DNA of 64,000 nt. Source: Patescibacteria group bacterium (GTDB lineage Bacteria > Patescibacteriota > Microgenomatia > UBA10105 > UBA927). The stretch is taken from positions 64,596-128,595 of the forward strand of contig DATKGN010000013.1 of assembly GCA_035510735.1 (NCBI GenBank), in the 5' to 3' direction. Each line of letters starts with the position of its first letter. Within the stretch, counting starts at the first letter, position 1. Shown here piece after piece: positions 1 to 64,000 of the stretch. The notes under the pieces are model-generated. The model was not told the DNA's origin. It saw only the letters and a list, made by a program, of their open reading frames with translations, and did not search any database. The translations under genes and the position numbers were made by a program.

Positions 1-988
1 TCGGGTAACTATGAAGGGTATTCCCGGACAAATAGAAAACGACACTACCTAGGAATGCCCGCCAGTCCCACACGAGAAACGGGAGCATAAGGGCAAGACT
101 TACAAATCCGGTCACAAACGTGTAAATCACTATAGATTTCAGTGCGTTTTTGGAGGTAAACCAGACGTAACCAATGAGGAGCGGAAAAGCAAACCACGCG
201 GTCTGCTTTGTCATCATCGCGAGGGCAAATGCGATAGCGCTCAGTATCAGATGTTTCTTATCTACCAGAAAAAGTGCAAGAACAAACCAGAACAGCACCT
301 GGACATCGCTTCTTCCCTCTATAAAATAATTAATCGTCGCAGGATTGAATGCGGTAAGCACAACGGCAATCCGTGCAATATTCTTGTCTTTTATCCAAAT
401 AAAAAGAAGAAATAAGAGACCGAGCATTGAAGCTAAAAGCGGCATCCTGCCATCGAAATATCCGAGCGTTCTCATGGAGACAAAATAAAACGGGTAAGCG
501 CTCAGAAGATACCACGGCGGCATAACGAAATGATAAAGAGCAGGATTTACCGCGTCTTTTCCATCTTCAGCGTAATGCCAGCTCTCCATCGGCGTCCCGA
601 AATAAGTCTCTTTATAGGGATTTTTACCCTTTGTGACGTAGCGGATAGCTGCTTCAAGCTGCAAAATGATGTCATGGGTCTGATAATTTTGACCGGGGGC
701 TATTTTCCCTCGATCCGCGATCGACGTCCACATGGCGCCTACCAGCGCTATAGTGATAATCCCCCACATCGCAGTATTTTTTATAATGGTAAAGAAGCGG
801 CCGGTTGTGTCGGCCCAAAAGGAATATAAAATATTAAAAAAATTAAGGACAAAAAAAATCAAAAAAACCGCGTAGGATGTGCTTTCAACAGGAAAAATCC
901 GGTATTGCATGACCACTGGTGTTGAGAGTGCAAAAAGAAGAGTCGCCTCAAATAAGCAAAGGAGCCTTTTGGAATCCATTGATTTCAT
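1..988 (-). CDS. Polytopic membrane protein, GT-C-like (DUF2029/GT87-like, tentative). The C-terminus lies beyond the window edge. It is a paralog of 28791..29948.
   Basis: Manual minus-strand translation from the ATG at 986-988 (MKSMDSKRLLCLFEATLLFALS...) is open all the way to position 1. It is not in the ORF track because no stop falls inside the window. The protein is hydrophobic and multi-TM. Shared motifs with 28791..29948 include KGKNPY/HKNPY, HxPxxYxPLW-like and AFNPATI/ALNPLVI. It overrides the short ORFs 330..515, 530..829 and 879..1112. Confidence 0.5.
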   Translation of the reverse strand, partial: MKSMDSKRLLCLFEATLLFALSTPVVMQYRIFPVESTSYAVFLIFFVLNFFNILYSFWADTTGRFFTIIKNTAMWGIITIALVGAMWTSIADRGKIAPGQNYQTHDIILQLEAAIRYVTKGKNPYKETYFGTPMESWHYAEDGKDAVNPALYHFVMPPWYLLSAYPFYFVSMRTLGYFDGRMPLLASMLGLLFLLFIWIKDKNIARIAVVLTAFNPATINYFIEGRSDVQVLFWFVLALFLVDKKHLILSAIAFALAMMTKQTAWFAFPLLIGYVWFTSKNALKSIVIYTFVTGFVSLALMLPFLVWDWRAFLGSVVFYLSGNTLHSYP

Positions 989-1027
989 AACCAATTCTTC
1001 TTATTGTACCACGCTCGAGCCTAATTC

Positions 1028-2506
1028 TCAGTGCTCATATTCATATATCGTTGAAACTCCCACCCTCGTCGACCCGACATTCTTCCACTTCCAAATATCC
1101 AGGATCGGATAATCAAATTTACATAAAAAATCGTAACACATAGTGTATATACGCTCATTCATATGGATCTCATCTATCGTAGGACACTGTCCGCTCTCAC
1201 ACACCAAAAATAACAGATTATAATTTTTGGTATCGATTGGTTGAACAGCGATATGACGTAGCATAAAAAAGAACCGGTAATGAAAATCAGAAAATGAGGG
1301 TGAGGATATAATCGTAAATGAAAACGGTTTTCCGCCGGCCAGCCGGATGATGGCGTCCGTATTAATTTTGGCACGGAGAATATCCCGATTACCGGGTTGG
1401 AGTAAGTCGGTGTGCAATACCATCGTAAAAGCCAATATGATAATAATTCCGTAAACAAACATGTTTGGAATACGCCGGGCAAGCACATACAACGCTTCTC
1501 CCAAGAGAAGAAAGACAAATGGAATCAAACTATACGCATATTGCCGTTGAAGCTTATCCTGATAAAACGCTAGTATCGCGATGCTGAATAAAACAAAAAG
1601 AGAAATATAGCGGGCACTTTTCCGTTTGCTCAGAAAAGCGATGAACAGAATAATAACGACAAATATTAATGAGATATATCGCTGTAAAATCGGTAATAGA
1701 TAATTACCAAGCCACGAACATAACGTTATAACATTATTTATATATACGTGTTTAGAAAAGGCTAAACCCTTTGCTTTAGAAAAAGTAACAAGCGAACCCG
1801 TGATATCAATAAATCCTTTATGCCACTCATAAATCAAGAACGGAAAAAGAGATAATATTCCCAGAAGTACAGCGACGATAAGCCACACTAAATACGTTTT
1901 AACTAATTTATTCCTGAACGCTTCAATGAAAGTAATAACAAGATAAACAAAGGAGGCAATAATCAGGATACCGTTTGCGTAGTGCAGCTGGATAAGTATG
2001 ACGTCAGATAGCATGAGAAGAACAATTGCCCAATATTTATTTCTAGACATCAAGTAGATAGAATTCAAAACCAATAAGGTAAAAAAGGGAACGGTTGTTG
2101 GAGGCCACAAGATTCGATCCTGATGTATAAGCATTGGAGACAAAGCGTAAAGCATGCTTACACCATAACCAAGACTAAAACCAAATAGTGAAGACGCAAG
2201 CATCAGCATGAGGATAACGGAAAATATTTCTATGATACTCATCTCGATAGCCGGAACCACAGGGTTAAAGTGAGACAAAATAAACGATGGGGCAATGAAA
2301 TAATAATAGAAGGGCCCCGTATATTGACCTGTACTAAGAGGAGGCCCGTACACAGGAAACTGTCTCTGTGTAACGAAGTTCATAATGGCGACGCCGTCCC
2401 TACCCTGATCTCCCAAAAACTGCGTTAAATCACTAATTCTGTACAACCGAGCGAATGAAGCCGTAAGAACAAGAACGAGGATTAATAAAATTCTTTTTAT
2501 GTTCAT
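1028..2506 (-). CDS. Polytopic membrane protein with an N-terminal 'RLYRISDLTQFLGDQGRDG' loop. Likely a GT-C fold glycosyltransferase (ArnT/PMT-like DE-type motif). Paralog of 30704..32311.
   Basis: 492-aa ORF with more than 10 predicted TM segments. The FLGD(Q/E)GRD motif sits after the first TM, as in its paralog. Its stop abuts the start of 2507..4183. Confidence 0.55.
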   Translation of the reverse strand: MNIKRILLILVLVLTASFARLYRISDLTQFLGDQGRDGVAIMNFVTQRQFPVYGPPLSTGQYTGPFYYYFIAPSFILSHFNPVVPAIEMSIIEIFSVILMLMLASSLFGFSLGYGVSMLYALSPMLIHQDRILWPPTTVPFFTLLVLNSIYLMSRNKYWAIVLLMLSDVILIQLHYANGILIIASFVYLVITFIEAFRNKLVKTYLVWLIVAVLLGILSLFPFLIYEWHKGFIDITGSLVTFSKAKGLAFSKHVYINNVITLCSWLGNYLLPILQRYISLIFVVIILFIAFLSKRKSARYISLFVLFSIAILAFYQDKLQRQYAYSLIPFVFLLLGEALYVLARRIPNMFVYGIIIILAFTMVLHTDLLQPGNRDILRAKINTDAIIRLAGGKPFSFTIISSPSFSDFHYRFFFMLRHIAVQPIDTKNYNLLFLVCESGQCPTIDEIHMNERIYTMCYDFLCKFDYPILDIWKWKNVGSTRVGVSTIYEYEH

Positions 2507-4183
2507 TTATAAAGATGAATCTGTTTTTAATACTGATGAGGGTGTCGCCTGATAATTCACAATCTGAAATGCTTCTGAACCACCTCTCCATGATACGGTC
2601 TCCAAAAGTCTATCGTTTACTCCAAGTACACATCCCCCGCGGCGAATAAGCAATATATGCAGTTTGTCCGATATCATATTGTAATCTTTGCTCTGGTTAA
2701 AAGACGGACAATCATAAGGAACAAAAACATATTTATCGAAACCCTGATAATCCAAATCGCGGTGTGATCCAGATGCCTGATATTTCAAAGGATCATATGC
2801 GCTGAAAAATAGAAAATATATATATGGGCTTTCATTTCCTTTGGTAACAATTATTTTGCTATAAGAATTATAATATTTTGGTATTTCCGTTACGAGTTGT
2901 TTATAAGCAAAACCTCGATAAAAAGGGAAATGCACAGGCTGATGTACAAAGAATTCTTCGGTGAAAAATGAAAAATTGATAACGTAAAAAACACCGATTC
3001 CAATCAGTATAAATTTTACACCCAAAACCTTTCTCATCCCTTGACTGAATTCGGTTATTCCTGTTGCGATTAGCGCAGACAAGGGTAACGCGTTAATTAT
3101 GTAACGGTGAATATTCGGAGTCTCGTCAGATGCGAAGGAAAGCAAGGCCGGTGTTATCAGAAGCCAGGAAATAATAAAATATCCCCATCGATATCTTTTG
3201 TGAAATACAGTATAAATACCGTATAACAAAAACGGAAGATCGATTAAATAAAGAATACCAACACTCGGGATAACTTCTCTCCTGGGCTGACCGGCTTCAT
3301 AAAAAAGATAATCAAAACTGAAGTACTGCATGTAATTATGCATAAGATATCGACCATATTCGGATATTTTATTATGAAATAGTCTCGCGGTTTTAGCACC
3401 AATTTGCTGTACCCCGTCCTCTCTGAATTTTTCCTGCAGCGGCAGCATGACTCTGTCGGTCGTAAAAATGTTAACTTGTCCGAGCCGGGCTCCCGAAGAA
3501 TTTAAGGTTAAATATCCCACAGAAATAATCATGAAAATATACAAAACAACCAAATATATTAACCATCTGCCCTTCCAAGTATTCCGTTTAAAATACCAAA
3601 GCAGCGGAATAATAATAGGTACAAATAACCGCGGAATATAATATGTCACCATACTGACACTTAAACTAATCATTGCAGTAAAAAACCATATGAGTTTCCC
3701 GTTATTTTTCCACTTCAGAATAGCGATTAATCCCAAGATAACAAAATCAGAAGCCAATAATGCCGGTTCGCTCTCACGTGATACAAGAATTGTCATTGGC
3801 ATAAGTGCGGACAATCCTGCTGCCAACAGTGATAGGTTATCGCGCTTCGTCAGGTCCTGTATGAATAAAAACGTCAGTAGCACCAAAAGAACACCGCTGA
3901 GAGCCGATGGTAGTCTCGTTGCGAATTCGGTAAGACCGAACATGTAAATAAATGGTATCGAAAGGTATGAATAAAGCGTGCCTTTATAATCCCCGAAGGA
4001 TTTCATTATTATTGGCAATAATTCTCCGTATTCATCTTTTCCGGTTTTCAGAATGGAATATGCGTTATATCCGAATGCCGCCTCATCCGCATGAAAACCC
4101 TCCGGAATCTGACCCAATCGGTAAAAGCGAAGTGCTGTAGACAAAAGAAGAATACACAATAGTATTCCGGTAGTTTTATTCAT
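2507..4183 (-). CDS. GT39 / PMT_2-family (ArnT/PMT-like) phospholipid-carrier-dependent glycosyltransferase.
   Basis: The N-terminus reads 'LRFYRLGQIPEGFHADEAAFGYNAYSIL...FGDYKG', the classic DE-motif loop of GT39/PMT_2 proteins. It is a 558-aa polytopic membrane protein. Confidence 0.7.
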   Translation of the reverse strand: MNKTTGILLCILLLSTALRFYRLGQIPEGFHADEAAFGYNAYSILKTGKDEYGELLPIIMKSFGDYKGTLYSYLSIPFIYMFGLTEFATRLPSALSGVLLVLLTFLFIQDLTKRDNLSLLAAGLSALMPMTILVSRESEPALLASDFVILGLIAILKWKNNGKLIWFFTAMISLSVSMVTYYIPRLFVPIIIPLLWYFKRNTWKGRWLIYLVVLYIFMIISVGYLTLNSSGARLGQVNIFTTDRVMLPLQEKFREDGVQQIGAKTARLFHNKISEYGRYLMHNYMQYFSFDYLFYEAGQPRREVIPSVGILYLIDLPFLLYGIYTVFHKRYRWGYFIISWLLITPALLSFASDETPNIHRYIINALPLSALIATGITEFSQGMRKVLGVKFILIGIGVFYVINFSFFTEEFFVHQPVHFPFYRGFAYKQLVTEIPKYYNSYSKIIVTKGNESPYIYFLFFSAYDPLKYQASGSHRDLDYQGFDKYVFVPYDCPSFNQSKDYNMISDKLHILLIRRGGCVLGVNDRLLETVSWRGGSEAFQIVNYQATPSSVLKTDSSL

Positions 4184-4286
4184 AAAATAAATTCAATCAA
4201 TATTGCGTACCGGTATTATAACGACTGTTTACCATTATATCCAACGCTTTCAAATTGGTGTGGTCTGTGAAATAATGCGGTAAAAT

Positions 4287-6695
4287 ATGGATTGTGTCCG
4301 AAAATTTATGAGGTCGTATTGGCCGCTCGTCAGCATTATCATCATCATTCTCCTGTTTTTTTACAAAACTGTTATTTTTGGAAAAATTCCGTTTCCGGGC
4401 GATTTACTTCTCTCTGAATATGCGCCGTGGCGGCATGCGTCATACTTCGGCTACGCGCCGGGCGCAATTCCGAGTAAAGCACAGTACTTTGATGTCGTAC
4501 GGGAACTTTATCCGTGGAAAACCCTGGTCATTGACCAGTTGAAAAAATTTCAAATACCGCTCTGGAATCCGTATAATTTTTCGGGAACCCCGCTTCTTGC
4601 CAACTATCAGTCGCAAGTGTTCTACCCACTTGGGATACTCTATTTTATTCTTCCCCAAAAGACAGCGTGGACCGTGCTTCTTATTCTCCAACCCATTCTC
4701 GGATCGGTATTTCTATACTTATTCGCTACGGAAATCGGTCTTTCCGCCACAGCTGGCTTATTAGCTGCACTCCTTTTTAATTTTTCAAGTTTCGCAAATG
4801 TCTGGATGGAATTTAACACCGTTTGGCATACAATTCTCTGGCTTCCCTTACTTCTGTATCTCCTCGAACGAAGCATCCGTGAGAAAAAAATTCCACTTAG
4901 CCGAAAATTAATTTTTATCTTCGTGCTGTTTTCCTCAATTACAGGAGGCCATCCGCAGGATTTTATCGATACTTTTATTTTCCTTTCCGTTTATGAAATT
5001 ATCCGACTAATATCAATCAAAATTTGGACTCCTCAATTCAAACGGACATTTATAATACAACTGTTTTCCATGACAATAATCCCTTTTTTGCTTGCAGGTC
5101 CGCAACTACTTCCGACTATAGAGCTTTTCCGACTCTCTTCACGTGTACCACATGATTTAGCCTTTATTCTCACGACTATGCTCGTCCAATGGTGGCAACT
5201 TCCCATGCTCATCGTCCAAGACTTTTTTGGCAATCCGGCAACGCATTCATACTTTCTCCTTGATACGTATGTCAATAAATCGCTCTCCATCGGGGTCACT
5301 GGTTTTATTCTCGTTGCGGCCTCGTTATTCCAAAAGAAACGCGGCTGGCACCAGAAATTTTTTATCGGCGTGGTCCTCACCGTACTTCTTCTCACCGTTA
5401 ATACTCCGTTTGCGCTGGTATTTTACCGGTTTCCGATTCCAATACTCTCAACTGGAAGTCCAACACGTATACTTTGGATGCTTGCTTTGGCTTTTTCCAT
5501 ACTCGCCGGTTTCGGGTTTGATCGAATCAAAGAGCTATCGTTTAAACAATTCATTCCTCCTTTAATCGTAAGCTTCATGAGTATAGGAATACTGTGGGTT
5601 ATTACGCTCATTCATCCCTCATTCGGAAACGTGATCATGAATACCACAACAACCAAACATGCGCTTATTATCGCGACAGGTATTATTATTTGTCTTTCAT
5701 TTTTACTTTTTATAAAACACCTTCATAAATTTCTTGTATACGGGATAATCCTAATAACCATATTTGAACTCGCGTATTCGTTTATGAAATTCAACCCCTT
5801 TGTCCCCCAAGAATTCATGTATCCTTCACATGCGGTTTTAACCTACTTACAGACTTATGCAGGTATTAACCGATATTGGGGATACGGGACAACACGGATG
5901 GAATCTAATCTAAACGCGCAGTACCAACTGTATACGACAGACGGCACGGATCCGCTCAATCTCGCCTTATACAACAAACTTATCCAGGCAAGTTCCAATG
6001 GAAAAATCGCTGAAGTTTTTGACCGCACAACCAGATCGGATGTCGCTATCGTGAAAGGATACGGCCCCACCGATTTGCCGGACAATCAGTATCGACTCCG
6101 CCTCATGGATCTGTTGGGAGTAAAATATGTCCTTGACCGTTTTGACAACCCTAAAAATAATACAACGTTTTCCGCTGATCATTTTTCACCTGTCTACTCC
6201 ACCCAGGACGGGTATACGATCTATAGAAATGTTAAGGCATTACCACGAGCATTTCTCGCCGACTCGGTCATTACGTATGCTTCGGACAGCCAGTTTGAAA
6301 AACTATTTTTCGATACAGCATTTAACCCGCAAACTACGGTACTCGTACCAGCAACGTCAACAATTCCTAAAACGGAACAAACAGAAAAGAAAGTCGCAGC
6401 CATCACTTCATACACACCGAATTCAGTTGAAATTAGAGCATCAACGGATAAACCGCAAATTCTGTTTCTTTCAGATACATTCGCGCCGGGCTGGAATGCA
6501 ACGATTGATAATAAGCCAACACCGATATTGTTAGCTGACTATGCGTTTCGTGCCGTCGCGCTGCCTCCAGGAGATCATATCGTACGATTTGTCTACTGGC
6601 CGAGGAGTTTTGAGCTCGGTCTAGTTGCAATGGTTATTGGAATCCTTATGACAATTTCTGTTGTTGTGCTTGATACTCTTAAACGAAACGGCTAA
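4287..6695 (+). CDS. YfhO-family membrane protein (GT-C-type glycosyl transferase for teichoic-acid or protein glycosylation), paralog 1.
   Basis: It carries 'LWNPYNFSGTPLLANYQSQVFYP' and the C-terminal 'FAPGWNATIDNKPTPILLADYAFRAVALPPGDHIVRFVYWP' block, both typical of YfhO (PF09586). It is 802 aa with many TM segments. Confidence 0.7.
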   Translation: MDCVRKFMRSYWPLVSIIIIILLFFYKTVIFGKIPFPGDLLLSEYAPWRHASYFGYAPGAIPSKAQYFDVVRELYPWKTLVIDQLKKFQIPLWNPYNFSGTPLLANYQSQVFYPLGILYFILPQKTAWTVLLILQPILGSVFLYLFATEIGLSATAGLLAALLFNFSSFANVWMEFNTVWHTILWLPLLLYLLERSIREKKIPLSRKLIFIFVLFSSITGGHPQDFIDTFIFLSVYEIIRLISIKIWTPQFKRTFIIQLFSMTIIPFLLAGPQLLPTIELFRLSSRVPHDLAFILTTMLVQWWQLPMLIVQDFFGNPATHSYFLLDTYVNKSLSIGVTGFILVAASLFQKKRGWHQKFFIGVVLTVLLLTVNTPFALVFYRFPIPILSTGSPTRILWMLALAFSILAGFGFDRIKELSFKQFIPPLIVSFMSIGILWVITLIHPSFGNVIMNTTTTKHALIIATGIIICLSFLLFIKHLHKFLVYGIILITIFELAYSFMKFNPFVPQEFMYPSHAVLTYLQTYAGINRYWGYGTTRMESNLNAQYQLYTTDGTDPLNLALYNKLIQASSNGKIAEVFDRTTRSDVAIVKGYGPTDLPDNQYRLRLMDLLGVKYVLDRFDNPKNNTTFSADHFSPVYSTQDGYTIYRNVKALPRAFLADSVITYASDSQFEKLFFDTAFNPQTTVLVPATSTIPKTEQTEKKVAAITSYTPNSVEIRASTDKPQILFLSDTFAPGWNATIDNKPTPILLADYAFRAVALPPGDHIVRFVYWPRSFELGLVAMVIGILMTISVVVLDTLKRNG

Positions 6696-9016
6696 ATCGG
6701 CTTCCGTTTACTCACGTTCACAGAAATTCCCAAGAGCATTACGAAACTTACTATTGAAAGTGCCATAGATTCATTCCAACCCGTAGGGGTATAGCTGAAA
6801 AAAACCGTAGATTTCCCCTGTGGAACGACTACGGCCCTAAAATTATAGTTTGCCCTGTACAACACGGTCCCGCGGCCGTTAACCGTAGCATTCCATCCGG
6901 GGTAGTATGCGTCTGAAACGTAAAATATGGCAGGCACGGTTGTATTCACCGAAAACTCCTGTGAATTAAGCGTCGTACGAATGAGTGACGCCGAACCGGT
7001 TCCCTCGTGAATAACAACTGGTAGTTTCGATTCGAGAAGCACCGTGGAAGTCGTATCGACTGCGTCGGTTCCCAGTATATGAAGAATTGAATTACCGGAC
7101 AAATTGTCTTTTACATTATAAAATAGGCCGAATCGCTGGTGTGACTCTTCATTCCTATATACATCCAACCGGTCATTTGAAAATACGCGCGTCAAATCCG
7201 CCATATATTTCGGGGTTAAAAAATATACAGTAGATGGAAATGTACCAGCTGGCGCAACAATATATTTAACACCCAAAAAGTCAAGAGTCCTTTTGAGATT
7301 AGGTTCATACGATAAATAATATTTATTAACCGGCAAAGATCCTGTAGGGTGACCCATCAGCGTATTGAGTAATACGGCGGTCCTTTCAGGATATAAAGGG
7401 TTATATGTTTCAACACTATAAATTCCGAAATACGTCGGTAATTCAGGCTCAATGAATCCGAAAACCCGATCAAGCGTTTTATCAGTATGAGATTTGATGA
7501 ATGAAGTTACGTCAGAATTCGGGTACAAAAACTTGGTATTGGAAAAAGTGAGAAACCGGTATCCGACACGGAACAAATCAAAATAGGTTAAAAAAACCAC
7601 TGCGATAACAAATACCGTACCTGCTAAATAACTGAATTTCTTTCTTGTGATGAAATATAAAATGGTTATTACCAGAAATAAACAAAGAATAATTATGGGA
7701 AACTTAAGATTTGCTACAACAGGAAACGGTACGTGAAGCAGTTTTGCAAAAATTAAGGATGCCACGAATGTCAAGACGACGAACCCACCATAAATCAAAA
7801 TCGATACAATACTGCGTTTGTCTTTAGACTGGTGTACAAATTCGGATATACCGAACCCGGCAAGCATTGCACCGCATGCTTCCGTTATAAAAAATAACCG
7901 TGCGCCTGACCCGCTTGTGATAACCGGTATTCTTAACCAATAAAGTAATTGGGCCACTCCGTCTAGTGAGAACAATATCCCCAGGCAAAATAAGACAGTA
8001 AACAACCGTACAATTGTATTTTTCCTTTGTACGATCATTGCGTAGATTGCAAAGAATAGCGGGATAATTCCGAAATATCCGCTTTGCTCGATATAGCTTA
8101 TATGCAGATCATGAGTGAGCGGATTTCCGAAAAAATCTGGGGCCAATAACCGAAGAAGCTGATAGGGCTTGAGGAGATCTCCTGAAAATACGGTATATGC
8201 GCTTTCGATGCCCCGATATGAAGAGCGGAACATTTCGAAACTCGGAATAATCTGGACAGCACTTACTCCCAATCCCAAGATCATGGAAATTCCCAAAAAC
8301 ATATATTGCTTTAACGCCGCATGGACAACCTTCCCGTAAATAAACAAAAAGCTAAGCACGATAATCATTTCGTATGCCAAATACTGTAAATGTCCGGCGA
8401 ATACCACGCAGGCGAGACTCAGTCCCAATCCCAATAGCCATGCGCCCCGCGGTATATCAAGATATTTTTTTACGAGAAACAAAAATAGCGGCAGCCATAA
8501 CAATGCATTTCCGTCTGATCCGAATTCCAAGACGCCGACCATGAGCGTGCTGAATGCAAAAGCAATCCCCGACAATAATGATGCGCTTCGGCGAAGTCCG
8601 AGGCTTCGCATGAAGAGATACATAAAAAACATGCTTCCGAATAGTTGAAAAAGAAGTAGTGCATGCCATGAAGCGATCTCTCCTAAAGGGAATAACAGGT
8701 TTATCGGGTACCATACCATCGGCTTCATGCCCGCCATAAACGGCATACCCGTAAATTGATACGGGTTCCAAAACGGAATTTGTCCGTGAGTCAAGGAATT
8801 GAAGGCGAGATGTCGCCACGGAAATAACTGCAAAATACTGTCCTGCATATATGCATTCTTAAGAAGAATGGTGCTCGCGAAGTGCCAGGGAGAATAATTA
8901 CTCACCAGAAGGTCAAGTGGCAACAACACTAACCCCTGGAAAATGGGGTAGACGTAGATAATGGTCAGAATAAATATCAATACAATAAATCCGTATCGCG
9001 CCACTGCTTTACCCAT
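6692..9016 (-). CDS. YfhO-family membrane protein, paralog 2.
   Basis: It carries 'FWNPYQFTGMPFMAGMKPMVWYP' and the C-terminal 'YYPGWNATVNGRGTVLYRANYNFRAVVVPQGKSTVFFSY' block. It is convergent with YfhO-1, and the two stop codons overlap at 6692..6695. Confidence 0.7.
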   Translation of the reverse strand: MGKAVARYGFIVLIFILTIIYVYPIFQGLVLLPLDLLVSNYSPWHFASTILLKNAYMQDSILQLFPWRHLAFNSLTHGQIPFWNPYQFTGMPFMAGMKPMVWYPINLLFPLGEIASWHALLLFQLFGSMFFMYLFMRSLGLRRSASLLSGIAFAFSTLMVGVLEFGSDGNALLWLPLFLFLVKKYLDIPRGAWLLGLGLSLACVVFAGHLQYLAYEMIIVLSFLFIYGKVVHAALKQYMFLGISMILGLGVSAVQIIPSFEMFRSSYRGIESAYTVFSGDLLKPYQLLRLLAPDFFGNPLTHDLHISYIEQSGYFGIIPLFFAIYAMIVQRKNTIVRLFTVLFCLGILFSLDGVAQLLYWLRIPVITSGSGARLFFITEACGAMLAGFGISEFVHQSKDKRSIVSILIYGGFVVLTFVASLIFAKLLHVPFPVVANLKFPIIILCLFLVITILYFITRKKFSYLAGTVFVIAVVFLTYFDLFRVGYRFLTFSNTKFLYPNSDVTSFIKSHTDKTLDRVFGFIEPELPTYFGIYSVETYNPLYPERTAVLLNTLMGHPTGSLPVNKYYLSYEPNLKRTLDFLGVKYIVAPAGTFPSTVYFLTPKYMADLTRVFSNDRLDVYRNEESHQRFGLFYNVKDNLSGNSILHILGTDAVDTTSTVLLESKLPVVIHEGTGSASLIRTTLNSQEFSVNTTVPAIFYVSDAYYPGWNATVNGRGTVLYRANYNFRAVVVPQGKSTVFFSYTPTGWNESMALSIVSFVMLLGISVNVSKRKPI

Positions 9017-9077
9017 ATCTCTAACTTCCTTATCTTCTCTTATGGACTTTACTCAAATCCGTCATATAATCTAACAA
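9017..9077. promoter_or_regulatory. Divergent promoter region between YfhO-2 (minus) and GT39-2 (plus). A TATAAT box lies at 9065..9070, 7 nt upstream of the ATG at 9078, so the transcript is possibly leaderless.
   Basis: This is the only 61-bp non-coding gap between divergent genes here. It contains an exact TATAAT hexamer. No Shine-Dalgarno sequence precedes the ATG. Confidence 0.3.
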
Positions 9078-10724
9078 ATGGTAACATTTTTAAAAAGAAA
9101 TATACAATTAATCATTATATTCCTTATTGCTATTGGCCTACGAACGATTCATCTCGGGACAATTCCAAACGGCTTTCATGTTGATGAACTCGACGCAGGG
9201 TACATAGGGAGATACATCTGGACACATGGCAAAGATATTTTGGGCAACTATTTACCCTTTGTATATAACAAATTCGGTGATTACCGGCCGACAGGAATAT
9301 TTTATCTGTCCGGACTTTCCGCACTTATTTTCGGATCAACCGAATTTGCCGTACGATTTCCTGCAGCTCTCATAGGGGGGATCACAGTGGTTGCGATATA
9401 TTTTTTAGCTTTGGAATTCTTTTCAAATAAGTCGATTGCACTTTTTTCTGCAATTCTCTTGGCTGTAATGCCCTGGCATCTCGTGCTTTCCCGGGCAACC
9501 TCAGAAGGCATCATCGGCTTATTTTTTGTGATTCTCGGACTAGGGTTACTCATGAAAAGCTACAGAACCAATTCCCCCAGAATGATGATAGTTGCGGGAT
9601 TATCCCTTATTGCAAGTTATCTGTTTTATCATCCTTTTCGGATTCTCGTTCCGCTGTGCCTCCTCCCCCTATTATTTACCCCCGGACGGCATAAACATAT
9701 TAAGCTCGCTTCAATAATTCTGTTTTGCCTTGCATCTTTCTTCACCTTACTCACCGTATTTACAGTCGCCGGAAACGGAAGACTCAATCAGGTCGCTTTT
9801 TACCAAAACCCTGATCTGGCGACATTAACACAGGATCTCATCGCCGGAGAAGGCCCGAATAATGTCTTAGAGGCGCGTATTTTCCATAACAAAATCGTCG
9901 CATTTACCCAGGAATTTGTGAAACAATACTCAAGCTATTTTTCTACTGAATTTTTAATACAAACCGGCGGATTACCCAAACGATATGCCGTTCCTCAGGA
10001 GGGACTTATCTACGTTTCATTTTTTGTACTGTTCATCATAGGATTACTCACAATAATCTCGTATAAGGTGAAATGGAAGAGTTTATACATATTATACCTT
10101 CTGGTAATCGCCCCACTGCCCGCTGCCGTCACGTACGAAGATACTCCGAACATTCACCGGGCTGTATTTTTGATACTCCCTATTATTCTTCTCACCGCAT
10201 ATGGGTTGTATAGACTGCTGGATTTAGTAAAATCGAAAACAAAGAATTATATATTTCTTCTCATCATTGTGCTGTGTATTATTTCAGTCGAAACGATCAA
10301 TTTCTGGCACTACTACACGATTTTTGCACCATCGTCTGAAAGTTATTCACGTGATGATGGGTTGGCTCAGCTTGTACAATTAGCATACGCGGAAAAGGGA
10401 AAATACAAATATATTTATCTCCCAGGATATGAAAACCTTCCGCTGTATTATCTATTTTATACATCAGATTATCAAAACATACACTTCCGGAATAACCCAA
10501 ATGATGTTCTTCTTGATAAAATAGACAATGTCATATTCGTACCCGACTGGTGCTCCACGCGTTATCTTAGATGGAAAAATCTTCTTGCCCCGTCAACGCT
10601 TATTATAGACAGAGATGATTGTGAAGGATTTACCGGTATCGGGAAAATTGGTGAAATCGATAGAAAAGATTTAACGAAAGCATTCAAACTTCTCAGATTT
10701 ATCCCTGAAGAATACCATAAATAA
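9078..10724 (+). CDS. GT39 / PMT_2-family glycosyltransferase, paralog 2.
   Basis: The loop 'LRTIHLGTIPNGFHVDELDAGYIGRYIW...FGDYRPTG' is the same DE-motif loop as in 2507..4183. It is 548 aa and polytopic. Confidence 0.7.
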   Translation: MVTFLKRNIQLIIIFLIAIGLRTIHLGTIPNGFHVDELDAGYIGRYIWTHGKDILGNYLPFVYNKFGDYRPTGIFYLSGLSALIFGSTEFAVRFPAALIGGITVVAIYFLALEFFSNKSIALFSAILLAVMPWHLVLSRATSEGIIGLFFVILGLGLLMKSYRTNSPRMMIVAGLSLIASYLFYHPFRILVPLCLLPLLFTPGRHKHIKLASIILFCLASFFTLLTVFTVAGNGRLNQVAFYQNPDLATLTQDLIAGEGPNNVLEARIFHNKIVAFTQEFVKQYSSYFSTEFLIQTGGLPKRYAVPQEGLIYVSFFVLFIIGLLTIISYKVKWKSLYILYLLVIAPLPAAVTYEDTPNIHRAVFLILPIILLTAYGLYRLLDLVKSKTKNYIFLLIIVLCIISVETINFWHYYTIFAPSSESYSRDDGLAQLVQLAYAEKGKYKYIYLPGYENLPLYYLFYTSDYQNIHFRNNPNDVLLDKIDNVIFVPDWCSTRYLRWKNLLAPSTLIIDRDDCEGFTGIGKIGEIDRKDLTKAFKLLRFIPEEYHK

Positions 10725-12686
10725 CTAATACATAATCTGATAAATTGCACCGCCAGACGTGGTAACTATCTTACGGAAATGATTATCACCGTCAAACCAC
10801 ACGGGTTGATTTTCCGTCAATATATACCGGACATGATACGTACGATACAACATATCTAATGCCGCGAGTGATCTGGTCCGTGCCAAAGATGCTACAGAAA
10901 ATTGAGCTGACATGAATGACTCGGCTATAGGTAAACGATTCTTCCACAACTCATCATAGCGAAACTGAACGACTTCACCGCCAAGAAATATCCGTTTACC
11001 TGCAAAAGCCGGAACATACGGCAGGGAAATGTACTTCGCCCATGACGTAAACTCTGCTGCCGAGTATTTCTGCATTTTCGGTAATTCCAATACCACATCT
11101 GAATATGATCCGATTGATGCTAACTCTGTATAGAATACCAAGTGAGCTTTCGAAACGGGTATACGGTCGTCATTCATAATGAAATTTAATTTCCAAATTG
11201 CAGAGGGAAGTGTTCCTAAAATAATAATCACGGCAGCTATCACGGCGACAGTTTTGGAGAGTTTTTCTACGATTCTTCCGATGCCAATACCGCACAAAAT
11301 ACCGATAAATACCATAAAATACCAAAAAAACTGAATCATGTTATACGCCCCAATGGGTTGAATAAACAACATGGGCATAATAAAGGATATGCATAATGTG
11401 AGTAGTATTGCCCATGTAAGCGTATTAAACTTTTTCGGAAACGGAATAAATCCAAAAAAACCGATAATCCGTGTTCCGATATTTCCCAATAGAAAAAAAA
11501 CAACTGCTTCGAATTCTAATTTTAGGACGCCTTTCACACTGCCTATAGCAAGAAGCGTCTGTCTTTTAAGCTCCCAATTCGTAAAATTCAATGTTCCCTG
11601 CATAACTCTGTTAGGCGGCCAGAGAAACTCGAATATGAGAAAACCGTATGACGCATTAAGGGGAAAGAAAACTAAGGCGCTAACAATCCCGCTTAGAATA
11701 AGAATGAGAAGCATCACCCATTGCTTTTTAAATACACCGTCGTAAAGGCAAATAAAACTTAATGTCCCCATAACGATGACACCTGCGTACACTTTAATTC
11801 CAACACTCACACCGGAAAGCAGTACAATCAACAACCCGATTAACCAACTTTTCCTGTGAATAAATTCACAAAGAAGTAAATACGTCCAAATAAGAACAAC
11901 GATAGATAACGTTACTGAGGGGCTAAGTAATAACGAAATTGGCTGTGTAATTCCGAAGCTGTCATCGAAACTTAAGGGTCTGTGATATATGTATGGCAGG
12001 ATAAATGAAAAACTACCGCCGAAAATAGCGAAAAAAGTTCCCCATAACGCCAGACTCTTCTTACGACACAATGCCTCGGCAAGTGCGTAAATTCCATAAA
12101 CAAATAAAAGGGACATCAGGATTGCTGCGAAGTGATAATGAAGATTGAGGATTGATATGGGAACAATTCGCGCTATCTCTCCAATCCAAAGATTATAAAA
12201 AATGTGATAACCCTTGAGAGGTGCTCCTGCTATGGACGGGTGCTGCGGCGGAAAATTTTCTTTCAACTCCCTCGCAAGGGCTATGTTCCATATCCCATCC
12301 TGACCGTTAACCGAGCGCAGTAATAAACCATTTGGCACAATCCAACCGCTCGTTACAACGGACAATGAAAAAACAAAGGCGAATATCAACAGAAGTACAT
12401 GGGGAGCTTCCCAACCAGTTTGTATTTTCTTCCACCATCTTTTCCATCGGAGAAATGCGATAACGTCAAAAACTGCTAACGTAATTGGCCCGCCTATCCG
12501 GAAACCAGCCATCCCAAAGCCGTAGGCCAGACCGATCATTAAGACTATTCCAACTGTTAAACCAAGCGTTACACGACGCCAGCCGGAATACGGAATCGAT
12601 CCGAAAGAAAATATTCCCTCCGCAGGCATTAACATCAGAAATATGACCGCGAAGGAAAAAAGAAGAAAATCGATAATAAAATTCAT
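10725..12686 (-). CDS. Large polytopic membrane protein (653 aa) with a C-terminal extracytoplasmic domain. Family unknown. It is a candidate GT-C or Wzy-like polymerase/ligase partner of the flippase.
   Basis: The ORF is uninterrupted with about 14 hydrophobic segments. It sits inside the glycosylation island directly upstream of a GT2 and is convergent with GT39-2, with zero gap. Confidence 0.5.
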   Translation of the reverse strand: MNFIIDFLLFSFAVIFLMLMPAEGIFSFGSIPYSGWRRVTLGLTVGIVLMIGLAYGFGMAGFRIGGPITLAVFDVIAFLRWKRWWKKIQTGWEAPHVLLLIFAFVFSLSVVTSGWIVPNGLLLRSVNGQDGIWNIALARELKENFPPQHPSIAGAPLKGYHIFYNLWIGEIARIVPISILNLHYHFAAILMSLLFVYGIYALAEALCRKKSLALWGTFFAIFGGSFSFILPYIYHRPLSFDDSFGITQPISLLLSPSVTLSIVVLIWTYLLLCEFIHRKSWLIGLLIVLLSGVSVGIKVYAGVIVMGTLSFICLYDGVFKKQWVMLLILILSGIVSALVFFPLNASYGFLIFEFLWPPNRVMQGTLNFTNWELKRQTLLAIGSVKGVLKLEFEAVVFFLLGNIGTRIIGFFGFIPFPKKFNTLTWAILLTLCISFIMPMLFIQPIGAYNMIQFFWYFMVFIGILCGIGIGRIVEKLSKTVAVIAAVIIILGTLPSAIWKLNFIMNDDRIPVSKAHLVFYTELASIGSYSDVVLELPKMQKYSAAEFTSWAKYISLPYVPAFAGKRIFLGGEVVQFRYDELWKNRLPIAESFMSAQFSVASLARTRSLAALDMLYRTYHVRYILTENQPVWFDGDNHFRKIVTTSGGAIYQIMY

Positions 12687-12698
12687 GTGTGCGATTAA

Positions 12699-13619
12699 CT
12701 AGAGAGCTAAATCCTTATCAGAACGCTTCCATTTTGCTTTTAGCGCTTGCCGCTTTTTGAGAGCGGAAGGAAGCATGCCCAGTGCAAGAAAAAATCCCTG
12801 AATATGTATGAAATCGCCACGAAATAACGACTGACACAGTCGAACCGGTGTCCAAAAAACATGATCTATCATTATTGACAGATCGGTCAGATTTTTCCAA
12901 ATAAAAATAAATTGGTTACGGTATGCTATTCGTTTTACATCATCGGGAGTAAATTCACTCTTAATTTTTCCCTCTTCATGATAGTGATTCACAATGCTCT
13001 TCGGTTCAAAGATTATATCCCAACCCATCTTCCGGGCGCGATATGACAAATCAATATCTTCCCAGTAAAAGGGATTAAACAACTTATCCATGCTGTCCAG
13101 CTCACTCCATATGGATCTCCGGAAAGCTGCGCTTCCGCCAGAGGCCCACGCCGTATCACTTCCACCCACATCACCCCGCGAATGAATATAATATCCCTTT
13201 TCCCAATGGGCTAATCCACGACCACGCAGAATAACGCCGCCATTCTCAAAACTCCGTTCCAGACAACCTACGGCAAATACCCTGGAATCAGAAAAATGCT
13301 GAAGAAGCGGCGGCAAAAAATCTTTATCCGGCTCAACATCAGTGTTAAGAAGAATAACGATATCACCTGTTGCTTTTAAAACGCCGGAATTAACGTTCCC
13401 GGCAAAACCTTCGCGTTTTGTATTAGCGACAACGACGACATTCGGGAAACTGTTACGTAAATATTCTACTGACCCATCAGAAGACATATCGTCAGCAACG
13501 ACGATTTCCGCTTTTGGGGCCGCCAAAATAACATTCTTCAGATGCTTTTTCATTAGATAAACACCGTTCCAGTTCGGGATGACGATTGAAACGCTCAGGG
13601 GATGATTATTATTTTTCAT
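12699..13619 (-). CDS. GT2 glycosyltransferase, rhamnosyltransferase (WbbL)-like.
   Basis: 'VSIVIPNWNG...VVADDMSSDGS...LLNTDVEPDKDFL' carries the GT2 DXD and N-terminal signatures. It is a paralog of 19983..20915. Confidence 0.75.
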   Translation of the reverse strand: MKNNNHPLSVSIVIPNWNGVYLMKKHLKNVILAAPKAEIVVADDMSSDGSVEYLRNSFPNVVVVANTKREGFAGNVNSGVLKATGDIVILLNTDVEPDKDFLPPLLQHFSDSRVFAVGCLERSFENGGVILRGRGLAHWEKGYYIHSRGDVGGSDTAWASGGSAAFRRSIWSELDSMDKLFNPFYWEDIDLSYRARKMGWDIIFEPKSIVNHYHEEGKIKSEFTPDDVKRIAYRNQFIFIWKNLTDLSIMIDHVFWTPVRLCQSLFRGDFIHIQGFFLALGMLPSALKKRQALKAKWKRSDKDLAL

Positions 13620-13630
13620 AAACTTTGAAA

Positions 13631-15889
13631 TTAACGGTATATTAGATCAACTGAATGAGACCCTGTTGGCACGAGAACACCCATGAAAACATAATTCGTA
13701 CGGTATATCGCTGTAGCTTTCTTGTCAATGTATGCATGCCAGCCGGAAATATAGGAATTACTCACAACGAGTAACCTCGGTACCATCGTACTCACCTTAA
13801 AAGAAATCTGATCATCAGCATACCGTTTTATCTCAACTGTTTCCGAGGTTGTAAGCGGAACATTGATAGTTTGTACGGGATATTCTACAACTGCGGATAT
13901 ACCTGGTTTGAACGCCGGATTGTAAAGTTTATTCATGATGGCTTGTTTATTTATCAAAAATATCGGCTGCTCTACTAGATACGCCCGCGGGAGGAAATTT
14001 GGGGCCACAAACAACATTGTTTTTCCTTCAGTCAGTACTTTTTGAAATCCCATTCGACTTAAATCATCAAACGAAAGAACATATTGAACGTTGAATAATG
14101 GAAGAAGCGGCGATTGCACATTTTTCGGCACGAGGATGCGGTTAAAACCGAATGGTGGAGAAATATTCGGTGACCCCCGCCCCATAGCGGCAGCAAATTC
14201 CTCATACCGTGATGAATAAAGGGGATCGTATCCGTTAATCGATTCAATTCCGTAAAATTCATTAACGTTCGGCGGTAATATTCTGTCATCCGTCGTCATA
14301 ATACGAAATGGCTTCGGTTGCTTCTGCAGGTATGAAATAATTTTTGTCGTCGGGAAAAAATAGGAAGTGTCTGTAAAGGGCGTAAATTTCCATCCGAATC
14401 TGAATAGGTCGACAACAGTGAACAATATAATACATGAAGTTAACAACGGCAAAAATTTATTATGACGCTTTAACGTAATCAGTAACATAAGGAGCAGGCC
14501 TGATCCGATAAATATAACGGTGGGCACTACGAGGTTACGTTTTATTAAAATAACCTTATCGAGTGGAATACCGAATAATTTCGGGGCAAACGCGCCAAAC
14601 CACAAAACAACCAACAGAAGGAATAGAACCGAAACCCATTGAAATGCTTTTTTATGTTTTATAGTATCCGTTATCGCAGATAATCCGTATGCGGCAAGCA
14701 CCGAGAGACTAAAATCAATGATGACCAATAGTCTTGTCGGCTGTAAAGATGAAATGAGCGGGAGATGAAGCTGAAATGGCAAATAGGCAACCGGTGATGC
14801 TACAGCAAAAAGCAAGCTGATGATGACCATGAATAGCCAAAACATGGTTTGTGACCCTATCCCGATGAGCGCCAATAGTAGCCCCCCAACTCCGACATAT
14901 CCAACCATTTCACCATAATTCCACATTCCCCAATAATTGAGTGTTGCTGGATTTCCAAAATAATCGGGAGCAATAAATTGAACGAGATGCCGGAAGGGAA
15001 TAAAAAATCCTTCGGATTGCCATGCAGAACTTGTGAGTAGTCGACTTGTCTGAGGAAACCATTCAATAATTCTGAACATCTGCGGAGCTATCAGAATGTA
15101 TACGACGCACAAGCCAGTGAGATACATATAGGAATTCCGTAATAGAAATGCGCGTCTGTGGAACCATAAGGTGTATAAAACAATGAAAAGGGTGCTATAG
15201 AGAAAAATCTGACTGTGACCTGCGAAAAACGAGCATGCGATCGATAATCCCGCAATAAAAGCCCAAACCATTCGATTCCTGTTCTTCTCGTCAAAAATGT
15301 TATCGACCGCAAGTAGAGTCAACGGAGTCCACAACCATGAGGAAATCATTGTCCCCCATGTTAACCATGCAATAGAAAATCCGGAAAACGAAAAACAAAT
15401 TGCACCGAACAATGAGGGCAAGTTGCCTAATTTCTTATGACGCAGATATATATACAAAAATATTCCTGACAACAACGGCTGACTTATGATAAGCATCGTC
15501 CAGGCAGCCGCAAACGGAAATAATAAAAATAATATATTTAACGGATAAAGTGCACCGCTTTGTATGTTTGCTAAAAGCGGAGCTCCTGAGAAAGAATACG
15601 GGTCCCACAAGGATATCTTTCCCTGCCGCAGAGAATCGGTGAATGATTTGCGCCAGGGAATTTGCTGGCGGATGGGATCAGTGATAAGAAAATTTTTGAA
15701 GGGTATACCATTTGGATATTGAACCGCATAGGCATCTCTATAGGGTGAATAGAGTCCGACAAGAGCATCGGAAGGAACGGGCAACTTACCAAATACAATC
15801 GTCCGGTAAAAAAATACGCCCACGATAACCGTAAAAAGTAATACAAAAATCCAGTCGCTAAAACGTTTCAAACGTAATAATGATTTCAT
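13631..15889 (-). CDS. YfhO-family membrane protein, paralog 3.
   Basis: It carries 'LWDPYSFSGAPLLANIQSGALYP' and the C-terminal 'YISGWHAYIDKKATAIYRTNYVFMGVLVPTGSHSVDLIY' block. Its start overlaps the stop of the upstream GT4 by 4 nt. Confidence 0.7.
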   Translation of the reverse strand: MKSLLRLKRFSDWIFVLLFTVIVGVFFYRTIVFGKLPVPSDALVGLYSPYRDAYAVQYPNGIPFKNFLITDPIRQQIPWRKSFTDSLRQGKISLWDPYSFSGAPLLANIQSGALYPLNILFLLFPFAAAWTMLIISQPLLSGIFLYIYLRHKKLGNLPSLFGAICFSFSGFSIAWLTWGTMISSWLWTPLTLLAVDNIFDEKNRNRMVWAFIAGLSIACSFFAGHSQIFLYSTLFIVLYTLWFHRRAFLLRNSYMYLTGLCVVYILIAPQMFRIIEWFPQTSRLLTSSAWQSEGFFIPFRHLVQFIAPDYFGNPATLNYWGMWNYGEMVGYVGVGGLLLALIGIGSQTMFWLFMVIISLLFAVASPVAYLPFQLHLPLISSLQPTRLLVIIDFSLSVLAAYGLSAITDTIKHKKAFQWVSVLFLLLVVLWFGAFAPKLFGIPLDKVILIKRNLVVPTVIFIGSGLLLMLLITLKRHNKFLPLLTSCIILFTVVDLFRFGWKFTPFTDTSYFFPTTKIISYLQKQPKPFRIMTTDDRILPPNVNEFYGIESINGYDPLYSSRYEEFAAAMGRGSPNISPPFGFNRILVPKNVQSPLLPLFNVQYVLSFDDLSRMGFQKVLTEGKTMLFVAPNFLPRAYLVEQPIFLINKQAIMNKLYNPAFKPGISAVVEYPVQTINVPLTTSETVEIKRYADDQISFKVSTMVPRLLVVSNSYISGWHAYIDKKATAIYRTNYVFMGVLVPTGSHSVDLIYR

Positions 15890-16950
15890 ATTATTTTATT
15901 TGTACCCGTTATATCTAATAATAATGCATCAAATGACCGGCAAAATCGGTCCTTCGTGAATGCGGTTGAACTTTTGAGAGCAGCCGCTGCCATGGCGCTT
16001 CGTAGCTCCGTATTTTTAATGAGTGTCGTGGTTTCCTGGATCAGCTCCTCCGTTGTATTCCAGAGGAATCCGCTTTTCCGATTCGCAATTATTTCCGGTT
16101 GCCCCCCTCCGTCAAAAACGACCGGTACGGCTCCTGCTGCCATGGCCTCAACTGTCGTTATTCCGAAATGCTCCATATGTTCCGGTTTTGTTTCCCCGTA
16201 GCCTGCTGCATGCCAATAGATAGAAGCGGCGGAATAGTGAGTATTAAGCGTTTCGTACGAACAATTAGGGTAAAATTCGACGGGCAAGCCTTTTGCTTTC
16301 AGTTTCAGGGAATTGAAATAGTCGGTATCACTTGATAATAATCCACCCGCAATGACAAGCTTCCACCCCTTTAAGAGCGGGCTCTTATATAGTTTACGGA
16401 ATGTCTCGATGAGCACATTCTGTTTCTTTGCTCCATAATGCCCGTTAAATCTGCCGACTGACAAAAGTATCTTCGATTTTCTGCCGGGCTTTAGTGCGCT
16501 CACATCAACAGGCGGGTAAATAACCGTTCTGGGGATGACAAGGTGAGGATCAAGGTGCTTTTTCGTAAATTCCGAATTGCATACAATCCGCTGATAACGG
16601 AATGCTTTCCAAAAAGGCATCGAAATATGAGAAAACGGCACCTGAAAATGAAGTATATTGTATTTTGCAGCAGATAATGGAATACTTCCGTCACTCAGGA
16701 AAAAAATAAGATCGTATGAGCTCGTGGTCATTAACTTCCCAATACTATTTCCCAACTGGAACACATTTGCGACAATACTCACTTTTGCTAGGTCAATACT
16801 AAATCTCTTTTGAACCTCAGCTTTCACTTTATTATCATCCCAGAACACGCTAACATTGTGTATTTGGGACCAATGTTCAGCCAGGCTAAACACATAACGC
16901 TCCCCTCCTCCAAGAGAATCTAAATATGGACTATATATACCGATTTTCAT
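15886..16950 (-). CDS. GT4 (GT-B fold) glycosyltransferase.
   Basis: The C-terminal block 'GITTVEAMAAGAVPVVFDGGGQPEII' matches the EX7E-type GT4 motif. The protein is 354 aa. Confidence 0.75.
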   Translation of the reverse strand: MKIGIYSPYLDSLGGGERYVFSLAEHWSQIHNVSVFWDDNKVKAEVQKRFSIDLAKVSIVANVFQLGNSIGKLMTTSSYDLIFFLSDGSIPLSAAKYNILHFQVPFSHISMPFWKAFRYQRIVCNSEFTKKHLDPHLVIPRTVIYPPVDVSALKPGRKSKILLSVGRFNGHYGAKKQNVLIETFRKLYKSPLLKGWKLVIAGGLLSSDTDYFNSLKLKAKGLPVEFYPNCSYETLNTHYSAASIYWHAAGYGETKPEHMEHFGITTVEAMAAGAVPVVFDGGGQPEIIANRKSGFLWNTTEELIQETTTLIKNTELRSAMAAAALKSSTAFTKDRFCRSFDALLLDITGTNKII

Positions 16951-19256
16951 ATTACGGAAGCTAAAAACACTCCAGAAAATATTATTACAAAACCCATTAC
17001 GGCAAACATAAATCCGACACGCAGGCTATCCGGAAAATAAACAAATTGAACGATATGACCACCGGCCGGGATGGCCACCGCACGAAAATCATAGTCTGCG
17101 CGATAGATCTCCGATGGCTTACCATCAACAGTCGCGTGCCATCCCGGATCAAATACATCCGACAAAAAAAGCAATTTTGGAACTACTGAAGAAGTTTTTA
17201 CGGTCACGTTGTTTGGTTTGTAGGACACAATATCCGCTGACCCTGAACCGATTCTCGGCTTAATCGCAGGCTCCTTCTCAAGTATCAATGATTCTCTCCG
17301 ATCAAAAGTGCTATCGAAAAGCGTTTGAATAATTGCGGTGTCACTTTGAATGGTCGTAAAGGACGAAGCAAGAAAGGCCCGTGGGTAAGCCTTTACATAT
17401 TCAAATATCTCATAGCTGTTATCAGAGTAAATTTGTTTCATAGATGAATCAGGTAAATATTCCCAAAATGGAAATGCCCAAATATTTCTCCCGTCGCTAA
17501 TCCTGTGGTAAATATAACGGACGCCTAACAGTTGAAGTATATCTGTTTTATATATTCCCTCTTTATCAAATAACACGACGGAACGGCCTCCGGGGGAAAT
17601 ATACCCGTTTGACGATGCATTAATGAACTGTGCGTAGCGGCCCTGATAGAGAGCGTCATATCCTTCGATAAGCGGCAAATGGAACGTTCCTCCTACTTCA
17701 TTCCCGATGTTACCGAACACCCGGTCATTCCCGATTTTCGATTGAAGAACCATCAATGATTTTTCTTCGGGATAAATATACTGCCTGGGGTCAAACGGCA
17801 TCCACTTCGTTACGAACCGGTACGAATCAAAAAGGATCAATCCCAAAATAAGACCTGTTACGACGACACGCATATATTTTTGCTTTAAAGATCCCGCAAA
17901 CATTAACACAAAAGTTACGATTGCAAACAGCGTTGGCAATACGAAGTTTCTCTTCGCGATTGTTAATTTATCTATGGGTAATGGTTTTCCTAATAACAGA
18001 AATACCCAGAGAAAAATAACAACGAACAGAGCAATAACTATAAATCGAATCGGAGATTTTTTTCCGAACCGCCAATAGTCTACAAGTTCATCAAATCCAT
18101 AAGACGCAAGCACGGTAAGAGAAAAACTAAACAGTACGATAATTCTTGAAGCCGCGCTCGTTGATAGTGCCGGTATTTTCAGCCGGAATAGAAGGTCATT
18201 AACCGGCGTCGGATACGCAAGAAGTAATGCCAAAGCGGCGAGAGTAATAAAAAATTTCTTGTCCGATTTAAAATTCCTCACACTCCCGAAAACCGCTAAA
18301 AGAAAAGGCACAACTCCTATATAGGAAGACCATTCCGCATAATGTCCGAACCAGTCGTTCCGTGTCACCGGATTGCCGAAGAAATCCGGTGCGAATGTGG
18401 TCACGATATATTGCCAGGGAATTACCTCTAATTTTGCATAACTCGCCCCCCGTGTTGACGCCCTATACGCATCAAGTGTTAGCAATAATTGCGGTGCAGC
18501 AATAAATAATCCGCCGATACTATAAAGAAGCAATGCGGCCCCCTGCAACCACTTGCGGGAATCTGCAGCTTTAAAAATGATATATAACACCACCGTCGCC
18601 ATCACATACAGGCTGATCTGAAAATGCCCCGAAACGAACGATAATGCAACGCTTGCTGCGAGAATTAAGCGGGCTATTGATGATTTCCTAATAAAGTCAG
18701 TTGTGACTGCCCATAAAGACCATGGGAGAAATGCTATAGCGTAACCAAGCGTGCCGTATGCCATCCAGGTTGTCATAAAGCCGCAAAACATAAATCCTAT
18801 GGCTCCGATAAGTGCCCCTGTTTTTGACCGGGAGAGTCTTCTTACAAACAAATAGGTTCCAATACCTGCTATGAGAGGTTGCAGAAGAATGAGAACGCTC
18901 CATGCATCAATAAACGGAAGAATCATAAATAGCAGGTTCATCGGGGAAAATACAGCCGATTGATAGTTAGCTGCAAGCGGAGTACCGGAGAAACTATAAG
19001 GATTCCAAAGCGGTATTGCCCCGTTCTTCCAGATATCGATAGTAAGTTTTCTCCAGGGATACATCTGAGATATCACATCCGGCATCGCATTATTTTTGAC
19101 AGGCATACCGTTCATGGCATTCCAAGGAGGAAAAAATGTAACTAAATATTTCGACGGAAACGGGATAAGTCCGCGGACAAAATACGGTGAGGAAAAAACA
19201 AACCAAAGAATGATAATCACGATAATCGGCCAAAATCTCGTAAGGAATTGTCTCAT
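16947..19256 (-). CDS. YfhO-family membrane protein, paralog 4.
   Basis: It carries 'LWNPYSFSGTPLAANYQSAVFSP' and the C-terminal 'FDPGWHATVDGKPSEIYRADYDFRAVAIPAGGHIVQFVYFP' block. The start was moved to the internal ATG (MRQFL...) at 19254-19256, which forms an ATGA overlap with the upstream GT2 stop. The track ORF extends to 19280. Confidence 0.7.
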   Translation of the reverse strand: MRQFLTRFWPIIVIIILWFVFSSPYFVRGLIPFPSKYLVTFFPPWNAMNGMPVKNNAMPDVISQMYPWRKLTIDIWKNGAIPLWNPYSFSGTPLAANYQSAVFSPMNLLFMILPFIDAWSVLILLQPLIAGIGTYLFVRRLSRSKTGALIGAIGFMFCGFMTTWMAYGTLGYAIAFLPWSLWAVTTDFIRKSSIARLILAASVALSFVSGHFQISLYVMATVVLYIIFKAADSRKWLQGAALLLYSIGGLFIAAPQLLLTLDAYRASTRGASYAKLEVIPWQYIVTTFAPDFFGNPVTRNDWFGHYAEWSSYIGVVPFLLAVFGSVRNFKSDKKFFITLAALALLLAYPTPVNDLLFRLKIPALSTSAASRIIVLFSFSLTVLASYGFDELVDYWRFGKKSPIRFIVIALFVVIFLWVFLLLGKPLPIDKLTIAKRNFVLPTLFAIVTFVLMFAGSLKQKYMRVVVTGLILGLILFDSYRFVTKWMPFDPRQYIYPEEKSLMVLQSKIGNDRVFGNIGNEVGGTFHLPLIEGYDALYQGRYAQFINASSNGYISPGGRSVVLFDKEGIYKTDILQLLGVRYIYHRISDGRNIWAFPFWEYLPDSSMKQIYSDNSYEIFEYVKAYPRAFLASSFTTIQSDTAIIQTLFDSTFDRRESLILEKEPAIKPRIGSGSADIVSYKPNNVTVKTSSVVPKLLFLSDVFDPGWHATVDGKPSEIYRADYDFRAVAIPAGGHIVQFVYFPDSLRVGFMFAVMGFVIIFSGVFLASVI

Positions 19257-20017
19257 GATGTCCTTTTCTGCAGTTCCCAAAGCTTCGCGTACGTAATAAA
19301 CATGCTGAATGCCTGATAAATGCTTTCAATTAACCCGACCGTACCCGCTTTCCAGCCCCCCTGGCGGATAAACGAATCAAAAAAAGCGGTCATCATGACG
19401 CGAAGAAGTCTCCACCAGGAAATGAGTGGATGATGACTTTTAAACCGTAACTCTGCTTCTAAAGCAGACCATTTATTAGTTTTATCGACCATTTCCTCAA
19501 GCGTTCGGTGCGTTTTGTGAATAAAGCAATTGCGAAGCGTTGAAATTGGCCCATGAACGACCGCATGCTCATGCAGAACTCCGTCCCACTGCGAGAGGGC
19601 ATCGTTTCGGATCAAGCGAACCATACCATCCCTACTGGGCCACAACAAGCCGAGGTAATAATTCTGTCGGGGAATAAAATAAGCGCGTGAAGCATGCTCA
19701 CCAGTTATTTCGCTCATAATTTCTTCGCGAAGCGGCGGCGGGACCAATTCATCGGCGTCCACGTAAAGAAGCCATATACCATGCGCTGCTTTAGCACCGT
19801 TATTCCGAAGCAGCGAAAAGTTATTACTCCGTACATTTACAACTATAGCGCCGCATTTTTTTGCGATAAGCGCTGTTTCATCCGTTGAAGCGTTATCAAT
19901 AACAATGCACTCATCTGCCCATGAAAGGCTCTGTAAACACCCCTCCAAGCGTTTTGCTTCATTTCTGGCAATAACAATCGCACTAAGAAGTATTCTTCTT
20001 TTCATACTGTTTTCCAA
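19253..20017 (-). CDS. GT2 glycosyltransferase (WaaE/KdtX-like clade).
   Basis: 'LSAIVIARNEAKRLEGCLQSLSWADECIVIDNASTDET' is the signature. It is a paralog of 20912..21823. Confidence 0.7.
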   Translation of the reverse strand: MENSMKRRILLSAIVIARNEAKRLEGCLQSLSWADECIVIDNASTDETALIAKKCGAIVVNVRSNNFSLLRNNGAKAAHGIWLLYVDADELVPPPLREEIMSEITGEHASRAYFIPRQNYYLGLLWPSRDGMVRLIRNDALSQWDGVLHEHAVVHGPISTLRNCFIHKTHRTLEEMVDKTNKWSALEAELRFKSHHPLISWWRLLRVMMTAFFDSFIRQGGWKAGTVGLIESIYQAFSMFITYAKLWELQKRTS

Positions 20018-20915
20018 ACCTACCGGTTAAGGCATCAATAATAGCTTTCCGGCGTATAGGTGATTTACCGAATAGAAATTTGGTTCCTTCCCGAAGCAAT
20101 GCGACTTTTGTCCTCAAAGGAGCATACCGGAGGCCAAACAACAATCTATTCCGGGTAAAATAATACTCATGCAATGGGTTTCCCGGCCTCCCGGATGAAC
20201 CGGCATTCACATGCCAGACAATGGATGTAGGCGCATACAACGTCTTGTAACCGGCTTTTTGAATTCTGAGGCTCCAATCCAAATCTTCTAAATAAAGGTA
20301 ATACGCATCATCAAGCATACCGACCCTTCGTACAACGTCACTTCGAACCACGAAGGAGCAACCGGTGATAAATGGTGTTTCAATTGGGGCATCGTATTGA
20401 CCGTGATCGACTTCATCTACTCCTCGGTGTGATGCATACATATTATCCCAATCGACGAGCCCTCCCGCGTACCAAAAAACCCGTCCGCGCTCTTCTTTCG
20501 CATACCGGTCGTTGTGATACTCATGGCCAGGCGCGAAGTAAATTTTACTACCGCAGGCGCCAACCGTTGGGTCATCAAAAACGTTCAAAAATGATAAAAC
20601 GTCTTTGTCCACTTCCGTGTCGTTATTCAAAAGCCACACAAAATCTGCTTTATGTTCCAGGGCATGCTGGATGCCGACATTATTACCGCCGGTAAACCCT
20701 AAGTTCTTGCCTGTCGGAATTACCTGAACCCATGGAAATTTCGATTGAAAATAAACTACGGAATCATCCGATGATCCGTTATCAACAACAAGAATATGCA
20801 CGTCATGACCAAATTTGAATATTTTATGAAGAGAAATCAAACAGGTTTCAGTATCTTTTTTCCCGTTCCAATTTACAACAACAATATATATACATAAACC
20901 GGTTGCTTGTTTCAT
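19983..20915 (-). CDS. GT2 glycosyltransferase, rhamnosyltransferase-like.
   Basis: 'IVVVNWNGKKDTETCL...VVDNGSSDDS...GFTGGNN' is the signature. It is a paralog of 12699..13619. Confidence 0.75.
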   Translation of the reverse strand: MKQATGLCIYIVVVNWNGKKDTETCLISLHKIFKFGHDVHILVVDNGSSDDSVVYFQSKFPWVQVIPTGKNLGFTGGNNVGIQHALEHKADFVWLLNNDTEVDKDVLSFLNVFDDPTVGACGSKIYFAPGHEYHNDRYAKEERGRVFWYAGGLVDWDNMYASHRGVDEVDHGQYDAPIETPFITGCSFVVRSDVVRRVGMLDDAYYLYLEDLDWSLRIQKAGYKTLYAPTSIVWHVNAGSSGRPGNPLHEYYFTRNRLLFGLRYAPLRTKVALLREGTKFLFGKSPIRRKAIIDALTGRFGKQYEKKNTS

Positions 20916-21823
20916 GAGTGAAACCCAATTAATTTTCTCTCAAATTTTCCTTTTATTTTTTTTAACACATTTTTTGATTCCCCGATGGTCATCGTCAAAA
21001 TCCAATATCTTGCTTCTTTTCCTCTCTGAGTAAGTTCACTCTCAATGGCTTTCGGTGTTATATCGCGATCAGGAAACCCCTGCATTTCCCAATATTTTGC
21101 AAAAACGGCAAAAGAATAAAAAGCCTGGAATAATGCAAGAACCAATCCGTGTAGGCCATCTTTAAACCCACCTTCCGCGAAGTAAATCTTTAGAAAATCC
21201 GATAACGGAAACCGGATTGCGTCATACCAAACGAACTGATGATTCATTTCTTTCAGTGTTAACGCTTCACTTGTCGATGCGCGGTCAATTTTTGTCAAAT
21301 ATTGATGCACCGACTCATAATTATGGTGGACATACGGCAGTGTTAATTCGCCCACCTGACCGTCAACAGCTATATATTCGTGAATGTGAATACACGGAAA
21401 TTTCCCAGCTCCCCGCCTAAATAAACGGATTTGCTTATCCGGCCACCACAACCCATGAGTAATCCACTTGCCGAATGAATAGTTTTTGCGTTTAATCCAG
21501 AATCCATTCTCTTTCGGATTATTTCTTACAACCGATTGAATTTCCTTGGCAAGATCAGGCGGAATCTCTTCATCCGCATCCAAATTGAGAATCCAGTCGC
21601 TTTTTACCTTTGTAAAGCCATAATTTTTATTACTATTCAACATTAACTCGTTAGGACGAGTAAAAACTGATTTAGTAAATTTATGGGCTATTTCAGGAGT
21701 TTTATCTGATGAGGTATTATCGACAACAATTATTTCATCGGCAAACGATACCGAGGTTAGACACCTTGAGAGCGTTCTTTCTTCATTAAATGCCGATACA
21801 ACAACCGAAATAGTTTGTTTCAT
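20912..21823 (-). CDS. GT2 glycosyltransferase (WaaE/KdtX-like clade).
   Basis: 'ISVVVSAFNEERTLSRCLTSVSFADEIIVVDNTSSDKT' is the signature. A 4-nt overlap links it to the downstream GT2. Confidence 0.7.
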   Translation of the reverse strand: MKQTISVVVSAFNEERTLSRCLTSVSFADEIIVVDNTSSDKTPEIAHKFTKSVFTRPNELMLNSNKNYGFTKVKSDWILNLDADEEIPPDLAKEIQSVVRNNPKENGFWIKRKNYSFGKWITHGLWWPDKQIRLFRRGAGKFPCIHIHEYIAVDGQVGELTLPYVHHNYESVHQYLTKIDRASTSEALTLKEMNHQFVWYDAIRFPLSDFLKIYFAEGGFKDGLHGLVLALFQAFYSFAVFAKYWEMQGFPDRDITPKAIESELTQRGKEARYWILTMTIGESKNVLKKIKGKFERKLIGFHS

Positions 21824-21826
21824 ACG

Positions 21827-23272
21827 CTACCGGGATATATGGATAATATCGAGAATCCGTTCTTTCTGCTTCACCCAAACCACACCTCCGTACAGTATAA
21901 CACCCGCTCCGGCGACGATAACTAACCGCGGTATGCTGTATGGCATGCTGCCGCGGGCCACGTAGTACAAGGCGCCCTGCAATAGACCTGCCAATACAGG
22001 CCATTTGATATATTCGACAAATGAGAAAGCTGCAAAACGCTGGGTAATCTTAACAACGATAAAAATCGTAAGAGATTGGATTAAGAGCCCGACGGCAAAC
22101 CCGTTAAATCCGATGAAGTGAATCAGTGTTATTGTCAAAATCCACGTTGCAACCGTCCAAAAAATCATAAGCATCATCGTGATTTTAATTTGCCCGACGG
22201 CATTAAGCGCATTAGTGAGAGGGGTCGAAAGCCCGGCGATTATCGCTGAGATAACGAAGATGAAAAATGAAACGAGCGCCGGCTCCCATTTCCCATATTT
22301 TGGTATAAGGAAAACCGCAGGTTGAACGAAAAATAGCAAGCCAACTGAAATGGGAATTATCGTAGTCGCGAGACCAAAAAGAGTTTTTTCAATCGCTTTT
22401 CCGAGCATTTCTTTTGAATGCTGAAGTCGGGAAAATGCTGGAAACGTGACTTGTATAACACTATCCATGATGAGCCGAAGCGGAACTTCGGCCCATTTTT
22501 TCGCCCACCCGATATATCCGACCTGGGCAAACGGCAATATTTTCCCTAAAAATACGGTCATAAGATCATCTTTAAGGAGAGCCAAAAACGAATTCATTTG
22601 GAATGGGATGCCGAACCTCAGGAGTTTTTTCGCAACCGGCTTTGATATTCCGAACTGAATCCGCCACGGTGAAATAATGTAGATAACGATTAATCCTACT
22701 ACCGCTCTCACACAAACCGCCCACGTAAAACTTGTGATACCAAAACCTTTCCAGGCCATGATGACTGCGACGAGGTAAAATCCTATTGTCTCTACAATTT
22801 GCGGAATGACGAGTTTTTTAAATTCTAGGTTGCGTTCAAGAAGAATTGACGGTATTGTTTTAAGTGAAGAGATAAAAAACGACACGACGAGTGCGCGTAA
22901 GAGCATAACACCGGCAGCATCTAGTTTATAAAAAGCTGCAACGAGCGGTGCGACCGCAAACGTAATGATGCTTATAGGGAACACAAGCAATTGCTGGATC
23001 GTGAATGTTGTCGACAGATCTTCCGGCGTGAGGGGTTCCTTTTTTTGAATGAGCGCAGCAGCGAGCCCGATATCGGCAAAATATTGCAAAAAATTAATGA
23101 TCGCGGAAACCACATAAAAAATCCCGAATATGGTGGGCGTCAGGAAAATAGTCAGAAGGAGTGTCGCGCCGAAAGCGATGAGCTGTAACAAAAATGTTTG
23201 AGAAGTCAGCGCTACGATCCCCGACAGCGATTTCTTTTTGATGAGTGCGATATCAATTTCTTCCATAATCAT
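21827..23272 (-). CDS. wzx: Wzx-type oligosaccharide/polysaccharide flippase (MOP superfamily).
   Basis: 481 aa with about 12-14 TM segments. The N-terminus reads 'LSGIVALTSQTFLLQLIAFGATLLL...IFGIFYVVSAIINFLQYFADIGLAAALIQKKE', typical of the polysaccharide biosynthesis protein family. Confidence 0.65.
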   Translation of the reverse strand: MIMEEIDIALIKKKSLSGIVALTSQTFLLQLIAFGATLLLTIFLTPTIFGIFYVVSAIINFLQYFADIGLAAALIQKKEPLTPEDLSTTFTIQQLLVFPISIITFAVAPLVAAFYKLDAAGVMLLRALVVSFFISSLKTIPSILLERNLEFKKLVIPQIVETIGFYLVAVIMAWKGFGITSFTWAVCVRAVVGLIVIYIISPWRIQFGISKPVAKKLLRFGIPFQMNSFLALLKDDLMTVFLGKILPFAQVGYIGWAKKWAEVPLRLIMDSVIQVTFPAFSRLQHSKEMLGKAIEKTLFGLATTIIPISVGLLFFVQPAVFLIPKYGKWEPALVSFFIFVISAIIAGLSTPLTNALNAVGQIKITMMLMIFWTVATWILTITLIHFIGFNGFAVGLLIQSLTIFIVVKITQRFAAFSFVEYIKWPVLAGLLQGALYYVARGSMPYSIPRLVIVAGAGVILYGGVVWVKQKERILDIIHISR

Positions 23273-24002
23273 ATATCATTCTCTTCCATGGTCTGATAAC
23301 CAATAATCGCCATAAACCCTCCAAATCCCCCTGAGCCGTTTTTACAACCCGCACGGTTGAACCCGGGTTGTCGATCCACGTCACTCCCTCTTCATAAATG
23401 CGAAATCCCAGCTTTTCAGAAAGAATCAATAATTCAGTATCAAAAAACCATGCATTATCCTCGGTATACGGTAAAATCTTTTTTGCACAACGGTCAGTAA
23501 TCGCCTTAAAACCGCACTGGGCATCGCTAAATTTGACCCAAAAAAACAGTTTAATAAGAGAAATATACACTTTTGAGGTCAGTGTCCGTAGCCAATTTCT
23601 ACCGTACACGCGGGAGGCTCTCGCGTTCCTTGTCCCGATAGCAAGATCATATCCACGAAGCAGTGAACGAACAAGAGGCGGAAAGTGCTTGAGATCTGTT
23701 GAGAGATCAACATCCATATAACAATGGATATCGGCATCGGTGTGAAGCCAGGCGTATTTTACTGCACGTCCCCTGCCTTTTTGTTTCAGATGGACTGCGT
23801 GCACTTGCCGGAATCGTTTTGATAGTATTTTAGCAATAGCAAGCGTTTGATCCGTCGACGCGTTATCTGCGATGGTAATACTCCATTCAAAATCCATTAA
23901 ATATGATTGCAGATAGCGGATAAGCGTCTCCACGTGATCCGCTAATTCAACTTCTTCATTAAAAACAGGTATGACGATATCAAGTTTTGGTTTTTTTCCC
24001 AT
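23253..24002 (-). CDS. GT2 polyprenol-phosphate sugar synthase-like (Dpm1/GtrB-like), short form.
   Basis: 'LDIVIPVFNEEVEL...ITIADNASTDQTLAIAK...QKGRGRAVKYAW' is the signature. It is 249 aa with no C-terminal TM. Confidence 0.6.
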   Translation of the reverse strand: MGKKPKLDIVIPVFNEEVELADHVETLIRYLQSYLMDFEWSITIADNASTDQTLAIAKILSKRFRQVHAVHLKQKGRGRAVKYAWLHTDADIHCYMDVDLSTDLKHFPPLVRSLLRGYDLAIGTRNARASRVYGRNWLRTLTSKVYISLIKLFFWVKFSDAQCGFKAITDRCAKKILPYTEDNAWFFDTELLILSEKLGFRIYEEGVTWIDNPGSTVRVVKTAQGDLEGLWRLLVIRPWKRMIYDYGRN

Positions 24003-25656
24003 ATGTGAGAACTCCTCCGACTAAAACGAATGAAATAACACTCAACACATTTCCGACAATGCGGATGGGAGTATTGGTAAGACTCGCTTCAAATGTCGAT
24101 TTACCCTTCGATAGTACCATGCGGGGCTCGCCCTGAACAATGGTAGGACGAACGAGGAGACCGTTTATTTTATAAATCCATCCGGGGAATACGGCCTTCT
24201 GAAAAACTGTCTGTTGGTCAATGTTACTTTCAAGAATAGCTTTATAGTTGGTATCGGAATCGGTAATTTCGGTAACTCTAAGATTTTCATTGCCTATAAT
24301 TGGCGCTGTTATAATCTCTGATGCACTTATCGGTTTTTTAATTCCCGGCGGCAAATATTCATCAGATATCTTGGAAATTCGAAAACGAAGTTCGTCCGTT
24401 GTCTCAAACGCTTTTGAATCCTGCGCATACAGGTATTGCGGCGCGAATAATTTTGCATTCATAAATAGACAAATACCGACCACCACGATCGCAAGTAATA
24501 TCTGATGCGTACGTTGCTGTATCGTTGAAATGAAAAAACTTGCTGATATGCCCATGGCGAGCATTACAAAGGCTAATAGACGCCACGGGTATTGAATAAA
24601 CGACACAAAAGGCACTATCAACCATAATGATTTCGAAACATCAATCATTCCTACAACAGATAATACGAAAAGAATTACTCCAATCGTTGCCATCGCCGTA
24701 ATGGTCGACTTCTTTTTATTCTTTAGTGAAACTACCCACATCAAAGCGGCTATCATCGTCACTATTAACTGGAGTTTACCGAGCTTAAATGACATGCCGT
24801 CGACGCACCCGGGCGCTGAACCCGCATAACCCCACGGGGAATCCCATAACTGCAACGGACATACAAAATGATCGAAAAAATTCGTTGGCGCGCGCGAAAT
24901 CATAGATGACACGGATGTCGATCCCATTTCAACAAAAGCGGGAAGCCAAAAAAATGCGCTAAGCCCGAAGCCTAGTAAAACCGACATGAATAAATGCATC
25001 ATTAACTGCGCATCAAAAGACTTTCGGATGAATGCGTAGAGTGAATATAAAAGAATGCCTCCGATAACTAATCCTGAAGTTAAAAATCCCAAAATTGTGT
25101 GTGAGACAATGACACACGCAAACCCGATGCCACCTACAACAATCCCTATAGATGTTTTTTTCTTTACGATAAGGGAAAATCCCCAGAGTATGAGTGGAGC
25201 AAATGCTATTGCCCAATATTCCCCAACAGCCCCTCTGATATACACCTGAACGGCATGATAGGGTGCGTAAGAGAAAAGCAACGTGCCGACGATAGCGCTG
25301 ATTGTACCGAAAATATAATCAGCAAAAAAATAAAAAAATACAACGGCGAGGAGGATGCCTGCGGCAAACATAGTTTTTGTCGCTACAATGCTGTCTACCC
25401 CAAACGCATGGAGTGTACCTCCGAAATAGTAAGGGAGCGGGGCATAAAAGTTGTATAAGGGATATCCGTAACCGTATCCGAGGTCTGAAACCCATCGCAC
25501 AGGAAATTGTCCCTCACGAAGCGCCCTTCCCATTACAACAACGCGCGCAACCTGTGTATCATCATGCATGGGAAAATATCCTGGTCCGACCAGTGGTTTA
25601 ATGAGAAACCAAGACAAAAGCAACACAACGATGAATCCTATCAATGTAAATTTCAT
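23980..25656 (-). CDS. Polytopic membrane protein, GT-C-like, with a conserved 'FPMHDDTQVARV...LREGQFPVRWVSDLGYGYGYP' N-terminal loop. Possibly PF10131 PTPS-related-type; family assignment is low confidence. Paralog 1.
   Basis: 558 aa and multi-TM. The N-terminal loop motif is shared with the adjacent paralog. Confidence 0.55.
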   Translation of the reverse strand: MKFTLIGFIVVLLLSWFLIKPLVGPGYFPMHDDTQVARVVVMGRALREGQFPVRWVSDLGYGYGYPLYNFYAPLPYYFGGTLHAFGVDSIVATKTMFAAGILLAVVFFYFFADYIFGTISAIVGTLLFSYAPYHAVQVYIRGAVGEYWAIAFAPLILWGFSLIVKKKTSIGIVVGGIGFACVIVSHTILGFLTSGLVIGGILLYSLYAFIRKSFDAQLMMHLFMSVLLGFGLSAFFWLPAFVEMGSTSVSSMISRAPTNFFDHFVCPLQLWDSPWGYAGSAPGCVDGMSFKLGKLQLIVTMIAALMWVVSLKNKKKSTITAMATIGVILFVLSVVGMIDVSKSLWLIVPFVSFIQYPWRLLAFVMLAMGISASFFISTIQQRTHQILLAIVVVGICLFMNAKLFAPQYLYAQDSKAFETTDELRFRISKISDEYLPPGIKKPISASEIITAPIIGNENLRVTEITDSDTNYKAILESNIDQQTVFQKAVFPGWIYKINGLLVRPTIVQGEPRMVLSKGKSTFEASLTNTPIRIVGNVLSVISFVLVGGVLTYGKKTKT

Positions 25657-27224
25657 GAACTCTTTTTTGTCTTCTTAACGGTCTTTTGAGCAATCTTTTT
25701 CTTACGTTTCAAATATAAAATCGACACAATAACAAAAATGATACTGATAACAAGCGAACACATATCTGCAATAAATCTCGATATTGTTTCCCGAAAACTT
25801 GCGATAACATGATGAACGCCTGCCGGAATAGTTACACGGATAAGGCCTAAGTCATTTTTATAATCAATTGTTGCTAATTCTCCGTCAACACTGACTCCCC
25901 ACCCGGGGTAATACATCGTGTTTATCTGAAGAATGCTCTCATCCTTCGCATCAACGACAACATCGATATTTTCCGTCGTCACCTGGTTCTCCCGAATGTT
26001 GCCTGACCCCTTCAATATCTCTAATCTGGTTTCTGCGCGATTTATCGGCGATACGGTTACCCATTTGGGCATATACTCGTCGTGAACGGTCGTTGTGGCT
26101 TCATTCGTCGAATAATACGTATCGGGATGATATTCGTAGCTAATTCCCCTGTAGATACTGTTCAGATGCAGTGTCCATAGAAGAATAAGGGCAATACTGG
26201 CAGGAAGTAAAAATTTTTTCAAAGAATCAAGATACAATGCAGTTAACCACGCCATTGTGAACAGAGAAAGTGACAATAACCTGAACGGAAATTGAAATAA
26301 TACACCAAGAAGCTTAGTATGCCACAGAAATGAGGTCAACGAGGTGGCCATAACCATAGAGAAAATACCTATCAACAGCATATACGTAAGCAATTGATGT
26401 TTCGTACGGCGGATCAACAAAATGGCGGAAACAATAATACCGCTTATTCCGAGAAGCCAAATATTGGTATTTTTAATAAAGTAATCAAACGGATTTGATA
26501 TAATCGACCGTTCAAATACAATATATTTTTGTTCGTACAATGCGGGCATCCAGAAAAAAGAAGCCATTCCGATACCGAACACCAACCAAATGAAGTACTC
26601 TCGCGCCACTTTACGGACCAACAAATACCCGCAGTAAAACCCTATACACAGGACTGCAAGCGAATTATGGGCAAGAATAAGAAGCCCGACAGAAAGAGAA
26701 AACAGCCAAGGCTGACCCAATTCAATGCTATATAGCCCCATCCCAGCCACACTGAAGGCAAGTAATTCTCCGACAGATCCCCGAGAGTAAAGGTCAAATA
26801 ACAAATACGGCCCTGTCATGAAAGAAAGGGCTCCGAAAAGACTCGACGTCGTTTTAAAAAACTTCCGTAACCACAGGTAGATCCAAATGCCGCCGGATAC
26901 TAGAGACACGCCAAGGATTATTTTCACCGTCGTTACGAACGAAAAGCCGGCAATATGTATGAGGGAACCAATATAAAGAAATCCGGGGTATAGAAAATTA
27001 GCGACGGGATATCCGTAACTATGATTCAGTCTTCCTAAAAAACGAACGGGAAACTGCCCCTCACGGAAGCTTTGATAGAACGCGCTTAACCTAATGATCA
27101 TCCAACTGCCGTCATCGGTCACTATGAATCCGCGATGAAATAACGGCAGAAGAAGCATGAGCCCTACAAATATGATCACAACAAATGGAAAGAGCTTTTT
27201 GAAAGTAAGGCTCATAAATAACAA
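25653..27224 (-). CDS. Polytopic membrane protein, the same family as 23980..25656. Paralog 2, a tandem duplicate.
   Basis: The N-terminal loop reads 'FIVTDDGSWMIIRLSAFYQSFREGQFPVRFLGRLNHSYGYP'. A 4-nt overlap links it to paralog 1. Confidence 0.55.
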   Translation of the reverse strand: MLFMSLTFKKLFPFVVIIFVGLMLLLPLFHRGFIVTDDGSWMIIRLSAFYQSFREGQFPVRFLGRLNHSYGYPVANFLYPGFLYIGSLIHIAGFSFVTTVKIILGVSLVSGGIWIYLWLRKFFKTTSSLFGALSFMTGPYLLFDLYSRGSVGELLAFSVAGMGLYSIELGQPWLFSLSVGLLILAHNSLAVLCIGFYCGYLLVRKVAREYFIWLVFGIGMASFFWMPALYEQKYIVFERSIISNPFDYFIKNTNIWLLGISGIIVSAILLIRRTKHQLLTYMLLIGIFSMVMATSLTSFLWHTKLLGVLFQFPFRLLSLSLFTMAWLTALYLDSLKKFLLPASIALILLWTLHLNSIYRGISYEYHPDTYYSTNEATTTVHDEYMPKWVTVSPINRAETRLEILKGSGNIRENQVTTENIDVVVDAKDESILQINTMYYPGWGVSVDGELATIDYKNDLGLIRVTIPAGVHHVIASFRETISRFIADMCSLVISIIFVIVSILYLKRKKKIAQKTVKKTKKSS

Positions 27225-27233
27225 TGAATCGGT

Positions 27234-28751
27234 CTATTTTTTAATGAGTGCAGGATTTATTTGATATAATCTCATTTTTGTCGCAGAATTCGTACCTTTT
27301 TGATAAGCGGAAATAAACGAAATCGGCCAGTCCGGTATTATCTGCAGTTGATTAAATACCATATATGTCGGGTGGATTGCTGCATCTTTTACCATCGCGT
27401 CAGGGATAATCTGAGGAATCGGCCAGATGCTCTTAATGGTCACATTATGGTTGTCAAGCTGGTACATCTCAAATGCATACGGAAGAAGGCCGAATGTGCC
27501 ATCGGTATAGATGGTTATTTTAGAGTTTTTGGAATGTTCGGTGATAAATGCATTAACTTCCCGCACTCCCCAACCGGCCGGCCAATCGTTGAGAAGCTGA
27601 CCGCTATCAGCCTTGGGGATGGGAGCTTTCAACGGATTAGTTAGAATATAATAATCGGTCCAAATACTCGCACCAAATACAACGACGCATAAAAGTAGCA
27701 TAATTATCTTTTGCGGTATCTTTTTCCCCAATTCAATTAAACCGATTGACACTAATACGAGAAGTGGCATTGCCATAAACAAAATAAATCTTGGATAAAG
27801 AACCCGGCCAAATAACGCTAAAGCCACGATCGGAGCGTAACACCAACCATATAGTAAAATTTTTTCTTTCGTTAATTTCCGGAAAAAAACAATCGGAAGA
27901 AAAGATGTGATAAAAACCGGAATAGTTAAATAATGAATGAGCCAGTCCAAAAGCCCATGCATGTTACCTTGAAGAAAGTTAAACGGATGAGACAGCCACT
28001 CCTTAAATGAATAGACAAATACCGCATCCTTTGCAGTAACCATATTAAAGAGCGGCGACAGCCTCAAAACGCTGTACATTACCTCAGACAGGAATGCTGA
28101 AAGCAGAACCAAGCCTATCCATTGCAGTAATCGCGACATTATTTTTTTCTTTTTCCAGTCAAAAAGAAGGAGCGTCCCGGGAAGCATATATAAGCTCAAA
28201 AAACCGGATGATTTGTTGAGCATCCCCATGCCGAGTGTCATACCCAAAATAAGGGCGACATCAAGCCGCACATAGCGGACGAGGAGGATAGCCATATACA
28301 GATTCCAGATGGAGAACGCCGCAACAAGCGAATCATAGAGCGCTAACCGGTCATACATGAGCGTAAACGGACACACGAGATAGATGAAGCTGGTCAAAAA
28401 ACTCACCCGTTTACTATGAGTGACCTCAAAGCTCAGGAACCAAATTCCTACCATGCTCAATAATCCGGCGCCTACAGAAACCAGCCTGCCTGCTGTTAAC
28501 GGATCCTTAATAAACCGTAAAACAACCATCATAATCCATGTAAACATCGGCTGTTTGCCGTCAACGAGTGAGATGAACCGCCAACTGGCGTCCCTACTCC
28601 CGATCTGCGACCAGCGGATATAAATAGCCTCATCGGTAAATATAGGCAAAAGGGTTAAATGATAAAGGCGCGTCACAAAATACGCACCTAATAGTAGAAG
28701 CACGAACAGGCCGCCAAGTGTCCAGGTTCTTTTCCTCATCCCCATATTCAA
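27234..28751 (-). CDS. ArnT/PMT-like (GT39/GT83-type) membrane glycosyltransferase, paralog 3.
   Basis: 'RLYHLTLLPIFTDEAIYIRWSQIG' is a DE-motif first periplasmic loop. The protein is 505 aa and polytopic. Confidence 0.55.
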   Translation of the reverse strand: MNMGMRKRTWTLGGLFVLLLLGAYFVTRLYHLTLLPIFTDEAIYIRWSQIGSRDASWRFISLVDGKQPMFTWIMMVVLRFIKDPLTAGRLVSVGAGLLSMVGIWFLSFEVTHSKRVSFLTSFIYLVCPFTLMYDRLALYDSLVAAFSIWNLYMAILLVRYVRLDVALILGMTLGMGMLNKSSGFLSLYMLPGTLLLFDWKKKKIMSRLLQWIGLVLLSAFLSEVMYSVLRLSPLFNMVTAKDAVFVYSFKEWLSHPFNFLQGNMHGLLDWLIHYLTIPVFITSFLPIVFFRKLTKEKILLYGWCYAPIVALALFGRVLYPRFILFMAMPLLVLVSIGLIELGKKIPQKIIMLLLCVVVFGASIWTDYYILTNPLKAPIPKADSGQLLNDWPAGWGVREVNAFITEHSKNSKITIYTDGTFGLLPYAFEMYQLDNHNVTIKSIWPIPQIIPDAMVKDAAIHPTYMVFNQLQIIPDWPISFISAYQKGTNSATKMRLYQINPALIKK

Positions 28752-28790
28752 ATTATACCTGAAATGGAGAATTCAGATCAAATTAGCAGC

Positions 28791-29948
28791 CTAAAATAGA
28801 GGTTTATGACGAATCATCCGCTGGGTAGCATACAGAATCATAGACAATCCGATAGGTATAAGAGTCACCCACAACTCAATAGTCGGTACCGGTTTATTCC
28901 AGTCCCCGTAATAAAAATAGGGCGCATAGCGAAGAAGAAGTCCTAAGGAAACCCCGAAGGCCACAATGATACTTACTTCGTTATCAGGTAGAAGCGCAAT
29001 AAACGGCATAATCCATATAAAATACCATGCAAGTACTTCGCGCTGAAATAAGACGAGAATTAGTCCGACACACATCGCGATAAGCGCGAATATCCGCCGG
29101 TAGCCAAAAACGATGACAGGATAAAGAAACAGGGTCATTAACTTTGCCCCGACGGAAAGAGCCAGGAATAAATATGCCAGTATTCGTTTTTTTGTGATGT
29201 AAAAAAACAGTGACATCATTGCAAACGCCATCATCTCAATATCGTTATGTGCGCTTACCAATGTCTCAAAAATAACGAGCGGATTAAGGGCAAAAATCGC
29301 AACCCCGAGATCTCTTTTGTCCACATCAAGGATATCTAATATTTTTGCAATAAACCAGATGGTGAGAAGATAAAACCCGAGGGCAAGAAGCTTGAAATTC
29401 TCAAGAATAAGGAGAAAGTAACCAAATCCGAGTATATACGCCGGAAGACTGATAAAAATCCAGAGCGGTGTGTAGGCGCTTGGAAGATGTGTCCAGCGCA
29501 TAAATGAAAGCCATGGTTCAACTCCGGTAAACTGCAGAGGGATAACCATATACGGATTCTTGTGATAGACAAGCACTGTTTTTGCCGTAAACATGTAATT
29601 ATATATGTCATATGAAAAGGCAGGATATGAAAAAATGGTCAAAACAGAAAGAACGATGATGATCGTCCATAACTGTTTCGTTGAAATCAATTTACGTTTT
29701 ACTGCAATAAGCGCAATCGCATAAAGTGCGAAATAAACGATCAGTAACCCGATAAACCAACTTGTCGCGACCGGACGCTGGTAAAATCCGATATGTTGAA
29801 ATATTTTTTCGATCATCTGGAAGATACTAACCTGGCTTAGGGTTAAACTTAAATCAACCTGGGTATAAGAAAATAAAAACAAGCCGATACTTACAAGTGA
29901 GTAGGTGCCTAACAAAAATGGAAATAGTGATGCGCGTCTTCTTGTCAT
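28791..29948 (-). CDS. Polytopic membrane protein, GT-C-like (DUF2029/GT87-like, tentative). Paralog of the edge gene 1..988.
   Basis: 385 aa with about 10 TM segments. It shares the motifs 'VLVYHKNPY', 'HLPSAYTPLW', 'ALNPLVIFETLVSAHND' with 1..988. Confidence 0.5.
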   Translation of the reverse strand: MTRRRASLFPFLLGTYSLVSIGLFLFSYTQVDLSLTLSQVSIFQMIEKIFQHIGFYQRPVATSWFIGLLIVYFALYAIALIAVKRKLISTKQLWTIIIVLSVLTIFSYPAFSYDIYNYMFTAKTVLVYHKNPYMVIPLQFTGVEPWLSFMRWTHLPSAYTPLWIFISLPAYILGFGYFLLILENFKLLALGFYLLTIWFIAKILDILDVDKRDLGVAIFALNPLVIFETLVSAHNDIEMMAFAMMSLFFYITKKRILAYLFLALSVGAKLMTLFLYPVIVFGYRRIFALIAMCVGLILVLFQREVLAWYFIWIMPFIALLPDNEVSIIVAFGVSLGLLLRYAPYFYYGDWNKPVPTIELWVTLIPIGLSMILYATQRMIRHKPLF

Positions 29949-29951
29949 GAC

Positions 29952-30695
29952 TTATGTATAATACCCTTTCCATGCGTTGTAACGGATCCGCAAAATATCA
30001 ACGAGTCCCTGAATAGAGTCAGTAATGGGATTGACACGCCTTGTCTCCACATAGTGCCATTCGACCGGAACCTCTTTGATTTTATATCCCCGTTTTTTTG
30101 CAAGAAAAATTACCTCAATATCAAAGCCCGCGGTCACCATGGAACCAGCGACTTTATGTTTTTCACCATATAGCCGCAAACTATGAAATATATCTTTTGC
30201 AACCTCACGTTTAAACGCCTTAAACCCGCACTGTGTATCAATAATACCCTTAAGTCCTAAAATCGAACCCCGCAGCATCATAAAACCGCGGGCCATCAAA
30301 AGCCGGAAGAATGGTGCTCCCTCACGTTTTGAACTCCTTGAACCGATAACGACATCAAAGTCTTGTTCAAAATACGGCAGTATCCTCTCAACCTCACAAA
30401 TCGGCGTTGCCTGGTCAAGATCGGTAAACAGCACGATATCGCCTTTAGCTGTCAACATACCAGTCATTACTGTACTTGCCTTACCCATATGCGGATTATG
30501 GATAACACGAAAATTCTTATTCGTATGAGTAAAATCATCAAGAAGTTTTGACGATCCGTCAATCGACCCGTCATCAACAAGAATTACTTCCCACGAATAC
30601 GGCTGATGCTCGAGATATAACGACACTTTATCGAGCGACCCCAACCGGATATTTTTTTCTTCGTTATATGCCGGAATAACAACGGATAATTGCAT
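29952..30695 (-). CDS. GT2 polyprenol-phosphate sugar synthase (Dpm1/GtrB-like).
   Basis: 'LSVVIPAYNEEKNI...VILVDDGSIDGSSKLL...GKASTVMTGMLTAKGDIVLFTDLD' is the signature. Confidence 0.65.
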   Translation of the reverse strand: MQLSVVIPAYNEEKNIRLGSLDKVSLYLEHQPYSWEVILVDDGSIDGSSKLLDDFTHTNKNFRVIHNPHMGKASTVMTGMLTAKGDIVLFTDLDQATPICEVERILPYFEQDFDVVIGSRSSKREGAPFFRLLMARGFMMLRGSILGLKGIIDTQCGFKAFKREVAKDIFHSLRLYGEKHKVAGSMVTAGFDIEVIFLAKKRGYKIKEVPVEWHYVETRRVNPITDSIQGLVDILRIRYNAWKGYYT

Positions 30696-30703
30696 ACTAT
30701 TCT

Positions 30704-32311
30704 CTACGTTCCTTTGTAATGAACTAGTTTATAAATTTTTACGAACGGCACGTCCCAAGAACCCACAATATCTGCCCTGCCAAATCCGGCAACTTCCCAC
30801 AGAGAGTTCCCGAGCGGTTTACAGTTCATGGTTTCACAAATCACTATCAACTGATTGGTGACCGTCTTTCGGTCCGGATCAGCACCCGCGGGCTCTATAG
30901 TAACCGGTGCTCTTCCCCAAATTTCAAAGAAGTACCGGTACGCATGATCAGAATTTCCTTCGGTGATGAGTGCAAAATTAAACGGCTTACCGTCTGTTCT
31001 TTCAAGCGCTACGCGTGCGATTGTCTGAATCTGCGATAATTGGTTGTTCGGGGGAAAAACGAAAGGGCGTCCCTGCCAATTAAAGAACAGGAGCGCCCCC
31101 CATAGAATAACGGTCATTACTTTGCCGACGGAACCGATCCAAAGTCTTGACAATGTAAACCCCAAAAAAAGAAAAGGCAGCCAGAATACGATCCCGAAGT
31201 AATAATCGTAAATCGCTTTCCGATAGAGTCCGAAAAGTAGAATGACGGTAAAAAACCAAACTAAGAGAAGAAATATCGCCTCAATAGAATAACCGGAATG
31301 ACCCGTCACCCGATCAATAGTTGAAACCCAACTCTTCGCTATTTTGGTCCTGACTTTTTTAAAAGATAATCCCGTAATAAGAATAAAAAGGAGAACGGGG
31401 ACATATATCGTCGCTTTTGTCAGTATAACGAGAACAAGAACATACCAATGCGGATAATTGTTCCACAGCGGCTCCTCAGGAATTCGATAGAGTAACCGGG
31501 CAAAAATTCGGAAAATAACGTCGCTGATCGTAGGGAAATATTGGGCCCAAGAAAATCCGGTGTCTTTACCCGCAAGTAAAAACTGAATAATAGATTTCGT
31601 ATTCGGAAATCCGTGCCGTACCTCAAAAGCTAAAAAGGGCAAAAAACCTATGATGAATCCGACGATTGTTTTAATAACGGTCCGGAAAAAATGAATTCGC
31701 CGAATCTGCAGGAGATACCAAACACCAACAACAACGAACAGAAACAAAAACAGGTAATGCAACTGGATCCCGATCCCTAGGGCGATACCGATAATGATCG
31801 CATCATATTTACCTGGTTTAACCACGAGCTTCCACAGGTAGTAAAGTAAACATAGTGAAAAAAACGGAACAATATTCGGATTCCAGGATGATCGGGAGTA
31901 CGCAATAACGAGCGGGGATGCAGCATAGATACTCGCGGCAATGAGGCCTGCTAATTTGTTAAAAAAATCGGTGCCGGTTTTATACACGAGGTAAATCGTC
32001 GCAATACCGAATAATGCAACCATGACAGCGGGTCCTACCGGGTCAAGTTTAAAGGCCCAAAGAAAAGGCAGCATAAAATAGTAATAAATGGGCCCGAGGA
32101 AAAATCCTCCGACGGAAGCCGTTGGGCCCAAAAGAGTGAATTTATGATTCACAATCATGTGCATGACGATAAGAACATCCCTGCCTTCATCTCCTAAAAA
32201 GGTCATGTAATTCCTAATCATATAGAGCCGTAAATACGCCCCGAGAAGAAGAATGAAGATAAGTACGATCTGTGACCAATATTTTAATATGAAGGGTTTT
32301 ACTGGTTTCAT
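30704..32311 (-). CDS. Polytopic membrane protein with the 'MTFLGDEGRDV' loop. Paralog of 1028..2506 and a likely GT-C glycosyltransferase.
   Basis: The start was trimmed to the internal ATG (MKPVKPFILKYW...) at 32309-32311. The track ORF to 32449 would overlap the upstream gene by 118 nt. Confidence 0.55.
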   Translation of the reverse strand: MKPVKPFILKYWSQIVLIFILLLGAYLRLYMIRNYMTFLGDEGRDVLIVMHMIVNHKFTLLGPTASVGGFFLGPIYYYFMLPFLWAFKLDPVGPAVMVALFGIATIYLVYKTGTDFFNKLAGLIAASIYAASPLVIAYSRSSWNPNIVPFFSLCLLYYLWKLVVKPGKYDAIIIGIALGIGIQLHYLFLFLFVVVGVWYLLQIRRIHFFRTVIKTIVGFIIGFLPFLAFEVRHGFPNTKSIIQFLLAGKDTGFSWAQYFPTISDVIFRIFARLLYRIPEEPLWNNYPHWYVLVLVILTKATIYVPVLLFILITGLSFKKVRTKIAKSWVSTIDRVTGHSGYSIEAIFLLLVWFFTVILLFGLYRKAIYDYYFGIVFWLPFLFLGFTLSRLWIGSVGKVMTVILWGALLFFNWQGRPFVFPPNNQLSQIQTIARVALERTDGKPFNFALITEGNSDHAYRYFFEIWGRAPVTIEPAGADPDRKTVTNQLIVICETMNCKPLGNSLWEVAGFGRADIVGSWDVPFVKIYKLVHYKGT

Positions 32312-32330
32312 AGTACAAGGTGACTTCAAC

Positions 32331-33449
32331 TTATTTTTTCCAAATGACTTTTGAATACATGAAATAATTCCAAACAAGGAGAAGCGCCGTTCCACCAAGG
32401 AAGTAAATAAAATAGTGCCGATCACCATATAATCGGACGCCAAGTTCAATTATTCCAGTTTGAATAACAATAACGCCGAATGCGGATGTGGCGTAAAACT
32501 GCAGGAGTTTCAGAAGGTACTGGCGGAAACCGGAAATTTTTTTGTGACCGAATGTCCATAAATTATTTAAATTATAGTTTGAAAAAATCGCAACACCGGC
32601 TCCGATAAGGTTAGCAACTGATGCTGTGAAATGAACCCAATTATGAAAAATCATCAGGAGCACAGCGTTAATTGCGAACCCAATTCCTCCGACAATAAGA
32701 AACTTAGAAAAAGATCCGGAAAATAATTCCTGCATTCGGGATTCAAAAATATACAGAAAAATATTTTTGATATATTCTGCCGGAGCGATTTTTGAGTGAC
32801 CGTAAAGTCGGTCGGTAAAATGAAAAGGAACTTCTAAAATCTTGGCACCGTGATGGATTGCCTTATGTAAAAACGCTATTTGAAAAACGTAACCGCTGTA
32901 TTTCGACAGCTCGGAATGTATCTCGACATAAAACTTTTTCGTATACGCGCGAAATCCACCGGTCCAATCATTAACGTGAATATGGCCTAAGCCGAACCGC
33001 ACAATTGAGTTTCCTAAGACGCTGTATATTTTTCGATGCATTCCCCAGTTTTCCGGAATCGAGCCGCCTTTAATGTATCTGCTTCCGACAACAAAATCAT
33101 ATCCGCGATCAAGAGCACGCAAAAATTCTGGTGCAACCTTGGGGTCATGCGACAAATCCGCATCTATCTGTAACACCGCATCAGCATCCATGTGGTCAAA
33201 GGCATAGGTCATGCCGCGGAGTATAGCTTTCCCTAATCCTTCTTTTTTACCCGTTATTATTTCAACGTTTTTATGCGTTTTTTTATATGCAACAACAGCA
33301 TCCCGCGTTCCGTCCGGAGACGTATCATCAACAACAAGATAAGATATGGCATGGTTTTTCACCACGCTAAATGCTTGGGTTAGTTGGCTAAGGAGCGAAG
33401 CGATATTTTCTCGCTCGTTATACGTGGGAACGACAACGACAACCTTCAT
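32331..33449 (-). CDS. Fusion protein: an N-terminal GT2 polyprenol-phosphate glycosyltransferase (Dpm1/GtrB-like) joined to a C-terminal GtrA-family flippase-like 4-TM domain.
   Basis: The N-terminal part reads 'MKVVVVVPTYNERENI...YLVVDDTSPDGT...GKKEGLGKAILRG...QIDADLSHDP'. The C-terminal part reads 'FLIVGGIGFAINAVLLMIF...ANLIGAGVAIFSNYNLNNLWTF', the GtrA/PF04138 pattern. The start was set at the ATG 33447-33449; the track uses TTG at 33476. Confidence 0.65.
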   Translation of the reverse strand: MKVVVVVPTYNERENIASLLSQLTQAFSVVKNHAISYLVVDDTSPDGTRDAVVAYKKTHKNVEIITGKKEGLGKAILRGMTYAFDHMDADAVLQIDADLSHDPKVAPEFLRALDRGYDFVVGSRYIKGGSIPENWGMHRKIYSVLGNSIVRFGLGHIHVNDWTGGFRAYTKKFYVEIHSELSKYSGYVFQIAFLHKAIHHGAKILEVPFHFTDRLYGHSKIAPAEYIKNIFLYIFESRMQELFSGSFSKFLIVGGIGFAINAVLLMIFHNWVHFTASVANLIGAGVAIFSNYNLNNLWTFGHKKISGFRQYLLKLLQFYATSAFGVIVIQTGIIELGVRLYGDRHYFIYFLGGTALLLVWNYFMYSKVIWKK

Positions 33450-33457
33450 AAATAATA

Positions 33458-34417
33458 CTAAACCCGTTCTCGCCAATAGTTCAGGAGGTCTTCCATCGTC
33501 TTTTTAAACGGTATCTCAGGTTTCCAACCGGTCTTCGCAATAAACTTTTTATTATCTCCCTGTAACACCGGCACATCGGAGGGACGCATGCGTGCCGGAT
33601 CTGGCTTAATTTCAACTTTTGTCTTTGACATGGAAAGGAGCATTTGGAGCATATCTCCGATCCTAATTGTTGAACCGGTACAGATATTATACACATCTCC
33701 GGGATCGCACTTTTCAACAGCTAAAAGATACGCGCGCACCATATCCCGCACATCTGTATAATCCCGACTGGCATCCAGATTACCGACATGAATAATGGGA
33801 TCTTGTTTCCCTTTTTCAATAAGTGCTATCTGTTTGGCAAAATTCGACTCAGCAAACGTATCACCGCGTCGTGGTCCGGTATGGTTAAATCCGCGGGTTC
33901 GCACTACTCGCACTTTATATGACTGATAATATTGATAGCCCAGATAATCCATGGCGAGCTTAGAAACCGCATACGGACTAAGCGGTCGTAATGGGTTTGT
34001 TTCTTTAATCGGTATTTCGTTTTCGTGAACCAATCCGTATTCCTCTGAAGAACAGGCAATCTGAATGACAGGATCAATCCCTGCCATACGTACCGCTTCA
34101 AAAAGATTCGCAGAACCTACAATATTAACCTCCAAGGTCACCGAAGGAGATACCCACGACGTCGGAACGAACGATTGTGCTGCCAGATGAAATATATACA
34201 TCGGTTTTATCCGCGATATCGTTGCGTAAAGACTATGTGTGTCGAGCAAATCCGCATCCTCAAGATGCAGTTTATTGATAATCGACTCGATATGGTCAGT
34301 TTTACTTCTCGCACGGAGTAATCCATATACCTCATAGCCCTGCGACAACAGTAGTTCTGCCAAGTGGCTTCCTACAAATCCCGCAATACCGGTAATAAAC
34401 GCTTTTTTAGCTGCCAT
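33458..34417 (-). CDS. GDP-mannose 4,6-dehydratase family SDR (Gmd/Rmd-like). It is short-form and possibly a GDP-4-keto-6-deoxymannose reductase.
   Basis: 'FITGIAGFVGSHLAELLLSQGYEV', 'SPYAVSKL', 'FNHTGPRRGDTF' and 'GNLDASRDYTDVRD' align with the Gmd/Rmd family. The protein is 319 aa. Confidence 0.6.
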   Translation of the reverse strand: MAAKKAFITGIAGFVGSHLAELLLSQGYEVYGLLRARSKTDHIESIINKLHLEDADLLDTHSLYATISRIKPMYIFHLAAQSFVPTSWVSPSVTLEVNIVGSANLFEAVRMAGIDPVIQIACSSEEYGLVHENEIPIKETNPLRPLSPYAVSKLAMDYLGYQYYQSYKVRVVRTRGFNHTGPRRGDTFAESNFAKQIALIEKGKQDPIIHVGNLDASRDYTDVRDMVRAYLLAVEKCDPGDVYNICTGSTIRIGDMLQMLLSMSKTKVEIKPDPARMRPSDVPVLQGDNKKFIAKTGWKPEIPFKKTMEDLLNYWRERV

Positions 34418-34477
34418 ACGTCCTCCTTAAAATATGCATTATCCCTCGACTTCACTCGGGATGACACCGAAACGCCG

Positions 34478-35776
34478 TCACATTCTCCCTACACCATAAT
34501 ACATGAATCCAAGCTGCTTTACACGTGTAGGCTCATAGATATTGCGCCCGTCAAACAACACCAGAGATTTAAGACCCTTTGCGAGTTTGACGAGATCTAA
34601 CTGCTGAAACTCATTCCATTCCGTCAATACAACAACACCGTCAGCCCCATTTGCGGCCTCGTATGGATTTTTTGCGAACGAAACATCTTTAGGCAATAGT
34701 GGTTTTGCGTTATCCATAGCAACGGGATCGTAGGCGATAATTTTTGCCCCCTGTTTGACTAGTTCATTGATGATCGTAATTGAAGGGGCCTCCCGCATAT
34801 CATCGGTATTTGGCTTAAATGAAAGCCCGAGAACCGTGAGTGTTTTTTTGTGAAGGTTATTATTATAATGACGAAGAATTTTATCGACAAAATGCTTCCC
34901 TGCCTGTTTATTCACCTCATCCACAGCTTTAAGTAATGCAAAATTATAGCCATGCTCTTCCGATATCGCGATAAGCGCCTTCACATCTTTAGGGAAACAG
35001 CTGCCGCCGTAGCCGACACCCGGATAAAGAAATCCGCGTCCGATCCGCCGATCAAGGCCGACACCCTCCAATACCTGCTCAACGTCCGCGCCCACTTTTT
35101 CTGAAAGAAATGCTACCGCATTTGCAAATGATATTTTTGTCGAAAGCAAAGAATTGCTCGCATACTTGATAAGCTCGGCGGTTTCTACATTGCATAAAAC
35201 TTTTTTACCATCGATAGATTTATGAAGCTCCAATAATAGCTCTCGTGCCCGATCAGACGTAGTGCCAATAATTACCCGATCAGGATGAAGCGTATCCTCA
35301 ATGGCAGTCCCTTCTCGTAAAAATTCAGGAACCGAAGCGATAGCGAATGTTGCACCTTCAGGCTTATATTTCGTTATGACCTGTGAAACTTTTTGATTCG
35401 TACCGGGAGGAACAGTACTTTTTGTGACGACAACTTTATAACCAACCAACGCTTTTCCTATACTTTCTGCAGCGGCAAAAACGCTGGTTAAATCTGCTTC
35501 CCCTGTTGCCTTTGGCGGCGTGCCGACGCAGATAAAAATAATCGAGGACGGGGCCACCGCCTGTTTATAATCAAGTGTAAAAACGAGCCGCCCTGCATCA
35601 ACATTCCGTTTGACTAACTCTGATAACCCGGGTTCATAGAATGGAGCAATACCTCTTTTTAGCTTTTCGATTTTCTCCTTCGTCCTGCCGACCACCCAAA
35701 CAGTATTGCCCAAATCAGCAAAAACGGTAGCTGTCACTAACCCTACGTAGCCATGTCCTACAAATGTTACTGTCAT
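34478..35776 (-). CDS. ugd: UDP-glucose 6-dehydrogenase family (nucleotide-sugar dehydrogenase).
   Basis: 'VTFVGHGYVGLVTATVFADLG', 'ICVGTPP' and 'GGSCFPKD' are the family signatures. The start was set at the internal ATG (MTVTFVG) at 35774-35776. Confidence 0.8.
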   Translation of the reverse strand: MTVTFVGHGYVGLVTATVFADLGNTVWVVGRTKEKIEKLKRGIAPFYEPGLSELVKRNVDAGRLVFTLDYKQAVAPSSIIFICVGTPPKATGEADLTSVFAAAESIGKALVGYKVVVTKSTVPPGTNQKVSQVITKYKPEGATFAIASVPEFLREGTAIEDTLHPDRVIIGTTSDRARELLLELHKSIDGKKVLCNVETAELIKYASNSLLSTKISFANAVAFLSEKVGADVEQVLEGVGLDRRIGRGFLYPGVGYGGSCFPKDVKALIAISEEHGYNFALLKAVDEVNKQAGKHFVDKILRHYNNNLHKKTLTVLGLSFKPNTDDMREAPSITIINELVKQGAKIIAYDPVAMDNAKPLLPKDVSFAKNPYEAANGADGVVVLTEWNEFQQLDLVKLAKGLKSLVLFDGRNIYEPTRVKQLGFMYYGVGRM

Positions 35777-35781
35777 ATCGT

Positions 35782-35812
35782 GAAGAAAAATGTGGACGCT
35801 ACTCGCGCGTCC
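35782..35812 (-). terminator. Intrinsic-terminator-like hairpin between rmlD and ugd on the minus strand. The stem is GGACGC/GCGTCC and it is followed by a U-rich tract.
   Basis: The plus-strand sequence is tggacgctactcgcgcgtcc, with gaagaaaaatg just 5-prime of it. As minus-strand RNA this reads GGACGCGCGAGUAGCGUCC-ACAUUUUUCUUC. Confidence 0.3.
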
Positions 35813-35842
35813 CACCCACCTATATTACCATATTTTGTGCTG

Positions 35843-36730
35843 TCATTCTTCCTGACGTTTCATTTCTTTGATGCCATTTCGGAATGTATGCATTGTGACA
35901 CCCAGAGATGTAATTTTATCATTGGTGAGTGCCACGTACTGCGGCGTCGGAGCGCGGTCACGAAACATATCGGCAAAGGCAATTGATTTAATAAGTGCCG
36001 AATCACATCCGTATTCTGCTGCGATGGTAACTGCGGCTTCAAAAGGCGATATCGGACTGTTCCCGACAACGTGGTAGACACCATGCGCATCGTGAGTAAT
36101 CAGTGCGTCAATAGCATACGCAATATCGTCGATAAAAGTCGGTACGAAAAGTTGATCTTTCGGAGCCGTAATTCCCTGTTTCGATTGTAACCGTTCAAGC
36201 ATTTTATGGACAAAGTCTTTCTTACCTGGCTGTACCGCCAGGCCAACTGGGTGAGCGCGATAGGGATTTGAGATTCTGATAACTAACCCTTGATTTCCAA
36301 GCTCAAGAACTCGTTTAGCGCCTTCAAATTTTGTTTTTGCATACCATCCGAGAGGGTTAGGAACATCGTCTTCCGAATACTTGGATTTTTTTCCGTCGAA
36401 TGCATAATCAGTATCAATATAGAGGACTTTTTTTGAACACTTTACAGCATTATCAATAATTGACTGAGTGGCGGCGACATTTATTTTCCATGCAATACTC
36501 TTTTCTCCAAGAGATCGCTCCTTCTCAGCTCCCTGTACATCGGTAAATGCGGCAAAATGGAAAACCCAATTAGCGTCTGACTTGTCGAAAAATTGTTTTA
36601 CGCTTTGCGCATCGGTGATATCGACGCCGGTCTCAAGACTTAAATTTTCAAATGAATAACGGGAAGCAAGAAGTTCTGTGACTCTCGATCCGACAAGCCC
36701 TGATAATCCCGTCCCCAACACGTTGATCAT
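35843..36730 (-). CDS. rmlD: dTDP-4-dehydrorhamnose reductase.
   Basis: 'VLGTGLSGLVGSRV' and 'DTDYAFDG' carry the RmlD YxxxK/STDYVFDG-type signatures. The protein is 295 aa. Confidence 0.75.
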   Translation of the reverse strand: MINVLGTGLSGLVGSRVTELLASRYSFENLSLETGVDITDAQSVKQFFDKSDANWVFHFAAFTDVQGAEKERSLGEKSIAWKINVAATQSIIDNAVKCSKKVLYIDTDYAFDGKKSKYSEDDVPNPLGWYAKTKFEGAKRVLELGNQGLVIRISNPYRAHPVGLAVQPGKKDFVHKMLERLQSKQGITAPKDQLFVPTFIDDIAYAIDALITHDAHGVYHVVGNSPISPFEAAVTIAAEYGCDSALIKSIAFADMFRDRAPTPQYVALTNDKITSLGVTMHTFRNGIKEMKRQEE

Positions 36731-37743
36731 ACGCCGCTCCCGTATTGTTGTTTATAGTACGTTTGATACGCACCAGTTTTGACGCGGCGCCACCATGATT
36801 CATGTCCTTTGTACCAATCGATTGTTTTCGTTAACCACTCATCAAAATCATGAAGAGGCGCCCACTGAAGCTCATCGCGAATCTTCGTCCAATCCATTGC
36901 ATATCGGCGGTCGTGACCCGGTCGGTCTTTCACAAATTCTATACATGACTCATCTTTGCCCATTTTTGTAAGTATTTGTTTCACAACTTCAAGATTATTA
37001 ATGTCGCGTGTCACACCGCCAATGCAATATGTCTCTCCTATTTTGCCTTTTATAATAACTGCCTCTATTGCCCGGCAATGATCTTCGACGTACAACCAGT
37101 CACGTACATTTTTACCGTCTCCGTAGAGTGGCACTTTTTTCTCCTCGAGAATGTTGGTTATCGCAAGCGGAATAAATTTTTCCGGAAAGTGGTACGGCCC
37201 GAAATTATTCGAACAGTTGGTGATACTTATAGGTAATCCAAACGTATGGTAATACGCGCGTACTAAGTGATCTGAGCCTGCCTTACTTGCTGAATATGGA
37301 CTTCTGGGGTCATATATTGTTCGTTCATTAAATTTATTCGAATCATCTAGTTTAAGCGAACCGAACACCTCATCTGTCGATACGTGATGGAACCGGGAAA
37401 CTTTGTGAGAGAGCGCTGCCTCCAACAGAATCTGCGTCCCGAGCACATTCGTCCGCACGAAAGGCATCGGATCGTGAATCGATCGGTCCACATGACTTTC
37501 TGCGGCAAAATGCACGACGACATCTACGCCTTTCATCGCACGGTTTACTACATCAGGATTACAAATATCTCCGTGTATGAATGTATATCGTGGATTTTTT
37601 TCGACCTCAACGAGGTTTTCTAAATTCCCTGCATACGTTAAGGCATCAAGGTTGACAACTTCATCTCCCGAATGTCCCCGCATCCAATAAAGAATGAAGT
37701 TGGATCCGATAAACCCTGCGCCGCCGGTTACAAGTAATTTCAT
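36727..37743 (-). CDS. rmlB: dTDP-glucose 4,6-dehydratase.
   Basis: 'MKLLVTGGAGFIGSNF', 'HFAAESHVDRSI' and 'YSASKAGSDHLVRAY' are the RmlB signatures. Confidence 0.85.
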   Translation of the reverse strand: MKLLVTGGAGFIGSNFILYWMRGHSGDEVVNLDALTYAGNLENLVEVEKNPRYTFIHGDICNPDVVNRAMKGVDVVVHFAAESHVDRSIHDPMPFVRTNVLGTQILLEAALSHKVSRFHHVSTDEVFGSLKLDDSNKFNERTIYDPRSPYSASKAGSDHLVRAYYHTFGLPISITNCSNNFGPYHFPEKFIPLAITNILEEKKVPLYGDGKNVRDWLYVEDHCRAIEAVIIKGKIGETYCIGGVTRDINNLEVVKQILTKMGKDESCIEFVKDRPGHDRRYAMDWTKIRDELQWAPLHDFDEWLTKTIDWYKGHESWWRRVKTGAYQTYYKQQYGSGV

Positions 37744-37749
37744 AGAGGA

Positions 37750-38226
37750 TTACGTAATCTTCTTATTTGTAATAGGTAGACCCTTCGTCCAATCATATCC
37801 GATTTCGGGATCGTTATATGGAATTCGTCCTTCTTCGGCCAAAGAATAAACACCGCTTGTCACATAGACAAGATCAGCAGGACCCTTTAACACCTTGAGT
37901 CCGTGGGCGACACCGGCCGGAATCTTCAGCACGATATTCGGTTTACCTGGCTCACCCAGAATAAATTCGTTTAATTCCTTATACGTTTTTGAGGATTTTC
38001 TCACGTCATACACTGCTGCCTTAATAACCCCTGATGCGACGTACCACCAATCAATCTGTGTTTTATGAAGATGCCAGGCTTTCACAACCCCCTTTACCAT
38101 ATAGGAATGCGACATCTGCGCAAACCCTTCTGTAAAGAAGCTGTCCGTAATCCGTATTACTTCCTCAAAATATCCACGTTCATCAGGATGTCTGACTAAC
38201 TCTTTGATTTTTACCCCATCTATCAC
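37750..38226 (-). CDS. rmlC: dTDP-4-dehydrorhamnose 3,5-epimerase (cupin).
   Basis: 'HPDERGYFEE' and 'AWHLHKTQIDWWYVASG' are the signatures. The protein is 158 aa. Confidence 0.75.
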   Translation of the reverse strand: MIDGVKIKELVRHPDERGYFEEVIRITDSFFTEGFAQMSHSYMVKGVVKAWHLHKTQIDWWYVASGVIKAAVYDVRKSSKTYKELNEFILGEPGKPNIVLKIPAGVAHGLKVLKGPADLVYVTSGVYSLAEEGRIPYNDPEIGYDWTKGLPITNKKIT

Positions 38227-38960
38227 AGTTTCTTCTCCTGTACAAGTTGAGCGACGTTATTGTTCGCTTTCAATAATTCGTCAAACGAAGTTCCTGCATC
38301 AATCCACCAATCAATAATCTGACAATGAAGACTGCCGTCCTTTAAATAACAATTATTGAGATCTGTTACTTCAAGTTCTCCGCGGAGAGACGGTTTTAGG
38401 CTTTCAATGAACGAAAACACCCGACTGTCGTACATATATATTCCTGTCTGGGCAATATCTGATTTAGGATGAGCGGGTTTCTCTTCTAATGAAAGAACTT
38501 TACCGGATTTATCAACTTCAATAACACCGTATTGTTTAGAATCAGTGTTAAGATGAATACCGAAAATCATCGCACCCTTCTTTAATTCAGTCATTTTTTT
38601 GACTGATGGACGGAGATCGAAGTTGAAAATATTATCCCCTAAAATAACCAATATCGGCTCATTTCCAGCGAATTCTTTCGCAAGAGCAATTGCCTGAGCG
38701 ATTCCGCCTTTTGGATTCTTTTGTATAGCGTAATAGAGCTTCAGATTAAATTCTTCACCGGCTCCGAGTAGATTTGCAAAGTGTCCCGCATGATCCGGCG
38801 CAGTTGATAACAAAACTTCTTCGACTCCAGCCCGATGCATCGCTTCAAGCGGATAATAGATCATCGGCTTATTATAAATGGGTAGTAAATGTTTATTGGT
38901 GACTCGAGTCAATGGCTGAAGTCTGGTGGCCATGCCGCCTGCTAATATGACACCTTTCAT
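38223..38960 (-). CDS. rmlA: Glucose-1-phosphate thymidylyltransferase.
   Basis: 'MKGVILAGGMATRLQPLTRVTNKHLLPIYNKPMIYYPL' is the signature. The start was set at the internal ATG 38958-38960; the track ORF carries an implausible 43-aa leader. Confidence 0.85.
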   Translation of the reverse strand: MKGVILAGGMATRLQPLTRVTNKHLLPIYNKPMIYYPLEAMHRAGVEEVLLSTAPDHAGHFANLLGAGEEFNLKLYYAIQKNPKGGIAQAIALAKEFAGNEPILVILGDNIFNFDLRPSVKKMTELKKGAMIFGIHLNTDSKQYGVIEVDKSGKVLSLEEKPAHPKSDIAQTGIYMYDSRVFSFIESLKPSLRGELEVTDLNNCYLKDGSLHCQIIDWWIDAGTSFDELLKANNNVAQLVQEKKL

Positions 38961-38974
38961 ATAGTTGTTAAGGC

Positions 38975-39226
38975 TTAATGCTTGAGTACTGTCGCCAGTA
39001 AAACAATTGCAATAGCTCCTATGAGCACATATTCTACCACAATCTTCTGATGTAAGTCGCGGTTCATTGCATGATGGATAAATCCCCAAAGAACGTAAGC
39101 CACCGAAGTTACAACACCGATGATAAACTGGGTGTCAGTGTTAGGCGCAGCATAATAAAACGCGCCTATACCGCCGGCTAATATTAATAATAGAACGATG
39201 TAATGAATAATGTGGGCGTTTTTCAT
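38975..39226 (-). CDS. Small 3-TM membrane protein (83 aa), hypothetical.
   Basis: Three clear hydrophobic helices are present. It is tightly packed between the CAP-domain gene and rmlA. Confidence 0.4.
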   Translation of the reverse strand: MKNAHIIHYIVLLLILAGGIGAFYYAAPNTDTQFIIGVVTSVAYVLWGFIHHAMNRDLHQKIVVEYVLIGAIAIVLLATVLKH

Positions 39227-40161
39227 AATAACGATCCCCTCGCCGTCATTCCAGCCAATATAACAATAGCACTCAAAAATAAGAAATGCGCAATATTATG
39301 GCCTGCAACCCGCACAATTTTTCTACGCGAAACTACCCAGGCATCAATGGCCAATACGCCAAGCAGCACTCCGGCAAATACGAACACAATATCACGGGTT
39401 AACGTTGGAATATTAATTGCCGGTGTTCGCGTAACACCCAAAAATTCACTTCCGAGACTTTGCTGTGCTGAAGCAAGAGCTGCCGGGGCTTGAGTGGGTA
39501 TGGCTTGTGCTACCTGCGGGGCTTGTTGTGTGGAAACGGCCTGATCAATAACCACAGGAGGTTTACTTGGAGTCGAAGCCTCAGCAAGTGAGTCTACCGA
39601 TGTACCGAACATCTGAACAACAAGCGTTGTATCCTCACCATTTATTTTCCCATTCACGACGGCAAAACCGATATCTTTGTAATTCGGTTTCACGATATTT
39701 GCCTTATGACTCGGAGACGCCATCCATGCATCAACGACAGCCTGGCTTGTGGAAAAATTCTTGGCCAAATTTTCTCCTGCCAAAACGTAACGGTACCCCG
39801 CTCCTGAAATAAAATCCCACGGTGTTTGCCCGGCTGGACTATTGTGTGCCCAGTAGTCTTTGGCGAACATATCCTGCGCTTTATTTGCTGCGGCAACCGA
39901 TAACTCGCTATTAAGCGTCAGGGGTGATAATCCGGCGGCGGCCCGTTGAGCGTTCGTGTCATCCAATAACTGTTGAACATGAATATCTGTGGCATATCCT
40001 AAAACGTCCGGTATCTGTCGGTGGACAAACCCGAGGCCGTAATTAAAGATCGCAAACGCGAGTACATATACGAGTAGGATATCAATATGAAGCGCCTTTG
40101 ACCGGTGATTATTGGTGTGATGCGGTATGAAAAAATGATACAGAGTCATCCCGAATGACAT
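39223..40161 (-). CDS. CAP/SCP/PR-1-like domain protein (YkwD-like) with an N-terminal TM helix and a C-terminal Ala/Pro/Gln/Ser-rich tail plus a second TM.
   Basis: 'GENLAKNF...AWMASPSHKANIV...YKDIGFAV' matches the CAP-domain consensus. Confidence 0.6.
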   Translation of the reverse strand: MSFGMTLYHFFIPHHTNNHRSKALHIDILLVYVLAFAIFNYGLGFVHRQIPDVLGYATDIHVQQLLDDTNAQRAAAGLSPLTLNSELSVAAANKAQDMFAKDYWAHNSPAGQTPWDFISGAGYRYVLAGENLAKNFSTSQAVVDAWMASPSHKANIVKPNYKDIGFAVVNGKINGEDTTLVVQMFGTSVDSLAEASTPSKPPVVIDQAVSTQQAPQVAQAIPTQAPAALASAQQSLGSEFLGVTRTPAINIPTLTRDIVFVFAGVLLGVLAIDAWVVSRRKIVRVAGHNIAHFLFLSAIVILAGMTARGSLL

Positions 40162-40282
40162 ATATATCCATAATACGCAGATTCGCGCGGATTTACCATA
40201 CCCTCGTTATGGATCCTCACGGCCTAATCACACACGCGAATGGCACCCATGTATATCGCTTTGCGAACCGTTACGATTAAGC

Positions 40283-40879
40283 TTATTCGGACGGTGTTTC
40301 GGTCGCCGTATCGGTGCCTAGAACAACCACAATATCGGTCTCTTTATTACCCGAAGCCTGGGTTATAGAAAGGGATCCTGACATCGTTCCCTTTGTCACA
40401 CCAGATGTCGTCGTACCGCTGGTACTGAACGTCGAAGTTTCTTTCCAGCCGCTCGTTGTGAGTGCGCTTTTATAGTACGCGTCAACTTTATCAAAGCTGT
40501 CCGCGGTCGTTAGCGTTACCCAAAATCCGTTCGACTTACCCTGTTGGGCCCCTGACAATGAACTGGTGACCTTCGCACCGGGATAAATCGGGAAGTCTTT
40601 CGGAAATGTATCAGGTATCTGCCCTGAGCTTATATCCATTTTTGCACCGGTTTTCTGATCGGTGAGCGTCATTTTTCCATTTTGGAGATCCTGCAGATTG
40701 GTTTTGACTCCGGTTCTGCTCTCAATTGCCGATTGCAATAAGCCTGTTCCTATCCGCTTTGCAAAAAACCGCATGATAATCGAACTTGCAATACCCAAAA
40801 CAACGAGAAGAACTAAACACCCGATTCCAACAAATACCAATGGGTTTGTCCCTTTCTTTTCCGGTTTAGTTTCTGCCAT
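40283..40879 (-). CDS. Membrane-anchored secreted protein with a Ser/Thr/Gly-rich C-terminal region, hypothetical.
   Basis: An N-terminal TM is followed by 'STFSTSGTTTSGVTKGTMSGSLSITQASG...GTDTATETPSE'. Confidence 0.45.
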   Translation of the reverse strand: MAETKPEKKGTNPLVFVGIGCLVLLVVLGIASSIIMRFFAKRIGTGLLQSAIESRTGVKTNLQDLQNGKMTLTDQKTGAKMDISSGQIPDTFPKDFPIYPGAKVTSSLSGAQQGKSNGFWVTLTTADSFDKVDAYYKSALTTSGWKETSTFSTSGTTTSGVTKGTMSGSLSITQASGNKETDIVVVLGTDTATETPSE

Positions 40880-40930
40880 ATAACTCCTTTACTCAATCTG
40901 TCTACAGAAATCATTCATGATTTCGTAAAA

Positions 40931-40989
40931 ACAATTGTAAACGGATCGTGTATGTAAAATAACAAATCAGTACTTGGACAATTGTAAAC
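40931..40989. repeat. Two copies of a 12-bp direct repeat, ACAATTGTAAAC, each containing the 8-bp palindrome ACAATTGT. They lie 47 bp apart in the intergenic region upstream of 40283..40879. This is a candidate operator pair.
   Basis: Exact copies were seen at 40931..40942 and 40978..40989. Confidence 0.4.
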
Positions 40990-40990
40990 A

Positions 40991-41299
40991 TTAATAGGTC
41001 GGCGTTGCAAGTCCCTTATCATCATTAACCGGAATCTGGAGTAAAAAGCCGAGCGCATTTGCGATAGAAACACCAACACGAAGCCCCGTAAATGAGCCAG
41101 GACCCGTAATTACGGTAATACCTGTTATATCTTTTAGGGATATATGTTTTTCCTTGAGGAGCTCTTCAATAAGCGGTAAAACAGTTTGCGACTTCATCAC
41201 CTTCGATTCACGTATTTTTTCAAAACGCTTTCCGTCAATCTCGATAGCTACCTTTGCTGTATTGATGGCCGATGTGTTAATAAAAAGTGTACCAGACAT
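40991..41299 (-). CDS. tsaB: Minimal TsaB (YeaZ)-like protein, the N-terminal ASKHA half only (102 aa).
   Basis: 'ITGITVITGPGSFTGLRVGVSIANALGF' is the TsaB/YeaZ hallmark. The C-terminal half is missing. Confidence 0.5.
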   Translation of the reverse strand: MSGTLFINTSAINTAKVAIEIDGKRFEKIRESKVMKSQTVLPLIEELLKEKHISLKDITGITVITGPGSFTGLRVGVSIANALGFLLQIPVNDDKGLATPTY

Positions 41300-41301
41300 A
41301 A

Positions 41302-42042
41302 TTAATCCTTCATTTTCCGCAACTTAAAACTAATAAACATCGGTGTATGATTTCTGACGACTTCAGTCATTTTCTCCTTCAACAGTGCCCTATTATTCGG
41401 CTCACGGGTCTCCTCCAAAAAAAGGTGATTCACGGCAAATGAATTCAGATATTGGGACAGTAACCAATGATAATGTGGGAATCCTTCATATTTGTCTATG
41501 ACAAGACCGGGGGTAAAGTAATCGGTAATAACACGGCCAACCTCCACCCCTTTCTTATCATGAAGCGGATATGCTTTATGCGCATTCTCAAAACACGGAT
41601 GCTGTGTACTTATAACAATTAATCCACCCGGTTTTGTCACCCGGGCAATTTCCGCTACTGCACGATCAAGATTCGCCAAATCCATAAGGACCATGTTACA
41701 CAACACGACATCGAAAAGGGCGTCAGAAAGTTGTAGCGCTTCCAGATTTTCAACTTTATATTCAATATTATGGAAATTTTGACTTCGCGTGATAGCTATC
41801 TCGACCAGTTTTTCAGTAAAATCAACCCCGACAACTTTTTTTGCAGTCTTTGCCATTTTACGTGAGATGTATCCGTTCCCGCAGCCGGCATCAAGAACAG
41901 TTTTACCATGTAAATCTCCAAGGAATTCGCCAACGATAGGATTTATCACCAATTCATGACGGATATCACCCTTTTCTCCGATTCCTTTATCCCAAATATC
42001 GGCAATTTGCTCCCAACGAAGCTTATTAACTGCTTTTTTCAT
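41302..42042 (-). CDS. Class I SAM-dependent methyltransferase (type 11).
   Basis: 'VLDAGCGNGYISRKMAKTAKKVVGVDF' is motif I. The gene sits between tsaC and tsaB with 4-nt overlaps. Confidence 0.65.
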   Translation of the reverse strand: MKKAVNKLRWEQIADIWDKGIGEKGDIRHELVINPIVGEFLGDLHGKTVLDAGCGNGYISRKMAKTAKKVVGVDFTEKLVEIAITRSQNFHNIEYKVENLEALQLSDALFDVVLCNMVLMDLANLDRAVAEIARVTKPGGLIVISTQHPCFENAHKAYPLHDKKGVEVGRVITDYFTPGLVIDKYEGFPHYHWLLSQYLNSFAVNHLFLEETREPNNRALLKEKMTEVVRNHTPMFISFKLRKMKD

Positions 42043-42614
42043 ACTACTGTGACCGCTCCTTGCCGGATAATGGTGTATGGTTCGACTGAACAGTCAACGA
42101 CAGTTGATGCCTGACCCACGCTGCAAACACCAGGTACGACATAATCAACAAGCTTCATAAGTTCAGGATTAAGATCGGTCAAGGAATAGGGGGTGGGATC
42201 TCCGTGAAAATTTGCAGACGGTCCTAAAATCGGAACCCCCACTGCTTTTATGATTTGTATTATTGTCTGATTATTCGGCATTCGAAGACCAATCGTTTTT
42301 CCGCCGCCGCGGATAGGGGAGTAGATCAAATCAGTTTTACACGGAGCCACGATTGTCAGCGCACCGGGCCAATAATCGTGCATTAAACGTCGCACAATAT
42401 TAAAAGGCTGAAGATAATAGGCGAGTGCCTTATCTATGGAATCAACTAAGACCGGAGTTGCCTTCGACAACGGCCGTTTACGTATTTCGAAAAGCCTGTC
42501 CACAGCCTGCTCACTATCAATCCGGCACCCTATGCCAAAGGCTGTATCGGTGGGAAAAATGATAATCCCTCCCTTATTGAAAGCCTCTACAGCCCCTTTG
42601 TCATAATCTTCCAT
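42039..42614 (-). CDS. tsaC: L-threonylcarbamoyladenylate synthase, YrdC-type (TsaC).
   Basis: 'GGIIIFPTDTAFGIGC' is the signature. The protein is 191 aa with a YrdC domain only. Confidence 0.7.
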   Translation of the reverse strand: MEDYDKGAVEAFNKGGIIIFPTDTAFGIGCRIDSEQAVDRLFEIRKRPLSKATPVLVDSIDKALAYYLQPFNIVRRLMHDYWPGALTIVAPCKTDLIYSPIRGGGKTIGLRMPNNQTIIQIIKAVGVPILGPSANFHGDPTPYSLTDLNPELMKLVDYVVPGVCSVGQASTVVDCSVEPYTIIRQGAVTVV

Positions 42615-42626
42615 ACATTATATATA

Positions 42627-43091
42627 CTATAGCGCCCCGTCAATTTGTATACGATGTGAGTCATCAGGAAGGGTGGAAAAACGTATATCCGTCCTATTCG
42701 CCGGTAACAGTCGCCCTAGTCGTTCAGCCCATTCAATGATAATGAATGCCTCGGGATCCGTTACCATCTCTGAAAATCCTAACGCATTGATATCATCGAC
42801 AGATGACAGACGATATAAATCAATATGGTACAGCAAAGAATTTCTCTTCGTAGTATAACGTCGCACAATAATGAAGGTAGGCGAGAGTAGGCGATCTTTT
42901 ATACCAAGTCCTTTTGCAAATCCTTGGGTAAACGTAGTCTTTCCGGCCCCAAGGTCACCATACAGACAAACAACTGCCGCTGACGTTTTTCCACCCGCTC
43001 CCCTCTTGAATGACAAAGCAAGCATCCGGCCGATTTCTGCAGTTTCAAAAGGCGTATATGTTGTAAATGTCTTATGAATCATAGAGTTCAC
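42627..43091 (-). CDS. tsaE: tRNA t6A biosynthesis ATPase TsaE (YjeE).
   Basis: The Walker A 'LYGDLGAGKTTFTQGF' and 'SPTFIIVRRY' are present. Confidence 0.7.
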   Translation of the reverse strand: MNSMIHKTFTTYTPFETAEIGRMLALSFKRGAGGKTSAAVVCLYGDLGAGKTTFTQGFAKGLGIKDRLLSPTFIIVRRYTTKRNSLLYHIDLYRLSSVDDINALGFSEMVTDPEAFIIIEWAERLGRLLPANRTDIRFSTLPDDSHRIQIDGAL

Positions 43092-43112
43092 GGCAGTGGC
43101 ACAATTATACCA

Positions 43113-43940
43113 TCAGACTGAGGTTTTGGACTGATCTTTTGTATGGATCCATCGCTCCCAGACAAATACTCCCGACAATATGCCCATCCCCAGGCCGACA
43201 CATATGAATGAAAATAAGAGAGGACGGAGGATGTTTCCTGATTTGGTTGCCGTCGATACCGACGTAGGAGTAGCACTTATTTCATCTCCTAGTACCGAAA
43301 ATTCCCCGCTCGCGGTCGAAAAGAACGAAATAGGAGTTACGGAAATAATATGAGACGGCGTAACGGTACGCATTACGATCGGCGTGGATGTCGGTGTGGG
43401 TGTTAGCGTTGATGTAGGCGACGGCGTCAACGTAGGAGTTGGCCTATTTGTTGGGGTCGGCGTATTCGTGGGCGTAGGATCAGGTTCATTTATAGTTACC
43501 GTAAGCGCGTTGGAGGACCAGTTCACGTTTGTCGCGCTCCCATAATAAAACCCAACTTTCAAACTATAATCGCCTTCTCCTTTATACCCGCTGTCAGTAA
43601 AATCGCTTTTCACCACGAGAGAGCCATCCCACTCGCCAATTTTAATTGACCGCTGACTCGTATTCCCGGCACTGTTTTTTACCCACTCATCACCGCTTTT
43701 TGTGTACCCAAAATAATTGCTTGAACCAGATTGATAAAATGCCCCCTTAATATAGATTGTTTCTCCTTCCGTAAATCCTGATGCAGAAGCCGTGATAGTA
43801 AACTCTTCATCACCCAATAGTGTTGTTTTATCACCCATTATCGACAATGTCCGTGAGGCATAAACAGGAGAAACAAGAAGTAAATATAGTAATACAAATC
43901 CTAATATCTGAAATCCGGGCAGACGGATCATTAACCTCAA
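43113..43940 (-). CDS. Secreted protein with a Pro/Thr-rich linker and a C-terminal TM anchor, hypothetical.
   Basis: A signal-peptide-like N-terminus is followed by 'EPDPTPTNTPTPTNRPTPTLTPSPTSTLTPTPTSTP' and a C-terminal hydrophobic helix. Confidence 0.5.
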   Translation of the reverse strand: MRLMIRLPGFQILGFVLLYLLLVSPVYASRTLSIMGDKTTLLGDEEFTITASASGFTEGETIYIKGAFYQSGSSNYFGYTKSGDEWVKNSAGNTSQRSIKIGEWDGSLVVKSDFTDSGYKGEGDYSLKVGFYYGSATNVNWSSNALTVTINEPDPTPTNTPTPTNRPTPTLTPSPTSTLTPTPTSTPIVMRTVTPSHIISVTPISFFSTASGEFSVLGDEISATPTSVSTATKSGNILRPLLFSFICVGLGMGILSGVFVWERWIHTKDQSKTSV

Positions 43941-43984
43941 ATTTTACAGAATGAAAAGAAGAAAATATGTAACGCTTCTAACAA

Positions 43985-45205
43985 TTAGATTGATATTCTA
44001 TCAATCTCATATATGCTATGTAATGGATAATGGTCTGCAAAAGAAATTTTGTGTCCATTCGGAACAAAAGGATCGTTCATTATATAGTTTCCACCCGAAC
44101 CACTTATGAGCACAACAAAATGCGTATCTCCATTTGAGTATTTTATTCCAACAACTACGGGACGACCAGAACCCAATTCACTATCAATTTCTGAAGAAAT
44201 TCTTGAACTCGTCGTTCCGTCGGCTACAATCGTTCTATTTAAAAATGCAGGATAATATGCGGCGAAATTTGATGCGTTAGCGTTTATTGTAAGCGGGGTT
44301 ACATTTTTATGTCCAAAATGGGTATAAATCATTGCCATAGAGGTCAAAAGGCAACCATCAGAAGCAATGCTGTACTGTGTATTATTTAACGCAACGTTAC
44401 CCCACTGGCTGTCCCGTTGATTATAATAACAACCCCAGTCATCACAGACCGTTTGATTGGTAAGAATTGTCGCGCCTCCCTGACTTGATGCGAAACCTGA
44501 AAAACCTGCTAACTGTGCTTTCGCCTGAGCGAGAAGCTGTTGATAGACAGATTCTTGGCCTTGAGTTTGAGCGAGGAGTGCATTCTCCTCTTGCTTTTGC
44601 TGAGCAAGTTCATCATTCTGCTGCTGAAGCTCTGTCTGTATTTCCAGAAGCTGACTTTTTTTCTCCTCACGCACTTGTTTACTTTCGTTATAACTATTTT
44701 GCGTTGCTTTCACCTGAAACACTAACGCGGCGTCCTCCTGCTGTACGGTCTGAATATACTTTGCCCGTTCGATAAAATCTGCCACATTTTTGCTGAATAA
44801 AAGTAATCCAAATTGGGGAGTTGAAGACCGTTTGTACGCTTCAGGAATCCTATGAAGAAGCAGCGCAAGCCGGGAAGTTAAAACACTCTCCAACCGCACA
44901 ACTTCAGTTTCTAATTGGCTAATTTCATTAAGCAATGTAGTTATTTTCGTTTTGGTCGCGTCAATACGGAGAGTAGTCAACTGAATCTGACTATTCATGT
45001 ATTTTATTTTAGAAGCCAGTGTATCACTTTGATTCCGACATGCATCGCTAATGCTCTGATAGCAACTGGATTTTTGGGGATCATTATTAGCAAAATGAGC
45101 ACATGGGTCTTGGTCAGTACTCGGGCATGTCTCTTGTGCAGCAATTCTAACCGGTAGCCAAAATGATAGAAAAACGAGGATAAAAACCCATTTGATATTC
45201 TTCAT
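43985..45205 (-). CDS. Secreted coiled-coil protein with a C-terminal papain-like (C39-like) cysteine peptidase domain. It is a PcsB/CwlO/EnvC-type candidate FtsEX-regulated cell-wall hydrolase.
   Basis: It starts with a signal peptide. A long Gln/Glu/Leu-rich heptad region follows (residues ~60-230). The C-terminal domain carries Cys in 'SDGCLLTSMAMIY' and His in 'NGDTHFVVLISG...NYIMNDP'. It lies immediately downstream of ftsX. Confidence 0.55.
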   Translation of the reverse strand: MKNIKWVFILVFLSFWLPVRIAAQETCPSTDQDPCAHFANNDPQKSSCYQSISDACRNQSDTLASKIKYMNSQIQLTTLRIDATKTKITTLLNEISQLETEVVRLESVLTSRLALLLHRIPEAYKRSSTPQFGLLLFSKNVADFIERAKYIQTVQQEDAALVFQVKATQNSYNESKQVREEKKSQLLEIQTELQQQNDELAQQKQEENALLAQTQGQESVYQQLLAQAKAQLAGFSGFASSQGGATILTNQTVCDDWGCYYNQRDSQWGNVALNNTQYSIASDGCLLTSMAMIYTHFGHKNVTPLTINANASNFAAYYPAFLNRTIVADGTTSSRISSEIDSELGSGRPVVVGIKYSNGDTHFVVLISGSGGNYIMNDPFVPNGHKISFADHYPLHSIYEIDRISI

Positions 45206-45212
45206 GCATGTG

Positions 45213-46106
45213 TCAAAATTTCAAATAGCGGCTTAAAGCCACAAAACTTCCAATCGATCCGAGAAGAAACCCAACCAGACCTAAAAATAACAAAAATCCT
45301 CCCGCTACTCCGGCGAATGCCCACGTGGTAAGCGATCCGAAGATCGTCGAGATAAGCGGTATCATACCTAAAAATCCCATAAGCATAGGACGGAGCCATA
45401 GCATGACTCCCATGATAATCATCCACGAGACGATTGCCCCGAGCGTTCCGTATAATCCGCCTTCAACAATAAACGGCGTCTGTATATACCATGGTGATGC
45501 ACCGACCAATTTTAGTATTTCGATCTCATCTTTTTTAAGCGCAATTTTCATTCCGATGATAGTCATAACGATAAGAATCGAATTGAGGGATAGCAACCCC
45601 ACAAGTATTCCTCCGACCCACCGGACCGCATGAGTCCAGCGGAGAAGTGAGTCAACGACATCTTTTTGAAATACCACTTCTTCAACACCCTGTGCTTTTC
45701 TTATAATCGGGTCGAGATCACGCAAATAATTCGGGTCTGTTGCTGAAACCTCAAGAGACGCGGGTAATATATCTGCCGTGACCATCTCAAGAAGGAGCGG
45801 ATCGTTTTTATTCTGCTGACGGTAAATTGCAAGTGCATCGTCTTTGGAAACATATTTGAGCGATGCAACCTTTCCCGTCGACTCCAGTGTTTTTTTAAGC
45901 GAATCCGCATCCGTCACCGTCGCTTTGTCTGCAAAGAAAACGGTTATCTGTGGTTTGCCCTCAAAATACTGGAGAACTAACGATGAAAAAATTGTAGCAA
46001 GGAAGAACAGTCCTGCGAGGAGCATCGTCAAAAACATGGTTACAACCGCCGCAAGGGTTTGATACGGCGATCGGCGCATATGGGTCCACACATTAAGAAT
46101 CCGCAT
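45213..46106 (-). CDS. ftsX: Cell division permease FtsX.
   Basis: It has four TM segments and a large first extracellular loop. It sits downstream of ftsE. The start was trimmed to the ATG 46104-46106 to avoid a 77-nt overlap with ftsE. Confidence 0.7.
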   Translation of the reverse strand: MRILNVWTHMRRSPYQTLAAVVTMFLTMLLAGLFFLATIFSSLVLQYFEGKPQITVFFADKATVTDADSLKKTLESTGKVASLKYVSKDDALAIYRQQNKNDPLLLEMVTADILPASLEVSATDPNYLRDLDPIIRKAQGVEEVVFQKDVVDSLLRWTHAVRWVGGILVGLLSLNSILIVMTIIGMKIALKKDEIEILKLVGASPWYIQTPFIVEGGLYGTLGAIVSWMIIMGVMLWLRPMLMGFLGMIPLISTIFGSLTTWAFAGVAGGFLLFLGLVGFLLGSIGSFVALSRYLKF

Positions 46107-46812
46107 GTTCTTTTTTTCCTTTCTCATGGATGGTAACGTGATATTTTCCTTTTTCTTCATCCCGGACAATCCGGCCTTTATTGAGCGTAATCGTCCGTCT
46201 CTTTAACTCATTGACGACATTCACGTTATGTGTCGCCATAATTATTGTCGTACCGATTTTTTGAATTTCTTTTAAGATATCAAGAATATCCCACGACGTC
46301 TGTGGGTCCAGATTGCCGGTCGGTTCATCGGCAAGAAGGATACTGGGTCCCCCGACAATTGCTCTTGCTATACCCGTCCGCTGCATTTCGCCGGCAGAAA
46401 GTTGCAACGGAAAACTATTCCGTTTATCCGCCAATCCGACAAGCTCAATAACATCAAGGACACGCGTTGATATATCTTTGGAATTTTTTCCGAGAATCTC
46501 TAATCCCAACGCCACATTTTCAAAAACAGTGCGATCGGTTAATAGTTTAAAATCCTGAAATACCGTCCCTACCTTCCGGCGTAATAAATAAATTTTACTT
46601 GAGGGAAGCGTGCTTATATTCCAATCATCAATATGGATAACGCCCTTCGTTGAAACGGTATCACGGATAAGCAAGCGCAGGAATGTGGTTTTGCCGGCTC
46701 CCGAGGGACCGATGAGGAAAACAAATTCGCCGTCTTTAATCTCAACGGTTATGTCGGACAGGGCGCTCGTATGCCCGGAAAATTGCTTTGAGACATTGTC
46801 AAATCGAATCAT
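46093..46812 (-). CDS. ftsE: Cell division ABC ATPase FtsE.
   Basis: 'MIRFDNVSKQF...GPSGAGKTT...LSAGEMQRTGIARA...LLADEPTGNLD' carries the ABC signatures. The start was set at the ATG 46810-46812; the track begins at GTG 46851. Confidence 0.8.
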   Translation of the reverse strand: MIRFDNVSKQFSGHTSALSDITVEIKDGEFVFLIGPSGAGKTTFLRLLIRDTVSTKGVIHIDDWNISTLPSSKIYLLRRKVGTVFQDFKLLTDRTVFENVALGLEILGKNSKDISTRVLDVIELVGLADKRNSFPLQLSAGEMQRTGIARAIVGGPSILLADEPTGNLDPQTSWDILDILKEIQKIGTTIIMATHNVNVVNELKRRTITLNKGRIVRDEEKGKYHVTIHEKGKKEHADS

Positions 46813-46814
46813 TC

Positions 46815-47318
46815 CTATTGGAGTTCTACCTTTCCTACGTCCATTAGCCACGCTACATTTTTAGCTGCCATCGTTTGCCCCCACACTTTTACCTTTTTTC
46901 CGGCGAATTGGTCGAGGTCTACAACGGAAGAAATGAGGTAAACCGTTTGTGAAGGTCCGCCGTCACGGATTAACTGGTGAGATCCTTCCCCGTCAGACGC
47001 GCCACCCTTTTGGATAACACCAACGGCAGAATCCTTAAACGTGGTTGAATCAGTACTACCCACAACCTTATCTGTTTTAATCGAACCTGAAGCGGAATTT
47101 GCGGTACTCCCCGCAGCCGTTCCGGCTTTCTTAGACAAGAGATACCCCGTTCCGATTCCGAGCAGTACTAAAACCCCGTAAACGACGAAAACGATTTTTG
47201 AGTTATTTTTCATAGTCATATCATCTGATTTCGGCTCTTCAGCTTCCACCGTACGATTTTGTACGTGAGGATTAGGTTTCACGGGTGGCATCGCCACCTT
47301 TTCATTTACTCGTTGCAT
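46815..47318 (-). CDS. Membrane-anchored hypothetical protein with a Ser/Thr/Gly-rich stretch.
   Basis: It has one TM (IVFVVYGVLVLLGIGTGYLL) followed by 'TAAGSTANSASGSIKTDKVVGSTDSTT'. Confidence 0.45.
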   Translation of the reverse strand: MQRVNEKVAMPPVKPNPHVQNRTVEAEEPKSDDMTMKNNSKIVFVVYGVLVLLGIGTGYLLSKKAGTAAGSTANSASGSIKTDKVVGSTDSTTFKDSAVGVIQKGGASDGEGSHQLIRDGGPSQTVYLISSVVDLDQFAGKKVKVWGQTMAAKNVAWLMDVGKVELQ

Positions 47319-47352
47319 ACACTTCCCCCCTCGTGCACTCCATTATCACCTC

Positions 47353-48372
47353 TTACGATATTTTTTTCAAGTATGCGATAATGAAGTCATCAAGATCCCC
47401 GTCCAACACACGATCGGTATTCCCCGTTTCATGCTGCGTCCGCAAATCCTTGACCATGTGATACGGATGAAGCACATACGAACGAATCTGATTCCCCCAT
47501 CCAGGCGTTTTATATTCTCCTTTCACTTTGCTCTGTTCATCGCGCACCTTTTCCTGTTGCATCGCCCATAATTTTGCCTGAAGAATCTTGAGCGCATACT
47601 CTCTGTTTTGCCCCTGATACCGCTGTGCCTGGCTTGCAACGATAATGCCGGTCGGTTTATGACGGAGCCGTACGGCTGTTGAAACTTTATTCACATTCTG
47701 ACCGCCTTTTCCGCCTGCCCGATAAAAATCCCATTCCAAGTCTTCCTCCTTCACTTCCACTACGGCCTCTTCATCAAAAACCGGCCAGACTTCCGCCATA
47801 GCAAACGATGTTTGACGGAGATTATCTGCGTTAAACGGAGACTGCCGTACCAGACGGTGGACTCCCGCTTCCGCCTTTAAAAATCCGTACGCGTAACTGC
47901 CCGTGACGGTAATCGTTACGCTTTTAATCCCTGCCTCATCTCCCGGAGTAAAATCAATTTCCTCACAGTCCCAACCTTTTCGCTCAACATAGCGCGTATA
48001 CATCCGGTAAAGCATCGAGGTCCAATCCATCGCCTCCGTACCGCCCTGACCCGCATGAAGCGCAAGGATGGCATCATTAGCGTCATACGGTCCAGATAAG
48101 TACAGTGCGAATTCCAGCCGGTCTACTTCACGGGTTAATTCGGTTGTGTTTCCGTCAGAAATGAGAAGTTCAAGCATCTCTCCCTGTTCCAATTCTTTCT
48201 GGAGGATGGCCATTCGTTTCATCTTTTTAGCAGCAGCCTTGGAATCACCCCAAAAATTCTGATGGGTGCTTTCTGCCTCGATTTCCCGGATTGCTTTGCG
48301 CTTTCCGTCCAAATCGAGTTTGGCAAGTACATGGGTGGCCCGGGTCTTTAAATCTTCATCCATGAGGCTCAT
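47353..48372 (-). CDS. prfB: Peptide chain release factor 2, with no programmed frameshift.
   Basis: The SPF tripeptide sits in '[16 protein letters not shown]' and GGQ in '[19 protein letters not shown]'. The N-terminus aligns with RF2: '[17 protein letters not shown]' matches E. coli 'LRGYLDYDAKKERLEEV'. The start was set at ATG 48370-48372. Confidence 0.8.
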
Positions 48373-48397
48373 TGTAGCAGAATAAACGGAAGAATTC

Positions 48398-48769
48398 CTA
48401 TTTTTTAGCAGGTGGTTTACAGAGCGCCTGCTGGATTTCCTGCTTTTGATCAGCGGGTAATTTGTCAAACTGCGCCGTTAACTGATTCACGGCATTTTTA
48501 ACAATAATCGTTTGAATCCTTGACTGTACAGCTCCTTCTGCTGCTCCAACCACGCCGCTAACGATCTGCCCAGCGTTTAAGGGCTTTACGTGAGCCTCAT
48601 CGGATACTCCGAGCACATTTGCCGACTGTTCTCCTATCGACGTTTTGAGGACTACATCATGAACCTGTTGTATGATTGACGGGCGCTTCTGTGCGGTTAG
48701 TCTCGGCCATAATAAACTCCCACCCGCAAGCGTGATCACTGAAACGATGAGTGCAAAAATAAAATTCAT
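48398..48769 (-). CDS. Small membrane-anchored hypothetical protein (123 aa).
   Basis: It has an N-terminal TM. A TATAAT box lies 14 nt upstream at 48784..48789 on the minus strand. Confidence 0.45.
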
Positions 48770-48835
48770 ACGTCTTAGAACGTATTATACGCCAAAAGTG
48801 ACAAGCACACCCTCCCCATGATATAACTATCGTCG
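48770..48835. promoter_or_regulatory. Divergent promoter region. On the plus strand, GTGACA-17nt-ATATAA precedes ruvC. On the minus strand, TATAAT precedes 48398..48769. Both leaders are short and lack a Shine-Dalgarno sequence.
   Basis: The hexamers were read directly: gtgacaagcacaccctccccatgatataact on plus, and ggcgTATAATacg on minus. Confidence 0.3.
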
Positions 48836-49324
48836 ATGATTATTATGGGTGTAGATCCTGGTTTTGCGCGTGTCGGATGGGCGATTATCGAGCACAAAGC
48901 CTCACGTATCACTCCGAAAGCATATGGGTGTATTGAAACGGAAAAGACTGAGACGTTGCCAAACCGCCTGATGATTACGCATAACGCAATTCAAACACTT
49001 ATCAAACGGTTTTCTCCGGACTGCATGAGCGTCGAAGAATTATATTTTGCAACCAATGCAAAAACGGCGATCAGTGTCGGGCAGGCGCGTGGGGTTATTC
49101 TTCTTGCCGCTGCACAGAAAAATATTCCCGTGGTATCATATTCACCATTGACGATAAAACGCACAATTTGCGGTGACGGAAAAGCGGATAAATCACAGAT
49201 AGGTCGTATGGTCACGAAAATTCTGAAGCTTAAAGAGATTCCGAAGCCCGACGATACAGCCGATGCGCTCGCAATCGCACTCACACACGGCTATTCATTC
49301 CGTCTGACAGACAAATTTATATGA
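48836..49324 (+). CDS. ruvC: Holliday junction resolvase RuvC.
   Basis: 'IIMGVDPGFARVGWAII' and the catalytic-Asp pattern are present. The protein is 162 aa. Confidence 0.85.
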   Translation: MIIMGVDPGFARVGWAIIEHKASRITPKAYGCIETEKTETLPNRLMITHNAIQTLIKRFSPDCMSVEELYFATNAKTAISVGQARGVILLAAAQKNIPVVSYSPLTIKRTICGDGKADKSQIGRMVTKILKLKEIPKPDDTADALAIALTHGYSFRLTDKFI

Positions 49325-49896
49325 TAGGAAGATTAACAGGAACTATCGAAACGACCGGACAGTCACCGCTTATCATCGACGTCCACGATGTGGGATATAC
49401 AGTATTTGTGACGTCAACGGAGCAAAAAAACCTCAAAAGCGGTCAGAAGACAACATTATATATTCACACACACGTGCGGGATGATGCGCTTGACCTGTTT
49501 GGGTTCAGCCAAATTGAAGATCTCAAGCTATTTAAACTACTACTCACCGTTTCAGGAGTCGGTCCGAAGACAGGGCTTTCGATTATTGACCGCGGGGCAA
49601 ACGGTGTTGAGAAAGCAGTCATGAATGCCGATATCGATTTTTTTACGACTATCCCCCGGCTCGGTAAAAAGAACGCACAAAAAATTATTATTGAATTGAA
49701 AAATAAACTCGGTGGATTACGCGATATCGATCTCTCGGATTCCGGAGGGAGCGAAACAAAGCAAATACTTGATGCCTTAACTGCAATGGGTTTTGACCGG
49801 CGCGACGCCACGGAAACAATACGCCAGTTAAACCCCGCTGACACGCTGGAGCAAAAAATCCGTTCATCATTAAAGTTATTAGGAAAACGAGCATAG
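49321..49896 (+). CDS. ruvA: Holliday junction DNA helicase RuvA.
   Basis: 'MIGRLTGTI...GYTVFVT' is the RuvA signature. A 4-nt overlap links it to ruvC. Confidence 0.85.
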   Translation: MIGRLTGTIETTGQSPLIIDVHDVGYTVFVTSTEQKNLKSGQKTTLYIHTHVRDDALDLFGFSQIEDLKLFKLLLTVSGVGPKTGLSIIDRGANGVEKAVMNADIDFFTTIPRLGKKNAQKIIIELKNKLGGLRDIDLSDSGGSETKQILDALTAMGFDRRDATETIRQLNPADTLEQKIRSSLKLLGKRA

Positions 49897-49897
49897 T

Positions 49898-50938
49898 ATG
49901 GCCAAAAAGAAGAAAGACAAAAAAATAAATGAGGTGATCGTCGAGACAACGGCGATTGAAGAGGAAAAACTTTTTACGTCGCTTCGCGCCGTATCCTGGG
50001 ATGAATTCCAGGGACAGGAAGCGATCAAAGAAAATCTCCATATTGCAATCGCGGCAGCAAAAAAACGGAAACAGGCAATTGAACACATACTTCTCTATGG
50101 TCCGCCCGGAATAGGCAAAACGACGCTTGCCCATCTCATCGGACGCGAGATGGGAGTAAATGTCAGGGTCACATCGGGTCCCGCTCTCGAACGCGCGGGA
50201 GATCTTGCCGCGATTTTAACGAACCTTGAACCTAAAGATATATTGTTTATTGACGAAATACATAGGCTCAATAAAGTTGTGGAAGAAACACTCTATCCCG
50301 CTATGGAAGATTTCGCTCTGGATATTGTCCTGGGCAAAGGCCCCTCTGCGAGAACCCTCAGGCTTGACCTGCCGCAATTTACGATTATCGGGGCAACGAC
50401 GCGGATCGGACTTATGTCCTCACCCATGCGTGACCGGTTCGGCGTTATTGCCCGGCTTCCGTATTATGATGTAAAAGATCTGGAAAAAATTCTCGCGAAG
50501 GCTGCACAAAAATTGGAGATTAAAGTAGAACAACATACACTCCATGAAATCGCTAAACGCGGGAGAGGAACGCCCCGCATTGCCCTACGATTATTGAAGC
50601 GGATCCGCGATGTCGCGGAAGTGAGGGGCGTTGGCATTGTTACCGACACAATATTACAGCAATCGCTCGCGATGCTTGAAGTCGACGAGATGGGATTGGA
50701 TGCATCAGACCGGCGGCTTCTTACAACCCTTATCGATCACTTCAACGGCGGTCCGGTCGGCGTTGATACCCTTGCGTTATCGCTCTCAGAAGATATCGGG
50801 ACGGTAGAAGAAGTCCTTGAACCCTATCTTATGCAGATCGGCATGCTTAAGAGAACTTCGCGGGGCCGTGTCGCGACAAAAAAAGCATTTACGCATTTAG
50901 GTAAGATCATCCCCAAAGCTCTCCTGGAATTTATTTAA
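49898..50938 (+). CDS. ruvB: Holliday junction DNA helicase RuvB.
   Basis: 'LLYGPPGIGKTTLAHLI' and 'LFIDEIHRL' are the RuvB signatures. Confidence 0.9.
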   Translation: MAKKKKDKKINEVIVETTAIEEEKLFTSLRAVSWDEFQGQEAIKENLHIAIAAAKKRKQAIEHILLYGPPGIGKTTLAHLIGREMGVNVRVTSGPALERAGDLAAILTNLEPKDILFIDEIHRLNKVVEETLYPAMEDFALDIVLGKGPSARTLRLDLPQFTIIGATTRIGLMSSPMRDRFGVIARLPYYDVKDLEKILAKAAQKLEIKVEQHTLHEIAKRGRGTPRIALRLLKRIRDVAEVRGVGIVTDTILQQSLAMLEVDEMGLDASDRRLLTTLIDHFNGGPVGVDTLALSLSEDIGTVEEVLEPYLMQIGMLKRTSRGRVATKKAFTHLGKIIPKALLEFI

Positions 50939-51125
50939 TTTTTCATCACTATTTGCAATTATTCATTCAAATGCCAAAGGAGCAAACTGGCACTCATCGA
51001 AATAGAGCGCCACAGAAGGAAAAACGAATTAATATTCTAAGAAAATTTATCGATTATCCCGATGCAATAGTCTAAACTACGATTTATGCTGTATTTAGGC
51101 CATTGTAATGCTCCGCGCTTAAATA

Positions 51126-51479
51126 TTACGAAACAATGCCGATTGCGATAAAACGCGCTGTCCGGGTTGTAACATTCTTCATTGTATGCGTCTCACCCGG
51201 TTCTGCAACGAGTGCATCCCCTTTTTCCAATAGCACGTCCTGCCCGTCTATCGACGCTATAACGCGGCCTGAAACAATGATAAAAACTTCCTGCATCGTG
51301 CGGTGTGTATGCGCGCTAAACGATCGGTTCGGATACAATACTGCCCAATTGACCATTTGAATATCTCCTCGGGCTAAATCGTGAAGATGGAACAATACTT
51401 TCTTGACGACCCCGGGATCATTTGGATCTTCATGACCGGCTGGTTCCAAGGTTAACTGTTTTGATCGAACTATTTTCAT
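51126..51479 (-). CDS. Cupin-domain protein (117 aa). It may bind metal via H/H/E/H residues.
   Basis: 'SAHTHRTMQEVFIIVSG...GETHTM' is a two-motif cupin pattern. A 4-nt overlap links it to cbiO. Confidence 0.6.
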   Translation of the reverse strand: MKIVRSKQLTLEPAGHEDPNDPGVVKKVLFHLHDLARGDIQMVNWAVLYPNRSFSAHTHRTMQEVFIIVSGRVIASIDGQDVLLEKGDALVAEPGETHTMKNVTTRTARFIAIGIVS

Positions 51480-52291
51480 ATAGTATGCGTATGACCGACA
51501 TGAATATGCTCCTGCCGGCGCTCACGCCCCCGACGGCCATGCCGGTGATCATGGATAAGATTATGCTTGACAAGAAACTTCGTATCACCAAGAACTTTGT
51601 CTACTGTCGCGTCGGCAACGAGCTTATGATCTTCCGATAAAACCAGCACCCGATCTGCCATCTCAGCAAGAAGCGATAAGTCATGTGTTGTCATGATGAG
51701 CGTTTCTCCGCGTTTTTTTGCTTCATCTATAAAATCAATAAGCCGGCTTTGGCTCTTCGGATCAAGACTCGCAAGCGGCTCATCCATAAGCCAAACGATA
51801 GGCTTCATGGATAATATCGATGCGATGGCAACACGTTTCTTTTCCCCGCCAGACAACGTGAATGGTGTGCGGTCACGAAGCGATTTGATGTTAAGGACGT
51901 CTAGTGCCCATTCCCCTCGTTTTATTACATCATCCGCGCTCAAATTCATCTGTAAAGGGCCGAAAATGATTTCATCCCAAACCGTTTGGTTAAACAGCTG
52001 AACATCCGGATCCTGAAACACAAAACCGACTTTCTGCCGGAACGCATACTCATGCTCACCTGATTCGAAATATGAGGCAGTCAGTGGTTTCCCAAAGAAC
52101 GATAGTTGACCGCCCGTCGGAAATTCCAGACCATTCAACAGTTTGAGTAATGTGCTTTTACCCGAACCGTTTGCTCCCAGGATTGCTATCCGTTCCCCGG
52201 CATGTATCTCAAAGGACACAGAATCCAACACATGGGATTTTTCATATTCAAACGAAAGGTTATTTGCTTCAAATATTTTTTGGGTATTCAT
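51476..52291 (-). CDS. cbiO: ECF transporter ATPase (CbiO/EcfA) with a His-rich C-terminal tail.
   Basis: The Walker A 'GANGSGKSTLLKLL', 'LSGGEKKRVAIASIL' and 'LMDEPLASLD' are present. The tail reads 'HDHRHGRRGRERRQEHIHVGHTHTI'. Confidence 0.75.
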   Translation of the reverse strand: MNTQKIFEANNLSFEYEKSHVLDSVSFEIHAGERIAILGANGSGKSTLLKLLNGLEFPTGGQLSFFGKPLTASYFESGEHEYAFRQKVGFVFQDPDVQLFNQTVWDEIIFGPLQMNLSADDVIKRGEWALDVLNIKSLRDRTPFTLSGGEKKRVAIASILSMKPIVWLMDEPLASLDPKSQSRLIDFIDEAKKRGETLIMTTHDLSLLAEMADRVLVLSEDHKLVADATVDKVLGDTKFLVKHNLIHDHRHGRRGRERRQEHIHVGHTHTI

Positions 52292-52296
52292 ACGCT

Positions 52297-53106
52297 TTAT
52301 GCGGATAAAAATCCGATGCCGATTATCCCGATTAATGATAATCCTACCAATACATCTCTGGAATGAAATATAAAATTGTTTACGGTTCGGATTTTCCCGG
52401 TGTATCCGCGACTCACCATCGCATCACGCACTTCACCGCTTAATGTAATTGATTTTACCATGAGATTCCCCGCAATAATCCCGACGCCGCTTCGTGCCGC
52501 TCCTGCCGATTGCCGTCCTACGGTTCTACTCTTTCTCGCAAGCATCATATCAAGAGCCGCTGTTAACAACACATTAATATAGCGATATGTCAGCGACAAT
52601 ACAAATAAGACACCCGGGGGAATATGGAAAAACTCAAATGCTTTCATCATATGATCCCACCGGCTTGTAAAAAGGACTGCCTGAACGCTCGTCACACAGA
52701 CGGCAATGCGAAGGAGAAACCGCGCTGCTAATAATAGTCCCTCAAGCGTTATGGATGTACTTCCGAATAAATGCACGATTGATCGTCCCGGTGTCACAAA
52801 CGAAAAAATAAGCGGCACGGACAGAAAAAGCGAAAAGAACGGCAGGATGAGCCAAATCCGAAACATTTTTGCCGGCTTCAAATATGATGCTATCATCGAT
52901 AATAAACATATGATGTAGAGAAATAATAAATACAGAAGTGAGGCTTTGATACTTGCCATGAGAATAATGGTTAATGACGCAATCATTTTAACCCGTGGAT
53001 CGAGTCGTTGGAGAAACCCGCTCTTTCCGATGGAATCAGAAGTAAACATTGTCTTATTGAGACCAGATACCAGGTCATGAATATTTTTATCGAGTATTGA
53101 GGTCAT
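52297..53106 (-). CDS. cbiQ: ECF transporter transmembrane T component (CbiQ/EcfT).
   Basis: The protein is 269 aa and multi-TM. It carries the C-terminal 'RDAMVSRGY' Ala-Arg-Gly-type coupling motif. Confidence 0.65.
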   Translation of the reverse strand: MTSILDKNIHDLVSGLNKTMFTSDSIGKSGFLQRLDPRVKMIASLTIILMASIKASLLYLLFLYIICLLSMIASYLKPAKMFRIWLILPFFSLFLSVPLIFSFVTPGRSIVHLFGSTSITLEGLLLAARFLLRIAVCVTSVQAVLFTSRWDHMMKAFEFFHIPPGVLFVLSLTYRYINVLLTAALDMMLARKSRTVGRQSAGAARSGVGIIAGNLMVKSITLSGEVRDAMVSRGYTGKIRTVNNFIFHSRDVLVGLSLIGIIGIGFLSA

Positions 53107-54119
53107 GTTGAAGTAGTAGACGTTCGTTTTTTACGTATCCGCCGAGACACAAAAATGCTTATAGCGACAATTGCAAGTATAAGAATGACTCCGCTGAGTG
53201 CAGACACTATGTATCCTGCGGCAGAGTTATGAAGCAATGGAAGATTATAACCGGATAATGGAGCGCTCCAAATCGAATTCCACCGGTCAAACCCTTGTGG
53301 TATATAACTCAACCCCCGACGGAACAACTCAGCTCTCCCCCATTCCCCCCACGCAGTGCCGTGTGCGAGTAATCCTATCGGTGCAATGACAATTAACACT
53401 GCTATGCCAAGAACGATCGGTTTCCATGAAATCGGTAGATTTGCTGCAGTCTGTTGATGAAGTAATTTAGGAAACCGCCTTTGGATCCACGAATAGGCAA
53501 AAAACGTTATGAATCCTTCGGCGAGCCCCGCAAGCGCTAAATGGCCGATCATCATTGCGGGAACCGATATGGCCAGTGGATATGGGAAATATAATGCATG
53601 TCCGTTTGACGAATGAAATAACAACGGCTGAAGCCCAAGCTCAACTCCTGCACAGAAGGCAGCGACATTAATGGCAATATATCCGCTGACTGCGGCAAGA
53701 AATGGTTCAAGTGACTCTCTTTGAGTAATTTTTTTAAGCAGGAGGAAAAGCCCGTAGCCAACAATCGACATGACGACGGCCATATTAAAGATATTGGCGC
53801 CAAGCGCTAAAATTCCACCGTCCCCGAAAAAGAAGGCCTGTATGACGAGAGCGAGAGTGACCGATACCATAGAAAGCCAGGGGCCTAACACGAGTGCGGT
53901 AATGACTGTGCCGACTGCATGACCCGTCGTCCCGCCCGGAAGGGGCAAATTAAACATCATGATAAGGAATGAAAACGCGCCGAATACGCCGACCAGCGGT
54001 AAGGTAAGTTTGTTGTATTTTTTTTCGAGTTGTCTTGACGCTTTCACTAAAAACGGAGCAGTAGCGGCAGCCATAAGTGCTTCTGTTTGGGGACTTAAAT
54101 ATCCGTCAGGGATATGCAT
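53103..54119 (-). CDS. cbiM: Cobalt/nickel ECF substrate component CbiM with a C-terminal CbiN-like extension (fused CbiMN).
   Basis: The N-terminus 'MHIPDGYLSPQTEA' is the CbiM/NikM metal-binding start. At 338 aa versus about 230 for CbiM alone, it has an extra C-terminal TM. Confidence 0.65.
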   Translation of the reverse strand: MHIPDGYLSPQTEALMAAATAPFLVKASRQLEKKYNKLTLPLVGVFGAFSFLIMMFNLPLPGGTTGHAVGTVITALVLGPWLSMVSVTLALVIQAFFFGDGGILALGANIFNMAVVMSIVGYGLFLLLKKITQRESLEPFLAAVSGYIAINVAAFCAGVELGLQPLLFHSSNGHALYFPYPLAISVPAMMIGHLALAGLAEGFITFFAYSWIQRRFPKLLHQQTAANLPISWKPIVLGIAVLIVIAPIGLLAHGTAWGEWGRAELFRRGLSYIPQGFDRWNSIWSAPLSGYNLPLLHNSAAGYIVSALSGVILILAIVAISIFVSRRIRKKRTSTTST

Positions 54120-54136
54120 ATATGTATTGAGGTATC

Positions 54137-55228
54137 TTATGCTCTTGGAGTACCAATTTCAACATTCCGCTCCACCATACCGCTCGTGAGTTCTCCGATT
54201 AATTGCGGTCCTTCAAAAATGATACCGGTGATTAGTTGTACTAAATCAGCGCCGCACGCGAGTTTATCAATAACATCATCTATAGTAAATACTCCGCCGC
54301 AACCGATAAGTGCAACGTCGCGGCCGAATTTTTTCCTCGTATGGGCAACGAGCGCATTTGCATTTATAGCGGTGGGCTTTCCGCTGAAGTTTCCTTTATA
54401 ATTCTTAAATTTTTCCATCTCCTCTTTCACGAAAACAGGATTTTTCCGGTTTTTCACGAGATTTGAAAAAATAAATCCCCGCACTTCTGACGTAAGTGCG
54501 ATTCGGACCAAGGCATCGGAATCGGCCGGAGCTATTTCATTCGGCATTTTCACAAATATTGGTTGCCTGATCTTCAGCGAGACCACTTCCCTCACAAGTT
54601 TTTTAAAATTACGGGTGTCGGTAAACGATTCCGTCATTGCTGTATTGGGGCAGCTGATATTAAGCTCGAAATATTTCACGTATGGTTTTTCCTTGAACAC
54701 TTCAAAGGTATAGAGATAGTCTTCAATGGCTTTGGGAATGGTGTTCACGATCGGCAAATTCGTACTTCCGACGCTTAATCCGATCGTATGACCGGTCAGA
54801 TTTTTGCCGTCCAGACGTTTAGCTATACGGTCCGCACCTTCGGATTTAAAGCCTTTATTGACAAGGAGAGATTGGGATTTTGGCAAGCGCCCCAATCGTG
54901 GATACAGATTCCCGGGACTTGATTTTGCCGTCACTGTTCCAACTGTATTAAATCCGAATCCGACATATTTCATAATTTTTGCTACATGACCGTCATTATC
55001 AAATCCTGCCGAAAGTCCGATGGGATTTTCAAATTCCACACCCAATACATTCTTTTTTAACGATGGATTTTGGTAACTGAATACGGCAGCAACAAGGGGT
55101 GCCGCAAATTCAAGATGTTCGCCGAGAGAAGAGATTGAATTGTGAATAAATTCTGCGTCGAACTGAAACGCAAGTGGTTTGAAAACAGTGCGGTATAACG
55201 AACCGATTATCGTACGATGAGGTGACAT
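54137..55228 (-). CDS. pyrD: Dihydroorotate dehydrogenase, class-2-like architecture, with Cys in the catalytic loop.
   Basis: 'FENPIGLSAGFDNDG', 'GFGFNTVGTVTAKSSPGNLYPRLGRL', 'NISCPNT', 'MPNEIAPAD' and 'GCGGV...LVQLITGIIFEGPQLIGEL' align block by block with E. coli PyrD. Confidence 0.75.
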   Translation of the reverse strand: MSPHRTIIGSLYRTVFKPLAFQFDAEFIHNSISSLGEHLEFAAPLVAAVFSYQNPSLKKNVLGVEFENPIGLSAGFDNDGHVAKIMKYVGFGFNTVGTVTAKSSPGNLYPRLGRLPKSQSLLVNKGFKSEGADRIAKRLDGKNLTGHTIGLSVGSTNLPIVNTIPKAIEDYLYTFEVFKEKPYVKYFELNISCPNTAMTESFTDTRNFKKLVREVVSLKIRQPIFVKMPNEIAPADSDALVRIALTSEVRGFIFSNLVKNRKNPVFVKEEMEKFKNYKGNFSGKPTAINANALVAHTRKKFGRDVALIGCGGVFTIDDVIDKLACGADLVQLITGIIFEGPQLIGELTSGMVERNVEIGTPRA

Positions 55229-55230
55229 GA

Positions 55231-55701
55231 TTAACCAAGGATAAGCACCGGCTCTTCGCCGTCGTCCACAGGGAACAATTTTTGGTCAAAGAGTTTGATT
55301 CTCAGAGGTTTAATTAAGTACATGCGGCCGATAACGATTTTCTTCATCATATTTTCATAGGTTAATTCGGGATCCTTAACCCCGAGGGACGATTTCCATA
55401 AGGAAAGTGCGTGTTTTATTTTCGCAACTTCAGGTATTCGCTTCGCAATACCGGATATCTGCATACCGCGCTTCAATTTGTTTATTTCCTGATGGCTGTC
55501 AGCGATCGATACGGAAACTCTGTTATTTTTTTCAATCTGTTTACTGTGGAGCGTTGTTGGTGAGCTTAAAAAATAGAGGTTTAAATTGTTATCAAACGTA
55601 TAGTAAACGGATGCAATCCACGGAAATTTGCCGTATGTTGCGACTACCATGAATTTATATTCTCCAAGGAAGTCCAGAATCTGTTGGCGTGTTAATTCCA
55701 T
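55231..55701 (-). CDS. Pyridoxamine 5-prime-phosphate oxidase family protein (FMN-binding split barrel).
   Basis: 'ILDFLGEYKFMVVATYGKFPWIASVYYTFD' is the family signature. A 3-nt gap separates it from pyrD. Confidence 0.55.
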   Translation of the reverse strand: MELTRQQILDFLGEYKFMVVATYGKFPWIASVYYTFDNNLNLYFLSSPTTLHSKQIEKNNRVSVSIADSHQEINKLKRGMQISGIAKRIPEVAKIKHALSLWKSSLGVKDPELTYENMMKKIVIGRMYLIKPLRIKLFDQKLFPVDDGEEPVLILG

Positions 55702-55727
55702 TACTGCTATTATACTACGTGATCTCT

Positions 55728-56270
55728 TTACAAAAAACCGTCTCTCTGGAATATTCTTTCAATAACAGCGACTGACTCATCCCTATTAAATATATTCGTA
55801 TCAATTATGTCTACGGCTAACTCTTGTGCTTGTTTACGCAGCAAATCTCGCCAATTATCCATTATGTCTGTTGCGAGCTCAGGTTGCATCCTCTCTTCAA
55901 CCAATCTACTGCGAACTATACTTTTATTGCAATCTATTAACACTGTTGTATAGTCGAAAAAATCATGTGCTTTAAAACTGTCTTTAATAAAGTTGAGATT
56001 TACTTGGCCCTCAAAAATGATCACTGTCTTATCTTGATGCTCAGTTAGCATCTTTTGAACCCACGTTTGTGTAGTTTCTTTCTGCCAATTTTCTTCAGAG
56101 CCATATTCACTTTTCATCTCATCTTTAGACGGAACACCCATTGCATCAAAGTGAAGAAAGAGCCAACCGGGTTTATTTCTATATTTTCCCTCAAGTTGAG
56201 AAACTAATGTGGTCTTTCCGACACCAGATGCACCCGTAATGAAGTAAATGTGTGGATTGCTACCTTTCAT
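55728..56270 (-). CDS. P-loop NTPase / nucleotide kinase-like protein.
   Basis: The Walker A 'ITGASGVGKTTLVSQL' is present. The protein is 180 aa. Confidence 0.5.
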   Translation of the reverse strand: MKGSNPHIYFITGASGVGKTTLVSQLEGKYRNKPGWLFLHFDAMGVPSKDEMKSEYGSEENWQKETTQTWVQKMLTEHQDKTVIIFEGQVNLNFIKDSFKAHDFFDYTTVLIDCNKSIVRSRLVEERMQPELATDIMDNWRDLLRKQAQELAVDIIDTNIFNRDESVAVIERIFQRDGFL

Positions 56271-56288
56271 AATATAGTCGATGACTAG

Positions 56289-59024
56289 TTATCCTGTCTT
56301 CGGATAATGGCATTTTTTCCACTTTTTGCCGCTACCACACCAGCATGGATCATTGCGGCCGAGCTTTTTTGCGGCATTAACGACCGGAACTGGGGTGGAT
56401 TCGCTGTTGGTCCTCATCTTTTTTGCCGCCTGGCTCAGTTTTGTTTCAATTTCCGGTGTCTCATTTTTTCCGGCCGGTTGAAACTGCGGAGCCGGCTGAG
56501 CCTGCATCGGTTGCACTACCTGATTCGGCGATGCCTGTACCTGTACTTTATAAATTCTATGGACTATTTCACTGTCAATGGTCGCTATTAAGCTCTCAAA
56601 CATATTAAACGCTTCATTTTTGTATTCAACAAGCGGATCAAGCTGACCATACCCACGAAGACCGATGCCCTCCCGTAAATCATCTATAGCGTCTAGATGA
56701 TCCATCCATAAATTATCGATCACATTTAGACTAACCCAGCGTTCAATCTGACTCATCACCTCAGGAGACACCTGTTTTTCACGCGCATCATACATATCAG
56801 TGACAAGTTTCGTCAAAAAATCGGACATTGGGGCTGCCCCGTGTATCTGTTCCAATTGATGAAGTAATTGCTGCTGCGACGCAGGATCAAAAGGAATAAT
56901 CGAACAGAATTCGGATGCAATCTTTTCCCGGTCAAATGTTGATTCCTTTTCGGAAGAATAAATCGTTACAAGGTTAACCACTTCACCTGTCGCATTCTCA
57001 AGAATGGAATCCCGCTGCCGTTCCCCTTCTAAAATTTTACGACGCCTTCTGTATACAATCTCTCTCTGTTTGTTTAAAACATCATCGTAATCAACGAGAT
57101 GTTTCCGGGAGTCAAAATGAAATCCCTCAACTTTTATCTGGGCCTGCTCTATGGCTCTTGAAACCATCGGATGCTCAAGAGGAACATTTTCCGGAAGCTT
57201 AAAAACGGTCATGAGTTTTGCGACCTGATCACCGCCGAAAAGTCGCATGATGTCGTCTTCAAGCGACACGTAAAATCGAGTGGAACCGGGATCACCCTGA
57301 CGACCCGACCGGCCGCGAAGCTGATTATCAATCCGGCGTGACTCATGGCGTTCGGTGCCAATCACATGGAGTCCGCCTAAGGCCACAACCTCATCATGGC
57401 GTTTTTTCCACACAATCTCTTCTTTTTCCCATTGTTTATCGTTCCCGACTTCCCACTTTTCCCGACGCGAACCACCGAGAATAATATCAACTCCCCGGCC
57501 GGCCATATTGGTCGCAACGGTCACCGATCCGCGATTTCCCGCCTCAGCGATGATGGAGGCTTCCTGTAAATGATTTTTTGCGTTTAACACCTGATGAGGG
57601 ACGCCTTTGCGCTTCAGAAAATCGCTGATGATTTCATTCTTATCGATTGATGTTGTGCCGACAAGCACCGGTTGACCCCGTTTATGACATTCAGCGATGT
57701 CTTCAACGATCGCTGCATATTTCGCCCGCGGTGTTTTATACACGCTGTCGGCAAAATCATTACGGACCATATTCCGATGCGTCGGGATCACAACAACGTC
57801 AAGATTGTAAATCTTATGAAACTCTTCAGCCTCCGTTGCCGCAGTTCCGGTCATGCCGGCAAGCTTTTGATACATACGGAAGTAATTTTGAAGGGATACG
57901 GTGGCAAGCGTTTTACTCTCCTGTTGGATTGCAACACCCTCTTTAGCCTCAATAGCCTGATGAATTCCCTCGCTGAATCTGCGTCCGACGAGGAGCCGTC
58001 CGGTAAATTCATCAACGATAACGACTTGTCCGTCCTTGACGATGTAATCTTTCTCCCGCTGAAACAGCGCCCTGGCCTTTAATGCCGCTTCAATATGATG
58101 CACGGTTTCAAAATCTTTTTCGTAAATATTTCCGATGCCGAGCATTTTTTCAACTTTCAAAATGCCGTGATCCGTGAGGTGGGATGTGCGTAATTTCTCG
58201 TCGATACTGAAATCCGTATCTTTATTTAATTTATCGACGAGTTTTGCGTAATCATAGTATGCGTGCGTTGCCTCCATATCGGGCGCTGAAATAATGTGCG
58301 GCGTACGGGCCTCATCGATAAGGACCGAGTCTACCTCATCAACAACCGCGTAATGATAATCCCGCTGAACGACCTGCGTAATATCTGACACCATGTTGTC
58401 CCGCAGGTAATCAAACCCATATTCGCTGTTGATGCCGTACGTCACATCCGCAAGATACGCATCGCGCCTCGAAATTGGCTTGAGATGTTTTAAGCGCCAG
58501 TCGGTTGCATTGGGATCATCAAACGCGGGATCATAAAGAAACGACTGCTCACTAATCATCGCGGCAATTTTGAGTCCTAAAAGATGAAATATCGGTCCCA
58601 TCCATCCTGCGTCTCGTCGGGCCAAATAATCGTTGACGGTCACAAGGTGTACGCCCCGTCCGGTTAATGTATTTAAGTAAAGCGCCGGAATTGCCGATAA
58701 TGTTTTGCCCTCCCCTGTCTTTTGTTCAGCTACTTTCCCTTCGTGGAGCACCGTTGCTGCAATAAGCTGCACGTCAAAGTGCCGTTGCCCGAGCGCCCGC
58801 AGTGATGCTTCGCGTACGAGCGCAAACGCTTCCGGCAATAGTTCATCAAGGCTGCTACCACCTGAAAGGCGCTCCTTGTATTCCGCCGTTTTTTTAACGA
58901 AATCAGTATCCTTGAGGCGTTTCATATCCGACTCATGAGCATTAATTGACGTGACAATTTTTCTGATTTTGGCTAGCTCTTTTTCGTTACTGTCGAGAAG
59001 TTTTCCGATGAAGTTAAACATCAT
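56289..59024 (-). CDS. secA: Preprotein translocase ATPase SecA.
   Basis: The protein is 911 aa with DEAD-like motor motifs. The C-terminal zinc finger reads 'GRNDPCWCGSGKKWKKCH'. Confidence 0.9.
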   Translation of the reverse strand: MMFNFIGKLLDSNEKELAKIRKIVTSINAHESDMKRLKDTDFVKKTAEYKERLSGGSSLDELLPEAFALVREASLRALGQRHFDVQLIAATVLHEGKVAEQKTGEGKTLSAIPALYLNTLTGRGVHLVTVNDYLARRDAGWMGPIFHLLGLKIAAMISEQSFLYDPAFDDPNATDWRLKHLKPISRRDAYLADVTYGINSEYGFDYLRDNMVSDITQVVQRDYHYAVVDEVDSVLIDEARTPHIISAPDMEATHAYYDYAKLVDKLNKDTDFSIDEKLRTSHLTDHGILKVEKMLGIGNIYEKDFETVHHIEAALKARALFQREKDYIVKDGQVVIVDEFTGRLLVGRRFSEGIHQAIEAKEGVAIQQESKTLATVSLQNYFRMYQKLAGMTGTAATEAEEFHKIYNLDVVVIPTHRNMVRNDFADSVYKTPRAKYAAIVEDIAECHKRGQPVLVGTTSIDKNEIISDFLKRKGVPHQVLNAKNHLQEASIIAEAGNRGSVTVATNMAGRGVDIILGGSRREKWEVGNDKQWEKEEIVWKKRHDEVVALGGLHVIGTERHESRRIDNQLRGRSGRQGDPGSTRFYVSLEDDIMRLFGGDQVAKLMTVFKLPENVPLEHPMVSRAIEQAQIKVEGFHFDSRKHLVDYDDVLNKQREIVYRRRRKILEGERQRDSILENATGEVVNLVTIYSSEKESTFDREKIASEFCSIIPFDPASQQQLLHQLEQIHGAAPMSDFLTKLVTDMYDAREKQVSPEVMSQIERWVSLNVIDNLWMDHLDAIDDLREGIGLRGYGQLDPLVEYKNEAFNMFESLIATIDSEIVHRIYKVQVQASPNQVVQPMQAQPAPQFQPAGKNETPEIETKLSQAAKKMRTNSESTPVPVVNAAKKLGRNDPCWCGSGKKWKKCHYPKTG

Positions 59025-59025
59025 C

Positions 59026-59685
59026 CTATTTTAACACAAAGAAGAATATATTCCTCAAAATTCTCTTACTCTCAACCAATTGAAAAATACGGGATAATCT
59101 GCCAAAAACTTTGCCTGATTTCGCCGGTTGATCACTGAAACTAAAATAATTCATCATCATTGCGCCATCTGGATGGAGTATTTGTTTAACATCGTGTAAG
59201 AAAGCATTTTCGGTGACAAATGCGGGAACATCGTTTGCTATATAGATATCAATGACAACAAGGTCAAAACGGTGGATATTACTTTTCTTTTTCACAAAGT
59301 CTCTTGCATCGCAAACGACGAGTTTCGTATTCGTTAGGGTATTGAGCCCAAAATATTTCTTTGAAAGGCCAATAACTTCACTATCTTTATCAACTCCGGT
59401 GATATAGGCGTCGGGATAGATATTCTGCAACTGAAATAATACGCCCCCGCCACCGACACCAAAAACAACTATACTTTTAACCGGCAAATTGTGCCAATGT
59501 CGAAGGTATCTAAGGCCCTGACGAAACAATGCATCTACGTATTTGCCGGTTTGTTCTATCCCGTTCACGCGAAGTGTCCGCCTGCCATGATTATCGACAA
59601 CAGCAATGTCACGGTTAACTGGCGAATGAGTTTCAGAAATAAGTGGAGTTTGAAATAACTTGCCAAGCCACGATCGTATGCTCAC
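59026..59685 (-). CDS. Spermidine-synthase-like class I methyltransferase-fold protein.
   Basis: 'IVVFGVGGGGVLFQLQNIYPDAYITGVDKDSEVI' and 'DLVVIDIY' are the signatures. It is operonic between serS and secA. Confidence 0.5.
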   Translation of the reverse strand: MSIRSWLGKLFQTPLISETHSPVNRDIAVVDNHGRRTLRVNGIEQTGKYVDALFRQGLRYLRHWHNLPVKSIVVFGVGGGGVLFQLQNIYPDAYITGVDKDSEVIGLSKKYFGLNTLTNTKLVVCDARDFVKKKSNIHRFDLVVIDIYIANDVPAFVTENAFLHDVKQILHPDGAMMMNYFSFSDQPAKSGKVFGRLSRIFQLVESKRILRNIFFFVLK

Positions 59686-60986
59686 CGTTTAATCACTTCC
59701 TTGCCCATAAACGGTTGAAGCACTTTGGGGATCCGAATAGATCCGTCTTTCTGCTGATAATTTTCAAGTATTGCAATAAGAATCCTAGGAGACGCTATCG
59801 CCGTGTTATTCAGTGTATGACAAAAATTCATTCTTCCGTCTTTGGCCTTATAGCGGATTTTAAGCCGCCTTGCCTGAAAATCTCCCATGAATGAATTGGA
59901 CATGGTCTCTCCGTATCCGCTCCGGCCCGGCATCCAGGTTTCCAAATCATATTTTTTAACCTGCGGCTCTCCCATATCTCCTGTACACATAAGGAGAACG
60001 CGATAAGGCAACTCTAAATCTTGAAGAATTTCCTCTGCGTTCGCCAATAATTCTTCATGTAGAGTAAGAGAATTACTCATTTCTGCAGTTGAGATAATTA
60101 CTTGTTCAACTTTATTAAATTGGTGGACTCGATAAGCACCTTTCGTATCTTTTCCGTAACTGCCGGCTTCACGGCGGAAACAAGGTGAAAATGCAACGAA
60201 TTTCTTTGGCAAGTCTTTTTCCACCAACACCTCGTTAGCATAATAAGCAGTTACAGGAACTTCAGCAGTACCTGCCAGATAAAGGTCATCCTTCTCCAGA
60301 TGATAGACCTCTTCCCTGCCCCATGGGAACTGACCGTTGCCAAACAATGTAAAGTCGCGTACTAGGCTTGGTGCGATGAGCGGTGTGTACCCTTTGTCTA
60401 TCAGCTTCCGGAATGTGAAGAAAAGCAAGGCAAACTCGAGCAGTGCTGCTTCATTTTTTAGGTAATATGCACGAAACCCGCCTACTTTCGCCCCTCGCTC
60501 AAAGTCGATGAGATCAAGGGACTTAGCAAGCGCTGTGTGATCTTTGACCGGAAAATCAAATACAGGAACCTTTCCCCATTTCTTTATTTCTTTATTTCCT
60601 GATGCATCCTTACCTATCGGCACGCTTTTATCCGGCACATTAGGAACCGTTAACATAAGAAGATTAAACTGCTCTTCAATAGGACGAAGTTCTTCCTCTA
60701 GTTGATCTAACTCCTTCGGTTGTTGCAGCGCTTTAAGCGCCCCAGCTATCGCCTTTTTCCTTTCTGATTCTATAGCAGCTTTCTCGGGTGATAATTTTTG
60801 TAAAGCTGCTTTTATAGCTTCATTGGATTTATTCTTTTCAGATTTCAGTCTATCTCTCTTTTCAATAAGTTCACGGCGCTTCTCATCAAGAGAAAGTAAT
60901 TTATCCCACGCGACTTCGCGGTTTTTATTTTTCGCCGCTTCCTTACACAATTCTAAATTTTCGCGAATATATTTAATGTCAAGCAT
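59682..60986 (-). CDS. serS: Seryl-tRNA synthetase.
   Basis: It has an N-terminal coiled-coil arm, the class II motifs 'FRREAGS' and 'GRMNFCHTLNNTAIA', and is 434 aa. An AAGGAG lies 7 nt upstream of the ATG. Confidence 0.85.
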   Translation of the reverse strand: MLDIKYIRENLELCKEAAKNKNREVAWDKLLSLDEKRRELIEKRDRLKSEKNKSNEAIKAALQKLSPEKAAIESERKKAIAGALKALQQPKELDQLEEELRPIEEQFNLLMLTVPNVPDKSVPIGKDASGNKEIKKWGKVPVFDFPVKDHTALAKSLDLIDFERGAKVGGFRAYYLKNEAALLEFALLFFTFRKLIDKGYTPLIAPSLVRDFTLFGNGQFPWGREEVYHLEKDDLYLAGTAEVPVTAYYANEVLVEKDLPKKFVAFSPCFRREAGSYGKDTKGAYRVHQFNKVEQVIISTAEMSNSLTLHEELLANAEEILQDLELPYRVLLMCTGDMGEPQVKKYDLETWMPGRSGYGETMSNSFMGDFQARRLKIRYKAKDGRMNFCHTLNNTAIASPRILIAILENYQQKDGSIRIPKVLQPFMGKEVIKR

Positions 60987-61070
60987 ATACTCTCCTTGTC
61001 ATCCTCGGGCTTGACCCGAGGATCTGCCTTATTTCAGATTCCGGATTCCCGCCTTCGCGGGAATGACAGG
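60987..61070 (-). promoter_or_regulatory. Structured 84-nt serS leader / rdgB 3-prime region. Two GC-rich hairpins are enclosed by an outer stem that pairs with the serS Shine-Dalgarno region.
   Basis: The minus-strand RNA reads CCUGUCAU-UCCCGCGAAGGCGGGAA-...-CCUCGGGUCAAGCCCGAGG-AUGACAAGGAGAGUAUAUG. Hairpin 1 is auucccgc/gcgggaau with a GAAG loop. Hairpin 2 is ccucggg/cccgagg. The outer stem CCUGUCAU/AUGACA(A)GG overlaps AAGGAG. Confidence 0.35.
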
Positions 61071-61688
61071 TTATATTAACAATAAGGTTCTTATCGCTGG
61101 TTTTAATTTTTCAAGTGCCTTCTTCCTGTGATTGTATACTTCATTCTCCTCGGACGTCAATTCGTGAGTGTCATAAAATTTGTTAAGCTTGGGAAGAAAC
61201 AGGAGGGAGCGGTATGGGAATCCTGGCGTCCGGTGGTTTGCGGGTCGTAGGGGAATAGTTCCGCGGGTTATGGCTTCCGCTGTAACGACTTTACCTGAGG
61301 GTAGAACAAGTGCAAGCACCGCCCGGAGCTGCGCCCCTCGCTTCCCAACTGGAACATCTTGTAACTTTTGAAATGTATAGGTAATAAGCTCCTCGTCATC
61401 GTCATCGCGGTCGCCATTAATCCACCGATGTGATTTAACCCCCGGCGCGCCGCCTAAGGCGTCAATTTCGAGTCCCCCATCATCGCCAATGGTGGGGAGT
61501 CCCGATAATTTCGAATAAAATTTCGCCTTGAGAACCGCATTCTCCTTAAACGTATTCCCAGTTTCATTTGCCTTCTCTCTAATACCGAGATCTGATAGGC
61601 TTACAAGCGTGATAGGTAACTCACCTAAAAAATGGCGAATCTCTGCAAGTTTACCGGGATTTGTCGTTGCTATAAGCAATCGCCGCAT
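61071..61688 (-). CDS. rdgB: Non-canonical purine NTP pyrophosphatase (RdgB/HAM1 family).
   Basis: 'LLIATTNPGKLAEIRHFLG' and 'GDDGGLEIDALGGAPGVKS' are the family signatures. Confidence 0.8.
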   Translation of the reverse strand: MRRLLIATTNPGKLAEIRHFLGELPITLVSLSDLGIREKANETGNTFKENAVLKAKFYSKLSGLPTIGDDGGLEIDALGGAPGVKSHRWINGDRDDDDEELITYTFQKLQDVPVGKRGAQLRAVLALVLPSGKVVTAEAITRGTIPLRPANHRTPGFPYRSLLFLPKLNKFYDTHELTSEENEVYNHRKKALEKLKPAIRTLLLI

Positions 61689-61710
61689 AAATTATTTAGA
61701 TACGAATGTA

Positions 61711-61730
61711 TTAACATGTTAGCATGTTAA
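61711..61730. repeat. Perfect 20-bp palindrome, TTAACATGTTAGCATGTTAA. It sits between the HD-hydrolase stop and the rdgB start. It is a candidate operator or weak terminator hairpin.
   Basis: Read directly from the sequence at 61711..61730. Confidence 0.4.
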
Positions 61731-61748
61731 TAAACTACATTGGCTATA

Positions 61749-62312
61749 CTAAAGCCCCAACTCTTCGTGGTGCTCCTGCATTGTTTTCAACGTGATCTCA
61801 ATAAATTCGTTCAAAGAAATACCTAATTTTTCTTCACACAGCGCAATTTGGGAACGATCCACAGGCTTGGCAAATTCCTTAGTTTTCCATTTCTTCATGA
61901 TTGAATGGAGGGACACGGTGTCAAGTTGTTTATCCGGACGCACCAAAGCCACTGCTACGATAAATCCCGTCAGTTCATCACAGGTTTCGAGCGACCATTC
62001 CATAAGTCCGGTAAGTTCAGCAAGATGTGTGCGTTTCGTGTTATGTGACATGAGCGCATGAACAATAGTGCCATCAGTTATTCCTCTATCTTTGAGCCAC
62101 GCAAGCGTATGTTTTGTGTGCTCATCCGGGGTATCTTTTGTTTCCTCCCAATCCGCATCATGCAAAAGCCCTAATGTTTCCCAAACGTCGGGGTCGCCGT
62201 TTAATTTCCCCGCCAATGCGCGCATGGTGTATCCAACCGCGTACATGTGCCTGCGGAGATTCTGATTTTTCGTGTGTTCGTGAAGTAAATCAAGCGCTTG
62301 TTGTCTATTCAT
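61749..62312 (-). CDS. HD-domain phosphohydrolase (HDIG-type).
   Basis: 'HMYAVGYTMRALAGKL...LLHDADWEE' is the HD motif. The protein is 187 aa. Confidence 0.65.
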   Translation of the reverse strand: MNRQQALDLLHEHTKNQNLRRHMYAVGYTMRALAGKLNGDPDVWETLGLLHDADWEETKDTPDEHTKHTLAWLKDRGITDGTIVHALMSHNTKRTHLAELTGLMEWSLETCDELTGFIVAVALVRPDKQLDTVSLHSIMKKWKTKEFAKPVDRSQIALCEEKLGISLNEFIEITLKTMQEHHEELGL

Positions 62313-64000
62313 TTCACCACTCCCTGGAATTCAATAGTCCCGCCGCAATATTTTAAGATTAGCTGAGTGGACTCCCGAAGCGACTGTTCAACCTGTTCCG
62401 GGGTTATATCGAAAACGCCGTCAACGTTTATCCATAAATTTTTGGTATTTTCTGTCACCATCGTCCGTTGTGCATCACGAAAATTGAAATCTATATTATA
62501 CCCGCCATCTTTATCGTAATAAGCCAACTCTTTTTCTGTGTAGAGGGTCGGTTCTTTATCCCCCAAAAGGAGTATTTTATCTCCCGCACCTGCATATCGA
62601 AGTGCTGTCGGAAACTTTACATTATCCGAATCAAATGCGCCGACGGATATCCGGTGCTTCATCACAACAAGATTATACGAATCCACACAAGTATTTACGG
62701 TATAAAGACCCTTTCCGAGCGCCACGCGACGAAGCAATGCTTCAGGGCTCGGGCGCCGCGAATGCCAATCAACTCCCATTTCCTTATACAATTTGCGGTA
62801 ATTGATAACCTCCGGATACGTTCCCAGCGTTTCCGTCGTTAACCCGGCAAGACTAGCCAAAAATGCGTTTTTCTCTTTTTCTAGAGCTGGATTCGATTTT
62901 GTCACATGGACACCCTTAATGAGAGCAACCCCTATGGAAACCGATGGGTATTTTTCCCTAAGAGACTTATCAATTTCAAAATATTCCGACTTCTGAACGA
63001 ACTGAATTGTTGTCTTCTTTGCCGCTTCAGGTTTGCCCTTGTTTAAATTCAGACGCGCTATAACAATATCTTTCGGAAATTTCTTAAGAAGCCAACCGGC
63101 CCGTGGCCCGTGCTTTTTATCTAACACCGCGATATAAAGAGCCTCAAAGGCTGTTTTTGAGTCAATATTTTTTTTCTTAGCAAGCTGAAAAATCTCTGAT
63201 TGAAGCTTTTCCGGGTCTTCAGCACTTTCCCAAACTACGGCTAAATCATTTAGAAAGCTCCACTGAATATCCGAAAGATCAGTCTCACTCAATGGCGTTA
63301 TGGATATCTGAAATCGGTATTCATCTGGGGCGTAATTGCTTAACCATATAGCCGTATCAGTTAATCTATCACCTGCTATTTTTTCTTCACCTTCTGTTAA
63401 CTCCGAGCCTTTCAGTTGAGCCAATCGCTCGAATAAATCTACATTAGGAAGTTGTCTTAAATTCGCTATGTCTCTGAATCTTGGAATATACATTCCTTTT
63501 ACTTTTTTTGGTATATCATTAATCTGAGACAAGACAAATGCTCGCGTAAGATTCTCATCACCATCATTGTTGTATGCCTGCCAACAACGGTCATATTCAT
63601 CGAATAAATCAGGAATCGCCATGGTCCCAACCGGGTCAAATTCAATCGCCTGCCGGTAATCGGTGCGTGTAAATAGAAACCGTCCGACTGAAGCCGGCAA
63701 AACACCGGTCAAATCCCGTCCTTTGAGTCCTAATCCTTTGGAGGATGACATTTTCTTACCGCCGATCAGAAAAAATTCATACGGCAGATTATACGGGTTA
63801 TCGATATGAAACACTTCTTTGCACAATTCTTTGGCGATATCACGCGATCCGCCCGCCGAAGAGTGGTCTTTCCCCGCTCCTTCAATCGTTACCCCAAGCA
63901 CTTTCCAATGCGCGGGCCAGTCCACTTTCCAGGGTAATTTACCGGGATGATGTGCCGAGTTCTTCGGATCGGTAAACGGACTTGTTTTCCCTGTGAATCC
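62309..64000 (-). CDS. lysS: Class I lysyl-tRNA synthetase with a C-terminal PheT-type B3/4 domain fusion. It is 5-prime partial: the N-terminus lies beyond the window.
   Basis: The frame stays open from 63925 to the window edge (...HHPGKLPWKVDWPAHWKVLGVTIEGAGKDH). The KMSKS variant 'KMSSSKG' is characteristic of LysRS-I. The C-terminal ~230 aa carry the B3/4 signature 'NTCVDSYNLVVMKHRISVGAFDSDNV', cf. PheT 'NxVDxTNYVxLExGQPLHAFD'. The track's M at 63925 is really a GTG (Val) codon. Confidence 0.55.
   Translation of the reverse strand, partial: GFTGKTSPFTDPKNSAHHPGKLPWKVDWPAHWKVLGVTIEGAGKDHSSAGGSRDIAKELCKEVFHIDNPYNLPYEFFLIGGKKMSSSKGLGLKGRDLTGVLPASVGRFLFTRTDYRQAIEFDPVGTMAIPDLFDEYDRCWQAYNNDGDENLTRAFVLSQINDIPKKVKGMYIPRFRDIANLRQLPNVDLFERLAQLKGSELTEGEEKIAGDRLTDTAIWLSNYAPDEYRFQISITPLSETDLSDIQWSFLNDLAVVWESAEDPEKLQSEIFQLAKKKNIDSKTAFEALYIAVLDKKHGPRAGWLLKKFPKDIVIARLNLNKGKPEAAKKTTIQFVQKSEYFEIDKSLREKYPSVSIGVALIKGVHVTKSNPALEKEKNAFLASLAGLTTETLGTYPEVINYRKLYKEMGVDWHSRRPSPEALLRRVALGKGLYTVNTCVDSYNLVVMKHRISVGAFDSDNVKFPTALRYAGAGDKILLLGDKEPTLYTEKELAYYDKDGGYNIDFNFRDAQRTMVTENTKNLWINVDGVFDITPEQVEQSLRESTQLILKYCGGTIEFQGVVK

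Follow-up and report, generated by a model that had tools for sequence, protein, structure and literature searches.

The window analysed here, a stretch of 64,000 nucleotides, carries on its minus strand most of lysS, a lysyl-tRNA synthetase (LysRS) gene that runs out over the window edge, and directly behind it a gene for an HD phosphohydrolase (Table 1). What sets this lysS apart is a second domain, joined in frame to the C-terminus of the synthetase by a short linker.

Table 1. Features of the lysS locus, in window coordinates
Feature	Coordinates	Strand	Remarks
lysS fusion, part in the window	62309-64000	minus	C-terminal 563 residues of a 769-aa protein; 564 in-frame codons from the window edge, TGA at 62311-62309
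Class I LysRS body, partial	63047-64000	minus	residues 207-524 of the 769-aa protein
KMSSS, the class I "KMSKS" loop	63740-63754	minus	residues 289-293, sequence read directly
Linker, about 21 residues	62984-63046	minus	between LysRS and module; Lys/Ala/Thr-rich, ending LNKGKPEAAKKTTIQFVQKSE
CtdA-type B3/B4 module, 224 residues	62312-62983	minus	full-length residues 546-769; predicted aminoacyl-tRNA deacylase (editing) domain
VDSYN motif	62672-62686	minus	Tyr648-Asn649 aligned with CtdA Y104-N105
SVGAFD	62630-62647	minus	Gly660 aligned with CtdA G116, Ala661 with G117, Phe662 with E118
Remaining predicted side-chain pocket, DFNFRDAQR … WINVDG	62417-62491	minus	N708 lies a little upstream, in GGYNID
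ATGA overlap of lysS stop and HD start	62309-62312	minus	TGA 62311-62309, HD-gene ATG 62312-62310
HD/HDIG phosphohydrolase, 187 aa	61749-62312	minus	Pfam HD, E 9e-6

The synthetase gene, its linker and the HD gene

The first-pass annotation had described a class I LysRS core with a KMSSS motif, in a frame open to the window edge and extended by about 230 residues, and all of this holds. The strings VDWPAHWKVLGVTIEGAGKDH and NTCVDSYNLVVMKHRISVGAFDSDNV and the KMSSS motif are found in the one minus-strand reading frame, and no stop or frameshift lies between synthetase core and module. Residues 1 to 206, which fall past the window edge, were supplied by an independent assembly (L084, Logan SRR8676595), which shows 0 mismatches to the window over its final 5,900 bases and takes the gene up to its ATG, with greA upstream. 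The full 769-aa gene occupies L084:746-3055, and an identical one is present in 2 more runs (L085 and L087). Since independent assemblies give an identical reading frame and the architecture recurs in at least 70 genomes, an artefact of assembly or gene calling is ruled out. An apparently split gene in one homologous record (L079) is also discounted, as the break is a run of 10 N in that record. The 64-kb window holds no second B3/4 domain, no class II LysRS and no other LysRS of any kind, and ARAGORN found zero tRNA genes across its whole length, so that no tRNA-Lys gene adjoins lysS.

Judged by its profile matches, residues 1-524 of the fusion are a complete class I LysRS. The NCBIfam model TIGR00467 scores 328.1 bits on the full protein (cut-off 147.55; residues 1-524, profile 1-512 of 515) and 186.4 bits on the window fragment alone, where the Pfam model tRNA-synt_1f (PF01921) also matches with E 2.2e-36 over fragment residues 19-158, together with a weak match to PF19269. 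Of the Rossmann catalytic domain the window contains the second half, together with the helical anticodon-binding domain; the HIGH-type motif, H33-I-G-S36, lies outside and is seen in L084. In an alignment of 36 homologues (A1) the HIGH-type and KMSKS-type motifs are nearly invariant, and the class I LysRS part is presumably an active enzyme. Beyond the end of TIGR00467 at residue 524 there are 245 residues, about 21 of linker and 224 of module. The linker is variable in length and sequence among homologues, the consensus of A1 has no majority residue there, and residues 1-6 of the AlphaFold model of the module have a low pLDDT. A comparison with L015 and L020 shows that class I-fused and class II-fused proteins become similar directly past the linker.

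The 4-nt ATGA overlap implies coupled translation of lysS and the HD gene, and an identical overlap occurs in L001, L002 and L084. Elsewhere the two are physically joined: across its whole length the HD protein shares 36-37% identity with the HD domain that ends the class II LysRS-B3/4-HD proteins P0134 and P0145, and in L050 an HD domain is fused downstream of class I LysRS and B3/4 in one polypeptide. Its metal-ligand residues (H22, H51-D52, H65, H90 and D112) do not vary among 20 homologues. Matches to characterized proteins are absent or poor. A single-sequence search of the PDB with the HD protein gave no matches; the family profile gave a weak one to YqeK (8jja, E 9e-5), confined to residues 17-53 and thus to 37 aligned positions at the YqeK N-terminus; and Foldseek with the HD model returned nothing at E≤0.001, only generic HD matches at a TM of about 0.5 and YqeK entries at 0.4-0.5, the top one, also short of that threshold, being the HD domain of bacterial GlyRS beta. 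The label of Ap4A hydrolase was therefore not adopted. These data bear on the notion that the B3/4 module and the HD protein form a unit for processing nucleotides or tRNA ends, apart from proofreading, for example in removal of the by-product Ap4A, of which LysRS is a classical source, or in tRNA 3′-end repair. The coupling to lysS, the fusions elsewhere, the YqeK profile match and the GlyRS beta match all lean that way, but the matches are weak, about half of the loci, among them that of the closest relative (L004), lack the HD gene while all have B3/4, and no known link connects the B3/4 fold with nucleotide hydrolysis. We regard this notion as very improbable. The HD hydrolase, co-transcribed with lysS, probably serves the B3/4 module as an accessory.

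Family, fold and predicted pocket of the module

The module had been taken for a B3/4 domain borrowed from PheT, the PheRS beta subunit. The first half of that assignment stands: Pfam B3_4 (PF03483) matches the C-terminal region of the fragment, residues 401-553, at 79.1 bits (gathering score 29.3; E 3.9e-22) and over nearly its whole profile (2-174 of 174). The PheT origin is ruled out. The pheT model TIGR00472 scores only 12 bits on the fragment, far under its cut-off of 402.65, and Pfam finds no other PheT domain there. In a sequence search of the PDB, CtdA (E 0.003-0.0085) is closer to the module than PheRS beta (E 0.24-0.34), and the same order is seen in structure. The AlphaFold model of the module (pLDDT 89.8) finds as its top Foldseek matches the two CtdA entries 9f7e and 9mkl, at TM 0.76-0.79, that with 9f7e_A extending over the full length (TMq 0.76, TMt 0.79, 231 columns, E 3e-14); PheRS beta has the core in common but matches more poorly, at TMq 0.51-0.57 (about 0.55) and rmsd 6-8 Å. 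Moreover, the module covers free-standing proteins of 225-240 aa from end to end. From sequence, predicted fold, length and the TIGR00472 score together, it follows that what was appended is a whole free-standing CtdA-family deacylase, and not a PheT domain; by sequence and predicted fold the module is an entire CtdA-type protein. Across the 36 homologues of A1 it has 48 invariant positions.

The residues on which CtdA catalysis depends are retained. In phmmer alignments to 9f7e and 9mkl, Tyr648-Asn649 correspond to Y104-N105, both of which mutagenesis has shown to be required for catalysis in CtdA, where G116 is conserved (PMC12268091, PMC12449066). The tyrosine is found in 72 of 73 class I loci and the asparagine in all 73, both are present in all 8 class II loci, and G660, the counterpart of G116, is likewise essentially invariant in the 81. 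R714 and R718 are the same in CtdA; in the 243-residue numbering, the residues in common with it include E171, D176, N186, R188 and R192.

The side-chain pocket is another matter. Pocket residues, assigned by sequence alignment to CtdA, pair F662 with E118, N708 with C166, F711 with W169, D715 with Q173, N731 with I189 and D733 with E191, so that the canavanine-pocket residues E118, C166, Q/E173, I189 and E191 are not kept. In their place stands a signature of its own, F-N-F-D-N-D, which is essentially invariant in 81 Microgenomatia loci (73 class I and 8 class II), the only changes being conservative ones, F/Y at 711 and D/E at 733. Modules fused to ArgRS have CtdA's own signature, E-C-W-E-V-E. 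The pairing of pocket and partner is not absolute, as two class II LysRS fusions (P0185 and P0226) have a CtdA/ArgRS-type pocket, E/D-C-W-E-V-E.

Distribution and exchange of synthetase bodies

The recombination had been judged unusual. It is indeed a fusion of LysRS and B3/4 in one reading frame, but it is no one-off: the architecture is conserved across Microgenomatia, in Gottesman-, Levy-, Woese-, Davies- and Roizmanbacteria, with at least 70 species-level genomes counted. Homologous fusions extend beyond this group in divergent form, in Anaerolineae, and cluster look-ups gave distant ones in Anaerolineae, Aggregatilineales and one "Promethearchaeota" MAG. Further hydrolase domains occur on the same proteins, namely HD and DUF2000, the latter presumably of PTH2-like fold.

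LysRS is the sole synthetase with members in both structural classes, and the module is found on both. In 8 loci from related genomes the same module (54-70% identical) sits on a class II LysRS; five of these lie in the same greA–lysS–HD/ham1/serS neighbourhood, two retain only ham1 and one (L078) none of it. Among the class II bodies there are at least 4 groups, with 37-49% identity between them, and the modules they carry are equally close to class I-fused neighbours and to one another. Thus, the module is independent of the synthetase fold and persists when the body changes between class I and class II, and the conserved unit is LysRS activity plus module. The module is also better conserved than the LysRS half beside it, as seen at 72 of 75 loci (mean identity 63.4% versus 48.7%), and is under strong purifying selection.

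These patterns bear on another role proposed for the module, that of a non-catalytic appendage for binding or capturing tRNA, which would raise the affinity for tRNA-Lys or tether the enzyme to translation components. Class I LysRS needs tRNA even for amino-acid activation (PMC7373986), B3/4-like domains are known in non-editing settings, such as the Foldseek match LRRC47 on the 40S subunit, and a tRNA_bind domain on the class II fusion P0145 shows that tRNA-binding additions are selected for. Against this, the invariant residues go beyond surface basic ones and line the catalytic and aminoacyl pocket of CtdA (Y-N, G, F-N-F-D-N-D), the module is better conserved than the synthetase it would serve, and a generic tRNA binder leaves it unexplained that the pocket signature varies with the fusion partner. 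On balance we consider such a role unlikely.

A possible editing role and comparison with known systems

The reading that we favour, and hold to be the probable one from the sequence comparisons, is that the B3/4 module of LysRS edits mischarged tRNA-Lys in cis, after transfer. It draws on the fact that the closest solved relatives, 9f7e and 9mkl, are canavanyl-tRNA-Arg deacylases and that their catalytic residues are kept, and also on the partner-specific pockets, the persistence of the module on either class of LysRS, its strong conservation and the further hydrolase domains on the same proteins. That the module is hydrolytic, that it works on tRNA-Lys and in cis, and which non-cognate amino acid it would remove, we infer. 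The C-terminus of a complete class I LysRS bears, tethered by about 20 flexible residues, a whole CtdA-family B3/B4 module, predicted to be an aminoacyl-tRNA deacylase. Once LysRS had esterified tRNA-Lys, the CCA-3′ end would swing into the B3/B4 pocket, where Tyr648-Asn649 and Gly660 would hold the ester and the attacking water in place. The lineage-specific pocket (F662, N708, F711, D715, N731 and D733) would admit a cationic look-alike of lysine while shutting out lysine itself, and mischarged tRNA-Lys would be hydrolysed there. Candidate substrates are ornithine, arginine or homoarginine, thialysine, and canaline- or canavanine-like compounds. By published accounts class I LysRS is selective in itself, which makes a need for editing less obvious.

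CtdA itself, a recent discovery, is an experimentally proven trans-editing enzyme on Can-tRNA-Arg (PMC10018355, PMC12449066), and since it acts in trans, the tRNA served by a fused copy could be one that another synthetase has charged. The module could, then, be a tethered trans-editing factor for a substrate that LysRS does not make, whether canavanyl- or analogue-tRNA-Arg or a broader mischarged set, the fusion serving co-expression or localisation. The CtdA/ArgRS-type pockets of P0185 and P0226 would suit such a factor, as would a near-identical free-standing copy (P0128; 229 aa, 58% identical, same signature). The Microgenomatia pocket, however, departs from that of CtdA wherever a position has been tested there for specificity (E118, C166, Q173, I189 and E191), and through repeated body swaps the module has remained on LysRS of either class, with no move to other genes. 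We hold this account to be improbable.

In the current view LysRS has no post-transfer editing domain; none acting in cis is known for any LysRS, and a review lists only pre-transfer editing, by class II LysRS (PMC7373986). The fusion suggests that a synthetase long held to lack a proofreading module can carry one. The literature searched, whose coverage was incomplete and in which "B3/4" was not searchable literally, yielded no account of fusions of LysRS with B3/4 or of ArgRS with CtdA; database entries for the fusion proteins exist, labelled plain "lysine--tRNA ligase". A conserved deacylase module on both LysRS classes at the same locus would place LysRS among the editing synthetases and give the CtdA family a second specificity besides canavanine. 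The exchange of bodies amounts to a natural experiment in which the conserved unit is the module and not the catalytic fold, and it may inform how synthetase domains come to be selected. For the CPR bacteria, which are ultra-small and depend on hosts, the fusion would also point to stress from an amino-acid antimetabolite. A bolder version of the editing reading, which we put forward tentatively and hold to be somewhat short of even, is that this is the first dedicated post-transfer editing domain of a LysRS, a CtdA-family deacylase re-tuned to a natural lysine antimetabolite, and that with the HD protein it makes up a tRNA-Lys quality-control cassette that matters enough in Microgenomatia to have survived at least 3 or 4 exchanges of the body between the unrelated class I and class II enzymes.

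Among known systems, the AlaX/AlaRS/ThrRS editing family offers the broadest parallel, with one deacylase fold that is both free-standing and appended to several synthetases (PMC11580382), much as the CtdA-type fold occurs free-standing, on ArgRS, on class I LysRS and on class II LysRS. The folds are unrelated, and the AlaX family is long established, whereas for CtdA-type fusions no description was found. Pre-transfer editing by class II LysRS, in which homocysteine, homoserine and ornithine are cyclised, is likewise a fidelity safeguard of a lysine synthetase, directed at non-cognate amino acids that are small or resemble lysine (PMC7373986), but it operates within the synthetic active site, prior to transfer and with no extra domain, whereas the separate predicted hydrolytic module of the class I fusion implies post-transfer editing. 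The PheT B3/B4 domain shares with the module Pfam PF03483 and the core motif N-x-VD-x-x-N…AFD, and as a cis post-transfer editing domain within an aminoacyl-tRNA synthetase it has the role proposed here; it differs in its PheT-specific helices and its B1/B2/B5-B8 context, which the module lacks, and bacterial PheRS beta has T-N where the module has Y-N. CtdA is the nearest relative of all. It is the best PDB sequence match, has the same fold over its full length, including the CtdA-type helical insert, and has in common with the module the motif S/C-x-EAL-x-RR and the equivalents of Y104-N105, G116, E155, N170, R172 and R176. The two are nonetheless only 18-19% identical, and CtdA stands free where the module is covalently fused to a synthetase in one reading frame. 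CtdA belongs to the ArgRS/tRNA-Arg system and the fused module is partnered with LysRS, and at the specificity residues E118, C166, W169, Q173, I189 and E191 of CtdA the module has F, N, F, D, N and D.

The lysS gene and its C-terminal module

The lysS fragment in the window matches PF01921, the class I lysyl-tRNA synthetase (LysRS) catalytic family, in Pfam at E 2.2e-36 and by itself scores above the cut-off of TIGR00467, the NCBIfam lysS_arch equivalog. The upstream sequence that the first-pass annotation had called for was reached through the adjacent HD gene, whose product is 100% identical to the public protein P0271; this protein led to L084, a Logan contig (SRR8676595) that shows no mismatch over the window's final 5,900 bases and adds 1,363 more. 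There the complete gene, preceded by greA, has 769 codons. TIGR00467 covers residues 1–524 of the full protein at 328 bits, and thus the synthetase is complete; its signature motifs are H33-IGS and K289-MSSS. The surplus of about 245 residues consists of a variable linker (about 21) and a module of 224. PF03483 (B3_4) matches this module over profile positions 2–174 of 174 at 79.1 bits (gathering score 29.3; E 3.9e-22), and the ORF is identical in three independent sequencing runs, with neither stop nor frameshift between the parts. The first-pass annotation was therefore right to place a class I LysRS and a B3/4 domain in one ORF, and the sequence strings it quoted are all present.

Its further proposal, that the module is PheT-like, does not hold. 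Among all PDB sequences the module comes closest to two canavanyl-tRNA-Arg deacylases, CtdA 9mkl (E 0.003) and 9f7e (E 0.0085), whereas PheRS beta chains reach E 0.24–0.34 at best. An AlphaFold model of the module, built on 36 homologues (mean pLDDT 89.8), returned CtdA first in Foldseek, at TM 0.76/0.79 across the full 231 residues, and PheRS beta next, at TMq of about 0.55 and rmsd of 6–8 Å. The module is thus a member of the B3/4 superfamily but not of the PheT type. CtdA was discovered in 2023 as an editing enzyme that exists as a separate protein and hydrolyses canavanyl-tRNA-Arg (PMC10018355); its structures, with mutagenesis, date from 2025 (PMC12449066, PMC12268091). When 1.8 billion representatives were searched exhaustively with HMMER, many free-standing proteins of 225–240 aa aligned end to end with the module (query residues about 20–240). 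What has been appended to LysRS is thus a whole free-standing CtdA-family deacylase.

Coordinates of lysS, its HD neighbour and fusions at loci of other genomes
Feature	Position	Strand	Remarks
lysS::B3/4 ORF, partial	64000 to 62309	minus	563 codons + TGA stop; open at window edge
HD/HDIG phosphohydrolase gene	61749-62312	minus	187 aa; start inside lysS stop codon (ATGA overlap)
LysRS-I–B3/4–HD fusion	L050:2465-5419		single reading frame of 986 codons
Class II LysRS fused to module	L015:401-2587
Class II LysRS fused to module	L020:2495-4708
Class II LysRS fused to module	L034:2558-4729
Class II LysRS fused to module	L040
Class II LysRS fused to module	L054
Class II LysRS fused to module	L064
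Class II LysRS fused to module	L067:2423-4678
Class II LysRS fused to module	L078

Active site, pocket and fusion partners

Residues were mapped by a phmmer sequence alignment to 9f7e that reproduces the published CtdA numbering. Y104-N105 of CtdA, required for activity and proposed to lie at the ester/oxyanion site, corresponds to Y648-N649, and the conserved G116 to G660; E155, N170, R172, R176 and the SxEALxRR motif likewise have counterparts. The difference lies in the side-chain pocket, where E118, C166, W169, Q173, I189 and E191 become F662, N708, F711, D715, N731 and D733. This six-residue signature and the catalytic positions are all but invariant in the 73 loci with a class I fusion and the 8 with a class II fusion, the sole signature changes being conservative (F/Y at 711, D/E at 733). 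The idea that the module is a non-catalytic tRNA-binding appendage must be set beside this conservation, and we regard it as rather unlikely. Two acidic residues are left at what is predicted to be the pocket floor, in keeping with a cationic side chain.

The exhaustive HMMER search also recovered, among metagenomic proteins, CtdA-type modules N-terminal on ArgRS (P0190, P0194, P0197, P0212, P0222, P0237 and P0265) and, in P0256, an ArgRS with two in tandem. These retain CtdA's own pocket, E-C-W-E-V-E, as would be expected were they to edit canavanyl-tRNA-Arg in cis, and they are probably cis-editing ArgRS enzymes. Further architectures are class II LysRS–module–HD (P0134), LysRS-II–tRNA_bind–B3/4–HD (P0145, 1072 aa), LysRS-II–B3/4–DUF2000 (P0135, 906 aa), a module N-terminal to LysRS-II (P0185) and B3/4–ankyrin repeats (P0242, 576 aa). 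With the CtdA pocket on ArgRS and a different one on LysRS, pocket type tracks the fusion partner; P0185 and P0226, LysRS-II proteins whose pocket is of the CtdA type, are the two that depart from this.

Distribution and exchange of the synthetase body

The best 120 database matches all carry both PF01921 and PF03483, and most are full-length (about 767 aa). Their identity to the window protein is 55–85%, and those that bear a name are entered as "lysine--tRNA ligase" of Candidatus Gottesmanbacteria or Patescibacteria. Scanning the GTDB species genomes gave 80 loci, and by six-frame analysis the module shares one ORF with LysRS-I in about 72 of them, so that fusions in related genomes, a check the first-pass annotation had proposed, do exist. 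Taxa named in the records (Gottesman-, Levy-, Woese-, Davies-, Roizman- and Pacebacteria, CPR3) belong to Microgenomatia. An apparent split between lysS and B3/4 at L079:3990-4060 coincides with a run of 10 N; it is an assembly gap and not a natural split. Many GTDB records with a Patescibacteria-type locus bear odd titles such as "uncultured Gammaproteobacteria", "Sulfotelmatobacter", "Bathyarchaeia" or "Vitreimonas" (among them L004, L006, L009, L010, L032, L070 and L073); such names seem to be placeholders or the result of mis-binning and give no basis for claiming a wider distribution. Divergent LysRS-I–B3/4 proteins do occur in Anaerolineae and Aggregatilineales of the Chloroflexota (P0170, P0198; cluster members P0391, P0396, P0397), with modules 28–35% identical, 28–33% in the proteins just named, and a different pocket, Y-C-L-D-I/L-D, and thus the architecture extends beyond CPR bacteria.

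Identity to the window protein averages 63.4% for the module against 48.7% for the adjoining synthetase, and the module is the better-conserved part in 72 of 75 loci, which indicates the stronger constraint on the module. In eight of the 80 loci the module follows a class II LysRS instead (tRNA-synt_2 plus OB anticodon domain; Pfam confirms five, reading of the sequences all eight). Their modules are 54–70% identical to that of the window and have the same pocket signature. Five keep the neighbourhood, with greA upstream and HD, ham1 or serS downstream; L034 and L040 keep ham1 alone, and L078 none of the four. HD, Ham1 and SerRS of the class II locus L015 are 73%, 67% and 72% identical to those of the window genome, and those of the class I locus L001 are 74%, 62% and 72%; L015 is as close as L001, yet its synthetase body is class II. 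The class II bodies fall into at least four groups, 37–49% identical to one another, and no group's module is closer to other class II-fused modules than to class I-fused ones. Taken with the shared locus, this points to repeated exchange of the body in situ, with the break in the linker and the module staying in place, the number of exchanges being approximate since the tree is neighbour-joining without bootstrap. What the module does would go with the lysylation of tRNA-Lys rather than with the build of either enzyme. An alternative in which the tethered module edits a different tRNA in trans we consider unlikely.

Neighbouring genes and proposed function

Aligned from end to end, the HD protein, whose metal ligands are invariant, shows 36–37% identity with the HD domains fused behind the module in P0134 (residues 786–973, E 4e-27) and P0145 (residues 895–1072, E 9e-30), and in L050 an HD domain follows LysRS-I–B3/4. 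Fusion to both kinds of LysRS–B3/4 links HD functionally with them. Of the 70 loci in which one or more of the neighbouring genes are still present, 32 have an HD gene no more than 4 kb downstream. The closest relative, L004 (CAYLQG010000014.1; module 91% identical), reads greA–lysS::B3/4–ham1–serS, so that genome either does without HD or encodes it at another place. Similarity to YqeK Ap4A hydrolases (a profile match of 37 residues only), PgpH and the HD domain of GlyRS beta is weak, and Foldseek gave generic HD matches only (TM about 0.5), with the last of these on top. A joint role of module and HD in nucleotide or tRNA-end processing seems very improbable.

Elsewhere in the window, paralogous membrane glycosyltransferase-like genes form a dense run (2507-19280 and 30704-32449) of four YfhO-family and three PMT/PMT_2-family ORFs of 548–802 aa, among or near which lie several long ORFs without a Pfam match (10725-12686, 23980-27224). 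It looks like a cell-envelope glycosylation island.

The reading we favor, with some reserve, is that the module would be an editing domain that acts in cis after transfer, on tRNA-Lys charged in error with an amino acid resembling lysine. Candidates for this amino acid, taken from general background on LysRS misactivation, are ornithine, arginine or homoarginine, thialysine and aminooxy analogues. The fusion proteins are already public with both Pfam domains precomputed, annotated as lysine--tRNA ligase only. The CtdA papers (PMC10018355, PMC12449066, PMC12268091) mention neither LysRS nor any fusion, those of ArgRS with CtdA included; the AARS Online passages on LysRS and fused domains, including the shared-domain table, hold no B3/4 or CtdA-type domain on LysRS; and further literature searches found no description of a LysRS–B3/4 fusion. 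A 2020 review lists pre-transfer editing as the only editing for LysRS (PMC7373986). A synthetase with an appended editing domain is a known design; for LysRS this would be the first case, with a module from the newly defined CtdA family.
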